Source: Barthelona sp. PCE
Taxonomy: Eukaryota
DNA length: 64,000 nucleotides
Direction of reading: 5' to 3'
Assembly (NCBI GenBank): GCA_040285745.1
Contig: JAUFOR010000001.1
Location: forward strand, 992,001 to 1,056,000
Position numbers and translations under genes: made by a program
The notes under the pieces: generated by a model
What the model saw: only the letters and a program-made list of their open reading frames with translations
Databases searched by the model: none
Told to the model about the DNA's origin: nothing
In this document: positions 1 through 64,000 of the stretch, piece by piece
How positions within the stretch are numbered: position 1 is the first letter of the stretch
How the letters are laid out: the number at the start of each line of letters is the position of its first letter

Positions 1-438
1 GACGAAGATTATGTTATTGTAACGATCCCACCACCGCAGGAAGTTGTGTGGTTCATCGTGTAACAGCTTTCTCTTTGATATCTTGTTCATTAAGAAAGCA
101 AACATTAAACCTCCACCGATTAATACAAATACAACATTAACAATCAGATAGAAGAAGAATCGCTGGAATGTGTGTCGGATACACCAGTACAGTGAACCGA
201 AAAAAATGCCCAGAATGAGTAGAACCAAAAACAGCACATTTTGTCTAGCGCTTGATCCTCTAAGCTGTTTCCTGATTTTCTCATGGCCGAAATCATAGAA
301 TTTGTACTTAAAGAGCGATTTAATCATCGATAACATCTCTTCAAAAGGCCATGTGTATAAAAATCCGAATCCTTCAAAGAAATAATATGAATGAGAGTAC
401 TTGAAGGACTCAGATGTCGTTTGTGAAACATCTGACAT
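1..438 (-). CDS. Hypothetical membrane protein, 5' part (runs off the window start)
   Basis: ATG at 438 opens a stop-free frame to position 1 (MSDVSQTTSESFKYSHSYYFFEGFGFLYTWPF...) with two hydrophobic stretches (NVLFLVLLILGIFFGSLYW; FFFYLIVNVVFVLIGGGLMFAFL). It is missing from the ORF track because it has no stop in the window. Confidence 0.7.
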   Translation of the reverse strand, partial: MSDVSQTTSESFKYSHSYYFFEGFGFLYTWPFEEMLSMIKSLFKYKFYDFGHEKIRKQLRGSSARQNVLFLVLLILGIFFGSLYWCIRHTFQRFFFYLIVNVVFVLIGGGLMFAFLMNKISKRKLLHDEPHNFLRWWDRYNNIIFV

Positions 439-484
439 TGTGAAAAGGTAGGAAATGCAATTTACATCATGATTAATAAATCGT

Positions 485-3400
485 TTAATCTGTCTCCATC
501 AACATAGCGCAACCCCTTAGAATGAGTGTGTCTGGGGTCAGTTCACCCGTAGGAAGATAAACTGTAACAATATATGAAGTGGAATGACCTGTTGTGGATA
601 GCGTACCTTGTCGACCAGCAGTACGATAGACTGGGCTTGCGTAGAAGTTCTCCTTATCGTGGAGTGCTTTAATCTCCTCCTTACGCTTGGGTTTGAAAAG
701 AATGGGTCTCATAGGGTCATACAATTGTCTGGGCAATGATTCCTCAACAACAGTGCCGAAACGGGCACCATGTAAGAACAGGCCGCTCATCCACGAGGCG
801 CCCTGAACCGATTCTGGTTTATCTTCACCATCATAAACGGTGAACTCAAAAGCCAACTCGTCGATGGGAATTTGAGCTGAACGAGCATAGTTTTGTAGCA
901 GACCTGTGAGGAAACTGTGCGGGAAGAACAATCCAGGGAACCAAATCTGAGTGAAATCCCTCGTCTCATACAACTTGCGGACAAAGCGTACACGTTCTAT
1001 CAAATCTGGGAACCACACAAACAACCCCTTCTGCGAGGGATAAGCGCTGTTAGCCCATAGTTTAGGAACACGGCTGAGTGTGAATGCGCTAATGATTTCT
1101 TCGAGCTCAGGCGTCAACACAATATCACCAGACAGGGCGAGCAACAGTGACTGAAGCGAGTCCTTAATGGTGAGCATGAGGCGGTTGTATGCAAAGATCT
1201 CCTCAAGCAAGACGGTGTTGAAAGAGTTCTCGTACGATACAGGAAGATCAGCAGCAACGCGGTCAGTATCGAACGTGAGTGGGAGACGCGCCAGGAAACC
1301 ACGGGCGATTTTGCTGATATCACTGCCGCTATTCGACGTGTCACTCGCCTTTGTGATCGAAACTGTCGATAGCAATGAGTTGGACAATGACTTGGCTTGC
1401 AGAATGGCAGAGTCGATAGCGGCGTTGTTGTGGAAACCAAACAGATGAGGTTTGTCTGTGTTCTCAACTGCGTCCAGGTTACCCTTGAGCCCCTCAATTG
1501 TGAGGAAGCGCAGATCCCCAAAGAGATAGGGGTTGGTACGGGTGTCCAGATCCGCCATGTTCATCATACTGGGATTGATTAGGTTGTTCAGCACTGAATC
1601 CATACAGCGGCGATCCCAATCGTCGGTTACACGGCCACCATAATTGATGGCTGAGATCATATACTGGAGTGCCTTGAAGTCGATGTTTAGCAGGTCGCTC
1701 GAGATGGGAACGAAATTCTGGATCGTAGCAAGAGAGATTGCGTAGTCAGACATGGTGAACTGGTAGGGGACATTGAAACCGAGTGGGCCGAAGTTACGAC
1801 GACGGGACACGATACAGTGGAATAGCGAGAGATAGAACATAAGCACGCGACGGTTAGCTGCGTTCTGATTCTTGATGAGAGTTACAGACTCAGGCTCATC
1901 GCGTTCCTCTGCGTCTCCCAAACCGAAATCAAAGTCATATTCGTCCTCCTCCAAGACGTTCATCAGCTCCATCATGTTGGCCTTGACTGTAGCCGGCATT
2001 TCACTGACGATCTTGACAGAGGACTGTAGAATGAGTGACGGGAATGAAGGAATGGGCTTGGATGTCAACCACACGCGGAAGTGGCGATGGGTGGTCTCAA
2101 CGCGCAGAGAGTCTAGCTTCTCACTCAGCACTGGAAGGAATGATGGCAGGAGATGACAGTTCTGGAGTAGAACCCAGTGACCGCGATCAACAGCCTCATC
2201 AATAAGAGCCAGAGTACGTTTCTCCTGACCTTGACCCAGCGAAATAATGTGCAACTTTCCGCACTTACCCTCAGCCTCGATTCCAGAGTGGAACTCAAGC
2301 ACCATTGATGCGGGGTTGATACCGGGCGACAGTAGGAAAAGAAGTGGAGTAACACAATCCGAGAATTCGAACGCTGTGTCCAGTGAAAAGATAGGGAAGT
2401 CCATAAACCTTGAACCCAAAACCTTTGAGACGAAAGACGTGATTGCCTGTACGAACTTATCGGGTCTCAGGTACTTGATCAGCTGCACGATACGCATACT
2501 GTTCAGATTGACATAACGCGTGGGAATGTGAGCCTCTGGATCGTCGTTTGTGAGGAACTCGGTCCATTCGTCAAAGTTCTCAATTACGTGATCACAAATA
2601 TCATCTAGTTCCTCAAACTTGCTAGATAACGCGTCCACAGCCGAGTAGACCGCTTCGGTGAGCAAATTATGCTCTGGTGCCTCGGCAGGAAGTGCCGTCT
2701 GCATAATTGACGGGATGCTGAGGAACTGAACGAGCTCTGCTGAGGAGATAAGATCGTGATAGCTGAGCATTCGCATACAGAGCAGAATGGAAAGACCAAC
2801 ACGGTCCGATGAGTAGAGGGAGGATGACACACGGACGAAGAAGCTCTCAAACAAATTAGAGAAGAAGTTTGAACAGCGCTTCTCTGTTGAAGTGAGTCTT
2901 GGTACAAACTTCTCTATAATGGACTCAAAACTGTGCTTGAGTCCTCCCTTCTTGATGGTGAACATTGGTCGGCCATCATCGAAGTCAGGGTCCCGTTCAT
3001 TCGTTAACTCGTGAACGAAAAGAGCCAGGTACCAGCTCAGACTGAACTGGTACATGTTCTGAATCTGTGTAAGTGAAGAAGCAACAAAGAACAGCTCAGC
3101 GCTCTGCTTTGCCACCTCAACGAAGTCTTGACGTTTGTTCTCAATCTCCTTTGATGTCTTCTCAACGACAACAAACTCTCTCTGGATATCGTTCGATGTC
3201 TTCTTTGACTTATCGAGTGTCTGGATCAAGGAGTCGTCCTTGAGCAACTGGGAAGCTGCGGACTCGCCCTCAGGAACATTGTCCTGTGAAGACAGAATTA
3301 GAGAAAGGATCTCGTCCTCAACAGCCTGCTTCTTATCGTCAAGCTCAGCCATACGCACAATGAGCGAATCACGCTTCTCTTCCAGTTGGGGCTCCCAGTT

Positions 3401-6400
3401 TTGCACGATCTGAACCAGCAGCTGGTCAGTAAGACCAGTCGCAGTAAGAGCAAAGTTGACAACCGAAACCTTACAAGCAAAGTCGGGGTCAAGACGTGCC
3501 TTTGACATACGCGAGACCATGAACAGTTTGAATGAGTCGTCGTATGAGACGATGTTCTGAATCTTAATCGACTTAACACCACCCTCAACAACTACTCTCT
3601 TCAACAGGATGTTATCAAACACCGGCGGAAGTTTAGCGACGTCGCATCCCTCTAGAATGACTGGCTGTCCGAGAGAGACGGCTTGCTCAAAGGTCCTAAC
3701 CCAATCCTTCTGGTTGTACTTGATTATGACAGCATCGCCGAACTGGTTCTTGAGCCACTTGATGGCTTGGTTTTGCGGATCAAGGAAGAACGGCCAGTTG
3801 GTGTGTCGCAGTGAAATACAAGCGTTGTCAATAGAGAACGAGTCAGCCGGTAATTCTGCCATCAGGAACTGACGAGTTTCCATTTCATTGGAAACGATTG
3901 AGTCCAGCTTCCAGTGTCCCTCAAATGCAATCTTGTGCTTATTCATTGTCTTCTTCCACTCCTTAAAGATGGTTTGGCGCCAATCTAATGGAAGCGGTGA
4001 GAGATACGTCATGAACGAGCCTGCGAGCAAACAATCTCCGAGAATCGTTGAAAGTCGCATCTGGTTCGTCTCCGCTTGCATCTTCCACGCCTTACGCTCG
4101 TCCTTGAGCTGGTTTTGCAACTTAACTGCACGGTTTAGCTCGAGTTCGCACTGATGAATATCATCTTCTGTTTGTCTCTTACGTGTGAGAGCGTCTTCGT
4201 AGTTTTGCTGCAATTGGGCAACGGTATCTTCAATCTTTCGCAGTTCAGCGGTCTTGAGCTCAAGGTCTGCAAGTAATATCTTCAGCTTCGCCTTGGCTTC
4301 GGATAATCGCTCCTGCTTGGGTTCTACAACCTTCCAAACATCGTGGAACTGTACAATGGCAATGAGCCAATTACGCAGCGCCAAAGCGGGTATTGATGCT
4401 TTCTTAATAGAATCGTAAGAAAATGCTGGCTTGTCAATGTACTTTCGCACCTGCTCAACACGGTTGTTGGGAATGTTTGTACGGTCAAACTCAAGCACTT
4501 GTCTGAAGAAGTCCATTGCGGACGCCATCATTGCGCGCGCTGCACCCCACCAGTCACGGTCCTTACTATTTGGAATACGGTCTGCCTGTCGACCGAAGAT
4601 CTTACAAACTGCCTCCATAACAAGACGAACACCAGCAGGTGGGTGGGCCAACGAACGGAGCTCGACAATATCACCGGGCTTTAGTCTTTGAAGTTCAGCA
4701 AGCGCTGCATCAACAAGCGGTTGTGCCTCTGAGAGATCACGCTCACATTCTGCCTTAAGCTGGTCCGCGGCATCGACATCACCCTGCACTTTTTGCTGCT
4801 CAACAGAAACTTCCTGACGAGTAGCCTCTGCCTCTGACTGCTTAACTGTAAGCTCCTCGATAAGAATAGCAATCTCTTTAGCCATTTCAGCGAGTTTTGG
4901 CTTCAGGTTCTCGAGTTTCACCTTCATTGACGCGATTTCGGTCGCTGTCGACTCCAATACCTCGTAACCACCCTGGAATCTCTTAATCTTTCCGTTTGTC
5001 TCTTCGAACTTAGCATCAAGCACCTTGACGAAGTTGTTGATTGCTGTAAGGAATGTTGATGGGGTTACATACATGTCAAAGCCGGACTGTGCATTGAACC
5101 GCACTATATCCTTCTTCATATGCAAATGTACATCGACAAGAGCATTTGCAACGACTTCAACATCACCAAGCAACTTAAGGATATCAGGATTGTCCAAACA
5201 CTTGTCCTTCAGAAGGAACTGCGATACAGACACCAGTGCGTCCTTGGGCCAGTTGTTGAACCAATCAATCGTACAACAGTTAACCAGCGATGGATACTGT
5301 CTGAGCCAGTCTTTGAAATTGCTGTTCAAGGGTGAGAAGCAAAGTACAACGTGGAGGCGGCGCTTGCAGTGGTCGACAAATGACTGCCACTTCTCGAGAC
5401 GCGTGTTACCACGTACCTTGGGGAAAGTCTCGAATATCTCCTCTTGCTCTCCACTGTCAAACAAATTGGCAACCTCACCACTGTTGAGAATATTATTAGC
5501 ATCCTCCAGGAAGCGAGGATCAACAATCTGTGCATCACTGAGCAAGAAGACAACCTTCTTCTTGATACATGCCCTGAAAAGATCCTTGAGGAAATCACGC
5601 CACTCCATGAATCCGAAACCATCAAAGATCTCGGGGGAGTACAACGTCATGTTCATCAGGTACGCTGCAAGACGAGTGACTGTACGGCGGGAGGATCCGC
5701 CAACACCAATGAGCAACATGTGACCACGTGGCTGCTTGAGCACTCTTGATACACGAATGAGGTGATCGACGAAATACTCAAAGATAACGAGGTTGAGCGT
5801 ATGCTCGGAGTGATCCTCGTTGTGCAGCTCGACAGTTTCCTCCAATAGCGCATACATTTCTTCAATGTTAGCGCTGGGTAGTTGAGAGTAATAACGGTCT
5901 TCCTCGATACCCTTGTTAAAGTCGGTGTATATGGGACGATCCTCGGGCACTTCAAAGCCAGGGAAGTTCTTCTTCGTCAGGGCATCTATTGTGGTTGCAA
6001 CCTGATCAACATCTTCTTTCGACACGAGACGATCGGAAAAGACTCGGAACGATTCATTGCGCCATAGTGCAATGAGGTCCTCCTCTTCCTGGATGATATT
6101 AGCACGAGCCAGTGCAAGGCCCTGGAAGATCTTTGCGAGATCACGGAGGTTAAAGAGATAGTGTCCTTTTCCGGGTTTTGGCAACATGTTACCTTTGACC
6201 CATGTGAACAGCTCGATCGATGCCTGTGTGAGCTTGTTGACACCATCAATAACGTACTTGTCAACGGACATGCTCAGATAGAAATCTGACAATATGGTCG
6301 AGAAGATCTTGTGCATGTTTGTGTGCGACAACTCTGTCAAAACAATGGTGTTAAATTGGCTCTTCAAACGCTCGGAGATCTGGGATCGACCACCTCCAGG

Positions 6401-9400
6401 GAATCCCATCGCACTTACAATAACAGTGTCGACCAGATTGCGGAAACTGTAAGCATCTGCGTAATATCCGCGGTAATCAAACACCTGTCTCAGAAGTTCG
6501 AGGGGTGGCTGTGCGCCGTACTCTTCCTTCACTGGAAGGTTCAGATCATCAACAAAGACGAGGCCAATCATGCTGGAAGGCGGGCCGAAGACACCGGCAC
6601 GACGACGAACATCAATCTTTCCGTCCAAGATCTGTTTGAGCTGGTCCGCAGTCGTCTGACCTGAGAGTGAGACGAAAACGGGATGGTACTTCATCAGATC
6701 AGACGGAGAGTTATCTGCATCCTCGAAAAGTTTGTTATGTGTAAATATATGATCATTGATTATGGCACTCTTACCAACACCAGTGGGACCAACGAACAAA
6801 ACTGGGTGGTTTGCGTTGATCAACTTCGTCAGCAGGTAATTGTAACACAGAGTGTCTGTAGTGGGAATGAGAACACCGGCTACATCGATTGTGAGTGCAT
6901 CATCATCCTCCTCTTCATCAAAATCATCCTCAAAGTCCTCGTTCTTGCTCTTCTTCTTCTTGCGCTCAAGTGTGAGCCACGATTCCCATGCAGTGCCGCT
7001 CCAGTAGAAGTCAAAGACTGACCCCATGCTGGGAATTGGCATCTTGAAAATGTGTTTAGGGTTGCCCTTCTTGGGAGAGATGCAGTTCTGCAGGAACTCT
7101 GAGAACTTCTCGCGATCCTCAAGGGAGGATGTAGAGCCGAATGACCACACAACAGCAAATAAGAAGCAGTTCTCGATTGAACCGAGGTTGATCTCAACCT
7201 CTTCCTCTTCCTCTTCCTCGTATTCAGCATCTGTCTCTCGGTTGCGCTGCTTGATCATCTGCTGCTCCTCGTACTGGATACGTGTGATGCCAAAGACATT
7301 CTCGAATACAAGCGACTCGAAAACTCGAAGCAAAGAAAGAACTAGCGCGAGGTCGGGTAACTTTAACAATGGGGTGATCTCTGATCGCACAAACTCGTAT
7401 GCAGCACCAATCAGCCAATCCATAACACTGCGTATTCCACCGATCTTCTCGTTGAGACCATCCGGTAGGGTGTTGAACCATTTATCAACAATGTACGTCC
7501 AGCTGTCGTCAAATGACTCGGTGTAGATCATACCACAACGGGAAACCGTAGCAGGGGACGCCTCTGCAAGGGAATCAACCTCAAAGAGAACATTCATGTG
7601 ATCTGTCAAACCGATGGTCGCACCTGAGGCCAGACAAAGCTTCTTGTTGTCATCCAACACAGTGTTCATGTTTTCAATCCATAGTGCGTCGACGGGGCCA
7701 TCAAAGACGACCCAGCGGCGATCAGTGGAAGTATTTCCGGCGGTTGCCATTGTTTCAATAACGGCACCAATGATTCCGTGAAGGAACTCGTGTGAGACGG
7801 GGTCGAACGTACCGTAGAGGCCTGCAAGCGTTGTTGCCTTAGGATTAATCGGTACAATATGCACTGGACGGCACTCAGAACGCGAAGGGTTATTTTCAGC
7901 GACAATGGTGATGGCGTTGGCAAGCACCTTCATAACTGATGATTTACCGGAGAGGGCAAGGCCAACGACCATTGCTCCGTGACGGATAAGAATAGTCTCA
8001 TACATTTGCAATATCTTCGTAACGAATACTTCGTTGGGCACAAGTCCCAGATCACGGGACGCCTGCTCGATTGCAGGAATGAACCACGAGTAGTCGCTCT
8101 CATATGAGTCGATGGACGGGAACAAATCAGAAACAATGTTCTCAAAGAGAAGACAATCGTTCTTCAAGAACTTTGGCATGTTAACGTCCAGGAGCGAGCG
8201 GTAGATAAGCTTATCCTCGCTTTCGTCAGGGAAAAGACGCTTGAGGTTGGCAGCAGCAACAAGAACGGCCTTAACAGCACGCATACCAAAATCGTAGTGA
8301 GACTGATTTGACAGCTGCTGGGATGAAAGCTGGAATGTGTCAACCAGCTTTCTGGCAAGCGTACGTGCGTCGGAGAAACCACATGAAAAGAGCATAATCT
8401 CAGCAATAAGAGCATAATCAGGAACCATCATAACTACACCTCGGAACAATGCTTTGAGGTTGTCAGGTAGTTCTGTACGACCAGCATAACCAGGGTTCAT
8501 GGTAATGAAGATGGCTGCGTTACGGTTGAGCTTGATTCGGGAACCTTCGAATTCGAGGTCTTTGAGCTTCGCCTTGATGGCCATCTGGATTGTAAGGATC
8601 TGTTGTGCAATTACAGACAGCACTTCGATGGGGATACGATTAAACTCATCAAATACTGCCCACGCACCGCAACTGGCAAGTCCCTTGAAGAACTTACCCA
8701 TTGCCTTGTGATCGAGACCTTCCGAACAGTTAAGAACAATAACCTGACGACCTGCCTCTTTCGAAAGCTGCTTTGCAGTTTCCGTTTTACCCGTACCGGC
8801 GGGTCCAGCTGGGGAACCACCTAGGAACGAGTGAATAGCGTTGGTGAGCGTGATATAACAGCGATCCGTCAGCGGGGTAATGACGAGACGACCTGTGTTA
8901 CCCAGATACTCATAACCGTACAAGAGACGGGCCTCAACTTGTCTGATAGTAAGGACTTCCTCACCCTCAACCTCGTCAAAGTAGTATCGCAACTGCTTCT
9001 TCCATGTGAAGTCTTCCAGTGATACAACCTTATCGTTTACCATATCCTGTGTTACATCTTTGCTGTGCACATCAAGCGTGATCAGTGATGATAGAAGGGT
9101 ACGCAGAGCCTTGGATGGTTTTGTGCGGAACATACCAACTAGGTCATTGATCTGCTGCTCCTGTTTCTCAACCAGCTTACGCAATTGGTGTGTACCGCCT
9201 GTTTTGATGGCGTCGGTGATGTCTTGTGTCCAAATTAGTTGTGAAACAACCAAAACAACCATTGCCGGCCAGTCCTTAACAAACTGTGTACGCTCCGTCG
9301 TAAAGTATGCCTTGTACGCACGGATAATGGTCTCCTTGATGGAACCAACCATCTGCTTCTCGAGATCCAGCAGCCACTCTTCAACCAAATTTGAAGTTCT

Positions 9401-12400
9401 GATATTATCCATCAGCTGAACCACTTCGCCTTCCTTGGATACAATAGCGTTGAATGAGATAGATTCGCCATACCAATCCTCTGGGTTACGGTCTGGCTGG
9501 GCAGTCATCTCGGGCGACTTCAGAGAAAAGATGTTCTCGAAAATCTTCTTCAAGTGTGGGAAAACCATCACTGGGTTGGTTGCCTGTGAAAGAATACTCA
9601 AAAGACCATCTGCATCCACGAAATAGAATCGCGGGAACTTCGAACGCTTGGTTTCGAGGTACTTGTGTAAGTTCTTAAGGATTTCCTCGATCGTCTCGTT
9701 GAGCACCTCAAAGTTTGCGTTTAGAGCCGGTTCGATGGAAAAGATCAAGGGGTTCTTGGAAAGTTTCTGCACAATTTTTTCAAAGCTTCCCGCGACCGCG
9801 TGGAACCTTTTGTGCTCCATTGGAAGCTGACGTTTGATGTCAGGAGTGCTGAAGATGGGCTGAAGATACAAATAATTGGCTTGGAACTTTGACCAATTCT
9901 CAACAGTCACCTGGACCAAGCTGAGGAAGTCAATGAATGTCAAAAGCTGGTTGATAATATGCTTAGAGAATGGATTGTTACGGAGAGTGCCCAGAATCAA
10001 CAAGTCTTCATCAAGAAGTTCATTAAGCTCCGTAACCTGCTTGAGAATTCCGTCAGCAATCACAAACTCCTGCAGCTTCCATTTCTTTTGTAGAATGGAG
10101 AACTGACGTTCGATCTTGAACTCCTTGGTGGCCAGAGACGAAATCTCACGGATATCGCCAATACAATTCTGCAATTGAAGGTTGAGAAGGTCAGTGAGCT
10201 TAAGGTTCTGGTCGACAACAATGTCGACGCCTACCATGGATTCCAACTTCGACCAGTGACGCTTTCTGAAACCCTGCACACGAAGCAGACAGATGAACTC
10301 GACAGTGGACTTGAAGTCATCCAACTGTGACTTGATGGAGCCAATCAGATTAACCAGTACAGCGTTGTCCTTGTAGTAACGCAGTGCAGAGTTGATACTG
10401 TTCTGCCACTCCTCAAACATCATGGGTATCTTCTGGGCGTCCAGACTGAGGAAGTTACCAAACATCCACGTTGGGTACAATGTCTGGAACTGGTGAGAGA
10501 TGTTCCAAATACTGCTAAAGTTCCCAAAATCAGAAGAGATAGCGTTAAAGTTACGGAACTTGCTCACAGGCAACCCAAATATCTTCTCACGAACGTTGAC
10601 AATGCTGAGCTCCTCCTTGAGCCCGTTGAACTTACGAGATAGTTCCTTGATATCAGCAACCATAGCCTCAGCGTTAGTGAGATCAGTCTGCTTCTTGAGC
10701 TTGTTGAGCTCATCCTTGAAGTCTTCAATCTTGATAACGAACTTCTCACGCTGCTCAAGCAGATTTTCTTGCTGGCGGACACGGATCTCGCTCAACTTGT
10801 ACTCACACTCATGGATCCACCTCTGTATATCCTCTGGGTGCTTCAAAACACGGTAATATGCGCTCACCAGCTGAACATCTGGCACAATAAAGTGGTCAGT
10901 GTAACTTTCAAGCACAGCGGATACGTGCGACAGTGTCTTTCGAATGTAATTGTGGCTCTTGACGAACGTTGTCTTAATGTATTTCTGGAGAACATCAAGT
11001 TCCTCAGGAATATTGGGGTAGTTGGATAATGTTTTCTCAATGTCAATGCACTTCTCATCTGCACTGTCCAAGTCTTGCAAGAGTCGAATACACTGTCTGC
11101 GCTTCACTTCCTCCAACAGACGGGTGATAGTTGCCGTCAACGCTGACTTAAGAGCTTCAACATGAACCGTCAAATAACCGTACCTGCACTGGTTATCCAT
11201 CAACAGTGGAATCTCACTCCTGATCTTTGCAAACTGCTCAATTGCTGTGAGCAGCCCGCTTGAATCGTTTGCCTTTGGTAAGTCGTCAAACGTCATGCGC
11301 TCGTACTTCTCAAAGCGCTTAAACACGTTGAATATGCTCTTTGCAGAGTCATATGCCTCACGCAGCGACTCTTTAATGCGGTCGCATGCGTCTGTGTACA
11401 TGGGCTGCTCAGCGAAATCGAAGTGGTATACGTCTTGTTCAAGAAGTCTGTAGAAAATAAGGTTCTCGAGGCGGTCCATGTTCTCCATGGCCTCAAACAT
11501 GAGTTCCAACGGCTTCATAAGCTTTGATTCAAGCTCGTCAACTGAAGGTGTCAGCTCATATCCGCCTGCACTAACTATTGTGCCGTCGTCATCATACACT
11601 GGGTTGATTTCCTTGTTATAACTGATGTGGACATCGATTAATCCTTCCTTCTGGAACTTAGACTCTATAATCTCAACGTTATCAAAGAACAACTTTCGGA
11701 ACAGGCTGTCTACGAAAAGGTTACAAAGGATGAGACTGTGACGTATTGCTGAAGGTATGGTATCCATGTATACAATCGAGTGGGTGTTAATAGCAAACTC
11801 CAACTTAACTGCCACGATTTCTCCGAAATTACTAATGAATCCGAGAAGCAAATTACGGTAGTCCTCGAAAGAAAACTCAAACCCTGTCCAATAGATAGAG
11901 CTGAGCCCCAGCAGAGCCCATCTGTTGTTCAACTCGTATAGTTCTGATGCGTAGTCGTGTAACCCAATGTCGAGCGTCTTACCAATGCGCTTAACCATCC
12001 CCTTCTGCTCAGGAGATAAAACAAGACAAGTATCACCGTGTGGGATACGGAGAGCATTCGAGTTAACCCATTCAGGGAAATTCGGTCTCAGTTTTAAAAA
12101 GGTCTGGGTAAAGTTGAAATCCCTAATAACCTCTTCCTGTAAATGTACATTCTCGTCAAGCTTCAAATTCTTTAAATCAAAAAAGTAAGGGAAGCTCTCC
12201 ATCGAATCATCTACATAGAACTTCAGACGCGCTGCCTCCTCGATAGAACGGCGGAGCGTACGCGCCTCTTCCCAACGGGACTTGTAGTCGTCACCCTCGA
12301 ATCGAAGATTGGAACCACTAACCAGTTTTGATATTCCCTTGACCTCAATACGCCATTTGATGCCCTCTTTGCCCTTGACAACGCATGGTGTCCACTCATA

Positions 12401-12992
12401 AACACCATTTGCTGTCAAATATCTGGTTTCTGCACGAGATGACCAGTATGTGCTCGGGTCGAAAAAATCAAGGTCTAGGAATCCCTCCTTCGACTTGATA
12501 GCCTCCATTTTGATGCGTTCCTCTTGCGCGCGCTGATCTCTAGTGGCAACATCTTCTTCATCTGAAAGAGGTACTTCTAGAGGTTTGTAGCTCTTCAGAG
12601 TCTGAAATCTCGACAATGGGCGGAAATTCGCACCAGGTTCAAGCGTGGATACTTCTGGCATCCTAGACGGCTTTGTTTTGACATAGGACCGGCTTGGTGC
12701 TCTTGATTCTCTGCTGAGCGATGACCGCTTTGCGTCCTTAACCTGCTCCTCTAGCTTAGAAACCTCTTCCTCTGGAATTGCGCTGTGAATCATTCGCTTT
12801 AACTCAGTTGTCTGTGTTTGCAAACGACTTAATGCCCGAATTGATGACGCGGTGATCGGTCTCCTGTCGGCTGGCACACCATCCTAAACATTAGATGCTC
12901 ATGAACATGACAAATCGAAAAGAAAAACATACAAGCTTGTTTTCCGCAATTGGACTGACAAGATTTGCTAAAAAATCTATGTCCTTCTGCAT
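485..12992 (-). CDS. Axonemal dynein heavy chain, inner-arm single-headed type (DNAH1-like), ~4152 aa; exons 12992-12933 and 12883-485
   Basis: P-loops GPAGTGKT, GLALSGKS, GPTGVGKS and GVGGSSRR; RLVITPLTDRCY, WIENMNTVLDDNKKLCL and the C-terminal GTLSTTGHSTSY typical of inner-arm dyneins. The ORF-track start is a GTG; an upstream 20-codon exon (MQKDIDFLANLVSPIAENKL) joins in phase 0 through a 49-nt intron. Confidence 0.95.
12884..12932 (-). other. Spliceosomal intron (49 nt) in the dynein gene
   Basis: Minus strand GTATGTTTTTC...GAGCATCTAATGTTTAG; removing it gives an in-frame join ENKL|DGVPADRR. Confidence 0.85.
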
Positions 12993-13431
12993 GAAACTAC
13001 TTAATAATCTGCAATGGTTTTGAAAATCGTTAAAAAACGAGTAACAATTCGCTTACCATAAATACCTCCGTAACACTTATATACCGGCCAAATAACAAGT
13101 AAATCCACAAATTGGTATGCAAATATTTGATACAGTCGTGCAAAGGATAGAAAAAAGACCAGGTTGCTACATATTCATTAAAATGAGACTTATACAACTT
13201 GCACTGGATATTTACTGCTATTTTAGCCTCTGAGTCAATTATAAAAGGAAGATACTGAAACTGTAGTCACAAAAAGGTCAACTGTTAAAAGCAATTTGTC
13301 GATCTATTTATCTTGTTTTTAAATCTGTCCCGTGCTGAAACAGTCCATTTACACCACATATCCCCCTGTAAATCAGACATATGTCCTGTTTCACCATTTT
13401 TATCTCTTAACTCGTTGATTCCATGTTGTGA

Positions 13432-16400
13432 ATGTCAGAAGAACAAGTTTTACAACCTAAAGATGAGGAAAACCCACTCAATATTGAGGATGAAGTGATT
13501 GTTGAGCAGATTGGAAAAATGTTCACTGTTCTCAAACATGATGAGGGGCTTGAAGCGGTAGAGGTCGATTCTAAATACGATTGCTGCTACGTTCAGCTGC
13601 ATATGGATACAGGAACCGTTACCGAACTGGATAACTATTCCTCAACATCTCAGTTCATAAGTAAGCGTGTTACAAATGAGCTAAAAAGCACCGTTATCCA
13701 TAAGGGAGATATACAGAACATCATAAGTGATCGTTCAGGAACGCAGCGTGTCAATCCAGTCAATGACATTGTGCAGTACCTTCGTTGTGGAGGATGTCAC
13801 AAATCCATAATCCATGAGGCGACAAGCAAGGACAGTCCCGACGAGGTCACGCCTATAAAGTGGTATTTTGTCTTTAAGAATGCTGGTCTAGCCAATTTAC
13901 TAAATCCAGTAATTCAAGATAAACACGCACTGGCATATGCGAAGAAGCACAAGGTGAAGATCGACAAACACCTCGATCAGAACAAGAAAAACGCGCTTAA
14001 ATCGATTGTGACACGTGTTAAGCTATGTCTAAACAAGAACCACGTTGCGTTTGAAGCAAAGAACTCCGATATATTCATGTGTAAGTGCTTGGGCGACAAC
14101 ATATATCTCACAAAGAGCGAGTGCGTTGCTGACCAAACAAAACTGAGCGAAGTATACCTGTTTTCATCTCAAACAGCACAATCGTTAGAGGATGGCATGC
14201 AATCAAGTGCTCGCTTTGAAAACGTGGTCGAAAAAGGAACGCTGGAAAAGAATCTAAGCGAAATGAGGGAACAGCTAAAGCCAAGTCTATCACTTTTGTT
14301 CAAGGGCGTGGAGATACCTGACGAAATGAAGGTGAAGGGCGTCGATTTCTCTCTACATAGCAACAGTGATCTTGTTGAGCATGTAATTGCGCACTGTTTG
14401 GAGCAAAGAATTACCCACATCGAGTTTGATCTTAACGTATTCGTTAGAGAGAAGAGATTCTACTATGTTCTACACTTCCGTGTTCCATATTTTGCTGGAC
14501 GCCATCAGGAAAGACTGGGAGCTGATGGCCTGTTCAAACCTGACGACGAAATAACAGTCAACGGTAATATCGTGAAGCGTGGTGACGCGCTTTCCGCTCT
14601 TGGCGGTATGTCCTTGCTCGTAAACTGTGGTACTTTCGACAAGGATGATCCAACGTCAATCTCAGATATGTTTGCAGGCGAAATGACCAAGATGAATCTG
14701 CTAAAACACGACGAGAGTAAGGGATATCTTGTTGTACTACATAGCGTCTATCTTCCTCTCATACATCACTCTTTCGTATCACTTCAGCGAGCATATAAGT
14801 ATTTCGTATTCGTTCCCAACTATAATGACTACATAAACAATGTTATCAGCGTCCCATTCCCAACGATAAAGAGCCCATCGTTTTACAAATCGTACAGCGC
14901 CTTTGCATCCTCGTATGGTGGCTTTGTCATGTACGAGGAGGAGCTTGGCAAGAAGAATATTGAGTTTTCATCATCATTCGAGGAGCGCTCAAAGCAGTGG
15001 TATAAGTATTACAATGTGGCTGAGTTTTTTTTGGCAGAAGAGGTGTATGATGACAGAAGCATGTTTGTACCTTTCACTTACCTCAAAACAGTACACAATC
15101 TATACATTCAGCACCATGAGCAGCTGACAAAGAAGTTTTCGACAGCATATGAAAACCACTATGTTCGCAAGTACAAGAGGGCAAAGTTCGATAGTATTCC
15201 ATGGGATTGCTTCATCGATCGCTCATTTGAATGCGCGATGTCACTTATCCTAATGTGTGAGGTTCGTGGTATGGAGTTGGAGGACAACAAAGGTTATTTA
15301 AGTGCTTGCAAGGCTATTAATATGCATTCACTGCCAAAGATGCGTGTTTTTTATGATCCACTGATTACTGATCTAAAGAGTGTGTTTGTCTTTCTTGAAC
15401 CCGTTTACTACGCCCTCAATCGCATCTTTTTTGATGTTGAATTTGTTGAGCCTGACGGATTTGACGTAAGCGAAACGATTGCATTCTTTACAAATATTGT
15501 CGAGCATTTCCCTCAGTTGGCAGAGAACATCGAACTGTCTCCTGACGGATGCGTCATCACCCCTGATGACTGGACGCTCCAACCCCAGCACTGGTTCGTT
15601 CTACACATGATGTATCGTTTCTTTGTTGCACCAATGTTGGATCTAGTGATGACTGATGATAGAACAACTTCAGAAGTGTATATAAGCTTCATACAGTTGT
15701 TACACGATGTATATGAGGAGCGTTGGTTGTACTACAACACGCTTCCTATTCTGTTCAACGAGGAGGATTCCGTTCTGCCAACGGATGAAACCATTGAGTA
15801 CATAGAGCTTGGGACAACGGTGCTCAGTGCTATTCATTTTCTATTGGAGTCCTACTTTTGCAAGCACCTCTTTAGTGAACCGGTGCTCTATGGGCTGCTT
15901 TTGAGCCCTAGCGTTTCTGTGTTGCACAAGTCTATGTTCATAAAGTATCTAGCTCCCTTGCTCCGCTTCTCTACTTTGGATCTGTCCACAGAAGAGGACT
16001 TCATGAGACCGGCTGATGGACATGTTGACATGCAGCCTGATTTTTGCCGTTATGTGTGCCACATGGTATGCGACTTATTCGGGTGCATCGATGTTGAGAC
16101 GGTTCGTGAGGAGAAAGAGCAAGCCAAGGCCGCGGAAAAGCTTGCTGCAAGAAAGAGGAGGAGGAAAAAGCGTAAAGTTGCAAAAGTTAAAGTGGAAGAT
16201 GAAGAAGATACTGTTCAAATTTCTGGAAACCCAATCGGGAAGCGTAGAAACGCTCTTCAGCTCACTGAAATCGACACAAATGCCGTCAAAAATCGCCTTC
16301 ACAATAGATATGAAGCCGAAAATGTCGCCTTCAACCTTTTAGATCATGTTTTTACCAATCTTGCAACTTTTTCGGCTGAAATCGAGCAATGTAGAGACTT

Positions 16401-16518
16401 TGCACGTAAGAGCGACGATCTAAAGACAGCACTGGTTCATGCAATGAACGTATACCCGCACCACACCCATACAGCGATAATGGCATCGCCACCGTTCACC
16501 ATGACAGACTATTCATAA
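13432..16518 (+). CDS. Hypothetical protein, 1028 aa, with a basic NLS-like patch (RKRRRKKRK) near the C-terminus
   Basis: Long ORF with coding-like composition; I recognise no family. Confidence 0.8.
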   Translation: MSEEQVLQPKDEENPLNIEDEVIVEQIGKMFTVLKHDEGLEAVEVDSKYDCCYVQLHMDTGTVTELDNYSSTSQFISKRVTNELKSTVIHKGDIQNIISDRSGTQRVNPVNDIVQYLRCGGCHKSIIHEATSKDSPDEVTPIKWYFVFKNAGLANLLNPVIQDKHALAYAKKHKVKIDKHLDQNKKNALKSIVTRVKLCLNKNHVAFEAKNSDIFMCKCLGDNIYLTKSECVADQTKLSEVYLFSSQTAQSLEDGMQSSARFENVVEKGTLEKNLSEMREQLKPSLSLLFKGVEIPDEMKVKGVDFSLHSNSDLVEHVIAHCLEQRITHIEFDLNVFVREKRFYYVLHFRVPYFAGRHQERLGADGLFKPDDEITVNGNIVKRGDALSALGGMSLLVNCGTFDKDDPTSISDMFAGEMTKMNLLKHDESKGYLVVLHSVYLPLIHHSFVSLQRAYKYFVFVPNYNDYINNVISVPFPTIKSPSFYKSYSAFASSYGGFVMYEEELGKKNIEFSSSFEERSKQWYKYYNVAEFFLAEEVYDDRSMFVPFTYLKTVHNLYIQHHEQLTKKFSTAYENHYVRKYKRAKFDSIPWDCFIDRSFECAMSLILMCEVRGMELEDNKGYLSACKAINMHSLPKMRVFYDPLITDLKSVFVFLEPVYYALNRIFFDVEFVEPDGFDVSETIAFFTNIVEHFPQLAENIELSPDGCVITPDDWTLQPQHWFVLHMMYRFFVAPMLDLVMTDDRTTSEVYISFIQLLHDVYEERWLYYNTLPILFNEEDSVLPTDETIEYIELGTTVLSAIHFLLESYFCKHLFSEPVLYGLLLSPSVSVLHKSMFIKYLAPLLRFSTLDLSTEEDFMRPADGHVDMQPDFCRYVCHMVCDLFGCIDVETVREEKEQAKAAEKLAARKRRRKKRKVAKVKVEDEEDTVQISGNPIGKRRNALQLTEIDTNAVKNRLHNRYEAENVAFNLLDHVFTNLATFSAEIEQCRDFARKSDDLKTALVHAMNVYPHHTHTAIMASPPFTMTDYS

Positions 16519-16526
16519 AAAAACAT

Positions 16527-17567
16527 TTATTCCATAATAACGGTTTTGATGTACTCATGGATTGCCGCTGCTGTTCTCTTCTTGAGATCGCCTGTCTTTA
16601 GCTGACCCGCTGCATACTGTCCTCGCAGCTCATCCAATGTAACGAGCATCGATACATCATCGCAGTACAGAAGGAAGAGCAAGTACATCGGGACATCAAT
16701 ATCAACGTTTCCTCCCTGCTCCTGGTGCTCCTCTAAGGTACGCCCGCCACCGGAAAAGGCCAGCTTGTTAATTTTCTTAGTGATCTTCTTCTCAGTGAGG
16801 CCGTACTGAAGTGTACGAGCAGGCTGATCAGTTGGAGGGGTTGAAAGACCCGCAAGAGACGGGATTGGCTTGATGCTCACGACAGCGGGAGCGCCAAACT
16901 GCTCGGAGGGGAAGAGTGTGTAAAGATGAGTGCTATCAACAGGTAAGAGAGCAAGGCATTTGCTGACAGCGACGTCAATAGCACCTTCTGACAGCTCAGC
17001 AACTAGGGGCGCGAAGAAACGGGGGCATAGACCAACCATCTGGGGCATAATGTCACCGAAATTGTCCAAACGAGTTGTTGCTGTGAAACCACACGTTTTT
17101 AGAGAGTCACCAATGACGGTATACTTGCCAATCTCGCATACATATGCATATATTGTGGCGATATGACGGTTGGCATCATAGAAAAAGGTCTTGGTGGGGT
17201 CAAATCCTAACTTAGAAAGGAATTGCTTAGCGCGAGAGTACTCATCAACGTATTCTACGTTAGTCATTTGGATGAACACTGGGACATCCATGATTTGCTG
17301 CAACTCGGCAATACAGTGCAAGTAGTAATGCTTCTCAAAACACAAAAAATCAGCATCGTAATCGTAAGTCGTAAAGATATAACAATCGTTGCCCTTAAGT
17401 GTCTCGAGGTTATTCACACCGTACGCTAAGCCAGATGCAAACAGCTTAGGCATAAGGGGTGTTTGTAAAGAAAGATTTTCGCGAGTCTCACTATCGTTAG
17501 GAGTGCAAAGGTAGAACTTGGTCTTTAATTCGTTCACATCCACACATGTGTTAGTGTCGTATTTCAT
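16527..17567 (-). CDS. Tryptophanyl-tRNA synthetase-like protein (eukaryote/archaeal type) with degenerate HIGH and KMSAS motifs; probable pseudoenzyme
   Basis: The anticodon-binding region KKINKLAFSGGGRTLEEHQEQGGNVDIDV...YAAGQLKTGDLKK and the segment VPVFIQMT match eukaryotic TrpRS. The HIGH position reads FLCFEKH and the KMSAS position reads GLSTPPTDQP. Confidence 0.8.
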   Translation of the reverse strand: MKYDTNTCVDVNELKTKFYLCTPNDSETRENLSLQTPLMPKLFASGLAYGVNNLETLKGNDCYIFTTYDYDADFLCFEKHYYLHCIAELQQIMDVPVFIQMTNVEYVDEYSRAKQFLSKLGFDPTKTFFYDANRHIATIYAYVCEIGKYTVIGDSLKTCGFTATTRLDNFGDIMPQMVGLCPRFFAPLVAELSEGAIDVAVSKCLALLPVDSTHLYTLFPSEQFGAPAVVSIKPIPSLAGLSTPPTDQPARTLQYGLTEKKITKKINKLAFSGGGRTLEEHQEQGGNVDIDVPMYLLFLLYCDDVSMLVTLDELRGQYAAGQLKTGDLKKRTAAAIHEYIKTVIME

Positions 17568-17906
17568 TTTGCTAATGCAAAAACGATGAAATGGGAAGAT
17601 TTGAAAAAAGTACTTTACTAAACAGTTCTAAGCTTACAAAATGTTTCAAACATATTGAATCAATCTCAGCAATATGTAAATATTTATTGAACTATGTCGA
17701 TTTAAGTCTTATCTAACCTAACGCAATACATTTCAGTTTTTTCAGGATTTTTGACAAATCCTGATTGGATTCACTTGCTAAAGATGTGCTGCATCATAAT
17801 TTGTTCTTTAAACAAAAAACAAACCACAATACGGCTCAACTTAAACAAATGAATACAAGACCAAATTGTAAAACCGCAAGACCGGATAAATCCTAAAGCA
17901 ACATAG

Positions 17907-18566
17907 CTAATACAAACCAAAGGAAAAAGGATGAACAAACTGCATGGGTACCCAGTTGAAACACGAACAAATTGCATCGTAGTCAGAGTCTGATGATGAC
18001 TCGCTGTAATTCAAATCCAGAGTGAGATGATCCTCGTCAGAAGAAGGATCCCAATCAGACATGTTTTCTCTCATCAAGGGACTCTCCTCTTCTCCAACAG
18101 ATACTTCTTGAAACTCACAAGAGTGGTAAACTTCCTTCTCTTCTGCTTCAAATACTTCTTGAAACTCACAGTATGGGTCAATTTCCATTGCTTTTTCAAA
18201 GATAAATTGTTGTAACTCACGATAACTTTTCTTCTTCTGTAAAACTTCACTGCAACATTCAACAAAGTCAAGAATTAGCTTATAGACGTGCTCCTTCACT
18301 CTAGCGGTGGTAGGACCAGATCTCTTGCCTTTTGCTGAATGTCGCTTCAGTGTACTACGACTTTTTCCAAATTTCCCGGCTTGCTTAAATAACCAGTCCG
18401 CGCTTGTTCTTGGGATCCCGGAAGGGTCAAGGACTCTCTGAAAGAAGTCTTCTAAGTCATTTTTGAAGTAACTTAGAACTTGTTTCATGTTTCCTGGGTA
18501 TTTTCGACTTTCAATCGAACAAGACGCTGATTTCCTGGCTAATGTTTTACGTTTACGACTGGGCAT
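17907..18566 (-). CDS. Hypothetical protein, ~219 aa, basic N-terminus and acidic C-terminus, in an AT-rich island
   Basis: The frame is open from 18728, but the plausible start is the ATG at 18566 (MPSRKRKTL). An internal 19-bp duplication encodes CEFQEV twice. Confidence 0.55.
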   Translation of the reverse strand: MPSRKRKTLARKSASCSIESRKYPGNMKQVLSYFKNDLEDFFQRVLDPSGIPRTSADWLFKQAGKFGKSRSTLKRHSAKGKRSGPTTARVKEHVYKLILDFVECCSEVLQKKKSYRELQQFIFEKAMEIDPYCEFQEVFEAEEKEVYHSCEFQEVSVGEEESPLMRENMSDWDPSSDEDHLTLDLNYSESSSDSDYDAICSCFNWVPMQFVHPFSFGLY

Positions 18567-19261
18567 AGTACTGTTTTTAAAAAATGAAGTTTTAAAAAGG
18601 AAGAAAAAATTATTGCACATTAGTTTGAACTTTTCAATAAACAGAAAATGAAAAATATTATGTTTGCTAAAAATAAAGCTGTTTCTACAAAAAATTTGCA
18701 TACAAATCTGAATAGAAAGCATGAGCAAAAAAAGTTCACAAACTAGAACTCAATAATGCTCAAAAACCTATAAGTAAGCCCACTAATCAACACTCCGGCG
18801 GCAAAAATATTCCTAACATATGAACGTTGTGGGAAAGTTCCAATCTGCTCCTTTCTTTAAAAGGAGTTTTGTGTGATCGTTTCTTCCCCAACGTAACTGT
18901 ATCTAACAGATTAATTTTATGAAATTCGCTTGAAAGTAAGAAAATCGAATACACCTCACAAATGGACCAATTCACTCTAATGTGCTCTAAATCTATATAT
19001 TCTTACTTTTACCTGTTTAAACATGCCAAATATCCACAAATACGCACTTTATATTCACAATCATCCAACACTGCACAAGAAAGTGGTTCACTCAATACTT
19101 TGGCCTAATAGGTATATAATCGTGCTGAACGTGAGTTATATTTCTTAACAGGGTCTTTGTTTAGCAACAGAAGCTCATGCACAGCACAAAACATTGTTTA
19201 CACTTTTTGCTCCTCTTTCGCCACATTTTTAGGCACTTTATTGTAACAACATCACCACTAT

Positions 19262-21172
19262 ATGACTTTACCCAAATTTTTCGAAACCACATTGGCAAAA
19301 GACGAGTGTTCAGTGTGTCTAATAGATGCAGAATCAGAAAGCATGTATCTATGTATTGAATGCGGAGAAGTTTTCTGTCTTGAGCATGCACTCGCACACA
19401 ACGAAATCACTGCACATAGCGTGTACTGTACATGCACTGTTGAGTTCACCGAACCATCCGGTGAGCAAACAGAACTCTCCATCGGGACGGATAAAGGATT
19501 CAAGACCGGCACCCGTGAGTTCTCATACGGGCTCATACGCCTGCCCACTTTCGAAGAAATCGAAGGAGCAGAAGGTCAGGCTATCATCAACACTGTTGAA
19601 TCTTGCAACAGCTTCATTAATGGACAAAAGGTCGACGAGTGGAAGATGCAAAAAAAGCAGTGCGGTCACCTGAGCCCCCTGGACGGTATGGCTGCTGCCG
19701 AAACGAACAACGTGGAGTGCTGCAGTCACCCAGGTTGTGACCAGACAACAAACCTCTGGGTGTGTCTCGACTGCGGTCATATTGGCTGTGGAAGGCGACA
19801 GGGCGACGGTTCTGGTGGCAACGAACACGCTATCGAGCATTCTAGGACCACAGGCCATCAAGTTGTTCTCAACGCCGGAACGCTGCATCTTGCAGAGCCT
19901 GATGTTTTTTGTTACGAATGCGACGATATGTGCGTGATCCCTGATCTGCCAGAGCGCCTTGAGCACTTTGGTGTCCACTCACAGCTCAAGGAAAAATCAC
20001 TCATCGAACGCGATATCAAGCTCAACCAAGACTACTCCTTTTCTGCTGAGATGGAGGGAACGCAGGATGGTATTGCCCCAGCGTTCGGCCCAGCGCTGTA
20101 CGGGATCCGCAACATTGGTAACACATGTTTCGCAGCCGTTGTCTTCCAACTCATGTTGAACGTTGGCCCAGTCGTGGAGCAGATATGTGCAACCCCAACC
20201 CACCTCATGGGAGCCTCTTACTCTCTCGCTCAGCAGATGCGTAGGGTCTTTCAGGGACTCACATCTGAACTGCCAAGCACATATAGAAGACTGCCGCACA
20301 ATACAGAAGAGTGTATACAAAAGGGTGTTTTGCTTCAGAACCTCTTCAACGTAATGGCCGTACGGTATCCGATGTACGCAGCATACGAGCAACAGGATGC
20401 TTTTGAGTATTTGATGAACTTGTTGAATGTGCTCGAGGAGGACTGTAGCGTTGACCTGTCATCACTAGAGATGCTGTGTACGGACGGGGACAAGGTCAGA
20501 AAGCAGAGATCTATCCTCACAACATATGCTATCACCGAACCGGGCTCGTATGATTTGCTCAGCCTGGTGCGGACGAAGTGCGATCCATTCACTGTCGCTT
20601 GCCCCCCAGAATTCCTCTTTGTGTGTATCAACCGCTATTATTATGATGTCGAGCAGATGAAACCCGTAAAGTGCGATGTCAGCGTCAATGCACCACCCAT
20701 TCTGGATTTCTCATCCTTTATCGACCAGAACCCTGCACAGGAGTACCAGTGGGCCAAGGCTGCTGCACCCTCCATTCATCCGAACGATGAACAGCTCATG
20801 ATGTTTGCGGCAATGGGAATTGATGCTGATGTCGCTATCAACGCGTTTATCAAGTGCAACGGCGATATGAATAACGCAGTTAACTACGCATTCGACCACC
20901 CTAGCGAGAAATATAGCAGCGGTGAGGCTGGCTCCGATCTCGAGTTGAACAATACCATACGCCGCAACATCCAACGTACCCCCATGTACGAGCTCACGGG
21001 TCTCATCACACATAAGGGCGGGTGCTCGACTGTTGGCCACTACATTGCACATGCTATCAGATCGGTAAACGGAGAAAGCAAATGGGCCCTCTTCAACGAT
21101 AGCAAGGTTGGTGTCATATCCGAGCCACCTACTCAACAAGCTTATGTTTACATGTATAAGTTAAGAAGCTAA
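19262..21172 (+). CDS. Ubiquitin C-terminal hydrolase, USP5/USP13 (Ubp14)-like: ZnF-UBP + USP catalytic domain + UBA
   Basis: NLWVCLDCGHIGCGR...NEHAIEH ZnF-UBP; Cys box GIRNIGNTCF; QQDAFEY; UBA-like AMGIDADVAINAFIKCNGDMNNAVNY; His box THKG..STVGHYIAH...WALFNDSKV. Confidence 0.92.
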   Translation: MTLPKFFETTLAKDECSVCLIDAESESMYLCIECGEVFCLEHALAHNEITAHSVYCTCTVEFTEPSGEQTELSIGTDKGFKTGTREFSYGLIRLPTFEEIEGAEGQAIINTVESCNSFINGQKVDEWKMQKKQCGHLSPLDGMAAAETNNVECCSHPGCDQTTNLWVCLDCGHIGCGRRQGDGSGGNEHAIEHSRTTGHQVVLNAGTLHLAEPDVFCYECDDMCVIPDLPERLEHFGVHSQLKEKSLIERDIKLNQDYSFSAEMEGTQDGIAPAFGPALYGIRNIGNTCFAAVVFQLMLNVGPVVEQICATPTHLMGASYSLAQQMRRVFQGLTSELPSTYRRLPHNTEECIQKGVLLQNLFNVMAVRYPMYAAYEQQDAFEYLMNLLNVLEEDCSVDLSSLEMLCTDGDKVRKQRSILTTYAITEPGSYDLLSLVRTKCDPFTVACPPEFLFVCINRYYYDVEQMKPVKCDVSVNAPPILDFSSFIDQNPAQEYQWAKAAAPSIHPNDEQLMMFAAMGIDADVAINAFIKCNGDMNNAVNYAFDHPSEKYSSGEAGSDLELNNTIRRNIQRTPMYELTGLITHKGGCSTVGHYIAHAIRSVNGESKWALFNDSKVGVISEPPTQQAYVYMYKLRS

Positions 21173-21195
21173 GCCTTTATTAACTAAATAAACAG

Positions 21196-21966
21196 TTAGT
21201 AATTGAGAGGAACTTGGGGTAAGAAAATAAAGGGCAGACCGCTTGCAACGAAAACAACAATGCCGAATGTCCACATACCAAGCATATAGTATGGCCATTC
21301 GCCCATAAGCAGGGGGTTTGACACGTCAGGTTTCGATTTTGAAAAGAAATAATTTGCCTTTCCTCCAATCAAAAGATTAAGAGGATAGCTGATGACGCTC
21401 ATGACCCAGGCAATTAGGAAAGCGAGCAAAGAAGAAATAAAGCGGGGGCGAAGGTTCACAACAAACACAGAATAGAATGCTGTGATACAGATGAGACCAT
21501 GGGATACAAAGAAGGATAGTTGTCTAAAACTGAATGATGCAGGTGCATCTGGGGTCAATATGGCAACAAGGGCAGGGAAACTCCAATACCAGAGGATCTC
21601 CCAAAGGAAACGATTATCCGGAATAAAAAGTGTAAGAAGAAAAACGAGTAAAACAGAAAAAAAACACAGATGACAAGGGGCGCGCAATTGTAAGTATTCT
21701 CTCCATCCCTCACGCATAAAGGAACCAACCTGAAGAATAACCTCATTGACACCAATAACGATACCAATAAAACGGCGAATCCAAAGGTTGGTTTGCTGTG
21801 AAATGTTGCCAAAAAGAATTAATGCAACACCTGCAAGTAAGATCACAAGCATGTATCTAATATGTGTTTGACTAAAATTCTGAAGTTTAGCAGTTTTGCT
21901 ATTATCGGATTCTGGTTTGTAAGCATTTTTAACGATGGCCTCGCTGCTGGCACTACGAACGGGCAT
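21196..21966 (-). CDS. YwaF / TMEM164-family integral membrane protein
   Basis: Several TM segments with APCHLC, ALVAILTPD, FFVSHG and ANYFFSKSKP..NPLLMGEWPYY, motifs of the bacterial YwaF-type family. First ATG is at 21966. Confidence 0.75.
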   Translation of the reverse strand: MPVRSASSEAIVKNAYKPESDNSKTAKLQNFSQTHIRYMLVILLAGVALILFGNISQQTNLWIRRFIGIVIGVNEVILQVGSFMREGWREYLQLRAPCHLCFFSVLLVFLLTLFIPDNRFLWEILWYWSFPALVAILTPDAPASFSFRQLSFFVSHGLICITAFYSVFVVNLRPRFISSLLAFLIAWVMSVISYPLNLLIGGKANYFFSKSKPDVSNPLLMGEWPYYMLGMWTFGIVVFVASGLPFIFLPQVPLNY

Positions 21967-22088
21967 GGGCTTCTCTAGAAAATGGGTGAAATAAAAGAAA
22001 GCGACTGCCACTTGTCAAATCTTTTATCACCACATGTTTTCGCTATTCTTCCTATTTCATCAACGTTTGATTGTCCCCTTCTATCCGC

Positions 22089-22757
22089 ATGAGCTTTAAA
22101 GAGCTTCAAAAGACACTAGCAGGTTTAGATGACAAGATCGGATTCTTTGAATCTCAGCTTAAGGAATTACAAAGCCCACCCAAAAACTACAAGCAACCAG
22201 CACATACTGGCCCCATCAAGGTGAGCCCTCCACCTTTCCAAATGCCCGCAGACAATAACACACAACATGATTTTACAACGTCTTTTAGGAATATGTCTCC
22301 TCCAAAGCAATACAAAAAGCCTGCTCCGAGACCTGTACCATTTCTAAGTAACAGAGACAACCCAGAACTCCTTGATGATCAAGTTTCACAGTGTCTTTCA
22401 ACTGGTCGGGATTTACTGAATGAGATCAGGAGAAGCATCCTGCCCAAACACACGCTTACGTCCTCAACAAACACACACATGCCAGGAATCGCATACAGTC
22501 CGATGAGCAATCGCTCTCACCTCACATACACAGGTAGCATCGTCACACCATCTTTGAACCAGACTACATATCACCGCAAGAAGCTGCTTGAGGATCAGAA
22601 GGATATACTTAGCCGTTCATCTGTGCTGACCACAAGCATTTTGCATTCAATTAAAGACAAACCAATCAAAAAACCAATCAAACTGAATGATGATATTGAT
22701 GAGGATGATGATTTCCTTAACACAATTCGGATGCGTAACTCAACTCTTCATTTTTGA
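22089..22757 (+). CDS. Hypothetical low-complexity protein with an N-terminal coiled coil
   Basis: ATG at 22089 (MSFKELQKTLAGLDDKIGFFESQLKELQ); Pro/Ser-rich; its 3' end overlaps the convergent gene. Confidence 0.65.
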   Translation: MSFKELQKTLAGLDDKIGFFESQLKELQSPPKNYKQPAHTGPIKVSPPPFQMPADNNTQHDFTTSFRNMSPPKQYKKPAPRPVPFLSNRDNPELLDDQVSQCLSTGRDLLNEIRRSILPKHTLTSSTNTHMPGIAYSPMSNRSHLTYTGSIVTPSLNQTTYHRKKLLEDQKDILSRSSVLTTSILHSIKDKPIKKPIKLNDDIDEDDDFLNTIRMRNSTLHF

Positions 22758-23260
22758 TTGAATATTGTACTCTTTTGGGTGTTGTCAAGGAAAGTTCTAC
22801 CTTGATCAATACGCTTTTTGTGAATACCAGAGCTCTGTAAAGGTTGTTTTCTATCCAGGTCCTCCTCCTGTCTCTTCTTCTGAAGAAGAACCTGCAAATC
22901 GTGGATGGTCGGATTCGTTTGTATCCTGTATGTATCCTCAAGCTCACGCTCCTCTGGTGACAGGAGCTTCCTTCTTGATTCCTCTGCCTCACGTTGTTCC
23001 TCCTCTTCGTTATTGACAACAACGGTGGAAAGACGAGCAAGTTCTCTTTGCACCCATTCTGTAATTCCTGCAGTGATATCAAACTCCTCACACTCTTTCC
23101 CTTCTGTGCTTGGTTGTTCATCAATGATAGTCTTAAGGAAACGAAGAACTGAAGCACCATTGTCAGTTTCATCAACTTTTTGCACTTTCTTTGGCGGAAC
23201 AAACATTGGAACCCCACTGGAAAACTGCCCGTCGTCGTCTTCTGAATCGAACCCGAACAT
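22748..23260 (-). CDS. Hypothetical acidic/charged protein, 170 aa
   Basis: ORF starting MFGFDSEDDDG, 29 nt after the IleRS stop; coding-like composition. Confidence 0.7.
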   Translation of the reverse strand: MFGFDSEDDDGQFSSGVPMFVPPKKVQKVDETDNGASVLRFLKTIIDEQPSTEGKECEEFDITAGITEWVQRELARLSTVVVNNEEEEQREAEESRRKLLSPEERELEDTYRIQTNPTIHDLQVLLQKKRQEEDLDRKQPLQSSGIHKKRIDQGRTFLDNTQKSTIFNQK

Positions 23261-23289
23261 TAATAAAGAAATAAATTACAAAACGCTAT

Positions 23290-26200
23290 TTACTGCTTGA
23301 TAATCTTAACTACAAGGGTGTAACCGACAAAGTTCATCTCATCTTCATAGGTAATCTCGCCCTCGGGCTCAGCGTATACGACACGAGCACGAAGAGCCTT
23401 CTCAAGGTTATTCTTTTGGGCTTCAAAGAGAGTATCAGCGAATTCAGGCACAATATCATTCTCGAGACCCTTAACAGGGACGAATTCACCCTGCTTAACA
23501 ATATGAATATCAATGACATCAGAGAACTGGAGCTGGGCAGCTGCTCTCATCTTTTGAATGAATGAAGTCAAGTTACGGGTCTGCCAGTTCATGAGAACTT
23601 CGTTGGTGAGCTCAGAGTCAAGCAGAGCAAGGAATCCCTTGCGGCTTGAACCCTTAACGTTCGGGTCTTCGACGATGAATTCGAGTTCAAGAACGAGTTC
23701 GGAAAGAAGCACTGTTGTACCATCAAATACGAGCTGACCGGCCTCTTCAAGAGCGGCAACGTCTGCCTCGGTCATGTTCTTGAGGTGGGCAGAGAAAGGC
23801 TTGAGTTTCTTACCCATCTTCCTGCCCAATTGTTTAAAATCTGGGGTGATGACGGTGCGTGCATAAGTGGAGGGGTCATTATCGTATTTCAGCTCCATGA
23901 TGTTGACCTCAAGCTTGATGTACTCGTCCAGCTGCTTGATGGCGTTGATGACGTTCTGGTCACGATGAACAATTGTGGCCGACTTGATAGGGCGGCGAAT
24001 AGAAAGCTTATTGCATTCACGGACTTCACGGAGAAGTTGAATTGTGAAAAAGACCTCATCAACGACGCTAACAAGCTCATCGTCGACGACAAAAGGCGCA
24101 GGGTATGGAACCAAGTGGACTGAGATATCCTCCTTGTTGGGGTGATTCTCGGGGAGCTGCTTACGCATGTTCAACCAGAGATTCTCAGTGAAGAACGGTG
24201 TGAAAGGAGCCATCATGGTGTTGAAAGTCATCTCAACAAAGAACAAAACCTGAAGGGCAGTTTCAGCTTTCTCGGGATCGGTCTCAACCTCCTTGAAACG
24301 TGAGCGGTTCATACGGATATACCAGTTGGTTAGGGAGTTAAGGAACCCGAGCATCTTAGGAACGACTGTGTAGAGTCGGTAATTTTCCATCTCTTGCGCT
24401 GTAAACTTGATGAGGTTCGAGAGTGTTCCTAAAATCCACTGATCAAGGGCGTTGGGAGACTGTAAAGCCTTCTCCTGATCGGGGACGAATGCATGGCCAA
24501 CGCCTACCTCGTAACGATGTACGTTCTGAACCAAAAATTTGTAAGAGTTAAACCAGGGGTTTAGAATCTTGATGACAACGTTCAAAACACCCTCGTCAGA
24601 GAAGCAGAAAGGCTCAGCCTTGAGAACTGGCGAGTTGATGAGGTAAAGACGGAGTGCGTCTGAACCCATCTTGTTGATGAGTTCCATCGGATCGGTGTAG
24701 TTCTTCTTGCTCTTGGACATCTTCTGACCGTCCTCAGCGAGGATGAGGCCTGTGACAATAAGATTCTTGAATGGGGGTTCGTTGAACAGAGCAGTGGACA
24801 GCACAAGCATTGTGTAGAACCAACCGCGTGTCTGATCAAGAGACTCGGAGCAGAAATCGATGGGGAAGTGGAGATCGTCAAAATCGGGGGTCTTAAAAGG
24901 ATACCCGTGTGAGGCATAAGGCATAGAGCCCGACTCGAACCAGCAATCAAAGATTTCTGGGATACGGCGCATCTCCTTACCCGTCTTAGGGTTGGGGAAC
25001 GTAATCTCATCAACAACGTCGTTGTGGAGATCGGTGGGACGTTGCCCTGAGAGCTCCTCGAGCTTGTCAAGGGAGTCAATGACAATGATATCACCGTCCT
25101 CGTCCTGCCAGATGGGAATAGGGGTACCGAAGAAACGGTTGCGAGAGATGGCCCAGTCGCGTGCGTTGGAGATCCAGTTATGGAAACGGCCAGTCTGGAT
25201 AACCTCTGGCACCCAACGGTTCTTGCGGTTGTTGGCAATCATATCATCCTTGATCTTCTCGACGGCGACGAACCATGAAGGAACTGAGCGGTAGAGAAGG
25301 GGGGTATCGGAGCGCCAGCACAGGGGGTATCTGTGCTTGTGAACGCTCTGTTTGTAAAGACGATCACGATCCTTGAGCTCCTCGATGATGAGCGCATCGG
25401 CATCTTTGACGTACATACCCTCGTAGTTGGTTACTTCTGGAGTGAAGCAACCAGCGGGGTCGATGGGGCACACTGGATCCTCGTGCTTGTCAACAATATC
25501 AAAAGCAAGACAGACACGAAGATCATCCTCACCAAAACCAGGGGCAGCGTGAACAACACCAGTACCACTTTCTGTGGTGACGTATGTATCAGCAATAACT
25601 CGGAATGCTGTGTCCTTCTTGCGTTCATAGAAATAATCGAAGAGGGGGACGTATTGCATTCCAACGAGCTCGGAACCAAGCATAGTGCGGTTGATGACGT
25701 AAGGCTTGGGCTTCTTCTTCTTGCGCTGCTTGGCGGTTTGAGGCCATACGCTGTCGGCGAGCTCTTTCATAACGATAAAGCGGCGCTCTGTTTCAACGTG
25801 GGTGACTTCAACGTACTCAAGACCGGGGTTAACAATGAGAGCAAGATTGGATGGCAACGTCCATGGGGTGGTGGTCCAAGCAATGAAACAACACTCCTCA
25901 TCACCGACAATAGGGAAAGTGATGTGCACTGCTGGATCTTCGACGTCAGCGTAGTTCTGGTTAGCCTCGAAGTTGGAGAGACATGTGCCGAGGGCGGTGG
26001 ACCAGGGCATGACCTTGGTTCCCTTGTATACAAGGCCCTTCTTCCATAACTGACCGAAAACCCACCATACAGACTCCATATACCAGGGATACAGTGTTCT
26101 GTAATCGTTATCGAAATCAACCCAACGGCCGAGACGTGAGATGACATAACGCCACTCCTTGGAATAACGCATAACCATAGACTTGCACTTCTCGTTGTAT

Positions 26201-26734
26201 GTCTTAATTCCCTCCTCTAACTTAGGAATATCAACAGCACCGCATTCGATACCTAACTCCTTATCAGCAAGGTGTTCAATAGGAAGCCCATGAGTATCCC
26301 AGCCCCAATTACGAGGAACATAAAAACCGTTCATGCTCTTGTAACGGCAATAAACATCCTTAACTGTGCTCACCAAAAGATGGCCGTGGTGAGGTGTGCC
26401 CGTAGCAAATGGAGGTCCATCAGCAAAAGAGAAACGAGGATTTTGGGCGTTTCTCTCAAGACTTAACTCGAAAACGTTATTCTGATTCCAAAAATCGAGA
26501 ACTTCCTCTTCGCCCTTTGTGAATTTATGATCAAATGGTACTAAATGTTAGAAATTGTGAACTATATGAGCTTTCTGCAGCAAATCCCTCGATCTTCCTT
26601 GCCCAAGACGGTTTCTGCTGCCCTAGCCCACTGCTTCAACATACCACTTTCCATAATTAAAGTGTATAAATGTGTTTAAAAAAGGTGAAAAAGCAAATAA
26701 TATGTTACTTACCAAACTTGTATCTATCGTCCAT
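23290..26734 (-). CDS. IARS1: Isoleucyl-tRNA synthetase, eukaryotic cytosolic type; main exon 26540-23290 plus a short first exon (26734-26713 or 26654-26645)
   Basis: DGPPFATGTPHHGH (HIGH motif, upstream of the ORF-track start), GWDTHGLP, WTTTPWTLPSN, DWAISRNRFFG, DQTRGWFY and KMSKS. The frame is open to 26540, preceded by a CTAACATTTAG acceptor. Confidence 0.95.
26541..26712 (-). other. IleRS intron with two candidate donors (GTAAGT at 26712, GTATGT at 26644) and one acceptor (CTAACATTTAG ending at 26541)
   Basis: Both donors follow an ATG-initiated mini-exon in phase 1, and both restore the frame (G|TA CCA TTT = VPF). Confidence 0.8.
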
Positions 26735-27079
26735 AGTAATTATGAACAAAGGGATTTGAACGAACAAATATGCTCGAAACAACTTATTAAAGCACTCAAG
26801 AGACTAAAACAGTAAAAGATCTGGGGGTCTGAACAGCGACTCTTTTTGGGGTCCATTTTGTGTCATATGTGAGATTATTGTATATTCTTTTTGATAGCGT
26901 TATCAAAAAGTTGAAATTCTACAATAAATTACCCCACCAAACACAGGTTTCTTATTTTTAAAATAATACCTTATTAAATATGCCAAAGAGCCATAATACT
27001 AGAAAGTGTAAACATTAGAGGACAAGTTAAGAGAATGCCACACCTATTGAACTGTTAATCTTTTTCTACACCTTCCACC

Positions 27080-30000
27080 ATGTCTGTTCTTAAAAAAGTG
27101 GGTGAAGTCGCCGAAATACCGATAAAACCGTCATTTACATCAAAGAAAGCATGGAATGGGCAATTGTTTGGTTATAAGAAGAATAGTCGATCAAAATCTG
27201 TCAGGGAGGTCCACCATTTCAACACAAGAGGCCTCCCGCCCAGTAGAGCCACAACTATTTCGTTTACAATGAGAGATCCGTTCTCTGCAAGAGAATTTGT
27301 AACTTTTGAAGAATGCGATTTAGTACGCCCGTCACTGGACCTAAGCATGTTATTCATGACAAGTGGCTGCTACTTTGCAGTCTGTTCGTGCGGAGATGGG
27401 ATATGTAGCAACACAGGTTTTCTTCATTTTGGTTCGAGTCCAACAACTGCCAGTATCATCAACGTGTCGTGCACAGATAATCTGAGCCATGCGGCTATCA
27501 TATACAAAAACAATAACAGCGATGTCTACGATGCTGCTCTTGTTAATGTCGCAGACCATGTGGTTTTTGATGCCGGTGTGCATAGTTATGCCATCGATCC
27601 CAACATCAACATCCACCCTTCTGAACAAGCCCTGGTCCTGCATGCAGCTGGAGATATTATATCTTGCCAGTTCGAGCCTGTGAATGGAGAAGCAACACAC
27701 CGTTTCCTTGCAATAGAAGATGAGTGGGACATAGTGGACATTACATTCTTTGCTGGTGGATCACGCCTCGCAGTGTGTACTGAACGGACGCTTTTCGTAA
27801 TTGACTGGAGCTCATTCACCATCATCTCACGCACTGTGCTCAACAGCTGCACCACATCTTTAATATCGGTTGCTGATATGTATTTTGCACTTTGCGCTGA
27901 TAAAATATCATTACACGATGTGTCAGGGGAGTTAGTATGTGAAATAATGGAAAGTAACGTTGTAATGGCTTTTGATGCTTACACACCACTCCTGCATACT
28001 CTCAATCGCAACTCTAAAACCATCAATACCTTTGATCTTCGGTCCTTTGTAACAGTCTATGATGATGTCCCTAAATGCGCAAAGATTCGGAGAACAAATC
28101 CCAACGACGATCGGAATGTCTTGTTCGAGAACGCTGCATGCTCCCTTTATGAGGCGGGAGACCAGCTTTTATTCGAAGCCAACAGATGCACTGAGGTCTC
28201 ACATCATCTCCTTTTGGGTGAGATTCTGTTCGTTATCGATCGTGACGGATTCCTGACAATTACTTATGCTCGGCAGGATTATGTACAGGTCTGTGACATC
28301 CCATACCACCCAACATCTGCAGCGTTTAATTGTGTCCATGACAATATGGTATTCATTGATGACAATGATAGAAAGCGCACTTTTGCTTTTAATATACATT
28401 CGGTGACCCGCATATTTGAGATTGATCTCCTTCCAGGGATCAACGGAGTGTACAGAGCACACGACGCAGTGTATATAACAGCCCCCGGGGAAAATAATAT
28501 TCAGCTCTTCTGTTTTGCGATAGATACGGATGAAACACAAACCATAGAGCTAATGCCAGGATCAAAAGTTTCTCTAGATGGAAACGTGCTGACATACACG
28601 GTTTATAGTGATGAAAACCAATGCACTGTACGGTATTGTGATCAGACTGAACGGTTCATCGTTTTTGACATTCTTTTATTATGTAACTCAATCAACAACA
28701 TGATACAGAACAATACAATGCCTGAAAGCTGGAATGTGCCGTCAGTCGATGATATCATTGCAACAACTGCTACTCTTATAAAGGCTCAACAGCAAGAGTT
28801 CAATACAAAACGAGCAAAAATTTTGGATCTGATTTCTCGATTGGAGAAAACCCACATACCACAGTCGGATGACGTTTTACGTCAGTTGAACTCTTTTATA
28901 TCAAGGTTTGAAGGACTTATGAGTTCTGATTTGGTGCATTCATATGCCACGCTGACTGATTCCGTTGGGATGAACTATATTGTTTCCGTAAAGGATGAAA
29001 TGAGTGAGATGATCCGGCATTTAGGGGCGGTTATGCATGCAAAGCATGAGTACGATGCACTCATAAAGGAATTACCCCAGTGGGAAGCTTTCAATTCCAT
29101 AGAAGAGTACTGGAGAAATGAAGTAAGTGGAAAGTACTCTGTTAGAGATGCAAAGATCGTTGATGACTGTATATCACGGATGTCAGTCCTTGAAAAGAAA
29201 CTTTCGTTTCTCAAGACTCCTGTGGCCCATTTAATGGAGATGCAAGAAGTTTATGGTGTAATGACTGAGGTTACACTCGGTATTGACTGCATCATCAAGT
29301 TTCTGGGAACAGCAAAAACATCACTCACACAATGCATTTCGTCACAACCTATACGTCGCAGAAAGGCAGCAAGCAATGTGCCATATGTCATTGACTTTGC
29401 GTATCTCACCAAGACACGTAACACTTTAATGAAGCAAAAGGACTATCTTGAAGCTTTCTGTCAAAATTGTGACCAAAAGGCTCTGATAACACGATCATCT
29501 GTCATCTGCAATTGGATTACACAATCCATCACTGAAATTGATTCGATTTTCGCGGATTGTGCAGCAGAAACGACAGTGGAGTCACTTTTGGTCGGAACTC
29601 AACTCGCTGAAATATCATTCAGTGAAGATTTGTCACCAACAGTTATTCTTTCTACAATATATCTGGGATCTCTGTTGTATAATTCTCGCAGTACATTCCA
29701 GTGCTCGTACAGGGACAAGTTTTCATTCAAGGCATACTACGTTGATCGAGAGGCAGTAAGTGAAGAAGAACGTGACGCTGCTTTTGACGAAATCGCAAGA
29801 AATGTACTGCTTCGACTTTCAGACACGAGCTGTGCTCTCACTGACCTGCTTGGCATACGACTTGTGTGCTCTCATGACGCGACCACACATCAGACCTACC
29901 TTCGGTTCGTTGTACTTGAGTTTGAACCTCTGGGCATCCCTTTAGACGAGTTTATCTCCGAGGGACACGATGTTTGTGACACCATACCATCTTCAATTCT

Positions 30001-30349
30001 ACATGCTGTAGCATCTGTTCATGAAAATGATTTGTATTTCATGAGTCTCAACCCAGAACACGTGCTTGTTTATTACAGTAACAATGTTGCGTTCTGCAAA
30101 CTATCAATTTCTGAACAAACACGTCTTATTGGTCCGTATGCTGCACCAGAAACAGTTCGCAAGATGAAGTACACCAAAAAGACTGAAGCATACGCTGCGG
30201 CGGCTCTTGCAATCTATTCACAACGTGAGGACCCTGATAATACACGCCATATCTTGTTTTCTGCACAATTAAAGCGCCTAAGAGAGAAAGCCGAAGGTAG
30301 AAGAGCCGAAATTTCAGAAATAATTAAAGATATTCCCCGACCCAACTAA
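27080..30349 (+). CDS. Multidomain protein: beta-propeller-like N-terminus, helical/coiled-coil middle, C-terminal pseudokinase
   Basis: WD-like DITFFAGGSRLAVCT; kinase C-lobe remnants ILHAVASVHENDLYFMSLNPEHVLV and GPYAAPET...YTKKTEAYA; HRD and DFG are absent. Confidence 0.6.
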   Translation: MSVLKKVGEVAEIPIKPSFTSKKAWNGQLFGYKKNSRSKSVREVHHFNTRGLPPSRATTISFTMRDPFSAREFVTFEECDLVRPSLDLSMLFMTSGCYFAVCSCGDGICSNTGFLHFGSSPTTASIINVSCTDNLSHAAIIYKNNNSDVYDAALVNVADHVVFDAGVHSYAIDPNINIHPSEQALVLHAAGDIISCQFEPVNGEATHRFLAIEDEWDIVDITFFAGGSRLAVCTERTLFVIDWSSFTIISRTVLNSCTTSLISVADMYFALCADKISLHDVSGELVCEIMESNVVMAFDAYTPLLHTLNRNSKTINTFDLRSFVTVYDDVPKCAKIRRTNPNDDRNVLFENAACSLYEAGDQLLFEANRCTEVSHHLLLGEILFVIDRDGFLTITYARQDYVQVCDIPYHPTSAAFNCVHDNMVFIDDNDRKRTFAFNIHSVTRIFEIDLLPGINGVYRAHDAVYITAPGENNIQLFCFAIDTDETQTIELMPGSKVSLDGNVLTYTVYSDENQCTVRYCDQTERFIVFDILLLCNSINNMIQNNTMPESWNVPSVDDIIATTATLIKAQQQEFNTKRAKILDLISRLEKTHIPQSDDVLRQLNSFISRFEGLMSSDLVHSYATLTDSVGMNYIVSVKDEMSEMIRHLGAVMHAKHEYDALIKELPQWEAFNSIEEYWRNEVSGKYSVRDAKIVDDCISRMSVLEKKLSFLKTPVAHLMEMQEVYGVMTEVTLGIDCIIKFLGTAKTSLTQCISSQPIRRRKAASNVPYVIDFAYLTKTRNTLMKQKDYLEAFCQNCDQKALITRSSVICNWITQSITEIDSIFADCAAETTVESLLVGTQLAEISFSEDLSPTVILSTIYLGSLLYNSRSTFQCSYRDKFSFKAYYVDREAVSEEERDAAFDEIARNVLLRLSDTSCALTDLLGIRLVCSHDATTHQTYLRFVVLEFEPLGIPLDEFISEGHDVCDTIPSSILHAVASVHENDLYFMSLNPEHVLVYYSNNVAFCKLSISEQTRLIGPYAAPETVRKMKYTKKTEAYAAAALAIYSQREDPDNTRHILFSAQLKRLREKAEGRRAEISEIIKDIPRPN

Positions 30350-32349
30350 ACTTCTTCTTCTTCAATCTGTTCAAGCAGCACATATTTAGCATTACAGAAA
30401 AAATCCACTGCATCAACATATCGCTCTTCCTCCTTCCAACAACCGTCAACCACTTCGCTAAAATCGTGGACATAGAACACAAACTCTTTGAGCTGCGGTT
30501 GAAAGTGAGCCTCCTCCAATACACAGTAGTCTACGGATTTCCAAAAGTATTGGTCCTGGATACCGGACAATACTTCTGAGCGGGAAATTGTTTGCGTTTC
30601 CCGATCGTAGAAGAATCGATACATCTTTCTATCGTAGAATAGAACATCGTGTGCGACCCATGAAATTTTATAATTGTATTCCATCTCTGGCCCTTCAATA
30701 AATTCACCTGTCTCCCAATCCACACAGCAAACGCGCGTGTTGTGGTGCTGTAACACAATTAAATATTGACGGTCACTGTTAATATCGACAGCAGCATCCA
30801 GATCAGAGTTCATGTTCTCCACAACTATCGTCTTCACGATAGAAGCAACTCCATCAACAACCTTGAAACGGACACAATGCAATCTACCATTCAGCGTAAA
30901 CAGAACCGATTCCGGTCCAGCAAACCGATGAGACAGGTTGGATAACGCTGGTGAAGAGTAAAGTTCCTCACTGCCAACACATATCGAAAGCTGTTGGTTT
31001 ATCCAAAGGCTGTATATGATGCACGTACCCGACAAGCCAAGATATCTGGAATTTTCATCTCCCAATACACTGTGTCCCGCAATACTTCCTGTCTCGTCGT
31101 ACTTCGTAAGCAAAAGATCGCCCGACATGAAACCCCTCCGATAAACAACACAGAGTTTGCCGCCTTCATAATAGAAAATTGAGAAGATGCTGTCTGTTTT
31201 GTGACATGCCGCACGATAACAAATTCCATGCTTTAGGTCAACGAACACCCCGCGGTAGTCAAATACGTCGCTAAAACGACGGAAAGTGTTGAGAGAGTGG
31301 ATGTGGATGCTACTCTTATTGATTGCTCGCACATTCAAGTGAGCCACACCAAGAGGAGTCACTGCATATAATGACGGATGTCTGTCAACAAAATCATCGC
31401 GCGAAAGATCAATGCTATGAACCACACCACTTACTATGTATGTGAAGTCGCATAGACCGTCAAATATTGTGCACTTGTCGTCTACAACGGCCACTGTCAA
31501 CGCATCAAGCGTGCTGAACAACGTAATACTCAGACCTCCCTCTGATACCGAGTTCAAAAAAGCAGAATGGTATCTGCGCAGCTCCTGCTCGGATGTAAGC
31601 GTTCCTGAAGCGCACACGGTATACCCGGTGGTACAGTCCATCACTTCCAGTGTTAACCCACGACGCTGTCGAATGTATGAGCATATGCAAGTCGCATTCA
31701 AGACCGGTAGTATGCTCCGACTGCGCTTTGACCCTAAAGCATGCAGCATAAGAGAGGTATCGCTCTCTATGTCCTCGGAAACAAGGTTAACGTAGTACAA
31801 TACATTGATATCCTTGAGACACGACAGAACACACGTCGCGTGAGAGTATGGAAAGTGTGATTGAACACGATAACCCGACAGATTCCGAAAGACCTTCGTG
31901 CTTGTATTATACAGAATCGCTTCAATGGTATCTGACTCACCATCCTTGACACGAACGTTCATGCACAACACATTTCTTGTTAACATCAAAATAGTTCCTT
32001 CAACAACTGAAGGCATCACTATTTCAACCTTATCAGCAGCTACGATACCTGTAGAAATACTTCCCAAAAACCACTGTATAAGTATGGTGCTATCTTGATA
32101 ATCCAATGTATAAAATAACCCATCGCTAGTCAGCGCGATGTGTTCTGGTATCTGGGTACACAACCCTTCCTGAAGCCAAAAATTCCCCTTAACAAATGAA
32201 CCCTCTGCTCTTTTGCCAATAATCAATCCTTCATTCACAAAATTCAGCTCAGCCTCATCATCTTCGTGATTGCTAATTGGGAGACGCTCTTCAAAAGGCT
32301 TGTATCTTGGCATGAAAGATAGATACTCGAAAACAACTTTAAAAGACAT
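30346..32349 (-). CDS. Hypothetical beta-rich protein of a divergent ~650-aa family (paralogs at 43811 and 52419)
   Basis: First in-frame ATG at 32349; an alternative ATG at 32313 gives MPRY, like the MPRF start of the 43811 gene. Shares the C-terminal pattern WVAHDVLFYDRKMYRF. Confidence 0.7.
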   Translation of the reverse strand: MSFKVVFEYLSFMPRYKPFEERLPISNHEDDEAELNFVNEGLIIGKRAEGSFVKGNFWLQEGLCTQIPEHIALTSDGLFYTLDYQDSTILIQWFLGSISTGIVAADKVEIVMPSVVEGTILMLTRNVLCMNVRVKDGESDTIEAILYNTSTKVFRNLSGYRVQSHFPYSHATCVLSCLKDINVLYYVNLVSEDIESDTSLMLHALGSKRSRSILPVLNATCICSYIRQRRGLTLEVMDCTTGYTVCASGTLTSEQELRRYHSAFLNSVSEGGLSITLFSTLDALTVAVVDDKCTIFDGLCDFTYIVSGVVHSIDLSRDDFVDRHPSLYAVTPLGVAHLNVRAINKSSIHIHSLNTFRRFSDVFDYRGVFVDLKHGICYRAACHKTDSIFSIFYYEGGKLCVVYRRGFMSGDLLLTKYDETGSIAGHSVLGDENSRYLGLSGTCIIYSLWINQQLSICVGSEELYSSPALSNLSHRFAGPESVLFTLNGRLHCVRFKVVDGVASIVKTIVVENMNSDLDAAVDINSDRQYLIVLQHHNTRVCCVDWETGEFIEGPEMEYNYKISWVAHDVLFYDRKMYRFFYDRETQTISRSEVLSGIQDQYFWKSVDYCVLEEAHFQPQLKEFVFYVHDFSEVVDGCWKEEERYVDAVDFFCNAKYVLLEQIEEEEV

Positions 32350-32456
32350 AGGTTGTGGTGACCGGCTTTTATTCGAACAATCAGACTGGTTTGACAAAGT
32401 CAACTGAAGTTGAAAGGCCTAAGAAATGTTTTCACAATATTTCTCCTTACACAACT

Positions 32457-33470
32457 ATGAGAAGCTATTTAACGCATCTTTTTTTGTATCTTTTGATATC
32501 TTTTGCGATGGTTGACATCCAAACAAGGGCACATGAGGTTGAATATGGGGATTGTCGTTCTCTCTGTCAATTTTTTAAATACAGTCCAAATGAATGTAGT
32601 AAGTGTCAATACAGTGACTTCAGGTTTGGCTTGGGCATAAGGGCTCATGCAGCATGCATAAAGAAAGGTATTTCTAGAGAAACATGTCTTGATCAACTTG
32701 CTAAAGCCAAAAATCCCGCATTGAAATCCGCTCTCAACAAAAAAAATAGAGTTTCCCATAAGAAAATCTCAATTGTCGATTCGCACAAGACTACTGATAT
32801 TGTTGCTGAGACCATCGACATTCCTTTGTCAGGCATTTATGAGGATGAAATGCCCTCCATCCCTGGCAAGTGCACCTGCCCTGAGACCGAGCGCGTTCCT
32901 GCAGGTGCCTCATTCGGGTTTGATGGAGAAAAACATCACATCAAAGGTTGGCTGTGTCCACGTCAAGGATGCATGATATCTGATAAGCTTCAATTGCCCC
33001 CACGTCCCATAACTACGACATACGAGTTCAAGTTGATGGATCTCAATCCTCCCCCTCAGTATTCGAGGGGGCATGGTCGTCACAGAAGGCGTGTGCACAC
33101 TGAATCTATGACGCACACCGGCTCGCCCTCCATCACTGTGTTCTTCTCTGACAGTAGTCTCAGACGCTATGAAAGTGGAACTCCGCTAATGCTGAGCACG
33201 AAGAACGGTCTCGGTGTTGAGTCAGATAGTGTACAGTTAGTTCATTTCGTTGCAAAGAAGAGGAGCAGGACACGTCATCGTTATCATTGGAAAATTCGCA
33301 CTCAGCCACCTGTTGCACTCTTCAAAGCGGACGGAAAGGGTGGGATCATTCGCAGTGGTGATATTGTCTGCTTATCAATTAACTGCCAGCATTGTGAACG
33401 CAAACGCACCCGCCGTGGTGCTAGAAGAACGATTTGTGTTCCCACAAAGAAGTACGTTGTTGCTTTTTAA
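32457..33470 (+). CDS. Hypothetical Cys-rich basic protein with a putative signal peptide
   Basis: ATG at 32457 gives MRSYLTHLFLYLLISFA (hydrophobic leader); multiple Cys; Arg/Lys-rich C-terminus. Confidence 0.65.
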   Translation: MRSYLTHLFLYLLISFAMVDIQTRAHEVEYGDCRSLCQFFKYSPNECSKCQYSDFRFGLGIRAHAACIKKGISRETCLDQLAKAKNPALKSALNKKNRVSHKKISIVDSHKTTDIVAETIDIPLSGIYEDEMPSIPGKCTCPETERVPAGASFGFDGEKHHIKGWLCPRQGCMISDKLQLPPRPITTTYEFKLMDLNPPPQYSRGHGRHRRRVHTESMTHTGSPSITVFFSDSSLRRYESGTPLMLSTKNGLGVESDSVQLVHFVAKKRSRTRHRYHWKIRTQPPVALFKADGKGGIIRSGDIVCLSINCQHCERKRTRRGARRTICVPTKKYVVAF

Positions 33471-33640
33471 TAAATTTTTTCTTGAGTGCAGGTTAGCTTG
33501 ATCCAACGTTTGCATCAAGTCAAATATTGTACATCGGGGATATTTATACAATGTAGCCTAATGGACCTGTAGAACAATGCTTAGTACAAAGACATGAAGA
33601 GAATGTTGTATACAGCTTCTAAACCTTTTACAGACAAAAA

Positions 33641-34348
33641 ATGCTGCAAAATATCTCTAAAACGCAGGGCAGAATCGCAGTACCGCCAAAAGAAATTGAT
33701 TCCAAAGTTGTGAGTGATACCTTTAACTTTAATTATGGTACAACAACACTTGCATTTGTTTTCGAAGAAGGAATCATCGTTGCTGCTGATTCTCGTGCTA
33801 CACAGGGTAATCTGATTGCCAACCGCAAGACTAAAAAAGTATTAGAGATCACACCACATTTATTGGGCACTATGGCAGGTGGAGCTGCTGATTGTGCGTT
33901 CTGGGAGCGCGTGTTGACAAAGAGAGCGCAACTATATGAGCTGCAAAACAATGAGCGCATATCTGCCAAGGCGGCATCCAAAGTGCTCGCTGATATGGTA
34001 TACAGATTCAAGGGCCGTGGTCTTGTAATGGGAACAATGGTCTGTGGCTACGATAATGATGAGCCAGCAGTCTACTATGTCGAAGATAACGGCCAACGCA
34101 TAAAGGGAAAGCTTTTCAGTGTAGGTTCCGGATCAACATTCGCTTATGGTGTGCTTGATACGGAGTATCGCTATGACATGAATGCAGAAGAGGCTATTGA
34201 GCTTGCAAGAGAAGCAATCTATCGTGCCCAACACAGAGACGCGTATTCAGGAAACTACATCAATATCTATCACATCAAACCCGATGGATGGGAGCACGTC
34301 CAGTACACTGACTGCACAGAAGTGATGGACCACTATCAAAGAGACTAA
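33641..34348 (+). CDS. PSMB5: 20S proteasome subunit beta-5
   Basis: Short propeptide, then G|TTTLAFVFEEGIIVAADSRAT; LGTMAGGAADCAFWER; SVGSGSTFAYGVLD; HRDAYSG. Confidence 0.95.
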   Translation: MLQNISKTQGRIAVPPKEIDSKVVSDTFNFNYGTTTLAFVFEEGIIVAADSRATQGNLIANRKTKKVLEITPHLLGTMAGGAADCAFWERVLTKRAQLYELQNNERISAKAASKVLADMVYRFKGRGLVMGTMVCGYDNDEPAVYYVEDNGQRIKGKLFSVGSGSTFAYGVLDTEYRYDMNAEEAIELAREAIYRAQHRDAYSGNYINIYHIKPDGWEHVQYTDCTEVMDHYQRD

Positions 34349-34382
34349 TAAATAGGTGATTTACTACAGAACCAGTATTCAA

Positions 34383-35087
34383 CTAGATCTCGCTATACGC
34401 CACGGTACTGTTCTTCTTATCATACTTCAGCGTCAGGTGAAGGATATATGCGTCAAAAATCATAACCATCCATGACTGGAGGAGCCATGGCAATTGCTTC
34501 ACGATATTTCTCCATGAAATCTCGGCGAGAACAATAGCGAGACCATAAAAGAGGTTTCCAAGAGCAGATAGCAGGCACATGATCTTCGATATCGTCTCAG
34601 CTTTCTTCGTCTTTAACGTTTTAACAATTTGTACAACACGTGATCCTACATAGCAAACAGCGGCTATATATCCAAGAAACTGGCCAAATTCACTCTCTTC
34701 GGCCTTTTTAGTCTCCTTAATAACCCTTTGAGCAAAAGCAGGCACAAAAAGAAAAGCTAAAAATGCTGCATTAAGACTTGGTAATGTAACAGTGCTTTCT
34801 TCAGACATCTTCTTGTTCTTCTTATTATAATGTAGTGTAAGAATCAGAATAATTGAATCCATAACAAAGAAATAAACATTTGTAAAAAACTGTGAAAAGA
34901 CAAACCCTCCATTCAACAGTAGACCGAACATACTGATAAAATCTGCAACTACCCAGAAAACGATCATCCCCACAGCCATATCTTCGTTGTTTTTTAATTT
35001 CCACATCTTGACTATTTGTGGAGTTTGTACAAAAAACCACAACACGAACGATATTGTCCCAATAAGCTCTGCGAAACTGCTTGCCAT
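34383..35087 (-). CDS. PQ-loop repeat transporter (PQLC2/Ypq-like)
   Basis: Two PQ-loop units (QTPQIVKMWK; GSRVVQIVK), multi-pass TM pattern and LPWL motif. Confidence 0.8.
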   Translation of the reverse strand: MASSFAELIGTISFVLWFFVQTPQIVKMWKLKNNEDMAVGMIVFWVVADFISMFGLLLNGGFVFSQFFTNVYFFVMDSIILILTLHYNKKNKKMSEESTVTLPSLNAAFLAFLFVPAFAQRVIKETKKAEESEFGQFLGYIAAVCYVGSRVVQIVKTLKTKKAETISKIMCLLSALGNLFYGLAIVLAEISWRNIVKQLPWLLQSWMVMIFDAYILHLTLKYDKKNSTVAYSEI

Positions 35088-35247
35088 TTTAACAAACCCT
35101 ATAAAATGGAAATAAAACAGATTACAATTTGTTCTCTCGACTAGTCTACATAATACAACACTGATTTATTTGAATAATCTAAGGAATAGTCATAAACATT
35201 GTTCTATCACAATCCAGAAAAGAAATAATTCCATGCAGGCAATACAC

Positions 35248-38200
35248 CTAATCATCCGCTTCACTACTGAATATCAATGTTTTAGCACTGAAAAACCATC
35301 GTAAACGCTCCAAAACCTCTGCGGGTTCTTCCAGTATTGGATGCTTCTCCTGCTCTGAACCTTTAAATCCGAACATACGACCTCCTCCCTTTAGCAACTT
35401 TCCAATTTTCAACACTGAAAACGATTTCTTTTGCTCTCTATCCAGGAAATAACGAAGGAACTCGTTCCAGCCACCATCAAGCGAGCAAACATCTGCAGAT
35501 CCAAGTATCGAATCTACAACTCCACCTACACTCGATAGAACAGATCCACCCAGCTTTGATATGGTCCTAATAGCGTCCATAGGACTCAGAACAACACTAT
35601 TATCTATCACACCGAAAATACCTGCAACATTTCCAAGAATATTCATATTTCCAATAGTTTTTGCAACTAACACGGGTATCACACCTCGAACTTTTGCAAA
35701 AAAGAACTCAATACCACGGTATAACGAAGAAAAATGATCCTGAACTACAATGTAGTCGATATCAATATTGAAACTCGAAATTGATGCCCTCTTTGAGAGG
35801 CCACCAATCATCGAAAGCGTAAGCGGGTCCAGTTGAAGGAAGAAATCACAGCTCCTACTTATATTAACAACCGGTTCTTCTTTGTCAACCTGCTTTCCTT
35901 TAGTTTCTGCAAAAATGTCAGCCAAAATCTGAGAGATTCGAGAAGCAATGCTACGAAGCACAAATAGGTTCGGCACAACGCGAACATCCGCAGGGTTAAC
36001 GACAGATACAAAAGATGAAAGACATGAGTTGAACTCTGCCTTAATAGAAAACAGGCTGTCAAGTGACGACGGGCTGATGAGCAGCACATTACTACCTACA
36101 ACAAACGGGATAGAGACATCCAAACGAAGTCCACACAGGGTCATATCCTCGTCGAAACCAACAAGCACATTGCACCGCTCAACAAATATGTTAACAGCGT
36201 GACCGAAAATGACACGAAGGAAATGTATGCGGATATCAATGTTTGGAATATCCACACCAACAAATGGCAATGGTTTAGACTCCTGCGTTGCTGCGATCAC
36301 TGTCCATCTAGTAATACTATCATTACAGCTCTTCTCAACATCGATATCCCCAAACGCAATATGTCCACCTACACCGTCCTCAAATGCACTCAAGTCAACA
36401 CTGTGTACTTTTCCGTTAAATGAAACCAACAGTGCTGGTGGACAAAAACACGTTGAAATGAAACGCTGAGAGAGTACATCGTGCGATAAGGCACCCACGT
36501 CAACTTTCATACTAACGTCGATGCTGTTTGCAATTTGAAAAGTGGCGCTGGCTATGAGTAACCAACCGAACTCTCGACGCTCAATAGTAAACAAAATTCT
36601 CATCAAAACAACTTGGTCATTAACAACAAGCTTTCGTGTTTCAATGTAACTTCCCACGTCCCTGTCAACAGAGAATTCTTCAAAGATGCTACTTGTGCTC
36701 TGAATGAACTTGCGTGAGGTGTTCTCAACATACTCTTGCGGAACTGTACACAAAACGATGCTCATCTTTCCAGCTTGAACAGCACCATTATCAGCACAAC
36801 CATTGAATTCCTGATCTGATACAACGGTCTCGACCCCACAGCCTACATGCTGAAACGCTTTGTTGTCAACAAACACAACAAGATCCGTTTCGTTACGTAC
36901 AACAAGATCGTACTCTACAATAACACGCACCTGAGGCGTACTGCCGTCCGTCCAGACCGTTATTCCAGACCACGTGAGCGCTTCTATCTTACCAGTATAC
37001 TCGCGCGGAATAAAGAACTCAAACAGTGCCTCTTCGTGCTCGTTCCGCAAAGCAACTGTGTTTCCCTCTGTTCCTGTAACAAAAACAAACATGTTTGAAA
37101 GTGGGGGCACATCACAACCATAAAACGTAAAAGGGAAGGATGTGTTGTTACAAATCTCAACAGCTGGTGAGATGAGCACAATGTCTGAAAGCGGAACATC
37201 TCTAATGCAAAAGTATGGATATACGTTGACACGCCGTGGTGCTTCCTCGAATATAATCGGGTTAGTTCCATCGAACTGAAAATAGTACTCTTGAAAAGAG
37301 TCGAATGACGCGCTGAGCCACATTGTCTCGCCATGTTTGAGATAGCTCTCTTTTGTTCCGATACGCACATAAACTCCCATAGGCATCCCATTAACAATAC
37401 CGTACCTGCTGCTCAGTACTAGAAGTGTCTCTGTAAAACGTCTGTTGAGACGAAAAACACCCACTGACTGTGAAAACAACTCAACCAAATGTGTGTCCGG
37501 ATTGATTTCATCACCTGACAGCAGTGCTTTCATTGGAACATTGAACAAAACGCGATCATCGCTCGAGAAAACAGAAACATCGTCAACTGACATCAGTCGA
37601 ACCCTATGCCCAGGTAAACACGGTGCTATACCTTCATCCGACATGACGGACAAATCCGTCTCAGTTCGATTGATGAGGAACACAGGGCGATAGTAAATCG
37701 ATGGAACATTAACGACGACCTTGTCAAGAACAACTGAGATGGAAGGTTTGACAGAGGCGCGAACGCCGCAGCTCAAAACTCGGTGGCGTATCATAGATAC
37801 CTGATCGCGCATGTCAACCGTAGCTTCCAAATGTAGCACGTTTGCTCGAAGTTGAAAACTCACTGTAGCATCAAGTAGTACAGTATTATGTACATGTACA
37901 GTGAATTTGATGATATCGTTTTTCCAGCATAAAAGGAAATTGAAGGAACCTTTCTCTACTTCCAATTTTTTTCCAGAATACCCAAAATTTGGACCAGCAA
38001 TGCTGAGAGATCCATCTTGAAGGTTGAATTCAATGTTACATTGGGCGCTAGCAACGGAAAATTCAATTTTGAGACCATTCCAGACCATTTTGGCCAGAGA
38101 AATATGCTGCAAAAACCATGATTGGTCTCTACCAATCAAATCATTGATTACTGAGCTTGGCTTTGATTCTGATGCTCCCATTCTCGCAATAACAGCAGGA

Positions 38201-39771
38201 GCATCGAGGGAAGCAGGGGTATACTCACTGCTGGAGACATGCAATACATTGGTAATCCATTTGCCACAGTACTTTGTTCTCCCTACACAGATGGAAATTT
38301 CCGAAAAGTCCAATGAATACGTGTCCCCAAATGACAGTGCGTGCCATTCATTAGTGATTGGACAGTTAAAATCCAATACGAGATCGTGAACCGACACAAT
38401 ATCAGATTTAAGTTCCTTTACCGACAGGATAAGACCAACATCAAATTCTTTGGGTTTCTTCTCCTGTTGGGTGACACTTTGTGCTATCAGCGGTGAAATA
38501 AACAGATCCAGAAAACCATCAAGCATATCTGTTAAGAAAGACTGCTGAAGCTGCACTACTTGTGCTAAAAACCCAATATTGGGAATACAAACTAACGAAA
38601 CACTCACTGTCTTAATACTGTCCAGGATCAGCTCACATTCTTCAACGTTTAAGAACGAATATGCCTCATTTTCGGTCTCATTCGACTCAGTCAGTTTCAC
38701 TCCACCGACTTTAACACCTCTTCCGTCGTATGAAACGCTCGAGAAGCAAAGAACACATGCATCAAGCTCCAGTACAATCATAGGACATACTACGGTCAAG
38801 CTTGTTGGTAATCTAAATGGCTCATCAAGCTCAACTGTGTGATCAAGAGCGAATGACTGCATGATACTGGAGAATATGGATCTCTTTTTTGCTCGCTTCT
38901 TCTCCTTTGCTCGCTTCTTCTGCTGCTTCAGACGCTTTTTCTCCATACGCCGTATCTGCCTCTGCCGTTTACGCTCCGAGAGCTCGGACTCAGCATCATC
39001 CTCACTTGAGACTGTACTTAGCGTGTCTTCTTCAGTTTGGACTTCCACGACCGGCTCTGGTCTCTTGTATCCATCAACTATGGCTTTCAGTTGGTTAAAT
39101 GAAAGAGAGCAGTTGTCAACAACGACTTCTGCAGTCTGTCTGCTAATAACCGCATCAATGCAAAGATTCTCCACAATCCCCTCAATGTTAAACGCGTTCA
39201 GGCTCAGAGTAACATGCGACATTAACAACAACGGGGACAACCCGCTGAAAAAACTCACGGGAGACGTGAAGGCAGGCTGGTACGACAGTTGTCCAATAGA
39301 CAAGTTAACAAAATCATCAACAATGACTTGTAAATTGCGTATGAGAAGGCTGCTAGACTGAAACAGTACATCCTTAAAAGATACGTTCAGGCTGCCATCA
39401 TTTCCATCGCTATCTGTTTCCGATTCTGTAGTAAATTCTGTATTCTGTTCTTCGGCTTTAACCTTTGTTTCAGACGATATATCAAACGACAGCGATTTAA
39501 CATGAAGATTTACGTGATTAATTTCAATTGTTGAAGGACTGATAAGCGATTCATTCTTAAATGCAAGAGTAAATGAAAAACTGCCGACCTTACACTCAAC
39601 TATTGGCAAATGCAAAATGTTTGACAGGAAATCTGGTCTTAAGTATATATCCTTCAAGTGTATATGTGATTGAGAAAGGCTCAACCTCATCGAAGAAATG
39701 TCAAAATCTTCAATAATGTTATGCAATGCATTGCGAAGAATTTTCTCAACTCTCCTTTGCAAAAACCCCAT
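35248..39771 (-). CDS. VPS13/chorein-family bridge-like lipid transfer protein, shortened (~1507 aa)
   Basis: Chorein_N-like start (KILRNALHNIIEDFDISSMRLSLSQSHIHLKDIYLRPD); repeated N-x-T beta motifs (LINRTE, ICNNTS, VRNETD) resembling VAB repeats; C-terminal ILGNVAGIFG and Gly-rich helices. ATG at 39771. Confidence 0.65.
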   Translation of the reverse strand: MGFLQRRVEKILRNALHNIIEDFDISSMRLSLSQSHIHLKDIYLRPDFLSNILHLPIVECKVGSFSFTLAFKNESLISPSTIEINHVNLHVKSLSFDISSETKVKAEEQNTEFTTESETDSDGNDGSLNVSFKDVLFQSSSLLIRNLQVIVDDFVNLSIGQLSYQPAFTSPVSFFSGLSPLLLMSHVTLSLNAFNIEGIVENLCIDAVISRQTAEVVVDNCSLSFNQLKAIVDGYKRPEPVVEVQTEEDTLSTVSSEDDAESELSERKRQRQIRRMEKKRLKQQKKRAKEKKRAKKRSIFSSIMQSFALDHTVELDEPFRLPTSLTVVCPMIVLELDACVLCFSSVSYDGRGVKVGGVKLTESNETENEAYSFLNVEECELILDSIKTVSVSLVCIPNIGFLAQVVQLQQSFLTDMLDGFLDLFISPLIAQSVTQQEKKPKEFDVGLILSVKELKSDIVSVHDLVLDFNCPITNEWHALSFGDTYSLDFSEISICVGRTKYCGKWITNVLHVSSSEYTPASLDAPAVIARMGASESKPSSVINDLIGRDQSWFLQHISLAKMVWNGLKIEFSVASAQCNIEFNLQDGSLSIAGPNFGYSGKKLEVEKGSFNFLLCWKNDIIKFTVHVHNTVLLDATVSFQLRANVLHLEATVDMRDQVSMIRHRVLSCGVRASVKPSISVVLDKVVVNVPSIYYRPVFLINRTETDLSVMSDEGIAPCLPGHRVRLMSVDDVSVFSSDDRVLFNVPMKALLSGDEINPDTHLVELFSQSVGVFRLNRRFTETLLVLSSRYGIVNGMPMGVYVRIGTKESYLKHGETMWLSASFDSFQEYYFQFDGTNPIIFEEAPRRVNVYPYFCIRDVPLSDIVLISPAVEICNNTSFPFTFYGCDVPPLSNMFVFVTGTEGNTVALRNEHEEALFEFFIPREYTGKIEALTWSGITVWTDGSTPQVRVIVEYDLVVRNETDLVVFVDNKAFQHVGCGVETVVSDQEFNGCADNGAVQAGKMSIVLCTVPQEYVENTSRKFIQSTSSIFEEFSVDRDVGSYIETRKLVVNDQVVLMRILFTIERREFGWLLIASATFQIANSIDVSMKVDVGALSHDVLSQRFISTCFCPPALLVSFNGKVHSVDLSAFEDGVGGHIAFGDIDVEKSCNDSITRWTVIAATQESKPLPFVGVDIPNIDIRIHFLRVIFGHAVNIFVERCNVLVGFDEDMTLCGLRLDVSIPFVVGSNVLLISPSSLDSLFSIKAEFNSCLSSFVSVVNPADVRVVPNLFVLRSIASRISQILADIFAETKGKQVDKEEPVVNISRSCDFFLQLDPLTLSMIGGLSKRASISSFNIDIDYIVVQDHFSSLYRGIEFFFAKVRGVIPVLVAKTIGNMNILGNVAGIFGVIDNSVVLSPMDAIRTISKLGGSVLSSVGGVVDSILGSADVCSLDGGWNEFLRYFLDREQKKSFSVLKIGKLLKGGGRMFGFKGSEQEKHPILEEPAEVLERLRWFFSAKTLIFSSEADD

Positions 39772-39834
39772 CAATTGATCAAAAAAGACAACAAAAGTGT
39801 GATGTAAAAGATTAAAATGTAAAAACACTACAAT

Positions 39835-40692
39835 TTACTCAGAAGGACGCTTTCTCTTACCCAAATCAAATGTATTGAATGTGGCAGTGATCAGACCTCC
39901 CCTGTTCAAACGTTCAATGTCAGTCTGTATCACGTCATCCTCATATTTCTCATTGGGATGGTGAGTCTTGAAAAGCATGACTTTGGCGCATTTAAAGGCA
40001 AGCGCAATCTCCTGGACGACCTGGTACATGCTACAATTCATACCGTCGCTCAGAATCGGCACGAAAATTCGCTGTCTGTCATCCTCTGCTGCATCTTCAT
40101 TGATTGCATCCTTATGAACGATCAGGATACCGCTCTCAGCCTCGATGACATCCTTAAGAACCCAGTAACTGGGAGCCCACTTGCTGCCCACATACTTGAA
40201 ATTCCCGTAGTTTATATAAAGAATATCGGACAATAACGTTCTATTAAAACGCTCAACGACATTATCCACGTAATTGTAGACTACACGGATATAAGAAACG
40301 TTGGTTAGTACAAGGAGACGCTCATTCTTCTTGCCCAATGAATTAATATTGTATGTGTTCCAAATATTGATTATATCTTCCCCTTGTGTGCTGAGGCTGC
40401 TTGAAACTGCGTCATAAATTCTCTTAACGTTCTCATCTTGGGAATAAATGGGATCCTCAAGTAAAGAAGTAAACTTTCTCACATCTCCAAGATTTGCAAC
40501 TGTGTGAAGTCGTGTGATCGGGGGAAGATCATTAAGACTGAGATACTCTTCCTCTTCTTCCTCTTCTTGCTTTTCAATAGGAATTTCTATCAATTCTTCA
40601 ACTTCTTCTTTGACAGAAGGAACTTCTTCAACCTCATCATGATCTTCCTCGTGAGGTAACTCGACCTTGGATTCGTTTTCAATATCGGTCAT
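39835..40692 (-). CDS. hSac2 / TPRG1-like domain protein with an acidic N-terminus
   Basis: INSLGKKNERLLVLTNVSYIRVVYNY...LLSDI resembles the hSac2 PH-like domain; ATG at 40692. Confidence 0.55.
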   Translation of the reverse strand: MTDIENESKVELPHEEDHDEVEEVPSVKEEVEELIEIPIEKQEEEEEEEYLSLNDLPPITRLHTVANLGDVRKFTSLLEDPIYSQDENVKRIYDAVSSSLSTQGEDIINIWNTYNINSLGKKNERLLVLTNVSYIRVVYNYVDNVVERFNRTLLSDILYINYGNFKYVGSKWAPSYWVLKDVIEAESGILIVHKDAINEDAAEDDRQRIFVPILSDGMNCSMYQVVQEIALAFKCAKVMLFKTHHPNEKYEDDVIQTDIERLNRGGLITATFNTFDLGKRKRPSE

Positions 40693-40741
40693 CAGTGTAG
40701 AAATGGAAAAAACTGTTAGCACGTTTTAACCCTTAATCAGT

Positions 40742-42286
40742 ATGAGTGAAAACAAAGTCACACAGCTTCATGGCCGTATTATTGAAGCTGTACCATCCTT
40801 GCGAAGCTTTCCTTGTGGACGTTTTTCAAATGCCAATTTTGACGATCAACAGATTATTCTGGGGCTTACAATTGCTGAACTTGGGGACAAACGCCTGTTA
40901 AACCTCACAGAAGCACGGGAACGAGAGATTATTCGAGAGCGGAGACAACAATTAACGTTTGATCAACGTGAACGTAATGCAGCACAGTATGAGCGGGATT
41001 TTTACACAACTGCAGTCGATTTGGCCTCAGGATTATGTCCTGGCACACTTCCCGACGTGGATACATTGGTTTGTAAGAAAAGCGCCTTCTTCAGTCTGAG
41101 CAGTTCGTTGTCCGGTGTAGTTGAGGCAAGAAAGGGGATTTCTACACGAAAGACGATCTCTCCAAGAGTTCAAAGTCCATTACGTCGAAAACCAGAAACT
41201 GCAATTCCTTCATCACCTTCGCCAAAGCCCAAACCCAAACCGCAGACCAACAAAAGAGAGAGACCACGCCGCAAGATTGTGGCCTCTGCTGACGACATTT
41301 TTGGAGCTCCAAGTGGGGTTAGAGAACATGCAAGACGTCAGGAAGAGTTTGTTACAAAAACCTCCAACAGTAATAGTGAAGAGATCGCGGCATTGCAGGC
41401 CAAAGTTCGATCCCTTGAGATGGAAAATATGAAGTTGAGATCAATGCACGAGCAAGTGCAAGAGAATGTGCAGAAGGCGTTTCCATCAAACTCTGGCAGT
41501 GAATTCTTCGACTTCTACATCCGTCGTCTAACGTTTTTGGAGGAACAGCTCGTGCTCACAAGCTCTGTCAACCATCTCCTAACCAAGAACAACGCGAGTC
41601 TGGTGACGACATGCATAGAAAATGAGTTAGACCTGCCAGTGTTGTCACAAGTCCCAGATGAAGAGTCCGTCTTTGAAGATCCACCAGTGCTCAACCCCAC
41701 AGCGTGCGCAACGCTGGCTGATGCTCTTGTTCGCGTTTTGGGTACTTTACCTGTCCTTGAGTCCGTATCGCGACAGACTGTACTTGATGCGCAACAGGCT
41801 CTCTTGAGCGTTCTTCCTTCCCTTGTTAAGATTCTTCCCACGCATACACCGATCACAGACTTGTCTTTCACGGGTATTGATGAGTTCCAGTCGATTGATC
41901 TTGATGGTTTCCTAAGAAAGGACGTCAAACCAGTTCTTAAAAAAGTTAAGGGAGGCTCTGTACGGTCGGAGATCATGGCTTTGATAAAATTCCTCGTATC
42001 CTTGCTTGGCAGAATGGGGGAAGCCTTTGCAATAGTTTCAAATAATACCGTCGAGGATATTCATAGAAGGCCTGCTTCTCGTGAGAAATCATCTGCTTCT
42101 GAAGCAAGAGACTCAAGAAGCGCAGTTCCCCAACCATGTATTATTGCTTTTCGGGATTTTATGGATATTTTCTACACATTTCAGGCGAATCCCGATTCAT
42201 CCGGTTTAAAGCTTTTGCTTGATCATTTGAAAGAAAATTCAAGTGAAATGATGGATCTTGCAGACTATTTGGAGGTCCAAATGTAA
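40742..42286 (+). CDS. Hypothetical coiled-coil protein, 514 aa
   Basis: Long ORF with heptad segments (EIAALQAKVRSLEMENMKLRSMHEQVQE). Confidence 0.75.
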   Translation: MSENKVTQLHGRIIEAVPSLRSFPCGRFSNANFDDQQIILGLTIAELGDKRLLNLTEAREREIIRERRQQLTFDQRERNAAQYERDFYTTAVDLASGLCPGTLPDVDTLVCKKSAFFSLSSSLSGVVEARKGISTRKTISPRVQSPLRRKPETAIPSSPSPKPKPKPQTNKRERPRRKIVASADDIFGAPSGVREHARRQEEFVTKTSNSNSEEIAALQAKVRSLEMENMKLRSMHEQVQENVQKAFPSNSGSEFFDFYIRRLTFLEEQLVLTSSVNHLLTKNNASLVTTCIENELDLPVLSQVPDEESVFEDPPVLNPTACATLADALVRVLGTLPVLESVSRQTVLDAQQALLSVLPSLVKILPTHTPITDLSFTGIDEFQSIDLDGFLRKDVKPVLKKVKGGSVRSEIMALIKFLVSLLGRMGEAFAIVSNNTVEDIHRRPASREKSSASEARDSRSAVPQPCIIAFRDFMDIFYTFQANPDSSGLKLLLDHLKENSSEMMDLADYLEVQM

Positions 42287-42382
42287 ATATGTGTTATAAT
42301 CGAGAATTTTGTATCTGAAAATTTGCTCCTTTTCAAGCACTATTTTTGTGTTTTAAATATTTGTGTAAGTACCAATCAAGTG

Positions 42383-43777
42383 ATGGAACGCAATCCAGAT
42401 GAACTTTATGAAAAGCTTTATGTTTTGGGCAAAGGTGGTTTTGGATCTGTCTACAAAGCTGTGGAGAGAACAACCGGACGTATTGTTGCGATCAAAGAGA
42501 TGAATTTGCAATCTTCAATACCGATGAATAAGCTTCGAATGGAGGTTAAAACATTGAAAGAATTGAATATGCCTCAAACAACCCAGTTCTATGAGTCATT
42601 TATTTATGAGAAGAGGCTGTATATCGTCATGGAACATGTTAATGGTGCTAACATAGGTGAAATTTTGTATAATGATGGAAGAACTCCGGTTAAGTTACCT
42701 GAGAATCTTTGCGCACATATTCTGCAACAAATGCTTGTTGCAATTGAAGAAATGCACAATAGAGGTATCGTTCACCGTGATATCAAACCGCAGAACGTTC
42801 TAATCAGCGATGATGGCATGGTCAAGTTGGCAGATTTTGGTATCGTCGCCCAGCTCAGTCAAGATCACACCCACGCCAACACACAGATCGGAACACCGCA
42901 GTACATGGCGCCAGAAGTGTTCACGGGCACGGGAACGCGCACATCCGCGGATATATGGTCGATCGGGATAGTGGCGTATGAAATGGCATGCGGAGTTTGC
43001 CCGTTTCAGCTCAAGGGAAAGAATCACATTGCTGTGTCTCGCGAAATCGTCCGTAATGATGCCCCAACGTTGAATCCATCTTTGTATTCACCAGCATTCG
43101 TCGACTTTGTGCTATGCTGTCTTCAGAAGAACCCTGATCATCGCTACCCGGCGCGCGATCTACTCAAACATCAGTTTTTGTTACGAAGTGTCACGAAGAA
43201 GAACAAGGCAAGCCTTACACGTGTAATTCGAAGATGTCCAACTTACGTGCGTAATCAGCAAAGGGCTTACGACACGACACCTTTTGTCGATGAAATCAAT
43301 GTGCAACCAACAAAGGAGAAAGCAGAATCTTTCTTCAAGTTCGAAGAAACAGCAGAAATCACAGCTCCTTCACCAATGGGTTCCAAAGCAGAGCTACCAA
43401 TGATTCCTCACAGAAACACTATGCTTAGCATGAAAAATCTAGACGAGGACATCGACGACGAGGGTGAGAGCGAAGAAAACGTCGCAGAGCATTTTGCCAA
43501 CGTAAACATTCCTACAGTCATTTTCAACAAGCACATTTTGAAGAAGAAACCGCTTTTAGATATCATGATCGAGTCTTTGGAGGAGTTGGGTGAAGGATCG
43601 CCCATAAACGAGCACACTGCAATTCAAACTATTATTCTCCAGCTTCACCAGCTCAGTAATAGCAATTCCAAATTCACTGTTGGTTTTTTGAGCAAGATTA
43701 TGGACAAAGTTAAGGAGTCAAGAACTAATAGTGCTGAAATCAATATACTTAAGCATGTGATGAATAGCAGTGAATAA
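42383..43777 (+). CDS. STE20-family Ser/Thr kinase (MST/GCK-like)
   Basis: LGKGGFGSVYKA, VAIK, HRDIKPQN, DFG, GTPQYMAPE and DIWSIG; helical C-terminal tail. ATG at 42383. Confidence 0.9.
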   Translation: MERNPDELYEKLYVLGKGGFGSVYKAVERTTGRIVAIKEMNLQSSIPMNKLRMEVKTLKELNMPQTTQFYESFIYEKRLYIVMEHVNGANIGEILYNDGRTPVKLPENLCAHILQQMLVAIEEMHNRGIVHRDIKPQNVLISDDGMVKLADFGIVAQLSQDHTHANTQIGTPQYMAPEVFTGTGTRTSADIWSIGIVAYEMACGVCPFQLKGKNHIAVSREIVRNDAPTLNPSLYSPAFVDFVLCCLQKNPDHRYPARDLLKHQFLLRSVTKKNKASLTRVIRRCPTYVRNQQRAYDTTPFVDEINVQPTKEKAESFFKFEETAEITAPSPMGSKAELPMIPHRNTMLSMKNLDEDIDDEGESEENVAEHFANVNIPTVIFNKHILKKKPLLDIMIESLEELGEGSPINEHTAIQTIILQLHQLSNSNSKFTVGFLSKIMDKVKESRTNSAEINILKHVMNSSE

Positions 43778-43810
43778 ATAGGACTTGTTTTTTGTTATTT
43801 ATCCTCTTTA

Positions 43811-45883
43811 ATGCCTCGTTTTGCACAGAGAGATTACTTAATCGTTCCTTCTGGTATTGAAAAGCCAATTCGGCTGTCACACAATGAACATACAATGATT
43901 GCTGTTATTGTTGATGATTCTAATCAGAATGGTCCTTGTTTTCTTGAATTACATGAGAAATGCCCGAACCTTTCCACATTAAATCGTGCATTTGATGGTA
44001 GTTTGTACCAAAACGAGTTTAATTCAAGCACTCTTGCAGGAACGATCAAGTTCTTCAGAATGGAACCTAACTTCAGCATTACTGAGCTGAATGTGATAGA
44101 ATATAGTCTTCCTCATATTGCTGGTCCATCTAGTTTTCTTGACTCAAACATTTGCATTTTCAGCCATGACACGATAATATACACGTTTTTTGGAAACCAC
44201 AGTGAGTACATTGCAAATGAAGATAGTGAAGATGATGATGACAGCAATTCGTGCTCATTTGCATATAATTTGTGCACAAAGGAACTCACATTCTTGTGTG
44301 AGGGTATCATCACCGTCAACGATGAAAACTCGTGCGTTGTTGCGCATTTCGATTCTTTTGATGAACATGTGAAGTTCATCTCGCCCGAACTCAACATCAC
44401 CGAGCTCCAATTCAACATACCCAATATTAAGCAAGTTGGTGTCGTTAATCTGGGCATAAGCGCTCTGTACGGGAGGGGAAGGCTGTCTCTGGTCAACCAC
44501 AGGCTCGAGACTGTTAGTCTGGATCACTTGGTATCAGGACTCGGTTATATTTCATTCAACATGATAGTTCTGCTATCTGTGACGGATTGTGAGCTGGTGA
44601 TGCTTCTTATCTGTGATAAAATAACTCAGTACGTGAGATTCAAAGACGGAAAATTGATTCATCGTGAAAACACAGGCTTTGGATTTGACATGCTTTTCTA
44701 CCCACATGCATCAGTTCCAGACCAAGACGGACTCAACGCCATCGCCAAAGGGTTTGAGTATCAACCTATGTTGGCACTTGGAAAGCAGATGGGCAACAGC
44801 GGTATTTTTAAGCTTCGACAGCGCGGTAAATCGATCGTTGAGATTCCTAACGTGCAGAACTTCACGATGTACAACAACCTACTGAGGTATACGAACTCTT
44901 TTTCAGAAGTCATGCTTGACTTTGCTCGTAAATCGATGTTTGTGATTGATCACAATTTTCTTGGGAAACGAGAGCATGAACTGCATATAAAGTATCTCAA
45001 TAACAACAGTTATGCATGGGCTGAGTACAAGATTGAACTGAGAAGCTTCAATAGAGGGCGAATTGTCAGAGAATCTGTTGACATGACGAACATAACCAGA
45101 GATTCGTACATTCAGAAGCACGAAAGCAAATTGGAGTCTATCTTTGCGCCACGAGAGCGAAACAATGGTGGAAACAACCATTTCTGCTGTTACTTCCGAG
45201 GAGAGCGCCTTTTCATCAAGTTTGAAGATGATGGGGAGCATGTTTTGATGCTGGGAACTTCGCCAATTTCTACATTTAAATTTGCTAACTATCGCCCTGT
45301 GACAGATGAACGGAGTTTTGTGTGCTTTTGTCACTTAGTGTCCTTCCAAAGTTTTGTTTTAATGTATGATGAGGAAACCGAGAAGATCTTGACCCTTCAC
45401 TGCGATATGGGGATTCTCAACTGTTATTCTTCTCCTTATAACAACAGATGTCTTGTTGTTGAAAGTAGGAAGAAATCTTTGTATTTAAGCATTGAGAATG
45501 GTGCAATTGTGCGTGAGGAGTTTGAAGCTTTTAAGAAACTCCATGGATGGCTCTCTGCTGACCTCTTTTTAACTGACTCATACATATATGACGTATCAAG
45601 TGGGATTCCTTCACAAATTGTATACATTCCTGATGTAAGGTTAGGCGAGCACTTTGACGCAGTGTACGTTTCGCCTATGGCTTTTCACATCATTCAATCC
45701 CCTGTTTCTCCAAAGGAAGGTTTCATTATCAAGCATGTCACCATCTCTGAAATTGGCCGTGGCTGCTTCAATTACGAATCTGAAATAGAAATTCTTTCAT
45801 TTCAACAAATTTTTGAAGATTTTGAGGTTTCTGTACATGAGATATTCTCAGATTTTGCCGACAAAAAATCTAAACTTTATTAA
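43811..45883 (+). CDS. Hypothetical beta-rich protein of the divergent ~650-aa family
   Basis: 690-aa ORF; C-terminal SSPYNNRCLVV...WLSADLFLTDSYIYDV pattern shared with the 30346 and 52419 genes. Confidence 0.75.
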   Translation: MPRFAQRDYLIVPSGIEKPIRLSHNEHTMIAVIVDDSNQNGPCFLELHEKCPNLSTLNRAFDGSLYQNEFNSSTLAGTIKFFRMEPNFSITELNVIEYSLPHIAGPSSFLDSNICIFSHDTIIYTFFGNHSEYIANEDSEDDDDSNSCSFAYNLCTKELTFLCEGIITVNDENSCVVAHFDSFDEHVKFISPELNITELQFNIPNIKQVGVVNLGISALYGRGRLSLVNHRLETVSLDHLVSGLGYISFNMIVLLSVTDCELVMLLICDKITQYVRFKDGKLIHRENTGFGFDMLFYPHASVPDQDGLNAIAKGFEYQPMLALGKQMGNSGIFKLRQRGKSIVEIPNVQNFTMYNNLLRYTNSFSEVMLDFARKSMFVIDHNFLGKREHELHIKYLNNNSYAWAEYKIELRSFNRGRIVRESVDMTNITRDSYIQKHESKLESIFAPRERNNGGNNHFCCYFRGERLFIKFEDDGEHVLMLGTSPISTFKFANYRPVTDERSFVCFCHLVSFQSFVLMYDEETEKILTLHCDMGILNCYSSPYNNRCLVVESRKKSLYLSIENGAIVREEFEAFKKLHGWLSADLFLTDSYIYDVSSGIPSQIVYIPDVRLGEHFDAVYVSPMAFHIIQSPVSPKEGFIIKHVTISEIGRGCFNYESEIEILSFQQIFEDFEVSVHEIFSDFADKKSKLY

Positions 45884-46258
45884 ATCTTCTTTTTTTATGC
45901 TTTTAGAATGTTTATTAGTATGAACTATGGTAAATAACGCCAACACCAACAAAATTGAGTAAAAGAATCAAAACAAAAAAATATACTATATCTGTTTCAC
46001 TAAAAAAAGACAGCCTATTTGACATATGTGTTGTTCATGTTATGATTGCGATGTTATGTGTAATCAACTAAAATAAATCTTCTCCTTTCATGTTTCTAAT
46101 ATATGCTTGCAAATATGCTTCACATTTCTACAATCTTTTCAACAAAACTAAATATCATATTTATGCCAGAAGGACTATCACACATTCATGACTCGTAATA
46201 TATAAAAGAGAATGCATACCATTGAGATACATGCACTTAGAAAAAATGGTTCACAACG

Positions 46259-46397
46259 GTATTGAATTTCATCGCGTTGCCCCTGGCTGCCTGTTGATGT
46301 CTACTGAGAGTAAAGCAGATGAGAAAGAGGTGGAAAACGTAGATTTACGTTTCCTTTCACAAGTGTGACTTCACAGGGGCTGAGTTCTCTCGGATAC
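46259..46397 (+). ncRNA. Candidate structured ncRNA (GC-richer island just outside the left TIR)
   Basis: GCCCCTG/CAGGGGC stem enclosing a CTGC/GCAG arm and the hairpin GGAAAACGTA-GATT-TACGTTTCC; outer pairings GTATT/GATAC and GAATT/AGTTC; no ORF. Confidence 0.3.
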
Positions 46398-46684
46398 ATG
46401 CATGTTTACTGACAGATATCTAGTTGGATGGCGTGAATAAGTTCCTAAGCTCGAGGTCGGGTAATTGAGTTCCCACCCCATAAAAAATAGTAAAAAAGAG
46501 AAATCCGGAATGTACGATAAAGGACGTAATTCGGACAGCACATTCATGAGTCACAGATTCACTCTGCCATGAGTTCCGTCAACCACATGCTTCCATCATT
46601 CAACAAACATCATTCAACAGTTACTCCAGTCAAAAAATGATCATTTTTTTTTATATTAATCCTTTTTCTTTAGGGTTTGCCAAA

Positions 46685-46732
46685 TATAGATTATAGATTT
46701 ACTAATGTCGTAACATTGAATGATAGGGAACG
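46685..46732 (+). repeat. Left terminal inverted repeat
   Basis: TATAGATTATAGATTTACTAATGTCGTAACATTGAATGATAGGGAACG; subterminal ATATAGGTTTTG occurs twice at 46744-46768. Confidence 0.85.
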
Positions 46733-46948
46733 CTAATGTAAACATATAGGTTTTGAATATAGGTTTTGGATACAGATTAATCAGATTTGATTGCTTTATT
46801 CTTGGAGTTGCAGCAGTTGAAAAAAAGGTGTCTAAACATCATAAACATATATTTATTGTTGTGTTATCGTTATATATGGTAACACAGGTGTTCCTGGAAC
46901 GACACGAGCCATAAATAAACCATAATAATTATCGTCTCCAATTCGTTG

Positions 46949-49900
46949 TTAATTACTACTAATATTATTCTTCAATCTACTGAAAGCACTTTCAACAGCG
47001 TTGTTAGAGGGTGAGTAGAATTTGAAAGGAGTAAGGAAATTTTTAAAGCTCGATTGAAGATAACTTGGCAGTGCAGTGTAACCCCTAACTAAGGCTATAC
47101 GGATCATTTCCGAATTGACAAACTTAGAGGAACCTTCTTCTCCATCAAAAAACTTTCGAACACTATCATTATTTAAATAATCCAGAGCATCGTCAACCGT
47201 TCTTGCAGATTGCGGTTCTGAAGATGTCCTCTGTAATTGGCGCGGTAGTTCCATTACGTTAGCAGAGCTCGCTGCAGCAATTCTAGCTTTTCGCCGTTGT
47301 GATTCGGGAGATTTATAATACTCGGATGCATTGTCATATTGTTGACGATTATTCGGCTCCAAATCTAGTTGTAGTGGTTCTTCTGGCGGCATAATGGGAT
47401 CATTAGGTGAGTAAGCAAAGTGTTTGGAATCTTGTAGCACACATGCAATATAACCAACCAAACCTCTCACCTTTTCACCCCTGTTTTCGGCATAATAGAC
47501 ATAACTCAAAGCATACTGAGACCAATTTGTGAAGTGGGAGGTATCAAAACAACCTGTTGTTGTGTTGGGTTTCTGTTTATCAGGGTTCAATCGTGATCGA
47601 AGGAAATGGTAACACATAGTTACTTTGAGTCCGTTAAGAGTTTCTGTTGTCAAATCTTTATCAACATATTTGATGCTCAACTGGGAGAGATAATTAGCTG
47701 TAGCTGTATCACCAAAATCAAAACCACTTAACTTAACTGAATCTAAATCACACATCAAAAAAGCTACTAATGCTTGAGCTTGAATGAATTTCTCACTCAA
47801 ATATCGAACAACATACATCTCCAAAGCATTTGTGTAACGTAAAACAAAACTATTGTTGGCGAACCTCTCCTTCAAAAACGTTAAAACTACAAGCATTTGT
47901 GAAATCTCACAGTAAACATTCAACACGCTGTATCGAGCAGAGCAAGCAATACGCTGGATCAAAATAAATCTCTCCATAATTATCCTGTATATCTTACTAC
48001 ATTCCCAAAGATCCTCTCCTAGTTTGAACTCTTCTTTCAATTCATCGGGCCGAAAACACATAGTGAATACACGGAAGAAGTCTTCAGTTGCTTGCCAACG
48101 TACATTATCTAACTTATTATCATCATTTTCTAAAAATATCTTCCACAACTCAACATTGATCAACGATTGAACATATGCGAAGAACTTGAGTTCCACGTGT
48201 TCCTTCTGTATGATTGATGCCATGGTAATAATGGGAATATTGCAATGTATGTATGAGAATTTTTTGTATCTATCATACATCTCCTTCAGTCTATCTGAAT
48301 CTTCAATTTCAACACCTGCCTCGTTTCTGATCTTGTCATTAACCCTCAGACCCATATATTTCCTATCTTGTCCGAGCTCTTTGAGTACTTGAAGCTTGCG
48401 ATTCTCATACCCCATTAAAAAATCTTCACAAATCATAGGGTTGCTCTTCAACTCTGCATCTGAAGGCTCAATGACTTCACAATCAACCTTATTGTTCCAA
48501 CGATTGATAGGGTTTTTCTCGATGCTAATTCCTGCATTACGGAATGTCTTCAAAAGACAAATAGATTTAACTTTTTTTGAAGTAGTTTGAATCAATACTG
48601 GGAACACTTGCACCACCATTGAAATAGTTTAAGATCAACCGGAATTCAGCTAAAAGACTTTTTTGTCCGTTGGTAATCATTTCTCCTAACTCCTTCCAAT
48701 TCATAACGTTTAATAAATTGGACCAGCATCTTTCTGCATCCTCTAATACGAGGTTAAACGTCATCGACTTGGTGATCAAGTTGTGCGATATGTGTGCAAA
48801 AGCATGGAGAGTGCATAAACTGTTCATGATGGCGGGATAGCATTTCACACAACATAATTTCAGGATTACCACCATCAGTTCCAATGATGATCCTCACATT
48901 TTCTTCAATATATGATGATGCAAATGTTAATTCAATCTCTCTTTTAGCATCCAATTTGTACGTTACTTTCTCTGGAAATGTGGATATGGTATTTTCTACC
49001 ATTATTGGAGATTTTCCATGAAATAAGAAAGTAGGTAATGAATAAGTCTTCAAAATTCCTCTGTCAACTAAGAAATCAAGCAGCCAAATACCCAGATCAT
49101 ACGCTGTTTTTCCCGTAACTGAGGTTCGGTGAAAAGGAGGCTCACCATAACTTCTAACGCCATTAATCTTTTGGCATAGGACAACAAGGTTCTTATTTTT
49201 AAGCCAGTCAAGATATCTAATGACATCTATTGTCATAGTGTTGCTTATAAAAACTTCAGTTTTTTCATTAAAAAATTTCATGCTCTGGTGGAGGTACATT
49301 ATGTTCACCAAAATTTGGCACATCAAGCATGATGATGATAGACTCACGACCATCTAATCTTGAAGCATCATACTGCAAACATATTGGCAAGTCTTTTTCA
49401 ATAAAAATCTTTAACAACCATTCAGTGATAAATGCATGAAAATTAGTTATAATACGGAGGTATTTAAAGAATGCTCCTTCCACCCCCCGCTTGGTGGTGA
49501 ACTCATCCTTAATACTTTCTTTCGCGTTCCTAAGACTATTTGCTAATACTAGCTTAGAGAAGTATCTGGAAACATGTTTTGAATTGTCATTAATCACATT
49601 TTCATTGTTAATTCTAACAGACATCGCTACTATATTCCTATTTTCGCATGTAGAAATATTTGAAAGAAAGGGATTATAAAGAATATTCGGGATTTCGCAT
49701 TCAAACAACCTTTTGGCTACACTGTACTTCAAACTATACACCTTTAACCAAAACTTTGCACAAAAAAAACTTGAACTCTTGTGATACGATAAGGGTGGAT
49801 TGTAAATCGCATCTTTAACCCTTTTTGTGATGTTCTTACCTTCATATTTAATTATTCTGCCGTTATTTGCGCAATCTATCAAAGTTTGGTAATCCTTTTT

Positions 49901-50368
49901 TAGCTTTTCAGAATAAGGGTAATTTGGGTTTTTGACTATAGATGCACACAGCATTCTTAAACGATTTAGAAAAGGTAGCATGTTATATACAGCTTGCCCC
50001 GTTAATGGATCTATCAGCTTAAACAGCCAATTTTTGAGTGATATTGCATTTTTTTTGTATCTACCTACATCAGCACCATCCCTCAAAATGTTGTTAAAAA
50101 ATGAGTCTTTGTTGGCAATAGGGATCAGCCTGCAAGAGAAATCTTTATACGAACAGGGCAAATGTATTAAATTGTGAATATCAACCCTTTTCTTGAACTC
50201 TATACCTTGACTGTTATAAATCGCTTCCACAACAAGATCGTTAGTGCCTGGATCAGGTGCAGGGTTTTCATCGTTATATAGCGTAGGTTTTTGAATTTCA
50301 TATTCTTCTTCAACCATTAAGAAGTTATCCTCTCTTGATATGAGCAGTTCTGAGAGAGGGTATGCCAT
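46949..50368 (-). pseudogene. hAT-type DDE transposase, ~1138 aa once three +1 frameshifts are corrected (pseudogene or assembly error)
   Basis: Four consecutive overlapping minus-strand ORFs together give CLQYDASR (D1), IIIGTDGG (D2), HSPCF-AH (CxxH, restored across a shift), RWNN and SNNAVESAFSRLK (E and dimerisation region). Confidence 0.8.
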
Positions 50369-50666
50369 CTGTCAACTTTGTTTTTATACTCGTTGTTAGA
50401 TAGGGGTGATTAAAGTAATTCCAGTTTTTTTAGAAATCTGGACTGAAATCTATAAAATCAAATAAATTGAATGTTGGACATAGGTGTTTACTAATACATA
50501 TGGTCTCTTGCGCACAACTAGATTTCCACTAATTACGATATAGGTCCAATCATGGAAGTTCGAATGCCTACTTTTTCTTCCCCTTTTCAGCAATGCACAC
50601 ATGGATCATCGATTAAATGATGATGCAAAGTGGTTAATTGGCAAAAAGTTATTTTGTGACAAAAAG

Positions 50667-50739
50667 TACTCAGAGGGAGACTCGAACTCCCGACCGTTCG
50701 CTTATTAGACGAATGCTCTACCGACTGAGCTATCCAAGC
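50667..50739 (-). tRNA. tRNA-Ile (anticodon AAT)
   Basis: GCTTGGA-TA-GCTC-AGTCGGTA-GAGC-A-TTCGT-CTAATAA-GCGAA-CGGTC-GGGAG-TTCGAGT-CTCCC-TCTGAGT-A forms a full 73-nt cloverleaf with A and B boxes, followed by CTTTTT (Pol III terminator). Confidence 0.9.
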
Positions 50740-50945
50740 AATGCTCCATTTTTCAGTGAAGACGGAAATGTTTCAACAAAAAGTGTCAAGTTACATTCTG
50801 GTTATTCACAATTTAAGGCAACCCATTTCTCATCCATCTCACGTAATTAGGGGTTAAGTATACCGAAAACAGTGGTGTAATCAATTGGTAGAGACCCACA
50901 ATCAGTTAAAAATTATTAATTAGCTTTTTTTATTATTAAAATTTT

Positions 50946-51168
50946 TTTGTAGGAGATTAAATTTATTTCGGATTAGACACTTGTACGGGAGTTACGAGCT
51001 CCCTCGAGTGCTGTGCTTACACTGAGAATTGTTCTAGAGCCCTTTTTTTAAAATAAAAGGGGATAAAGAAATGATGTAAGTACTCACAGAGTACAAGAGG
51101 GAAGATTGCGTGCCTATTCCTCCTGTAGATTTACTCCTACGAAATAGCGTGTTATTCACAAGCGTGCC
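50946..51168 (+). ncRNA. Structured repeat copy A (candidate pseudoknotted RNA)
   Basis: Shares three blocks with copy B (18/19, 27/30 and 42/44 nt); long stem 50946-50966 / 51125-51143; extra hairpins lie between the blocks. Confidence 0.5.
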
Positions 51169-52062
51169 ATATGTCACAATTGTCTCAAAATTATACTTTA
51201 CACAGTCTATTCATATACATTTATAATATTTATAGATGTATATATAGCACTGGGTGATTTATATATTTATTTATTTAGACAGGATGAATGATCTACCTCC
51301 CATTTTTAGATCTCCATAAATCGTTACTTTGCCAAAAGCGAAAAAAAAAGTTTAATTATACATCATTTTCTTTTTATTTTTGGTGTAACTGTTCTTCAGA
51401 TATCTTCAGATACATGGACGTAAATCTTTACATTCCATATGAATTTCTATTATTGAGTTTAATTTCCTTTTCTCTTTTCTCCTTCATTTTGGATGGTTGT
51501 TTATTGTTTATTGTTTATAGTTTATTGTGTGAGTATAAAGATATTGTATTATTTGTTTTCAGTTCAATGAACATCTTTTAGGAAAGTCAGAAGATTCTTT
51601 TGTATGACTATGCATGTGTATATACCAACATTTTCCATTGGGCAAAGTAAATATTAAGAAAAGTAATGAAATTGAAAATTTATTGATAAAATGAAGCTTT
51701 GATCTAATCACTTTCTTCTTTACATTTCGCCTGAAGGTCATGTGTTGACCCACTTAAATGAAATATATTTGATAAGAAATGTGTCAATGTAAAAATGTTC
51801 GATGAATAATTTTATAAAATGAGATGACATTCCATCAAAATCATTTGTTTAAGTGAATAGGAATAGTGTTGGGTGAACATTATTCTTTGAAAGTAAGTTG
51901 TTGAAGATTGGTAAAAATCATTGAAGAAGAATTGTAAATAAGCGATCTATATGTAGATGTAAAGAAAGATTTGATTGTGCTTAACCAAGCTCTCACGAAA
52001 TCATTGATTACGTAAGAAATGGAGAAAATATTACCCCTAAGACTAAAAGTAAACACTCGAAG

Positions 52063-52225
52063 TTCGTAGGTAGTAAATTTACTTCGGAGTAAGGCACTTG
52101 TTCTGAGAATTGTTCTAAAGCTTAAAAGAAAAGAGAAAGAAATGAAGTGAGTACTCGCAGAGTACTTACTTCTCAGGTAGATTTACTTCTACGAAATAGC
52201 GTGTTATTCACAAACGTGCCTTTTT
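52063..52225 (+). ncRNA. Structured repeat copy B (candidate pseudoknotted RNA, ends in T5)
   Basis: Stem 52063-52082 / 52177-52195; 13-bp hairpin 52144-52172; AAGGCAC-TTGT (52091-52101) pairs with ACAA..GTGCCTT (52210-52222); ends in TTTTT. Confidence 0.55.
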
Positions 52226-52358
52226 GAATATTAATGAAGTATAAAACGATTGCATTTGTTTTAAAAATGATCCAATTTGAAGCTCCACTATTCTAAAGTG
52301 CAACTCCAAGAATAAACAATCATCTGGTAGAAAATTTTTTTTAAAATCAAAATTATTA

Positions 52359-52406
52359 CGTTCACTATCATTCAATGTTACAACATTAGTAAATCTATAA
52401 TCTATA
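52359..52406 (-). repeat. Right terminal inverted repeat
   Basis: Reverse complement of 46685-46732 with 2 mismatches. Confidence 0.85.
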
Positions 52407-52418
52407 ATGGTTCTTTGA

Positions 52419-54326
52419 TCACATTATATTGTAAAATATTTCAATTTCTGTGCAATCTGGACTAACTATTGATTGTAAAGGTAATGCTTCAAAAGTTTCA
52501 TCTATTGTGTTATAGTTTTTATCAAAAATCATATGCGACACTTCAATGGCAGAGTTCTTCACAGTTGAGCTCATTCTAACGATATGGAAAGGATCAACAG
52601 AAAATATTCGAGATATTGACTCAAAAAAGAAGTTTTCTCTAATTTTGGCACTATGAACGGCCCATAGTTCCTCATTCAAAAAGTTAAACACAGTTTCACC
52701 ATAGATAAACGATGTTTCACTGATAAAACAAGAAAAGAATGATCGGTGATCCGTCAAACCATGAGCATCAGTGTATTTTTCTATAACACTACGTTCTGTA
52801 TCATAAATGAGAATTATGAGATCATCATAGTTGTGTAATACGGCCATATGCGGATTATGTGGGTTAATAAAGACTTCAGATTTGTCAGTGATGAGATCCA
52901 CATAAATAAACTCTTTGCGCTCATCAATATCGCAAACTCCGACCCTATATCCAGCCTGAACCCACAAAAGAGAGCCATATAGTCGTAACAATGTCGGTTC
53001 AGATCCAAATGTGTGTATTTTCTCATCATCCACAAAAAGTTCATTGATGAAAGTCCATGCAACGATAGAACTATTAAAGGCGAACAAAGTTGAGGCAGAT
53101 AACGCTTGTGAACAGCTACAAACATGTAACACTACTCTATTCTGATTATAAACATAAAGACTTTTGTTTTCGTTCTGCACGAGAAAGAGGATGTTCTTCG
53201 CCTTTCTGTCGGGCTCTGCTGCCAGAAGTCTGTTGGGTGAGACGGCAGAAATATGAAGCGTGGAGTACCGTTTGAGAAAATCGCATATTAGAAAACAAGA
53301 AGGCAATTTTTGAACTACACTTCCATCTGCCATGTAATTAAGATACATACCATCAGAGATGTTACAAACAAACGAATTACAGGTCTCAAAGCGGAATTCA
53401 AAAATATCATTCTTAGTAATACTCTTTGTGAAATAAAATTGCTCTCTCTCACAATAAACCTTTTCCATAGCAATACTAGCACATTTTCCCACGAGATTTA
53501 GCTCTGAATCGACACATACAGTGTTGCTAAAACGGTTAAGATAGATTATCCCGTTGTGTGTGTATGCAACTTTGGGCATATAGTCGATTGGTAGTTTCTG
53601 CAGCATTTCTTCACTATAACATCCTGTAGCGCGGTCATATTCGACTTTGATTGTGGCATTTGTAAGGGCGTAATATCCAATAGGATTGGTTGAGTTGATG
53701 ATGGCAAAGTGTAGGTATCCGTCTTGTAGTAGCTCGCAGTCATGCTCCGTGAATGTCAGCTTCTCACTGTCTATATCAAAACGCATGTATGCCAGCACAT
53801 GTTTGAATGGTTTTCCGGGAATTGTTTTCGTGAGTGCAACTGGTATAACTTCGTTTACCATGAAAATCTGAGTTTCGCATCGATATAAACAATCAATAAC
53901 TTCAATTCTATCATTTTTAATATCCAAAAGACTAAAGGTCGAGGTACTCAGATCTTGAAACAAAACATGATGAAAACCCATTGGTAGATAACCCCTTGTC
54001 GGACATTTGGTGTTTTCATACTCACAAACTGCTGTGAATTTTGAGTTTTGAACAGTGTAATAGGTCACAATGTGACCATTACAAGAAATGTAAAGGTGTT
54101 GGTTGCAAAAAAGACATTTATAAACAGGAAACTCCGAAGAATGCACAACATCACCAGGGACGATTGTGGTTGTTGATATGGGAAGATTGTTATCCCTATA
54201 TTCAATAAAAAAATTCCCATTCCCAATGTCAGTAGTAAGATTATTACTTGACATATTATATTGGAAAAAAGAGCCAAAACAGTTGAAAATTAAAGAAGTA
54301 GGTTGAAGTAATAGTTGCAAATCCAT
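52419..54326 (-). CDS. Hypothetical beta-rich protein of the divergent ~650-aa family
   Basis: 635-aa ORF (alternative ATG at 54254); FINPHNPHMAVL...FISETSFIYGETVFNF pattern shared with the paralogs. Confidence 0.75.
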   Translation of the reverse strand: MDLQLLLQPTSLIFNCFGSFFQYNMSSNNLTTDIGNGNFFIEYRDNNLPISTTTIVPGDVVHSSEFPVYKCLFCNQHLYISCNGHIVTYYTVQNSKFTAVCEYENTKCPTRGYLPMGFHHVLFQDLSTSTFSLLDIKNDRIEVIDCLYRCETQIFMVNEVIPVALTKTIPGKPFKHVLAYMRFDIDSEKLTFTEHDCELLQDGYLHFAIINSTNPIGYYALTNATIKVEYDRATGCYSEEMLQKLPIDYMPKVAYTHNGIIYLNRFSNTVCVDSELNLVGKCASIAMEKVYCEREQFYFTKSITKNDIFEFRFETCNSFVCNISDGMYLNYMADGSVVQKLPSCFLICDFLKRYSTLHISAVSPNRLLAAEPDRKAKNILFLVQNENKSLYVYNQNRVVLHVCSCSQALSASTLFAFNSSIVAWTFINELFVDDEKIHTFGSEPTLLRLYGSLLWVQAGYRVGVCDIDERKEFIYVDLITDKSEVFINPHNPHMAVLHNYDDLIILIYDTERSVIEKYTDAHGLTDHRSFFSCFISETSFIYGETVFNFLNEELWAVHSAKIRENFFFESISRIFSVDPFHIVRMSSTVKNSAIEVSHMIFDKNYNTIDETFEALPLQSIVSPDCTEIEIFYNIM

Positions 54327-54430
54327 ATTTTCTTTTTTTTCATTACTTTTTGGGGTGATTAAGTTGAATCATTTACGGGGTTAATTTTTTCTGAGTAGTT
54401 TTTAGTTGTGTTAAAAGTTTTTGAGGTTTT

Positions 54431-55654
54431 TTATTCAAAATTTTTTAAATCAATGCGTTGTGATTTCAAAGGAGTAGATGAGTAAGGCCAAGCCTTTCTC
54501 TTCCGCAATGTGATGTGCATTTCGGCGTCACATGTGAAATATCTGGTTGTTTTACCGTCTCGAATTTTTTTTTTGCGTTTTGGTGTGATTTTAATCTGCA
54601 AAGGATTTTGTTTCATTTTGGGCTTGGGGCTTGGGTGCCAAGTTTCTGTAATTCTGAAAGGTATTCTTCTCTCTCCTTTCTCTACAGCAAATTTTTTGTA
54701 GCTGTGGTAAAGTTTTAAGTTAAATATTCCGGCATGAGATGATTTTTTTGCATAGTTTTCTGTGCTTCTAACAACATTTTCCCACAATCTAGCCTCTTTA
54801 TCACTGGTTGCTATGTTACGCGCAAGCGTTTTGATGGTTCTCAAATCTCTGTAGATTTCTGCATCATTTTGATCACCCTCAAAAGTGATTTTCACAGTGT
54901 GTTCTGCCTTGGACTGAACCATTCTACTTAGATATTTGGGGTATTGGCTCTGTTTCTTTTGCATCTCAGCTTCCCACATGGTGAGGGGAAACTCAATTGC
55001 GAAAAGTAGTTCGAGAATGCGAAGTATTTTGTCTTCTGGGAGTTTAGTATGGAATTGAATTAAATTGACACTGAAATTGCATTGCGCCACCGCATGAAGT
55101 ATAAGATTAATGTCATTTGGCGATACACAAACGAGTGGTTTTTTCTGTAGCTTTGATGATTTTTTTTTTGTATGTGGATTTCGTTTTCCAATTAGTTGTT
55201 TTTGCCTTTCAGGAGGAAATTTCTTGACACAGACGGTACAGATCGGATCATGAAGAGATTTTTTGTGAAGAAATACTGTTGTGGAAAGAGCATTTTTGCA
55301 TAGACAGCATTTCATTATATTCGGCTTATTTCTTGGTTTTAACTTAGTTTTGGGCTTATGCTTGGCTTTTGACTTCTGTTTGTACTTCTGTGGAGCTGAT
55401 ACAACTTCTACTGGATTTTGTTTTTCTTTTTTCTTTAAGACCAAATGGGTACCGTTGCACAATACAGAGAATAATTCCTCTATTTCAACAACGTTTAAGT
55501 GGCGAGATATGTTTTTAATAAGGTATTCTGCTTTTTCCAAGGTTATTTTTAACTTCTTAGCTATTGATGCCTTTTTTGATTGAAGCTGTTGCAAACCAAG
55601 ACCTCTATGTGCCATGACAACCGCAATAAATTTTTTTTTGTTAATTTCATACAT
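54431..55654 (-). CDS. Lys-rich protein with a Cys cluster and a possible degenerate ZZ + SANT module (SWI3/ADA2-like)
   Basis: CCLCKN...ICTVC followed by NDINLILHAVAQCNFSVNLIQFH...LLFAIEFP; the similarity is weak. Alternative ATG at 55615. Confidence 0.5.
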   Translation of the reverse strand: MYEINKKKFIAVVMAHRGLGLQQLQSKKASIAKKLKITLEKAEYLIKNISRHLNVVEIEELFSVLCNGTHLVLKKKEKQNPVEVVSAPQKYKQKSKAKHKPKTKLKPRNKPNIMKCCLCKNALSTTVFLHKKSLHDPICTVCVKKFPPERQKQLIGKRNPHTKKKSSKLQKKPLVCVSPNDINLILHAVAQCNFSVNLIQFHTKLPEDKILRILELLFAIEFPLTMWEAEMQKKQSQYPKYLSRMVQSKAEHTVKITFEGDQNDAEIYRDLRTIKTLARNIATSDKEARLWENVVRSTENYAKKSSHAGIFNLKLYHSYKKFAVEKGERRIPFRITETWHPSPKPKMKQNPLQIKITPKRKKKIRDGKTTRYFTCDAEMHITLRKRKAWPYSSTPLKSQRIDLKNFE

Positions 55655-55815
55655 AAGTGAGATGAAAAATGTGAAAGCAGGTCTTTTTTGCGCTTTTGGG
55701 ATTTACAAACTTTTTGTCAGTTTTAAAGGGTACACAAAACAATTTCACGTGTAGTAGTTAAGTAACGCTGGGTGTTTCAAATGATTCTTAATTTTCTTCC
55801 TTTTCTTGGGATTTT

Positions 55816-57789
55816 ATGCAGGTTTTTAATCGGAAATTGTTTATAGATGTGTGTGAACAGATAAGTACTTGCAAGCTAGTTGAGACTCAGCATTCATTAT
55901 TCACAACAATGACTGATGCATTCAAAGATACAAATTTCATGTTAGACGAGGGTATAATTGAAGCAATAGAAAACGCAGCAAATAGTGTAGTCGATCCAGA
56001 TGTTCTTGCAGAGTTTTTAAAAACATTTCTTCTCATTTTTGAAAGTTCTGTGGAGGAAAAGCAGGATATAGTTCCAACATTCGAGTTTGATACATATCCA
56101 TCCCATGAATTCGTGTTTGAGAAGTATAGGAATGCAAGGATTCCAGATAATGTTTTGATTGAGTTTGGTTTATGTAATGTTGCTCCGTTCCCTACTTCAT
56201 TGAACATGTCACAGTCTCTATGGACAGGTATAGCTATTCGTGCTTTCAACACAAGGCATGTTTTTTGTTGCTGTTATGCTCTGAAACTGTTGCTCTTCAC
56301 TGGTGTTGATTATTCAATTTTAGAAGAAAATGTGCTTTTTATGAACCGTCTCCTGGAGTTCTTTGAAAACGGCATGGCAGATTTTCTCGTGCCCTTCATT
56401 CTCGATTTTTTTCTTGTTTTGTTCAAGAGCAATGTCAAGAAGGACATTTTCATTAATATTTTTGTGTTTAATAAGGGTTTTGATGCGTTATTAAGATGTT
56501 ATAAGAGCGATAATCGACTTATGGGATCTAACTTTGTTCTCCAAAATTTCGAAATTCTTCACATCGTTATTACCCACAAAAATATGAGAGATATCTTCAT
56601 AATGAGTGACTTTTTCAGTGTTCTAGTGGAAGATGCGTCAATATTTCAGAAATTACAGTGCCGAATGAACGAGGATGAAGTGATAAAGATAACTCAAAAT
56701 CTAACGTTATATTTGAGATGCTTGAATGAAGTATACAACACAGAAGAAGTATTTTGCAGTTTACTTCGGATATGCAGTACGTGCACTCGATGTTTCTCTG
56801 AAGTGAAGTTTTACGAACTATACGCCGAAATGGTCAAGTATATTTCGTGTTTCAGTTCAACTTATCTCCAGGTTAAGATTGATTCAGAGGTTTTTTTAGG
56901 ATGTTTCTCTGTCATATTACATTTCCAAGTATTTCTTTTACGGTCACATATAGGAAGTTATGATAGTTTTATTTGTAATTTGTTGAAGATGATGAAATTG
57001 GCATTCGATATAGCAGACAGCGACACACAGTTACAATTAATTAATCTAATACTGCAATCTTTGGTTTATTGGGCACAGGATAACAAGAGGAGTGCAATGC
57101 TGGATTCCAGACATGAGGACCTGGTCTTCTTGTTTGTTGAATTGCTGTTGCACTGCGATTTTCAGACATTCATGACAGACAGAATGAGTGAAGCGCTCCT
57201 TCACTGTATATGTGTATGCGTGGCTTTGAACAATTTCCACATTCTTATCGGTTGTTTATTGCTGGGTATTGAAATTGCACGAAAGTTGCCGAATGCCTTG
57301 AAGCAGAAGTTTGCGTTTTTTTTCTCGCCTTCCTTCACCGTTTCCCGTATGGCGAAGCCTTTATTTGTCTTTCTGAAACGGGAAATGCTTGAATGTTATG
57401 TTGTCACGAATGAAGAAACGAAAGATTGCGAAGTTTTCTTTGTTGAATTTATCAATACAGAATTCTTCCACCCTCTCATCAAGGATCGATTCACTTTATT
57501 GTACAACAAACACTTTGGCAAGGAGAGTTGGCTTGAAGACGTAAACAATAGATCGATCGTTGATGTGCTTGATGAGTTCAAGGTTATGAGCAGATCGTTT
57601 AAGTTCATCACAGAGCAGAACAGCAGGCTAAGCATGGACTATGACCAGCTTAACAGGACATACAATACACTGAGTACAGATCACACTGATCTTTTGGATC
57701 TAATGGCAGATTTGTACTACGAGAATGAGGAGTTGAAACAGAGCCAGTTCGCTAGAGTTATGGATGTAGAAGATTCATTCATTAATTAA
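55816..57789 (+). CDS. Uso1/p115-like vesicle tether (ARM head, short coiled coil, C-terminal motif)
   Basis: NIFVFNKGFDALLRCYKSDNRLMGSNFVLQNFEIL resembles the p115 head segment (IVAFENAFERLLDII...GGIVVEDCL); HTDLLDLMADL resembles the p115 C-terminal QDDLLVLLAD. Confidence 0.6.
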   Translation: MQVFNRKLFIDVCEQISTCKLVETQHSLFTTMTDAFKDTNFMLDEGIIEAIENAANSVVDPDVLAEFLKTFLLIFESSVEEKQDIVPTFEFDTYPSHEFVFEKYRNARIPDNVLIEFGLCNVAPFPTSLNMSQSLWTGIAIRAFNTRHVFCCCYALKLLLFTGVDYSILEENVLFMNRLLEFFENGMADFLVPFILDFFLVLFKSNVKKDIFINIFVFNKGFDALLRCYKSDNRLMGSNFVLQNFEILHIVITHKNMRDIFIMSDFFSVLVEDASIFQKLQCRMNEDEVIKITQNLTLYLRCLNEVYNTEEVFCSLLRICSTCTRCFSEVKFYELYAEMVKYISCFSSTYLQVKIDSEVFLGCFSVILHFQVFLLRSHIGSYDSFICNLLKMMKLAFDIADSDTQLQLINLILQSLVYWAQDNKRSAMLDSRHEDLVFLFVELLLHCDFQTFMTDRMSEALLHCICVCVALNNFHILIGCLLLGIEIARKLPNALKQKFAFFFSPSFTVSRMAKPLFVFLKREMLECYVVTNEETKDCEVFFVEFINTEFFHPLIKDRFTLLYNKHFGKESWLEDVNNRSIVDVLDEFKVMSRSFKFITEQNSRLSMDYDQLNRTYNTLSTDHTDLLDLMADLYYENEELKQSQFARVMDVEDSFIN

Positions 57790-57798
57790 CTGAACTAA

Positions 57799-59268
57799 CT
57801 AAGTAAACGTATTGGTTTTTGGCGGTTTTGCCATTGATTTCTGAACCGGACGAATATTCCAGTTTAAGCAGGAAGTGAGGGAAGAGAACCAGTCGCGTAT
57901 CTGTGACTGCTTTGCAACACACGGAACGGGGTAAGGGGATGACAAAATGACGATTGAATCACCATTTTTCAGCTCATGAGTGTTGCGGCCGTCAAATGTG
58001 CAAAAGATAGAGGTAGAGGAATCTGAATCCACAATGAGCTCAATTTTGGAAGAAAGGGGCACGATAATAGGTCGTAGAGAAAGCATCTGACTGGCAATGG
58101 GTGTGATTAAAACAGAAGGAACGGCTGGATGTACGCAGCAACCGCCAGCACTTAGGCTGTACGCTGTTGATCCGGTTGCAGTTGCGATGAGCACGCCATC
58201 ACCAACGATTCTTGTAGCGGGAATACCATCTATCTTGAGAATCAAGTTCTCAATAAAATTACCGTTTGTGCTACATAAATGTTGAATTTCGAGAGAACGC
58301 TGTACAGCAACCTCGTTAAGCACAGTGAGAGTCTTTGGTTGTGCGGATACACTCTTTTGAAATATGATACATGAGAGACGATCGCGCAACAGTGTTAGAA
58401 AACGACCGTTAAGAACTGTGTTGAGCCCGTTGCTGAGAATATCTGTGCGTGTAAATGGCGTCAAGAATCCCAAAGAACCCATGTTTACGGGAACTACAGG
58501 GGGTACAGCTTTTCTAAACATGTTTACGGCATAAATAACCGTACCATCACCTCCTAAAGTCACTACAAAATCAATTGAGCTGGAACCACAGTAATGGAAC
58601 GCGTTGAAGTCATCAGGGTTGCTAGGTATTGGGAGCACAGCCTGGCGTTCCTCTGTAGACAGTACGTGTTCGATTTCGGCAATGACTGCGATTTCAAGAA
58701 GAACGTTTATGCCCCTCGATATGAGTTCCTGAACAACGTGGCATGTTAGTTCTGTCGATGCAATATCCTTTGGCTTCTTAATGATGAGGACGTTGCTCGG
58801 TGGTCTCTCCCACTCAATACGTTGAGTTCCCAGAGCGCTAATACCAACGTGTCTGATACCAGCAGATGTGGGGTCAATGGCAGTTGTAGTGGTTAGTGGA
58901 AGATCAGGCGTAATCATCGAGGATGGTTTTCGCACCAGTTTTATGCCAACTTTTGAAGCTGCACCTTCACGTTTTGGTGCTGGAGATGGTAGTACTGGAA
59001 GAGGCACACAGTCTTCAGGCATCGATACAGATTGAGTTGAAGCACTACGTCGAAGTTCGGTCAGAGATTGCTCAGAACCCATCGTGACGAGACGATGATG
59101 TCTGTTTCTCTTGGGTGCATGGTAGAATGCGGAACATTCATGACAATAACAACAGTTGCATTCGTTGCAGAAAATATTTGCATCAACAACTTTGCATTTA
59201 TCGCAGATTTGACGATCTGAAACAGTTTCTAATGCATCCAGAGATTGAGATTTCCCTATCTCCAACAT
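57799..59268 (-). CDS. NADK: NAD(+) kinase with an N-terminal B-box zinc finger
   Basis: TLGGDGTV, GSLGFLT, LNEV and GDGVLIATATGSTAYSLSAGG; N-terminal CDKC...CNECNCCYCHECSAFYH...HHRL. Confidence 0.9.
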   Translation of the reverse strand: MLEIGKSQSLDALETVSDRQICDKCKVVDANIFCNECNCCYCHECSAFYHAPKRNRHHRLVTMGSEQSLTELRRSASTQSVSMPEDCVPLPVLPSPAPKREGAASKVGIKLVRKPSSMITPDLPLTTTTAIDPTSAGIRHVGISALGTQRIEWERPPSNVLIIKKPKDIASTELTCHVVQELISRGINVLLEIAVIAEIEHVLSTEERQAVLPIPSNPDDFNAFHYCGSSSIDFVVTLGGDGTVIYAVNMFRKAVPPVVPVNMGSLGFLTPFTRTDILSNGLNTVLNGRFLTLLRDRLSCIIFQKSVSAQPKTLTVLNEVAVQRSLEIQHLCSTNGNFIENLILKIDGIPATRIVGDGVLIATATGSTAYSLSAGGCCVHPAVPSVLITPIASQMLSLRPIIVPLSSKIELIVDSDSSTSIFCTFDGRNTHELKNGDSIVILSSPYPVPCVAKQSQIRDWFSSLTSCLNWNIRPVQKSMAKPPKTNTFT

Positions 59269-59350
59269 AAAAATGTAAGAGAGATGGATGAATGGTAAAA
59301 AAGATGAAACAGAAACTGTGAGTTTTTATTTACGACAAAAAATGAATCAT

Positions 59351-62300
59351 CTATCCGCTATTTGCTCTAGCAATAAAGGATTCAATTAAATTAGAGTGCT
59401 TCTCAAAAATAGAACACTTTTTGACACGATGAGTAATGATTTCAAATGTAGCTGTTGTAACAGCCCATGAAATACAACCCATGGTAGAACAACGCTCCAT
59501 AAGACACCTTAAGATGATCTCACGTTTAGCATTTGTTACCCCTGCTTGATCCCATAGAGTTGTAAAGATGGTGTAAATGAGTGATGATTCAAGACCCATA
59601 TAGCTCATATGATCTGTGAGACACGCAACAGTGTTGTAAGCAATTTGGTTGGAACAATTCATCAGCCCCATGAAGAAGTTCCAGAAGATAGAGTATCGCT
59701 TATGATTGAAGTTTGGTTCTGAATCCATGTGATCGCGGTGAATAATAAAGAATTCTAACCAGAAGTATAACACAGAGTCGATGGCTTGCTCAAGGTATGG
59801 GAATATGTGCTCTGAAGGAACGAGACCGTTAAGCTCACCATTAAGAGGATAAGTGCTTGTAGTCTTCGTAATGCTACGAATAAGCTGTGAAGTCTGGCTG
59901 GGATCGTTGCCATATATAAACTGCTTGATATACTCAAACAAAACAACGCGTTCATTGTTAGCAACGGGCATTTTGATGTTAAGCAGGGTACTACGACGTG
60001 TCAACAACATAAGGTTAAGGTTTACGGTGCTGCATACCTCATCAACTGTTGTGAATTTGTAAAGCTGGTTGAAAGTTACCTTATTATGAATATTTTCGTT
60101 TGCTGTGATTGAGTTCTTAGGGAAAACGTCACAGATGAGGTTGCGAAGGAATATGCACGTAGGTGGGATGTAGTACAGGAATGCAATACCATGTGTGATG
60201 AGGAATCCAGGGAAGGATTTCTTTAGGGAAGCAAACACCTTAACGACAATAACATACAGATCCATCACTTCATCAGGGATTGACTTTAGGTCCTCAGTTA
60301 ACAGCGGTTGCAAGAACTGGAGGACACACTTGATGAGTGAGAATGCCAGTGGTGCAATATGGGTGACAGTGTTCTGATCAATGTTATTGAGTAAATACAT
60401 TACCAACAACCGGTTTGTACTCAACAGCAAGAAAGAATGCGTGAAAGAGGGTACCTTAAGTGGTTGAACACTGACGAGGTGGCGTACGTATACCCTTAAC
60501 AACTCTTGGCGAACGTGATAGAAAGGTTCATAAGCAAACACATACACGAGGATATTGTAAAAGAAGCGGAAATAGATGCTTTGGCGGATGACTCCCATTG
60601 CCTTTGCCTCCTGATCCATGAGCGTGGTGAGTTCCTTGAGAATGAGATCTAACAGCACAGCACAGTTATCAGCTGAAAATCCAATGAGGAACAGGTACCA
60701 GAAAATGGACATCGAATCGACAGGTACTACGTTATATACACTAGGGTCTTCATTTTCAACATCTGCAGCCTTCTGCACTGACCAAATGAACGAAAAACGA
60801 ACGACAGCGGTGAACTGAGCCATGGACAGGAAGGATAGGTTGCGCCAAAGAGAGAAAAATGCACCGAACGATTCAAGATTCAATCCCTGGTTAAGGACGT
60901 ACAGCATCTTTTCCTCATGATCGATGGAACAATCGTCTGTGAAGATCGTGTTGTTCTCTATGAGCTGCGCCATTAAACAGTGCGTGAACGAGTTGAATGT
61001 GTCTCCCAATAACTGCTTATGGTCGGGCAAGAAGTGATCGACATCATGGTTATGGTAGATGTTCCATACCTTTTTTAAGAATTTCAGCAGTGTCGTCCCA
61101 ACATTGTGCTTGGCAAGAACAGAAGTGAATCTCTTGTGAGAGAAGAGACTGGCCATGTATGAGAGTAAGTTAACCATGGAAGTATTCAAAGGGATAGCAC
61201 ATTCCTCAATCAACAAACGGTTGATAAAAACAATGATGGATTCAAGCGTGTCAAAAAAGACAACGCTATTCCCTTCACTCGCTGTTTTGAGCATTTTAAC
61301 AAGCTCTCCAAGCAAATACTTAATGTTGAGTAACTTTCTAGCATACAAAATCCCAAAGACACTGCATGTCTTGACGTCATACCAATTAGGCCTCTGAATG
61401 ATGCATTTCACAACTTGCAACGCAATGTTGTTAGAGATCAATCGCATAGAACTGAGCCAATCTAGTTGTTGGATGAAGCGCTTTGAATCACTCAAGAAAT
61501 GTGAGAAGAGAGCAGAAATCTCGTTAGGAAGGATGGCACTAACAACAGAGGCACGGTTAGGAAGAAGCTTGAAGTACCAGACGTTTTTAGCTTCGACAAC
61601 GGATGTGATAAACTGCTTTTGTTGTTTGAAATCATAGTTGAAAACTTCATTAATATGGCCGCTGATTATGAACTTGTTAACTGAATGTAGGAAATACTGA
61701 CGCTGGTTGTAGTTCAGGTACGTTGGATGATATTTCAAGTAATGAGGAAGCATATTGTTCTCAAGCTTATCGCGCTTCTTATTGTTAGCGTGTACGGTGC
61801 GCATATGCTCAATGATGAGCATGAGGAACTCAGTACCCAAATGAGCATAAGCTTTCTTACAGTTCTCAAGGAATCTACTCTCGAAAGATCCAATTTCCTT
61901 CTTTGTGAAAAGCATGAAGAATTTTCTAAACTTCTTGTGAATAAGCAACTCTAAATTCTTGAAAAAGAATGAAAAATAGCGATCAATGATCTTCTGGAGG
62001 TTATCAAAGTCCTCAACATGACTGAACTCCTTCTCGATGACGGTAACAAGCACTTTTAGATAAGTGTTTTGAATGTGGTGTTGTACCTGTTCGTATGCAA
62101 ACTCCATGGCGTTTCTGGCCAGCTCAGAGTTATCGTCCACCTTCACCGGTTGAACAACGCGTGGCTCAACGACGCGCACAGGTAGTTTCAAGAACATACT
62201 TGCCTTTCCATAAGGCTGAACCACGCCATCAGATATAGCATCCTTTACGTTCATCTGATTGCTAAGGATCTTAATCTGCAGCGTGACCTTGCTGGGGGTA

Positions 62301-64000
62301 TCACTCATGGTCTGGATCTCGCTCAAGAAGTCAAAGACCGTATTGGTCCAGGGATTGGGCAACGTAAACTGACAGCGGCTTCTCTGGTCGTATGGTCCAA
62401 CAGTTTTGAGCACCTGGATGGTGAAAAGTACACCCTCTCTGAGAAGGTTACGTTGTTTAGATTCAATAAGGAGGAGACGGAAGTCGATTTCGCTTAGTAG
62501 AATAGGACGGTTACGCTTAATTGTGAGAGATCCCAAAAAGAAACCGAGGGCTGTGAATGCGCTACGCAATTCGTTTCTGTTTTCATCAGAAATATTAAAT
62601 CCGCTCATAAAGTCAGTGAAGAAAACCGTATGTACAAGGGCGAACACAACAGCTTTGATTTCTTGGATCATTTCGACGTCTGACTTTGTAATGTTCAGTA
62701 CCAAACTAATGAAGCGCTTGATATTTTTCTCCTTGATTACACGATGCAGTACAATGGCCTGCGCAACGAACTTACGCAGATCAACATCGTTCCGGTAGAT
62801 GTCAAAGACTTCCGGTGCAATAGCAGCAGAATTATCTGCAGCGAGTCTGTTGAGAGCATGACGCAATCTATCGCGCTTAGCTTCTGTTGAGCACACGAAC
62901 GTGACACCACCTCGCTTAACCATATCCTCAACGCAATCAGCAAAGTTGAACTCCTGACGAAGGGCGTCGATGTTGAGCACTGTATTGCTGATAGAGAACC
63001 GGGAACCAATTATTTCAACGTATTCACGATGGTCCGGAGGCGGTAGCGTGTAGCTGGAAGCAACAGCCTCACTTAAATGGAACTGTAAAACATCCTTCGC
63101 AGCAGGATCAAGCCAGAGCAAATATAGATGTTTGATGTTCGACTTTGTGAGCCTGAAGTACATGCGGAATGTTTCAAAGAGACCTTTGTCAATATTGACG
63201 AGTCCCTCCTGTTGAAAGATGTATGCAATGACGTGCTGGTAGTTGTCGAGCATAGGCTTGAGAGCCTCGATAAGATAAAAGAGATACCACTTCAAATTAC
63301 CATTATACTTGAGGAGCTCAGCCGAGAACAGCTTTTGGAAGTAAGGGAAGTAATTCTTTGGCATAGTCTTATGTTGGAAACAGAAGCCAGTGACAAGACC
63401 GAGTACTTTAACATGTTCCAACTCGAGCTGATGCAGATTCGAGAGGACGCTAATCAGCTCCTTCAAGAACGGCTCAGTGAGTTGTGACACGTTTAGAATG
63501 CTATGTGCAGGTAACTGATTTGAAACAAAAGCCTGCACACTCAGAGGTGCGTTCTTTTGCTGGTCAAACTGGGATCCACTAACCATCAAATACAGTCTGT
63601 GCATGTACACCACAACCTTCATAGAGTCGCTAATCTTCTGATCCACATTGTTGTGGAGGAACTTCCAGATGGCTTTTATGGACGGGTATGAGAAGTGTCT
63701 ATAGAATTGGATGAGATAAATGAGAAAAGATTCGAGAACACGGTAGTACTGACGCTGCTTATATCGATCAGCATAGAATGTTGGGCTGGACAGCGTGATG
63801 TTGGACTCGGGGATGGGGAACATATGTGGGAGAAGCCTTTCAATGTTGAGAAAAGACTTGCTCACACCCCACATCAAGGCGTCGAATGAGAATGTTCGAT
63901 CAGAGGACTGTAAAGCCATAACCAACATGTTATATTTCTTTAAGAACTCGAATGCACGCTGACGCTGCTTATCTGGGGGTTGGAACAGCTTAACAACTGC
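59351..64000 (-). CDS. CNOT1: CCR4-NOT scaffold Not1 (5' end lies beyond the window)
   Basis: LGFFLGSLTIKRNRPI, FTLPNPWT, QPLKVPSFTHSFLLL, FPGFL...FLRNLI and KREIILRCLMER; the frame stays open from 63928 to the window end. Confidence 0.85.
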   Translation of the reverse strand, partial: AVVKLFQPPDKQRQRAFEFLKKYNMLVMALQSSDRTFSFDALMWGVSKSFLNIERLLPHMFPIPESNITLSSPTFYADRYKQRQYYRVLESFLIYLIQFYRHFSYPSIKAIWKFLHNNVDQKISDSMKVVVYMHRLYLMVSGSQFDQQKNAPLSVQAFVSNQLPAHSILNVSQLTEPFLKELISVLSNLHQLELEHVKVLGLVTGFCFQHKTMPKNYFPYFQKLFSAELLKYNGNLKWYLFYLIEALKPMLDNYQHVIAYIFQQEGLVNIDKGLFETFRMYFRLTKSNIKHLYLLWLDPAAKDVLQFHLSEAVASSYTLPPPDHREYVEIIGSRFSISNTVLNIDALRQEFNFADCVEDMVKRGGVTFVCSTEAKRDRLRHALNRLAADNSAAIAPEVFDIYRNDVDLRKFVAQAIVLHRVIKEKNIKRFISLVLNITKSDVEMIQEIKAVVFALVHTVFFTDFMSGFNISDENRNELRSAFTALGFFLGSLTIKRNRPILLSEIDFRLLLIESKQRNLLREGVLFTIQVLKTVGPYDQRSRCQFTLPNPWTNTVFDFLSEIQTMSDTPSKVTLQIKILSNQMNVKDAISDGVVQPYGKASMFLKLPVRVVEPRVVQPVKVDDNSELARNAMEFAYEQVQHHIQNTYLKVLVTVIEKEFSHVEDFDNLQKIIDRYFSFFFKNLELLIHKKFRKFFMLFTKKEIGSFESRFLENCKKAYAHLGTEFLMLIIEHMRTVHANNKKRDKLENNMLPHYLKYHPTYLNYNQRQYFLHSVNKFIISGHINEVFNYDFKQQKQFITSVVEAKNVWYFKLLPNRASVVSAILPNEISALFSHFLSDSKRFIQQLDWLSSMRLISNNIALQVVKCIIQRPNWYDVKTCSVFGILYARKLLNIKYLLGELVKMLKTASEGNSVVFFDTLESIIVFINRLLIEECAIPLNTSMVNLLSYMASLFSHKRFTSVLAKHNVGTTLLKFLKKVWNIYHNHDVDHFLPDHKQLLGDTFNSFTHCLMAQLIENNTIFTDDCSIDHEEKMLYVLNQGLNLESFGAFFSLWRNLSFLSMAQFTAVVRFSFIWSVQKAADVENEDPSVYNVVPVDSMSIFWYLFLIGFSADNCAVLLDLILKELTTLMDQEAKAMGVIRQSIYFRFFYNILVYVFAYEPFYHVRQELLRVYVRHLVSVQPLKVPSFTHSFLLLSTNRLLVMYLLNNIDQNTVTHIAPLAFSLIKCVLQFLQPLLTEDLKSIPDEVMDLYVIVVKVFASLKKSFPGFLITHGIAFLYYIPPTCIFLRNLICDVFPKNSITANENIHNKVTFNQLYKFTTVDEVCSTVNLNLMLLTRRSTLLNIKMPVANNERVVLFEYIKQFIYGNDPSQTSQLIRSITKTTSTYPLNGELNGLVPSEHIFPYLEQAIDSVLYFWLEFFIIHRDHMDSEPNFNHKRYSIFWNFFMGLMNCSNQIAYNTVACLTDHMSYMGLESSLIYTIFTTLWDQAGVTNAKREIILRCLMERCSTMGCISWAVTTATFEIITHRVKKCSIFEKHSNLIESFIARANSG

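Follow-up and report, generated by a model that had tools for sequence, protein, structure and literature searches.

Between the inverted ends of what appears to be a DNA transposon, positions 46685 to 52406 of a 64,000-nucleotide stretch of the Barthelona sp. PCE genome (the window) hold a transposase gene, a tRNA gene, and a pair of folded repeats. The source organism of this unit is a free-living anaerobic flagellate. The question is whether the tRNA gene and the repeats are cargo of a mobile element, host DNA around which transposon ends have come to lie, or parts of a new RNA-based system. The reading favored here, tentatively and with slightly less than even confidence, is that the segment belongs to a new hAT-like family, as one copy that carries passenger DNA.

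Ends and flanks of the unit

Repeat searching identified terminal inverted repeats (TIRs) of 48 nt at positions 46685 to 46732 (left TIR, marking the 3' end when the element is read along the transposase gene) and 52359 to 52406 (right TIR, the 5' end), which were unstranded and complementary at 46 of 48 positions (96%). The pattern of the terminal 24 nt was confined to these two ends within the 64 kb, and none of 100 shuffles contained two or more matches. A subterminal 18-nt motif pair, also unstranded, formed a perfect inverted repeat (positions 46795 to 46812 and 52299 to 52316; 100%; blastn-short E value of about 1.7e-4). These TIRs and subterminal repeats were the sole ends found in the unit, which measures 5.7 kb between the outer TIR edges (46685 to 52406). 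The sequence-only reading had described 48-bp TIRs (46/48) that enclose a duplicated folded element and a complete tRNA gene together with a gene for a transposase, and this anatomy was confirmed, the TIRs by the repeat search and the shuffles.

Neither an 8-bp nor any other target-site duplication was found at the copy examined, where the flanking letters are ttgccaaa on the left and atggttct on the right, and the two flanks of this copy had no direct repeat in common at lengths up to 10. Because the duplication is absent, simple insertion does not describe the 5.7-kb unit at this site. The main alternative is a composite or fractured locus, in which two element ends surround a resident tRNA-Ile gene and palindromic repeats. 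The transposase-bearing element would have lost its own 5' end, and a 5' end fragment of other origin (no less than 52221 to 52406), derived from a second insertion or an aberrant transposition, would lie 2 kb away, as might happen in a nest of mobile DNA close to a tRNA gene in a compact genome. Ends that originated in separate events would give exactly the observed lack of a duplication, and the alternative already named in the sequence-only reading, two ends around host DNA, predicts that the 8-bp duplication be absent, as was seen. The absence also fits two independent ends better because a simple insertion belonging to a young family should still show a duplication.

The end of the right TIR and the stop codon of the adjacent open reading frame (ORF; positions 52419 to 54326, minus strand) are 12 nt apart. 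The left flank consists of 801 nt of noncoding DNA, which is unusual in this gene-dense window, where the median gap is about 105 nt (calculated by hand over 21 gaps between ORFs of at least 200 amino acids [aa]). This long gap suggests a gene-poor pocket in which mobile DNA accumulates, as a composite locus would imply. hAT elements are given to local hopping and to fractured-end rearrangements (maize Ac/fAc), which was likewise counted in favor of a composite locus. Such an origin nevertheless requires two nearby insertions in matching orientation, both of whose inner parts were lost without a trace, and a search between positions 50369 and 52258 detected no remnant of another, inner end (best local scores, 20 to 28; shuffle median, 24 to 25; 95% level, 29 to 31). 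A composite locus is judged to be a possibility of real weight that falls well short of probable. If the unit is instead a passenger-carrying copy, the missing duplication may reflect later ectopic recombination between copies. Among yeast hAT elements described in PMC4316626, 9 of 46 copies with two TIRs lacked a target-site duplication, which the authors attributed to old age or to recombination between copies.

The transposase gene and its family

The hAT-like transposase gene was located on the minus strand at positions 46853 to 50368 by tblastn with paralogues and a frame walk, and its ATG lies at 50368. In this copy the gene is interrupted. The ORF list divided it into four frame pieces (49268 to 50371, 48754 to 49353, 48567 to 48893, and 46949 to 48628), and the frame walk placed three +1 frame shifts on the coding strand, near positions 49272 (a T6 run), 48800 (a T4 run), and 48575 (an A7 run). 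A TAA codon at 46949 to 46951 occupies a position at which the paralogues read Q, and homology to the transposase continues past it to 46856. Judged by its reading frames as assembled, this copy cannot make a full-length transposase, and the transposase of about 1,138 aa proposed in the sequence-only reading is not an open frame here.

Comparison with related proteins by tblastn showed 100% identity to the window transposase over aa 1 to 366 of P0002 and 99.7% identity (373 of 374 residues) for P0008, which together represent a near-identical copy on a contig of 688,707 bp. An intact paralogue of 1,162 aa (P0005), on a contig of 766,953 bp, was 93 to 96% identical in two long segments and 77 to 82% identical in two short segments where the frame shifts lie. 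The window's own transposase pieces belong to a contig of 1,334,541 bp; in addition to the two contigs just named, a third, of 2,128,580 bp, carries a near-identical transposase protein (P0009). Near-identical transposase proteins on several contigs, together with the intact copy at 93 to 96% identity, indicate by sequence comparison that the transposon is a multicopy, young family. The identity of the transposase body to P0002 and P0008 over the aligned stretches (100% and 99.7%) also bears against a composite locus, as any truncation would have to be very recent.

Those same alignments are compatible with an assembly artifact, in which the long-read assembler joined two different genomic copies by way of the repeated element, the flanks came from different loci, and the shifts are homopolymer errors. 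Every frame shift consists of one extra base in a T6, T4, or A7 run within stretches that otherwise match P0002 and P0008 at 100% and 99.7%, and mismatched flanks would also account for the absent duplication. The Barthelona sp. PCE genome is an Illumina-polished assembly of Nanopore reads with a stated coverage of 66×, as reported in PMC11316075. Polishing is likely to be unreliable in multicopy repeats, but Nanopore reads at 66× should usually span a repeat of 5.7 kb. Furthermore, a base substitution, rather than a homopolymer error, accounts for the stop codon, and an error in the flanks cannot create a tRNA gene and repeats between the ends. An artifact is considered improbable.

A further paralogue (P0001) was 40% identical to the window transposase (E value of 3e-118). 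The family comprised three subfamilies of 1,110 to 1,227 aa with 23 to 40% identity between them. Among 1.84 billion representative proteins, four relatives were found, all within this transposase family, and all named relatives were from Barthelona sp. PCE. With its three subfamilies, four relatives, and invisibility to Pfam, the family should interest transposon specialists regardless of its cargo.

The hAT-type label of the sequence-only reading gained support from conserved motif positions and protein-language-model neighbors, and found none in family libraries. In an alignment of the three subfamilies (three sequences only, 23 to 39% identity), the invariant positions were D333, D497, C520-x-x-H523, R754-W755, and E1117 within V-E-x-x-F-S; the N-terminal 300 aa were poorly conserved between subfamilies. 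We take the V-E-x-x-F-S motif, with its invariant E and FS in all three subfamilies, to be hAT-like. In the account given in PMC4763223, hAT transposases have a DDE domain split by an insertion domain that contains a Trp, with CxxH about 25 aa past the second D, and CxxH is present in other superfamilies as well. The spacing from D497 to CxxH here is 23 aa, and the order and spacing of the motifs resemble those described there for Kat1 and Hermes. Of the 10 top-scoring named Atlas clusters that the protein language model gave for P0004, 9 shared hAT-type families (scores of 0.82 to 0.87), and the Atlas neighbors of P0005 were mostly hAT families (0.86 to 0.89); all of these scores were below 0.9, which the tool rates as "lead only," and the clan of the top named match of P0005 was common to only 2 of its 10 best named matches. 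P0004 also had a weak match to DUF659. At the gathering score, no Pfam family matched the transposase, including the N-terminal BED zinc finger (PF02892). The hAT dimerization family (PF05699) gave no match at E values up to 10, whether in P0001, P0004, and P0005, in the pieces from the window, or in a pair of C-terminal stretches. The AlphaFold model (pLDDT of 32.1) was unusable as structural confirmation of the DDE or insertion domain. Based on the motif positions and the language-model neighbors, a hAT relationship is plausible, and formal assignment of the transposase to hAT is weak.

The tRNA gene and the palindromic repeats

A complete tRNA-Ile gene with anticodon AAT was predicted by ARAGORN on the minus strand at positions 50666 to 50739 and was the sole Rfam match at the gathering score (RF00005; 64.2 bits versus a gathering score of 29; E value of 1.2e-11). 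The gene is intact and lies 1.6 kb inside the long inverted ends. It is co-oriented with the transposase gene, 297 nt upstream of the ATG, in agreement with the roughly 300 bp given in the sequence-only reading. TTTTT follows directly 3' of the tRNA on its own strand (50661 to 50665), and three of the seven acceptor stem pairs are G-U. These features suggest that it is probably a functional polymerase III (pol III) gene. A second, tRNA-like fragment consisting of a T arm and a 3' acceptor strand was found on the plus strand at 50986 to 51009, inside an insertion of the first repeat copy (Smith-Waterman score of 31 against tRNA positions 48 to 72; maximum of 26 in 200 shuffles of the tRNA); ARAGORN with relaxed settings did not call it a tRNA. 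The fragment lies 250 nt from the intact gene in the opposite orientation, which points to local rearrangement and so favors a composite locus.

The two repeat copies are direct repeats on the plus strand about 1.1 kb apart (copy 1, positions 50948 to 51168, 221 nt; copy 2, positions 52065 to 52220, 156 nt). Pairwise alignment gave 146 matches and 15 mismatches (91% identity when only aligned columns are counted) and placed four indels, 3 to 33 columns long in this alignment; copy 1 has extra segments that copy 2 lacks. Fold z-scores were −2.19 (plus strand) and −2.31 (minus strand) for copy 1 and −4.41 (plus strand; as good in 0 of 200 shuffles) and −2.08 (minus strand) for copy 2. None of the 44 pairs predicted for the plus strand and none of the 32 for the minus strand showed compensatory changes between the copies. 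No Rfam family matched the repeats at the gathering score, and with E values up to 10 allowed, nothing on them scored better than an E value of 4.6. Since inverted repeats inside each copy make the fold, folding is expected on both strands, and in their sequence the repeats behave as DNA palindromes rather than as conserved RNA. The sequence-only reading of a folded element in two copies, on the strand opposite to the transposase gene, was partly correct; both copies are on one strand, the fold comes from internal inverted repeats, nothing marks it as RNA, and the description as a structured RNA was not sustained by the covariation or Rfam results. Among features of long terminal repeats (LTRs), TG...CA was present in copy 1 only, and TTTTT on both outer sides was low-complexity sequence. 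No primer-binding site followed copy 1, and no reverse transcriptase or gag-like ORF was present; the 97-aa ORF lacked relatives.

Functional RNA cargo, with the tRNA and a repeat RNA aiding expression, insulation, or targeting or acting with the transposase, would draw on the complete, co-oriented tRNA gene 297 nt from the transposase ATG and on repeat copies that both fold better than shuffles (z-scores of −2.1 to −4.4). It could also draw on the 9-mer TAGATTTAC, which is common to the ends and both repeat copies and otherwise occurs once in the 64 kb, at position 46340. Such a role is very improbable, given the lack of compensatory pairs, the folding of both strands as in DNA palindromes, the lack of an Rfam family even at E values up to 10, the four indels between copies, and a T5 terminator standing between the tRNA and the transposase gene. 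The claim of a new system, which also meets a missing target-site duplication and a broken transposase frame, is unsupported. Most likely, the tRNA gene and the palindromic repeats are passive passenger DNA.

Under the favored reading of a passenger-carrying copy, the unit would be one copy of a young, multicopy cut-and-paste DNA transposon that is very divergent and hAT-like. Its transposase (about 1,160 aa in the intact paralogue) would bind the 48-nt ends and the subterminal motifs and, by hAT-type chemistry, excise and reinsert whatever DNA stands between the ends, so that the whole unit could move. The 2-kb stretch from the 5' end to the ATG would be the passenger, made up of the tRNA-Ile(AAT) gene and two palindromic (foldback or MITE-like) repeats. 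A noncoding 5' region of 2 kb is unusual for hAT elements. Capture or nested insertion, such as in templated repair after a break, may have brought the passenger in, and it would ride passively without acting as an RNA partner of the transposase.

A broader interpretation, which we consider rather unlikely, is that a recently active hAT-like family of a free-living metamonad took a complete, functional tRNA-Ile(AAT) gene and palindromic repeats into its mobile unit, such that a pol III gene is copied by transposition to new places in a very compact genome. The carried gene could earn its keep through a higher tRNA dosage, or the element could use it as a chromatin boundary or safe-harbor signal. 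If several copies carry the tRNA gene, they would offer a clear example from a eukaryote of a complete pol III gene being spread by a cut-and-paste transposon, with a bearing on the evolution of tRNA gene copy number in very compact genomes and on the frequent colocation of mobile DNA and tRNA genes. If two ends merely surround a host tRNA gene, the locus is an ordinary rearranged transposon site.

Comparison with known systems

Nests of mobile elements near tRNA genes are familiar from compact genomes, where the retroelements Ty1/Ty3 of yeast and TRE/DGLT-A of Dictyostelium insert beside the tRNA gene. At the locus described here, too, repeats and a transposon lie no more than 2 kb from a pol III gene, and the genome is gene dense; in contrast to those nests, its tRNA gene lies between DNA transposon ends, and its repeats are without clear LTR features.

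Like hAT elements (Ac, hobo, Hermes, yeast Rover and Roamer, and the domesticated Kat1), the unit has a single large transposase between inverted ends with subterminal motifs, and the Atlas neighbors of that transposase are hAT families. The D, D, CxxH, RW, and C-terminal E-x-x-FS motifs occur in the hAT order outlined in PMC4763223, and intact copies exist beside broken ones in a multicopy family, as described for Rover (PMC4316626). Rover has PF05699 and PF02892 according to that study, whereas the transposase of the unit matches no Pfam model at threshold. The unit further differs from hAT elements in transposase length (1,110 to 1,227 aa versus about 800 to 860 aa), in having a 2-kb 5' region with a tRNA gene and no 8-bp duplication, and in its TIRs. 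These are 48 nt, versus 5 to 27 bp in hAT elements and 28 nt in Roamer, whose TIRs PMC4316626 gave as the longest on record for hAT as of 2014; ends of 48 nt would be unusually long for hAT.

Dada elements are also DDE transposons physically associated with tRNA genes. As characterized in PMC3706591, the Dada transposase is a distant relative of hAT, P, MuDR, and Kolobok; the elements insert into tRNA and snRNA genes, so that the RNA gene is split by the element within it, lack TIRs, generate 6- to 7-bp duplications, and have a DxxH motif. In the unit, the tRNA gene is intact and lies 1.6 kb inside long TIRs, and the motif is CxxH. Membership in Dada was rejected on the basis of the complete, internal tRNA gene and the presence of long TIRs.

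Gene-capturing DNA transposons (Pack-type elements and macrotransposons) resemble the unit in holding host DNA between their ends that can be mobilized with them. Maize Ac/Ds macrotransposons carry host DNA between transposon ends in this manner. A hAT element that amplified a housekeeping gene is described in PMC6710886. A nonexhaustive literature search found no description of a eukaryotic TIR transposon with a complete tRNA gene. The captured sequences of those systems are protein-coding genes or fragments of them, whereas the putative mobile cargo of this unit is a tRNA gene.

The transposase family and its probable hAT affinity

The locus is a genuine transposon copy, unusual in some respects, and belongs to a new hAT-like family. 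When a 1110-aa paralogue was used to query 1.84 billion representative proteins, four proteins were returned, all belonging to this one transposase family. Every relative with a name carries the source annotation Barthelona sp. PCE (an anaerobic, free-living metamonad), and a 1,334,541-bp contig from that source lists the ORFs of the window itself. Near-identical copies of the transposase were located on a 688,707-bp contig (proteins P0002 and P0008) and a 2,128,580-bp contig (P0009), and an intact 1162-aa copy (P0005) on a 766,953-bp contig. Compared to the window copy, P0005 showed two long aligned segments with 93 to 96% identity and two short segments at frame shifts with 77 to 82% identity. 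Two further subfamilies were represented by P0001 (1110 aa, 39 to 40% identical) and P0004 (1227 aa, 23 to 26% identical). The presence of near-identical and intact copies together with two divergent subfamilies indicates that the element is multicopy, recently active, and old in this lineage. A profile search with an alignment of the three subfamilies recovered only P0001 and P0002, both of the same family, and metagenome scans for relatives produced 108 pattern matches, 0 of which were confirmed as a relative.

Positions invariant in the three-subfamily alignment were D333 (in LQYDAS), D497 (in GTD), C520-x-x-H523, R754-W755, and E1117, the last within V-E-x-x-F-S near the C terminus. In Hermes and Kat1, an insertion domain that contains a Trp is described as interrupting the DDE triad, and a CxxH motif follows the second D by ~25 aa (PMC4763223); the order of conserved positions in the Barthelona family resembles that described for these two proteins. 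Among the 10 best named Atlas neighbors of P0004, 9 were hAT-type families (scores, 0.82 to 0.87), and those of P0005 were mostly hAT families (0.86 to 0.89); all of these scores were below the 0.9 line of the tool, and just 2 of the 10 best named hits of P0005 agreed with its top named hit. No Pfam model matched any family member, the sole subthreshold match being DUF659 on P0004 (E = 0.11), and the PDB, searched by sequence, yielded nothing beyond a chance match (E = 0.13). An AlphaFold2 model built from a three-sequence alignment was uninformative (pLDDT, 32.1; pTM, 0.29). Taken on sequence comparison, affinity of this transposase family with the hAT superfamily is probable. The label "hAT-type" given in the sequence-only reading is plausible from the conserved positions and the Atlas neighbors but not established as formal membership: PF05699, a BED finger, short terminal inverted repeats (TIRs), and an 8-bp duplication were all looked for and not found.

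Frame and ends of the window copy

The transposase gene, expected from the initial reading to be an open frame of ~1138 aa, consists here of four frame pieces. Walking P0002 along the window placed three frame shifts, each of one extra base, at aa 366 (~49272, in a T6 run), aa 523 (~48800, in a T4 run), and aa 597 (~48575, in an A7 run). At 46949-46951, where the paralogues have Gln, the window copy has a TAA codon, and homology extends beyond it to 46856. The window copy was 100% identical to P0002 over aa 1 to 366 and equal to P0008 at 373 of 374 residues. This pattern of changes, three homopolymer indels and hardly any substitutions, points to errors in the long-read assembly more than to decay; the Barthelona sp. 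PCE genome is reported as a Nanopore assembly with Illumina polishing (PMC11316075). The other near-identical copies likewise have split or shortened gene models (789 plus 374 aa; 995 aa with two internal gaps), and the lesions of P0002, P0008, and P0009 lie at other places than those of the window copy. Either each young copy was broken independently or this repeat frequently has homopolymer errors.

The 48-nt TIRs claimed to enclose the transposase and its upstream region were present as described, at 46685-46732 and 52359-52406, with 46 of 48 positions complementary. An 18-nt perfect subterminal inverted repeat (46795-46812 and 52299-52316) was found ~100 nt inward of both ends. The outer 24 nt of the ends occurred at two places only within the 64-kb window (at least two matches in 0 of 100 shuffles), and the TIR 24-mer had 0 matches in a metagenome scan.

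No direct repeat was found at the borders of the unit in any register (outer 8 bases, ttgccaaa at the left border and atggttct at the right border); the 8-bp target site duplication typical of hAT elements is thus absent at this one copy. Since copies are ~99 to 100% identical, a simple insertion of the 5.7-kb unit should still show a duplication, and its absence in so young a family implies that the ends derive from different events, that two copies recombined, or that the assembly joined two loci. The reading tentatively preferred, at somewhat under even probability, is a single hAT-like element copy with passenger DNA in its 5' region. Such DNA would have been captured by or nested in that region and mobilized together with the ends, and the duplication may have been lost by recombination between copies; among yeast hAT copies with two TIRs, 9 of 46 are reported to have no duplication, with recombination between copies offered as the reason (PMC4316626). 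If the two ends were separate or fractured and enclosed a resident tRNA locus, the absent duplication would be accounted for at once, but two nearby events and the clean loss of both inner parts would be required; this arrangement is considered possible with a probability of about one-third. A chimeric join in the assembly, which would likewise leave the borders unmatched, is improbable. Local alignment against shuffles found no relic of an inner end between the transposase ATG (50368) and the right end; a relic inner TIR near 50446-50500, hinted at by clustered 8- to 10-mers, was rejected, as the local alignments there were no better than those of shuffles.

The tRNA gene and palindromic repeats

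The complete tRNA-Ile gene (anticodon AAT) proposed ~300 bp upstream of the transposase was confirmed at 50666-50739 on the minus strand, 297 nt from the ATG. It folds as a standard cloverleaf with three G-U pairs in the acceptor stem, and TTTTT directly 3' on its own strand is a polymerase III terminator. A limited, phrase-based literature search turned up no eukaryotic TIR transposon described as carrying a complete tRNA gene.

Two palindromic repeat copies lie in the same orientation at 50948-51168 (copy 1) and 52065-52220 (copy 2). Pairwise alignment gave 146 matches and 15 mismatches (91%), with four indels at which copy 1 has extra segments of 33, 7, 3, and 22 columns as aligned. The fold of each copy stems from its two arms, which are inverted repeats (TTCGTAGG.AGTAAAT.TAC and the complement), and folding was obtained on both strands (z-scores for copy 1, -2.19 on the plus strand and -2.31 on the minus strand; for copy 2, -4.41 and -2.08, respectively). 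The consensus fold had compensatory changes at none of its 44 plus-strand pairs and none of its 32 minus-strand pairs, a comparison of two sequences and hence no real test. The same limit applies to a MAFFT-based fold in which 7 of 41 pairs were changed on both sides; 0 were left under the better, pairwise alignment, 4 of the 7 having arisen where a copy 1 insertion was misaligned with the 5' arm of copy 2. No Rfam family matched the repeats. The repeat looks like a foldback or MITE-like DNA repeat, and no feature identifies it as an RNA gene; of the "duplicated structured RNA" first suggested, the duplication and the folding remain, and the RNA interpretation gives way to DNA palindromes. A functional system in which RNA acts with the transposase is very unlikely, no positive evidence for it having been found. 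The claim of a new system was not supported.

A 9-mer from the inverted ends, TAGATTTAC, also occurs at 51126 and 52178, in the arms of both repeat copies, and once more at 46340, in the flank 345 nt beyond the left end of the element, and nowhere else in the 64 kb; it could be a transposase-binding motif or chance. Within a copy 1 insertion, 24 nt at 50986-51009 (plus strand) resemble tRNA-Ile in its T arm and 3' acceptor strand (Smith-Waterman score, 31; highest score among 200 shuffles, 26), in the orientation opposite that of the intact tRNA gene 250 nt away. A second copy 1 insertion (~51095-51116) contains AGAGGGA, which pairs with this fragment. The fragment may be a trace of templated repair or of rearrangement at this locus.

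A 97-aa ORF at 51288-51581 had no relative at E values up to 10, and 0 of 8 translated ORFs of the 5' region (two being alternative starts of one ORF) were present in the protein collection. The ORF of the right neighbor is also absent from that collection and that of the left neighbor is present; the collection was uninformative on other copies of the region. At 50497-50506, CATATGGTCT equals 9 of 10 bases of TATATGGTCT, the unusual telomere unit reported for Barthelona sp. PCE (PMC11316075); only one unit is present, and the resemblance is probably fortuitous.

Genomic setting and comparison with known elements

The window is eukaryotic, very gene dense, and apparently intron poor, encoding a 4102-aa dynein heavy chain (axonemal type), isoleucyl-tRNA synthetase, a kinase, NAD kinase, and a CNOT1 homologue. 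ORFs of at least 200 aa were separated by a median gap of ~105 nt (21 gaps, computed by hand). The large ORFs at 27080-30349 (plus) and 30346-32349 (minus) are convergent and share 4 nt at their stop codons, and several other neighboring ORFs are 9 to 35 nt apart, an extreme density. Compared to the median, the gap of 801 nt between the ORF at 43811-45883 and the left end of the element (45884-46684) is long; it contains no ORF of >58 aa and no Rfam match. Ten ORFs of 346 to 1507 aa had no Pfam family (E of 1e-5 or 0.01) and are lineage-specific or very divergent proteins (13432-16518, 16527-17567, 27080-30349, 30346-32349, 35248-39771, 40742-42286, 43811-45883, 52419-54326, 54431-55654, and 55816-57789).

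A yeast Rover/Roamer element with solo long terminal repeats by a tRNA gene was dropped as a candidate in view of the axonemal-type dynein and the relatives named Barthelona sp. PCE. A Dada element was ruled out, as Dada elements are described as having no TIRs and as splitting their target RNA gene (PMC3706591). Protein-coding genes provide precedents for host DNA enclosed by hAT ends (e.g., PMC6710886). The Barthelona unit would work like hAT elements and differs from them in the size of its protein, its 48-nt ends, the tRNA gene inside, and a transposase without recognizable BED and dimerization domains.

Follow-up and report, generated by a model that had tools for sequence, protein, structure and literature searches.

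The window, by which we mean the whole 64 kb stretch of DNA analysed here and to which all coordinates refer, is eukaryotic and very compact, with 33 open reading frames (ORFs) of at least 150 aa and most intergenic gaps shorter than 170 bp. The recognisable genes encode IleRS, a UBP-type hydrolase, a STE-type kinase, Not1 and NAD kinase, and many of the long ORFs have no Pfam family. The best non-self matches of the STE-type kinase are 37–39% identical and scattered among the eukaryotes, and the ORF adjoining the element described below has no homologue other than itself among 5.8 billion proteins; judged by these comparisons the host lineage is isolated. The element lies in an intergenic gap of ~2 kb (50369–52418) that forms a G+C trough and whose length is exceptional for the window. 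It is present in two copies, designated A and B, which are on the same strand and 1.1 kb apart, and the 5′ end of the neighbouring tRNA gene is 207 nt from the start of copy A. Other old repeats occur nearby, among them an inverted pair at 46685–46812 and 52299–52406. The principal features of the gap are as follows.

50666..50739, − strand: tRNA-Ile(AAT) gene, the only Rfam-level gene in the whole window, divergent from copy A
50946..51168, + strand: copy A, 223 nt, a B-type core plus three A-specific insertions (pairwise alignment, nhmmer, fold z −3.44)
51169..52062, no strand: spacer between the copies, 894 nt, A+T-rich, with no protein-family match and unlike the flanks and the neighbouring proteins
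52063..52220, + strand: copy B, 158 nt, the element in its minimal form (pairwise alignment, nhmmer, fold z −4.00)
52221..52225, + strand: T5 run directly after copy B, a candidate RNA polymerase III terminator

A gap-tolerant pairwise alignment of the two copies shows identity at 138 of 156 shared columns, with 18 substitutions (88% identity), and accounts for the greater length of A by insertions of 36 nt (50985–51020), about 10 nt (within 51041–51061) and 19 nt (51095–51113). The homology has sharp boundaries, starting at the base of the closing stem described below (50946 in A, 52063 in B) and ending at GTGCC (51168 and 52220). Beyond these points the upstream flanks have no common word of at least 8 nt, and all that is common to the downstream flanks is a displaced A+T-rich word. 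The first-pass annotation of this DNA had described three conserved blocks separated by variable segments, and had considered the 5′ arms of the closing stem to be different in the two copies. The blocks are where they were said to be.

51022..51040 (A) and 52103..52121 (B), + strand: block 1, CTGAGAATTGTTCTAGAGC in A, mostly unpaired
51065..51094 (A) and 52136..52165 (B), + strand: block 2, which holds the GTACTC/GAGTAC hairpin
51125..51168 (A) and 52177..52220 (B), + strand: block 3, 44 nt, found at these two places in the window and in none of 100 shuffles
51145..51168 (A) and 52197..52220 (B), + strand: conserved 24-nt 3′ tail lying outside the closing stem, with a weak G-U-rich hairpin or pairing back to RCACTTGT

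The variable segments between them are not borne out, and what looked like islands in variable sequence is a uniformly similar core interrupted by three indels. Nor are the 5′ arms different: TTTGTAGG-AGATTAAATTTATTTCGGA-TTAGACACTTGT in A is homologous to TTCGTAGGTAG--TAAATTTACTTCGGAGTAAGGCACTTGT in B, with the shorter match of TTTGTAGG-AGATTAAATTTATTTCGGA to TTCGTAGGTAG--TAAATTTACTTCGGA contained in it. They had been taken as different because the 36-nt insertion of A was misplaced, an error also made by MAFFT, which sets the 5′ arm of B against the insertion. The MAFFT alignments were left out, and all pair counts and substitution tests reported here derive from the gap-tolerant pairwise alignment.

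A nucleotide profile built from both copies and searched with nhmmer recovers A and B as the sole places in the 64 kb window; the other matches are palindromic antisense echoes of A and B themselves and five weak ones at chance level (E of 5.9 upward). A candidate third copy at 46300–46375 had been suggested by the 10-mer GTAGATTTAC (3 matches against 0.08 expected) together with collinear short motifs, and was rejected. With 363 10-mers in A and B, chance alone should give about 44 in common, and the region aligns to B with a score of 112, where the background averages 101 (sd 6.4, maximum 118, n = 288). No tile near 46 kb is conspicuous in a window-wide scan, and nhmmer finds nothing there. 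The fragment GTTATTCACAA at 50801 is likewise at chance level. A tandem duplication of ~1.1 kb was also discarded as the origin of the pair, since the spacer is unlike either flank (best blastn E 0.006 over 76 nt at 66% identity; best tblastn E 0.21). Patterns made from the element have no exact match in metagenome, viral and prokaryote genome contigs, and a search of literature full text with four sequence strings from blocks 1 and 3 found no paper containing them; PMC6349667 is about conserved long introns and is unrelated to the element.

Both copies fold on the + strand more stably than expected, with z of −3.44 (A) and −4.00 (B), a stability that none of 200 shuffles equalled; the corresponding − strand values are −2.93 and −2.09. 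A closing stem of ~19 bp had been proposed for both copies, and the minimum-energy folds contain it at about 20 bp with one bulge, the arms being taken from their helix lists.

50945..50966 with 51125..51144, + strand: closing stem of copy A
52063..52083 with 52176..52195, + strand: closing stem of copy B

This terminal stem encloses a junction with two hairpins. The consensus fold of the corrected alignment has 45 pairs, distributed over the closing stem, a short hairpin with a UUCU/AGAA base, the GUACUC/GAGUAC hairpin and a weak, G-U-rich 3′ hairpin. The energy of this fold is −27.4 for the + strand and −20.3 for the − strand; column shuffles average −13.4 (sd 3.1) and none of 200 reaches the + strand value, so that with z of −4.5 and −2.2, respectively, the alignment fold is significant for the + strand only. 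The joiners UUCGGA, CACUUGU, CUGAGAAUUG and AAAGAAAUGA in the junction are invariant and unpaired. The motif GAWGURA pairs in either copy, though its partner changes: in A it is UUACA, lying upstream, and in B it is UUACUUC, lying downstream. When DNA parameters are used the closing stem persists (z −2.2 and −3.0), which neither favours nor contradicts the structured single-stranded DNA element offered as an alternative in the first-pass annotation. Around the palindrome TAAATTTA, each arm of the stem repeats the other in direct as well as in inverted orientation.

Individual hairpins and long-range pairings are less uniform.

50978..51010, + strand: A-specific inserted hairpin (CACTTG..GGGAG..CTCCC..CGAGTG), −15.5 kcal/mol, z −3.34, equalled by 1 of 200 shuffles
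52144..52172, + strand: B-specific perfect 13-bp hairpin that extends the common GTACTC/GAGTAC hairpin, −16.8 kcal/mol, z −5.98, equalled by 0 of 200 shuffles
52091..52097 (AAGGCAC) with 52216..52222 (GTGCCTT), + strand: arms of the pseudoknot in B, as read from the sequence

Three segments of A had been thought to form hairpins of their own. The first, which corresponds to the largest indel and is self-contained, does so convincingly; the second is marginal (z −1.86), and the third, GAGGGA/TTCCTC, is at the level of chance (z 0.16, with 108 of 200 shuffles folding at least as well). The 3′ tail hairpin has z of −0.34 and −0.81 in the two copies. The a-b-a′-b′ pseudoknot that was also proposed can be formed in B, where the arms are complementary, but is not conserved in A, whose counterpart of the arm, TAGACAC (50974–80), has one mismatch (GACAC against GUGCC), and chance alone could plausibly produce a 7-nt complement of this sort. 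In A as well as in B a longer pairing can be drawn, in which RCACUUGU meets ACAA..GUGCC with a bulge of 2 nt; it competes with the 3′ hairpin, and two copies offer no covariation for or against it.

We have also examined how the substitutions between the copies fall on the structure. Of the 45 consensus pairs, 36 are identical in A and B, seven have changed on one side with the pair kept, two are gapped, and none is broken; none is altered on both sides. All seven pair-keeping changes are transitions between G-U and G-C or between G-U and A-U, which are valid on the + strand only, and the helix lists and pair counts thus confirm the earlier observation that the G:U pairs of the stem hold on that strand alone. 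The consensus structure was, however, chosen to fit both copies and is biased toward kept pairs. A test free of this bias uses each copy's own minimum-energy fold and places the 18 substitutions randomly at sites of the same base (5000 trials for the A fold on the + strand).

Fold A, + strand: 10 of 18 substitutions at paired sites, 1 broken against a random mean of 6.73, P = 0.0006
Fold B, + strand: 12 of 18 at paired sites, 6 broken against 8.09, P = 0.16
Fold A, − strand: 7 of 18 at paired sites, 5 broken against 6.36, P = 0.30
Fold B, − strand: 11 of 18 at paired sites, 6 broken against 6.14, P = 0.58

Helices peculiar to B may be the reason why the B-fold test is not significant. The signal that the + strand fold is under selection is real but one-sided, and it comes from only two sequences. 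The spread of the substitutions is nearly even, with seven in 86 paired columns and 11 in 70 unpaired ones, and this leaves room for the neutral decay of a duplicated repeat accompanied by three indels.

The first-pass annotation could not match the element to snRNAs, SRP, RNase P, group I/II introns or the small ribozymes, and the searches likewise find no RNA family for it. A search of the whole window with Rfam 15 at the gathering threshold finds only the tRNA; at E up to 10 on 4 kb there is no family match for A or B, and with ~200–270 nt around each copy the best score is 23.2 bits (ohsC), against a gathering score of 50. None of the matches in A or B is to a snRNA, RNase P/MRP, SRP, ribozyme, Y or vault family. 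The motifs of individual classes are similarly missing or misplaced. The boxes of C/D snoRNAs are RUGAUGA (C) and CUGA (D), as quoted in PMC5499648, and here CUGA (51022, 52103) lies upstream of the C-like AUGAUGU and AUGAAGU (51072, 52143), which is the wrong order; inside the homology no CUGA follows the C-like motif. There is no ANANNA (box H) between the closing stem and the 3′ hairpin (GAAAUAGCG), and the ACA is in the loop of the 3′ hairpin with eight conserved nucleotides after it, rather than 3 nt from the end. Sm sites have the consensus RAU4-6GR and lie between two stem-loops; none is common to both copies, the only candidate in B being the terminal CCUUUUUGA, for which A has CCAUAUGU. 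In RNase P/MRP, CR-I and CR-V form the P4 pseudoknot inside the P1/P2 terminal stem. The GAAAG of block 2 resembles the start of CR-I, yet inspection by eye against the consensus reveals no complementary 3′ partner, and the terminal stem does not enclose the conserved 3′ block. By the same kind of inspection, no telomere-type template is found inside the homology.

Several other assignments were tried and set aside. Protein coding is contradicted by the indels, which are not multiples of 3, and an intron-like reading (GTAAGT or GTGAGT ... TAG at the same aligned place) covers only 7 codons before a stop common to both copies. By eye, parts of the copies look like U6, the MRP P3 domain, Y RNA and U5 loop 1; these likenesses are in A-only insertions or are not collinear, and they have no Rfam support.

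Putative signals for transcription are clearest at copy B, which ends, as had been reported, in T5, a feature absent from copy A, where the first downstream T run is only at 51303. The tRNA-Ile gene, read on its own strand, is followed by C-TTTTT-G, the same form as that after copy B, indicating that T5 is a used RNA polymerase III stop in this genome. An A+T-rich, TATA-like stretch at 52025–52033 is 30–38 nt upstream of the start of the B homology and of its stem, with CCCC at 52034–52037; TATA-like stretches precede both copies, but in DNA of 30% G+C they carry little weight. No A or B box was recognised by eye in either copy. Between the tRNA-Ile gene and copy A there is a box-A-like string, TCAATTGGTAGAG (50881–50893), and no covariance-model match to a tRNA-like promoter element in this interval.

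We conclude that the repeat pair formed by A and B is real, that it is strand-biased and closed by a stem, and that it belongs to no described family. As far as the sequence can tell, they are most likely paralogous genes, or a gene and its decaying paralogue, for a structured noncoding RNA transcribed from the + strand. The first-pass annotation had gone further and proposed a new family of such RNAs. A structured + strand RNA is supported by the pair-preserving, strand-specific substitutions, by the + strand alignment energy and by the lack of an Rfam match; the word family is too much for a single locus. In its fuller form, the reading that we prefer holds that A and B are a lineage-specific pair of small structured RNA genes of which B is likely an RNA polymerase III unit, and to this we assign a probability of about 0.45. 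Because of the TATA-like stretch upstream, the start of the homology at the base of the stem and a T5 that matches the tRNA terminator, B would be an RNA polymerase III gene giving an RNA of ~160–165 nt with a La-type U tail. Copy A, which has three expansions and lacks a terminator, would be its paralogue, in decay or else transcribed by read-through. Protein-binding scaffold RNAs usually consist of a terminal stem around unpaired joiners that do not vary, and since the element has this build its RNA could serve as such a scaffold, the invariant single-stranded segments being available for protein contact or base pairing.

Among described RNAs the closest in general plan are Y RNA, vault RNA and ciliate telomerase RNA, which are like the element in their size of ~160 nt, in a long terminal stem with a 3′ hairpin or tail, in a junction with conserved unpaired segments, and, for B, in the T5 stop. 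The element differs from them in having no Rfam match and no A or B boxes, in the missing T run of copy A, and in lacking, as judged by eye, a recognisable Ro-binding stem or telomere template. The position of the locus has a weak parallel in the trypanosomatids, where the distance from the tRNA gene to the small RNA gene is roughly 100 nt. There a divergent tRNA gene or tRNA-like element upstream acts as the promoter of the small RNA gene (PMC4950102), and here, by analogy, a divergent tRNA gene lies upstream of copy A with a box-A-like string between. The differences are the distance of 207 nt, the lack of a detectable tRNA-like element, the absence of a tRNA partner for B and a gene order in the window that is not polycistronic. 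Microsporidian noncoding RNAs, as described in PMC5499648, are similar in being short genes that lie in the A+T-rich gaps of a very compact genome, are missed by Rfam and have a TATA-like sequence upstream, the genes being preceded by TATA-like and CCC/GGG motifs; the new RNAs of that study are all U1, C/D or H/ACA, none of which the present element fits. The compactness of the genome had also suggested a microsporidian host, to which the kinase matches lend no support.

Other explanations start from the same observations. A pair of direct copies upstream of a tRNA gene, with abrupt limits to their homology and flanks that are unrelated, recalls the Ty1 delta and Ty3 sigma solo LTRs of yeasts, which are likewise sharp-ended direct repeats of a few hundred bp in that position. 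A and B might be what is left of a mobile element that inserts upstream of tRNA genes, their structure being incidental. Each copy would then be a solo LTR, or the two would bound a decayed non-autonomous LTR element in the order A, 894 nt, B. Their sizes (160–225 bp) are within the range for LTRs, A starts with TG (50948) and ends with CA (51169), the 5-nt stretches preceding A (ATTTT) and following B (TTTTT) share four of five positions, and the substitutions are almost evenly spread. The same details examined at B are less accommodating, since it reads CG...CT rather than TG...CA, there is no target-site duplication, which in LTR elements spans 4–6 bp, at either copy, and the four-in-five match is of low-complexity T. 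No primer-binding site starting with TGG follows A and no purine tract precedes B. Of the 23 stop-to-stop frames of at least 25 aa listed for the spacer, 14 were scanned against Pfam together with the three ORFs at 46949–50368, and no retroelement family, and hence no gag or pol remnant, was found among these at E up to 1; the scan gave only three sub-threshold matches, to two zinc-finger families and FUR. Decay could be the cause of the missing marks. Strand-specific substitutions that preserve the + strand fold (P = 0.0006 for the A fold) are unexpected in an LTR, and the 64 kb contain no further copy. We regard an origin in such an element as less likely than the RNA gene pair, of which a decayed mobile repeat is still a serious competitor.

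The palindromic character of the stem raises a related idea, namely that A and B are a neutral relic of an old local duplication, or a small MITE-like, palindrome-rich and non-autonomous DNA element, in either case without function, the stem being an inverted repeat at the DNA level. That its arms are both direct and inverted repeats around TAAATTTA, that the stem forms with DNA parameters, that the substitution test is not significant for the B fold (P = 0.16) and that other old repeats, such as the inverted pair noted above, lie nearby would all fit. A neutral tandem duplication of ~1.1 kb, however, predicts a spacer as similar as the element itself, and the spacer is dissimilar. MITEs typically have inverted repeats at their very ends, a target-site duplication and many copies; the 64 kb window has two copies, with no TA or other target-site duplication and with an inverted repeat that is subterminal, 24 conserved nucleotides lying beyond its 3′ arm. 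The G-U pairs of the stem are A-C mismatches on the other strand, so that the double-stranded inverted repeat has been degraded and the + strand fold kept. This origin too seems to us improbable.

There is also the matter of whether the pair could represent a known essential RNA (RNase MRP/P, a spliceosomal snRNA, SRP or telomerase RNA) so diverged that covariance models miss it. Its layout of terminal stem, 3′ hairpin and U tail in ~160 nt is reminiscent of that of ciliate telomerase RNA, and the isolation of the host lineage, with its kinase at 37–39% identity and a neighbouring ORF without a homologue, would favour such divergence. There is precedent in the fast-evolving parasites, for which Rfam models miss many small RNAs: in Nosema, according to PMC5499648, Rfam 12 gave RNase P, U2, U3 and U6 only, the remainder being found through synteny. 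The copies nonetheless reach no more than 23.2 bits against the gathering score of 50 even when ~200 nt are searched, they show by eye no common Sm site, ordered C/D boxes, H box or terminal ACA, CR-I/CR-V P4 or telomere template, and an essential RNA with a single gene would not be expected to occur in duplicate, with entire helices present in one copy and absent from the other. We consider this very unlikely. One might further speculate that A and B encode a hitherto undescribed polymerase III scaffold RNA of an isolated, fast-evolving lineage, possibly its missing telomerase RNA or another essential RNP RNA, in which the 15-nt invariant unpaired CUGAGAAUUGUUCUA would be the template or guide, the locus would be tRNA-linked, and the second copy would be helix-expanded; the odds of this would be long.

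What the pair means for this organism depends on which reading applies. If it is a decayed repeat it is ordinary, and marks the tRNA-proximal gap as a site where repeats accumulate. Should it be transcribed, a new small structured RNA would be added to a compact genome, one in which few relatives of the proteins can be recognised. Compact genomes hold little non-essential DNA, and a conserved structured RNA in a rare 2-kb gap is thus likely to be functional. The element may replace an essential RNA that is missed by the standard models in this lineage, and the coexistence of a minimal and a helix-expanded version would directly reveal which helices are dispensable.

Both copy A and copy B, the two related stem-closed elements regarded as candidate small structured RNA genes, contain an intron-like string, located at 51076-51128 (+) in A and 52146-52176 (+) in B, and the two strings occupy equivalent positions in the alignment. 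That of A has the form GTAAGT...pyrimidine tract...TGTAG and that of B the form GTGAGT...TACTTAC...CAGGTAG; no reading frame extends across either of them. The string in B is a by-product of its perfect hairpin, the 13-bp structure specific to this copy.

The tRNA-Ile(AAT) gene at 50666-50739 (-) scores 64 bits despite three G-U pairs in its acceptor stem (read by eye in the Rfam alignment). We also note a box-A-like string, TCAATTGGTAGAG, at 50881-50893 (+), between this gene and copy A, which is similar to the D-arm/box A of the adjoining tRNA-Ile, TCAGTCGGTAGAG; covariance-model searching around 50881-50893 gave no tRNA-like match. Two minus-strand ORFs, 48754-49353 and 49268-50368, overlap by 86 nt and neither contains a Pfam family; together they may form a single gene whose frame is broken by an intron or a frameshift.

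A G+C trough at 46000-58000 has values of 0.33-0.38, compared with 0.41-0.50 in the rest of the window. Such troughs mark the centromeres of some fungi; coding genes are also present within this one. Another non-coding gap of unusual length (1,065 bp) lies at 45884-46948, with a core richer in G+C at about 46270-46620 and stop-to-stop frames of at most 60 aa. An Rfam search of this gap returned no matches, and its 46240-46500 segment folds no better than shuffled sequences (z 0.13).

The locus is bracketed by an inverted repeat with two arms:

46685-46812 (+), left arm
52299-52406 (-), right arm

Complementarity of the arms is 96% over the first 48 nt, and 97 of 128 columns match over the full length (E 2e-17). 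Between the arms lie 5.5 kb in which copies A and B and the tRNA-Ile gene are accompanied by three ORFs that contain no Pfam family. The right arm begins 13 nt downstream of the ORF 52419-54326 (-) stop codon. The repeat could have been left by an inversion long ago; alternatively, it could delimit a large element or correspond to a terminator region that is shared.
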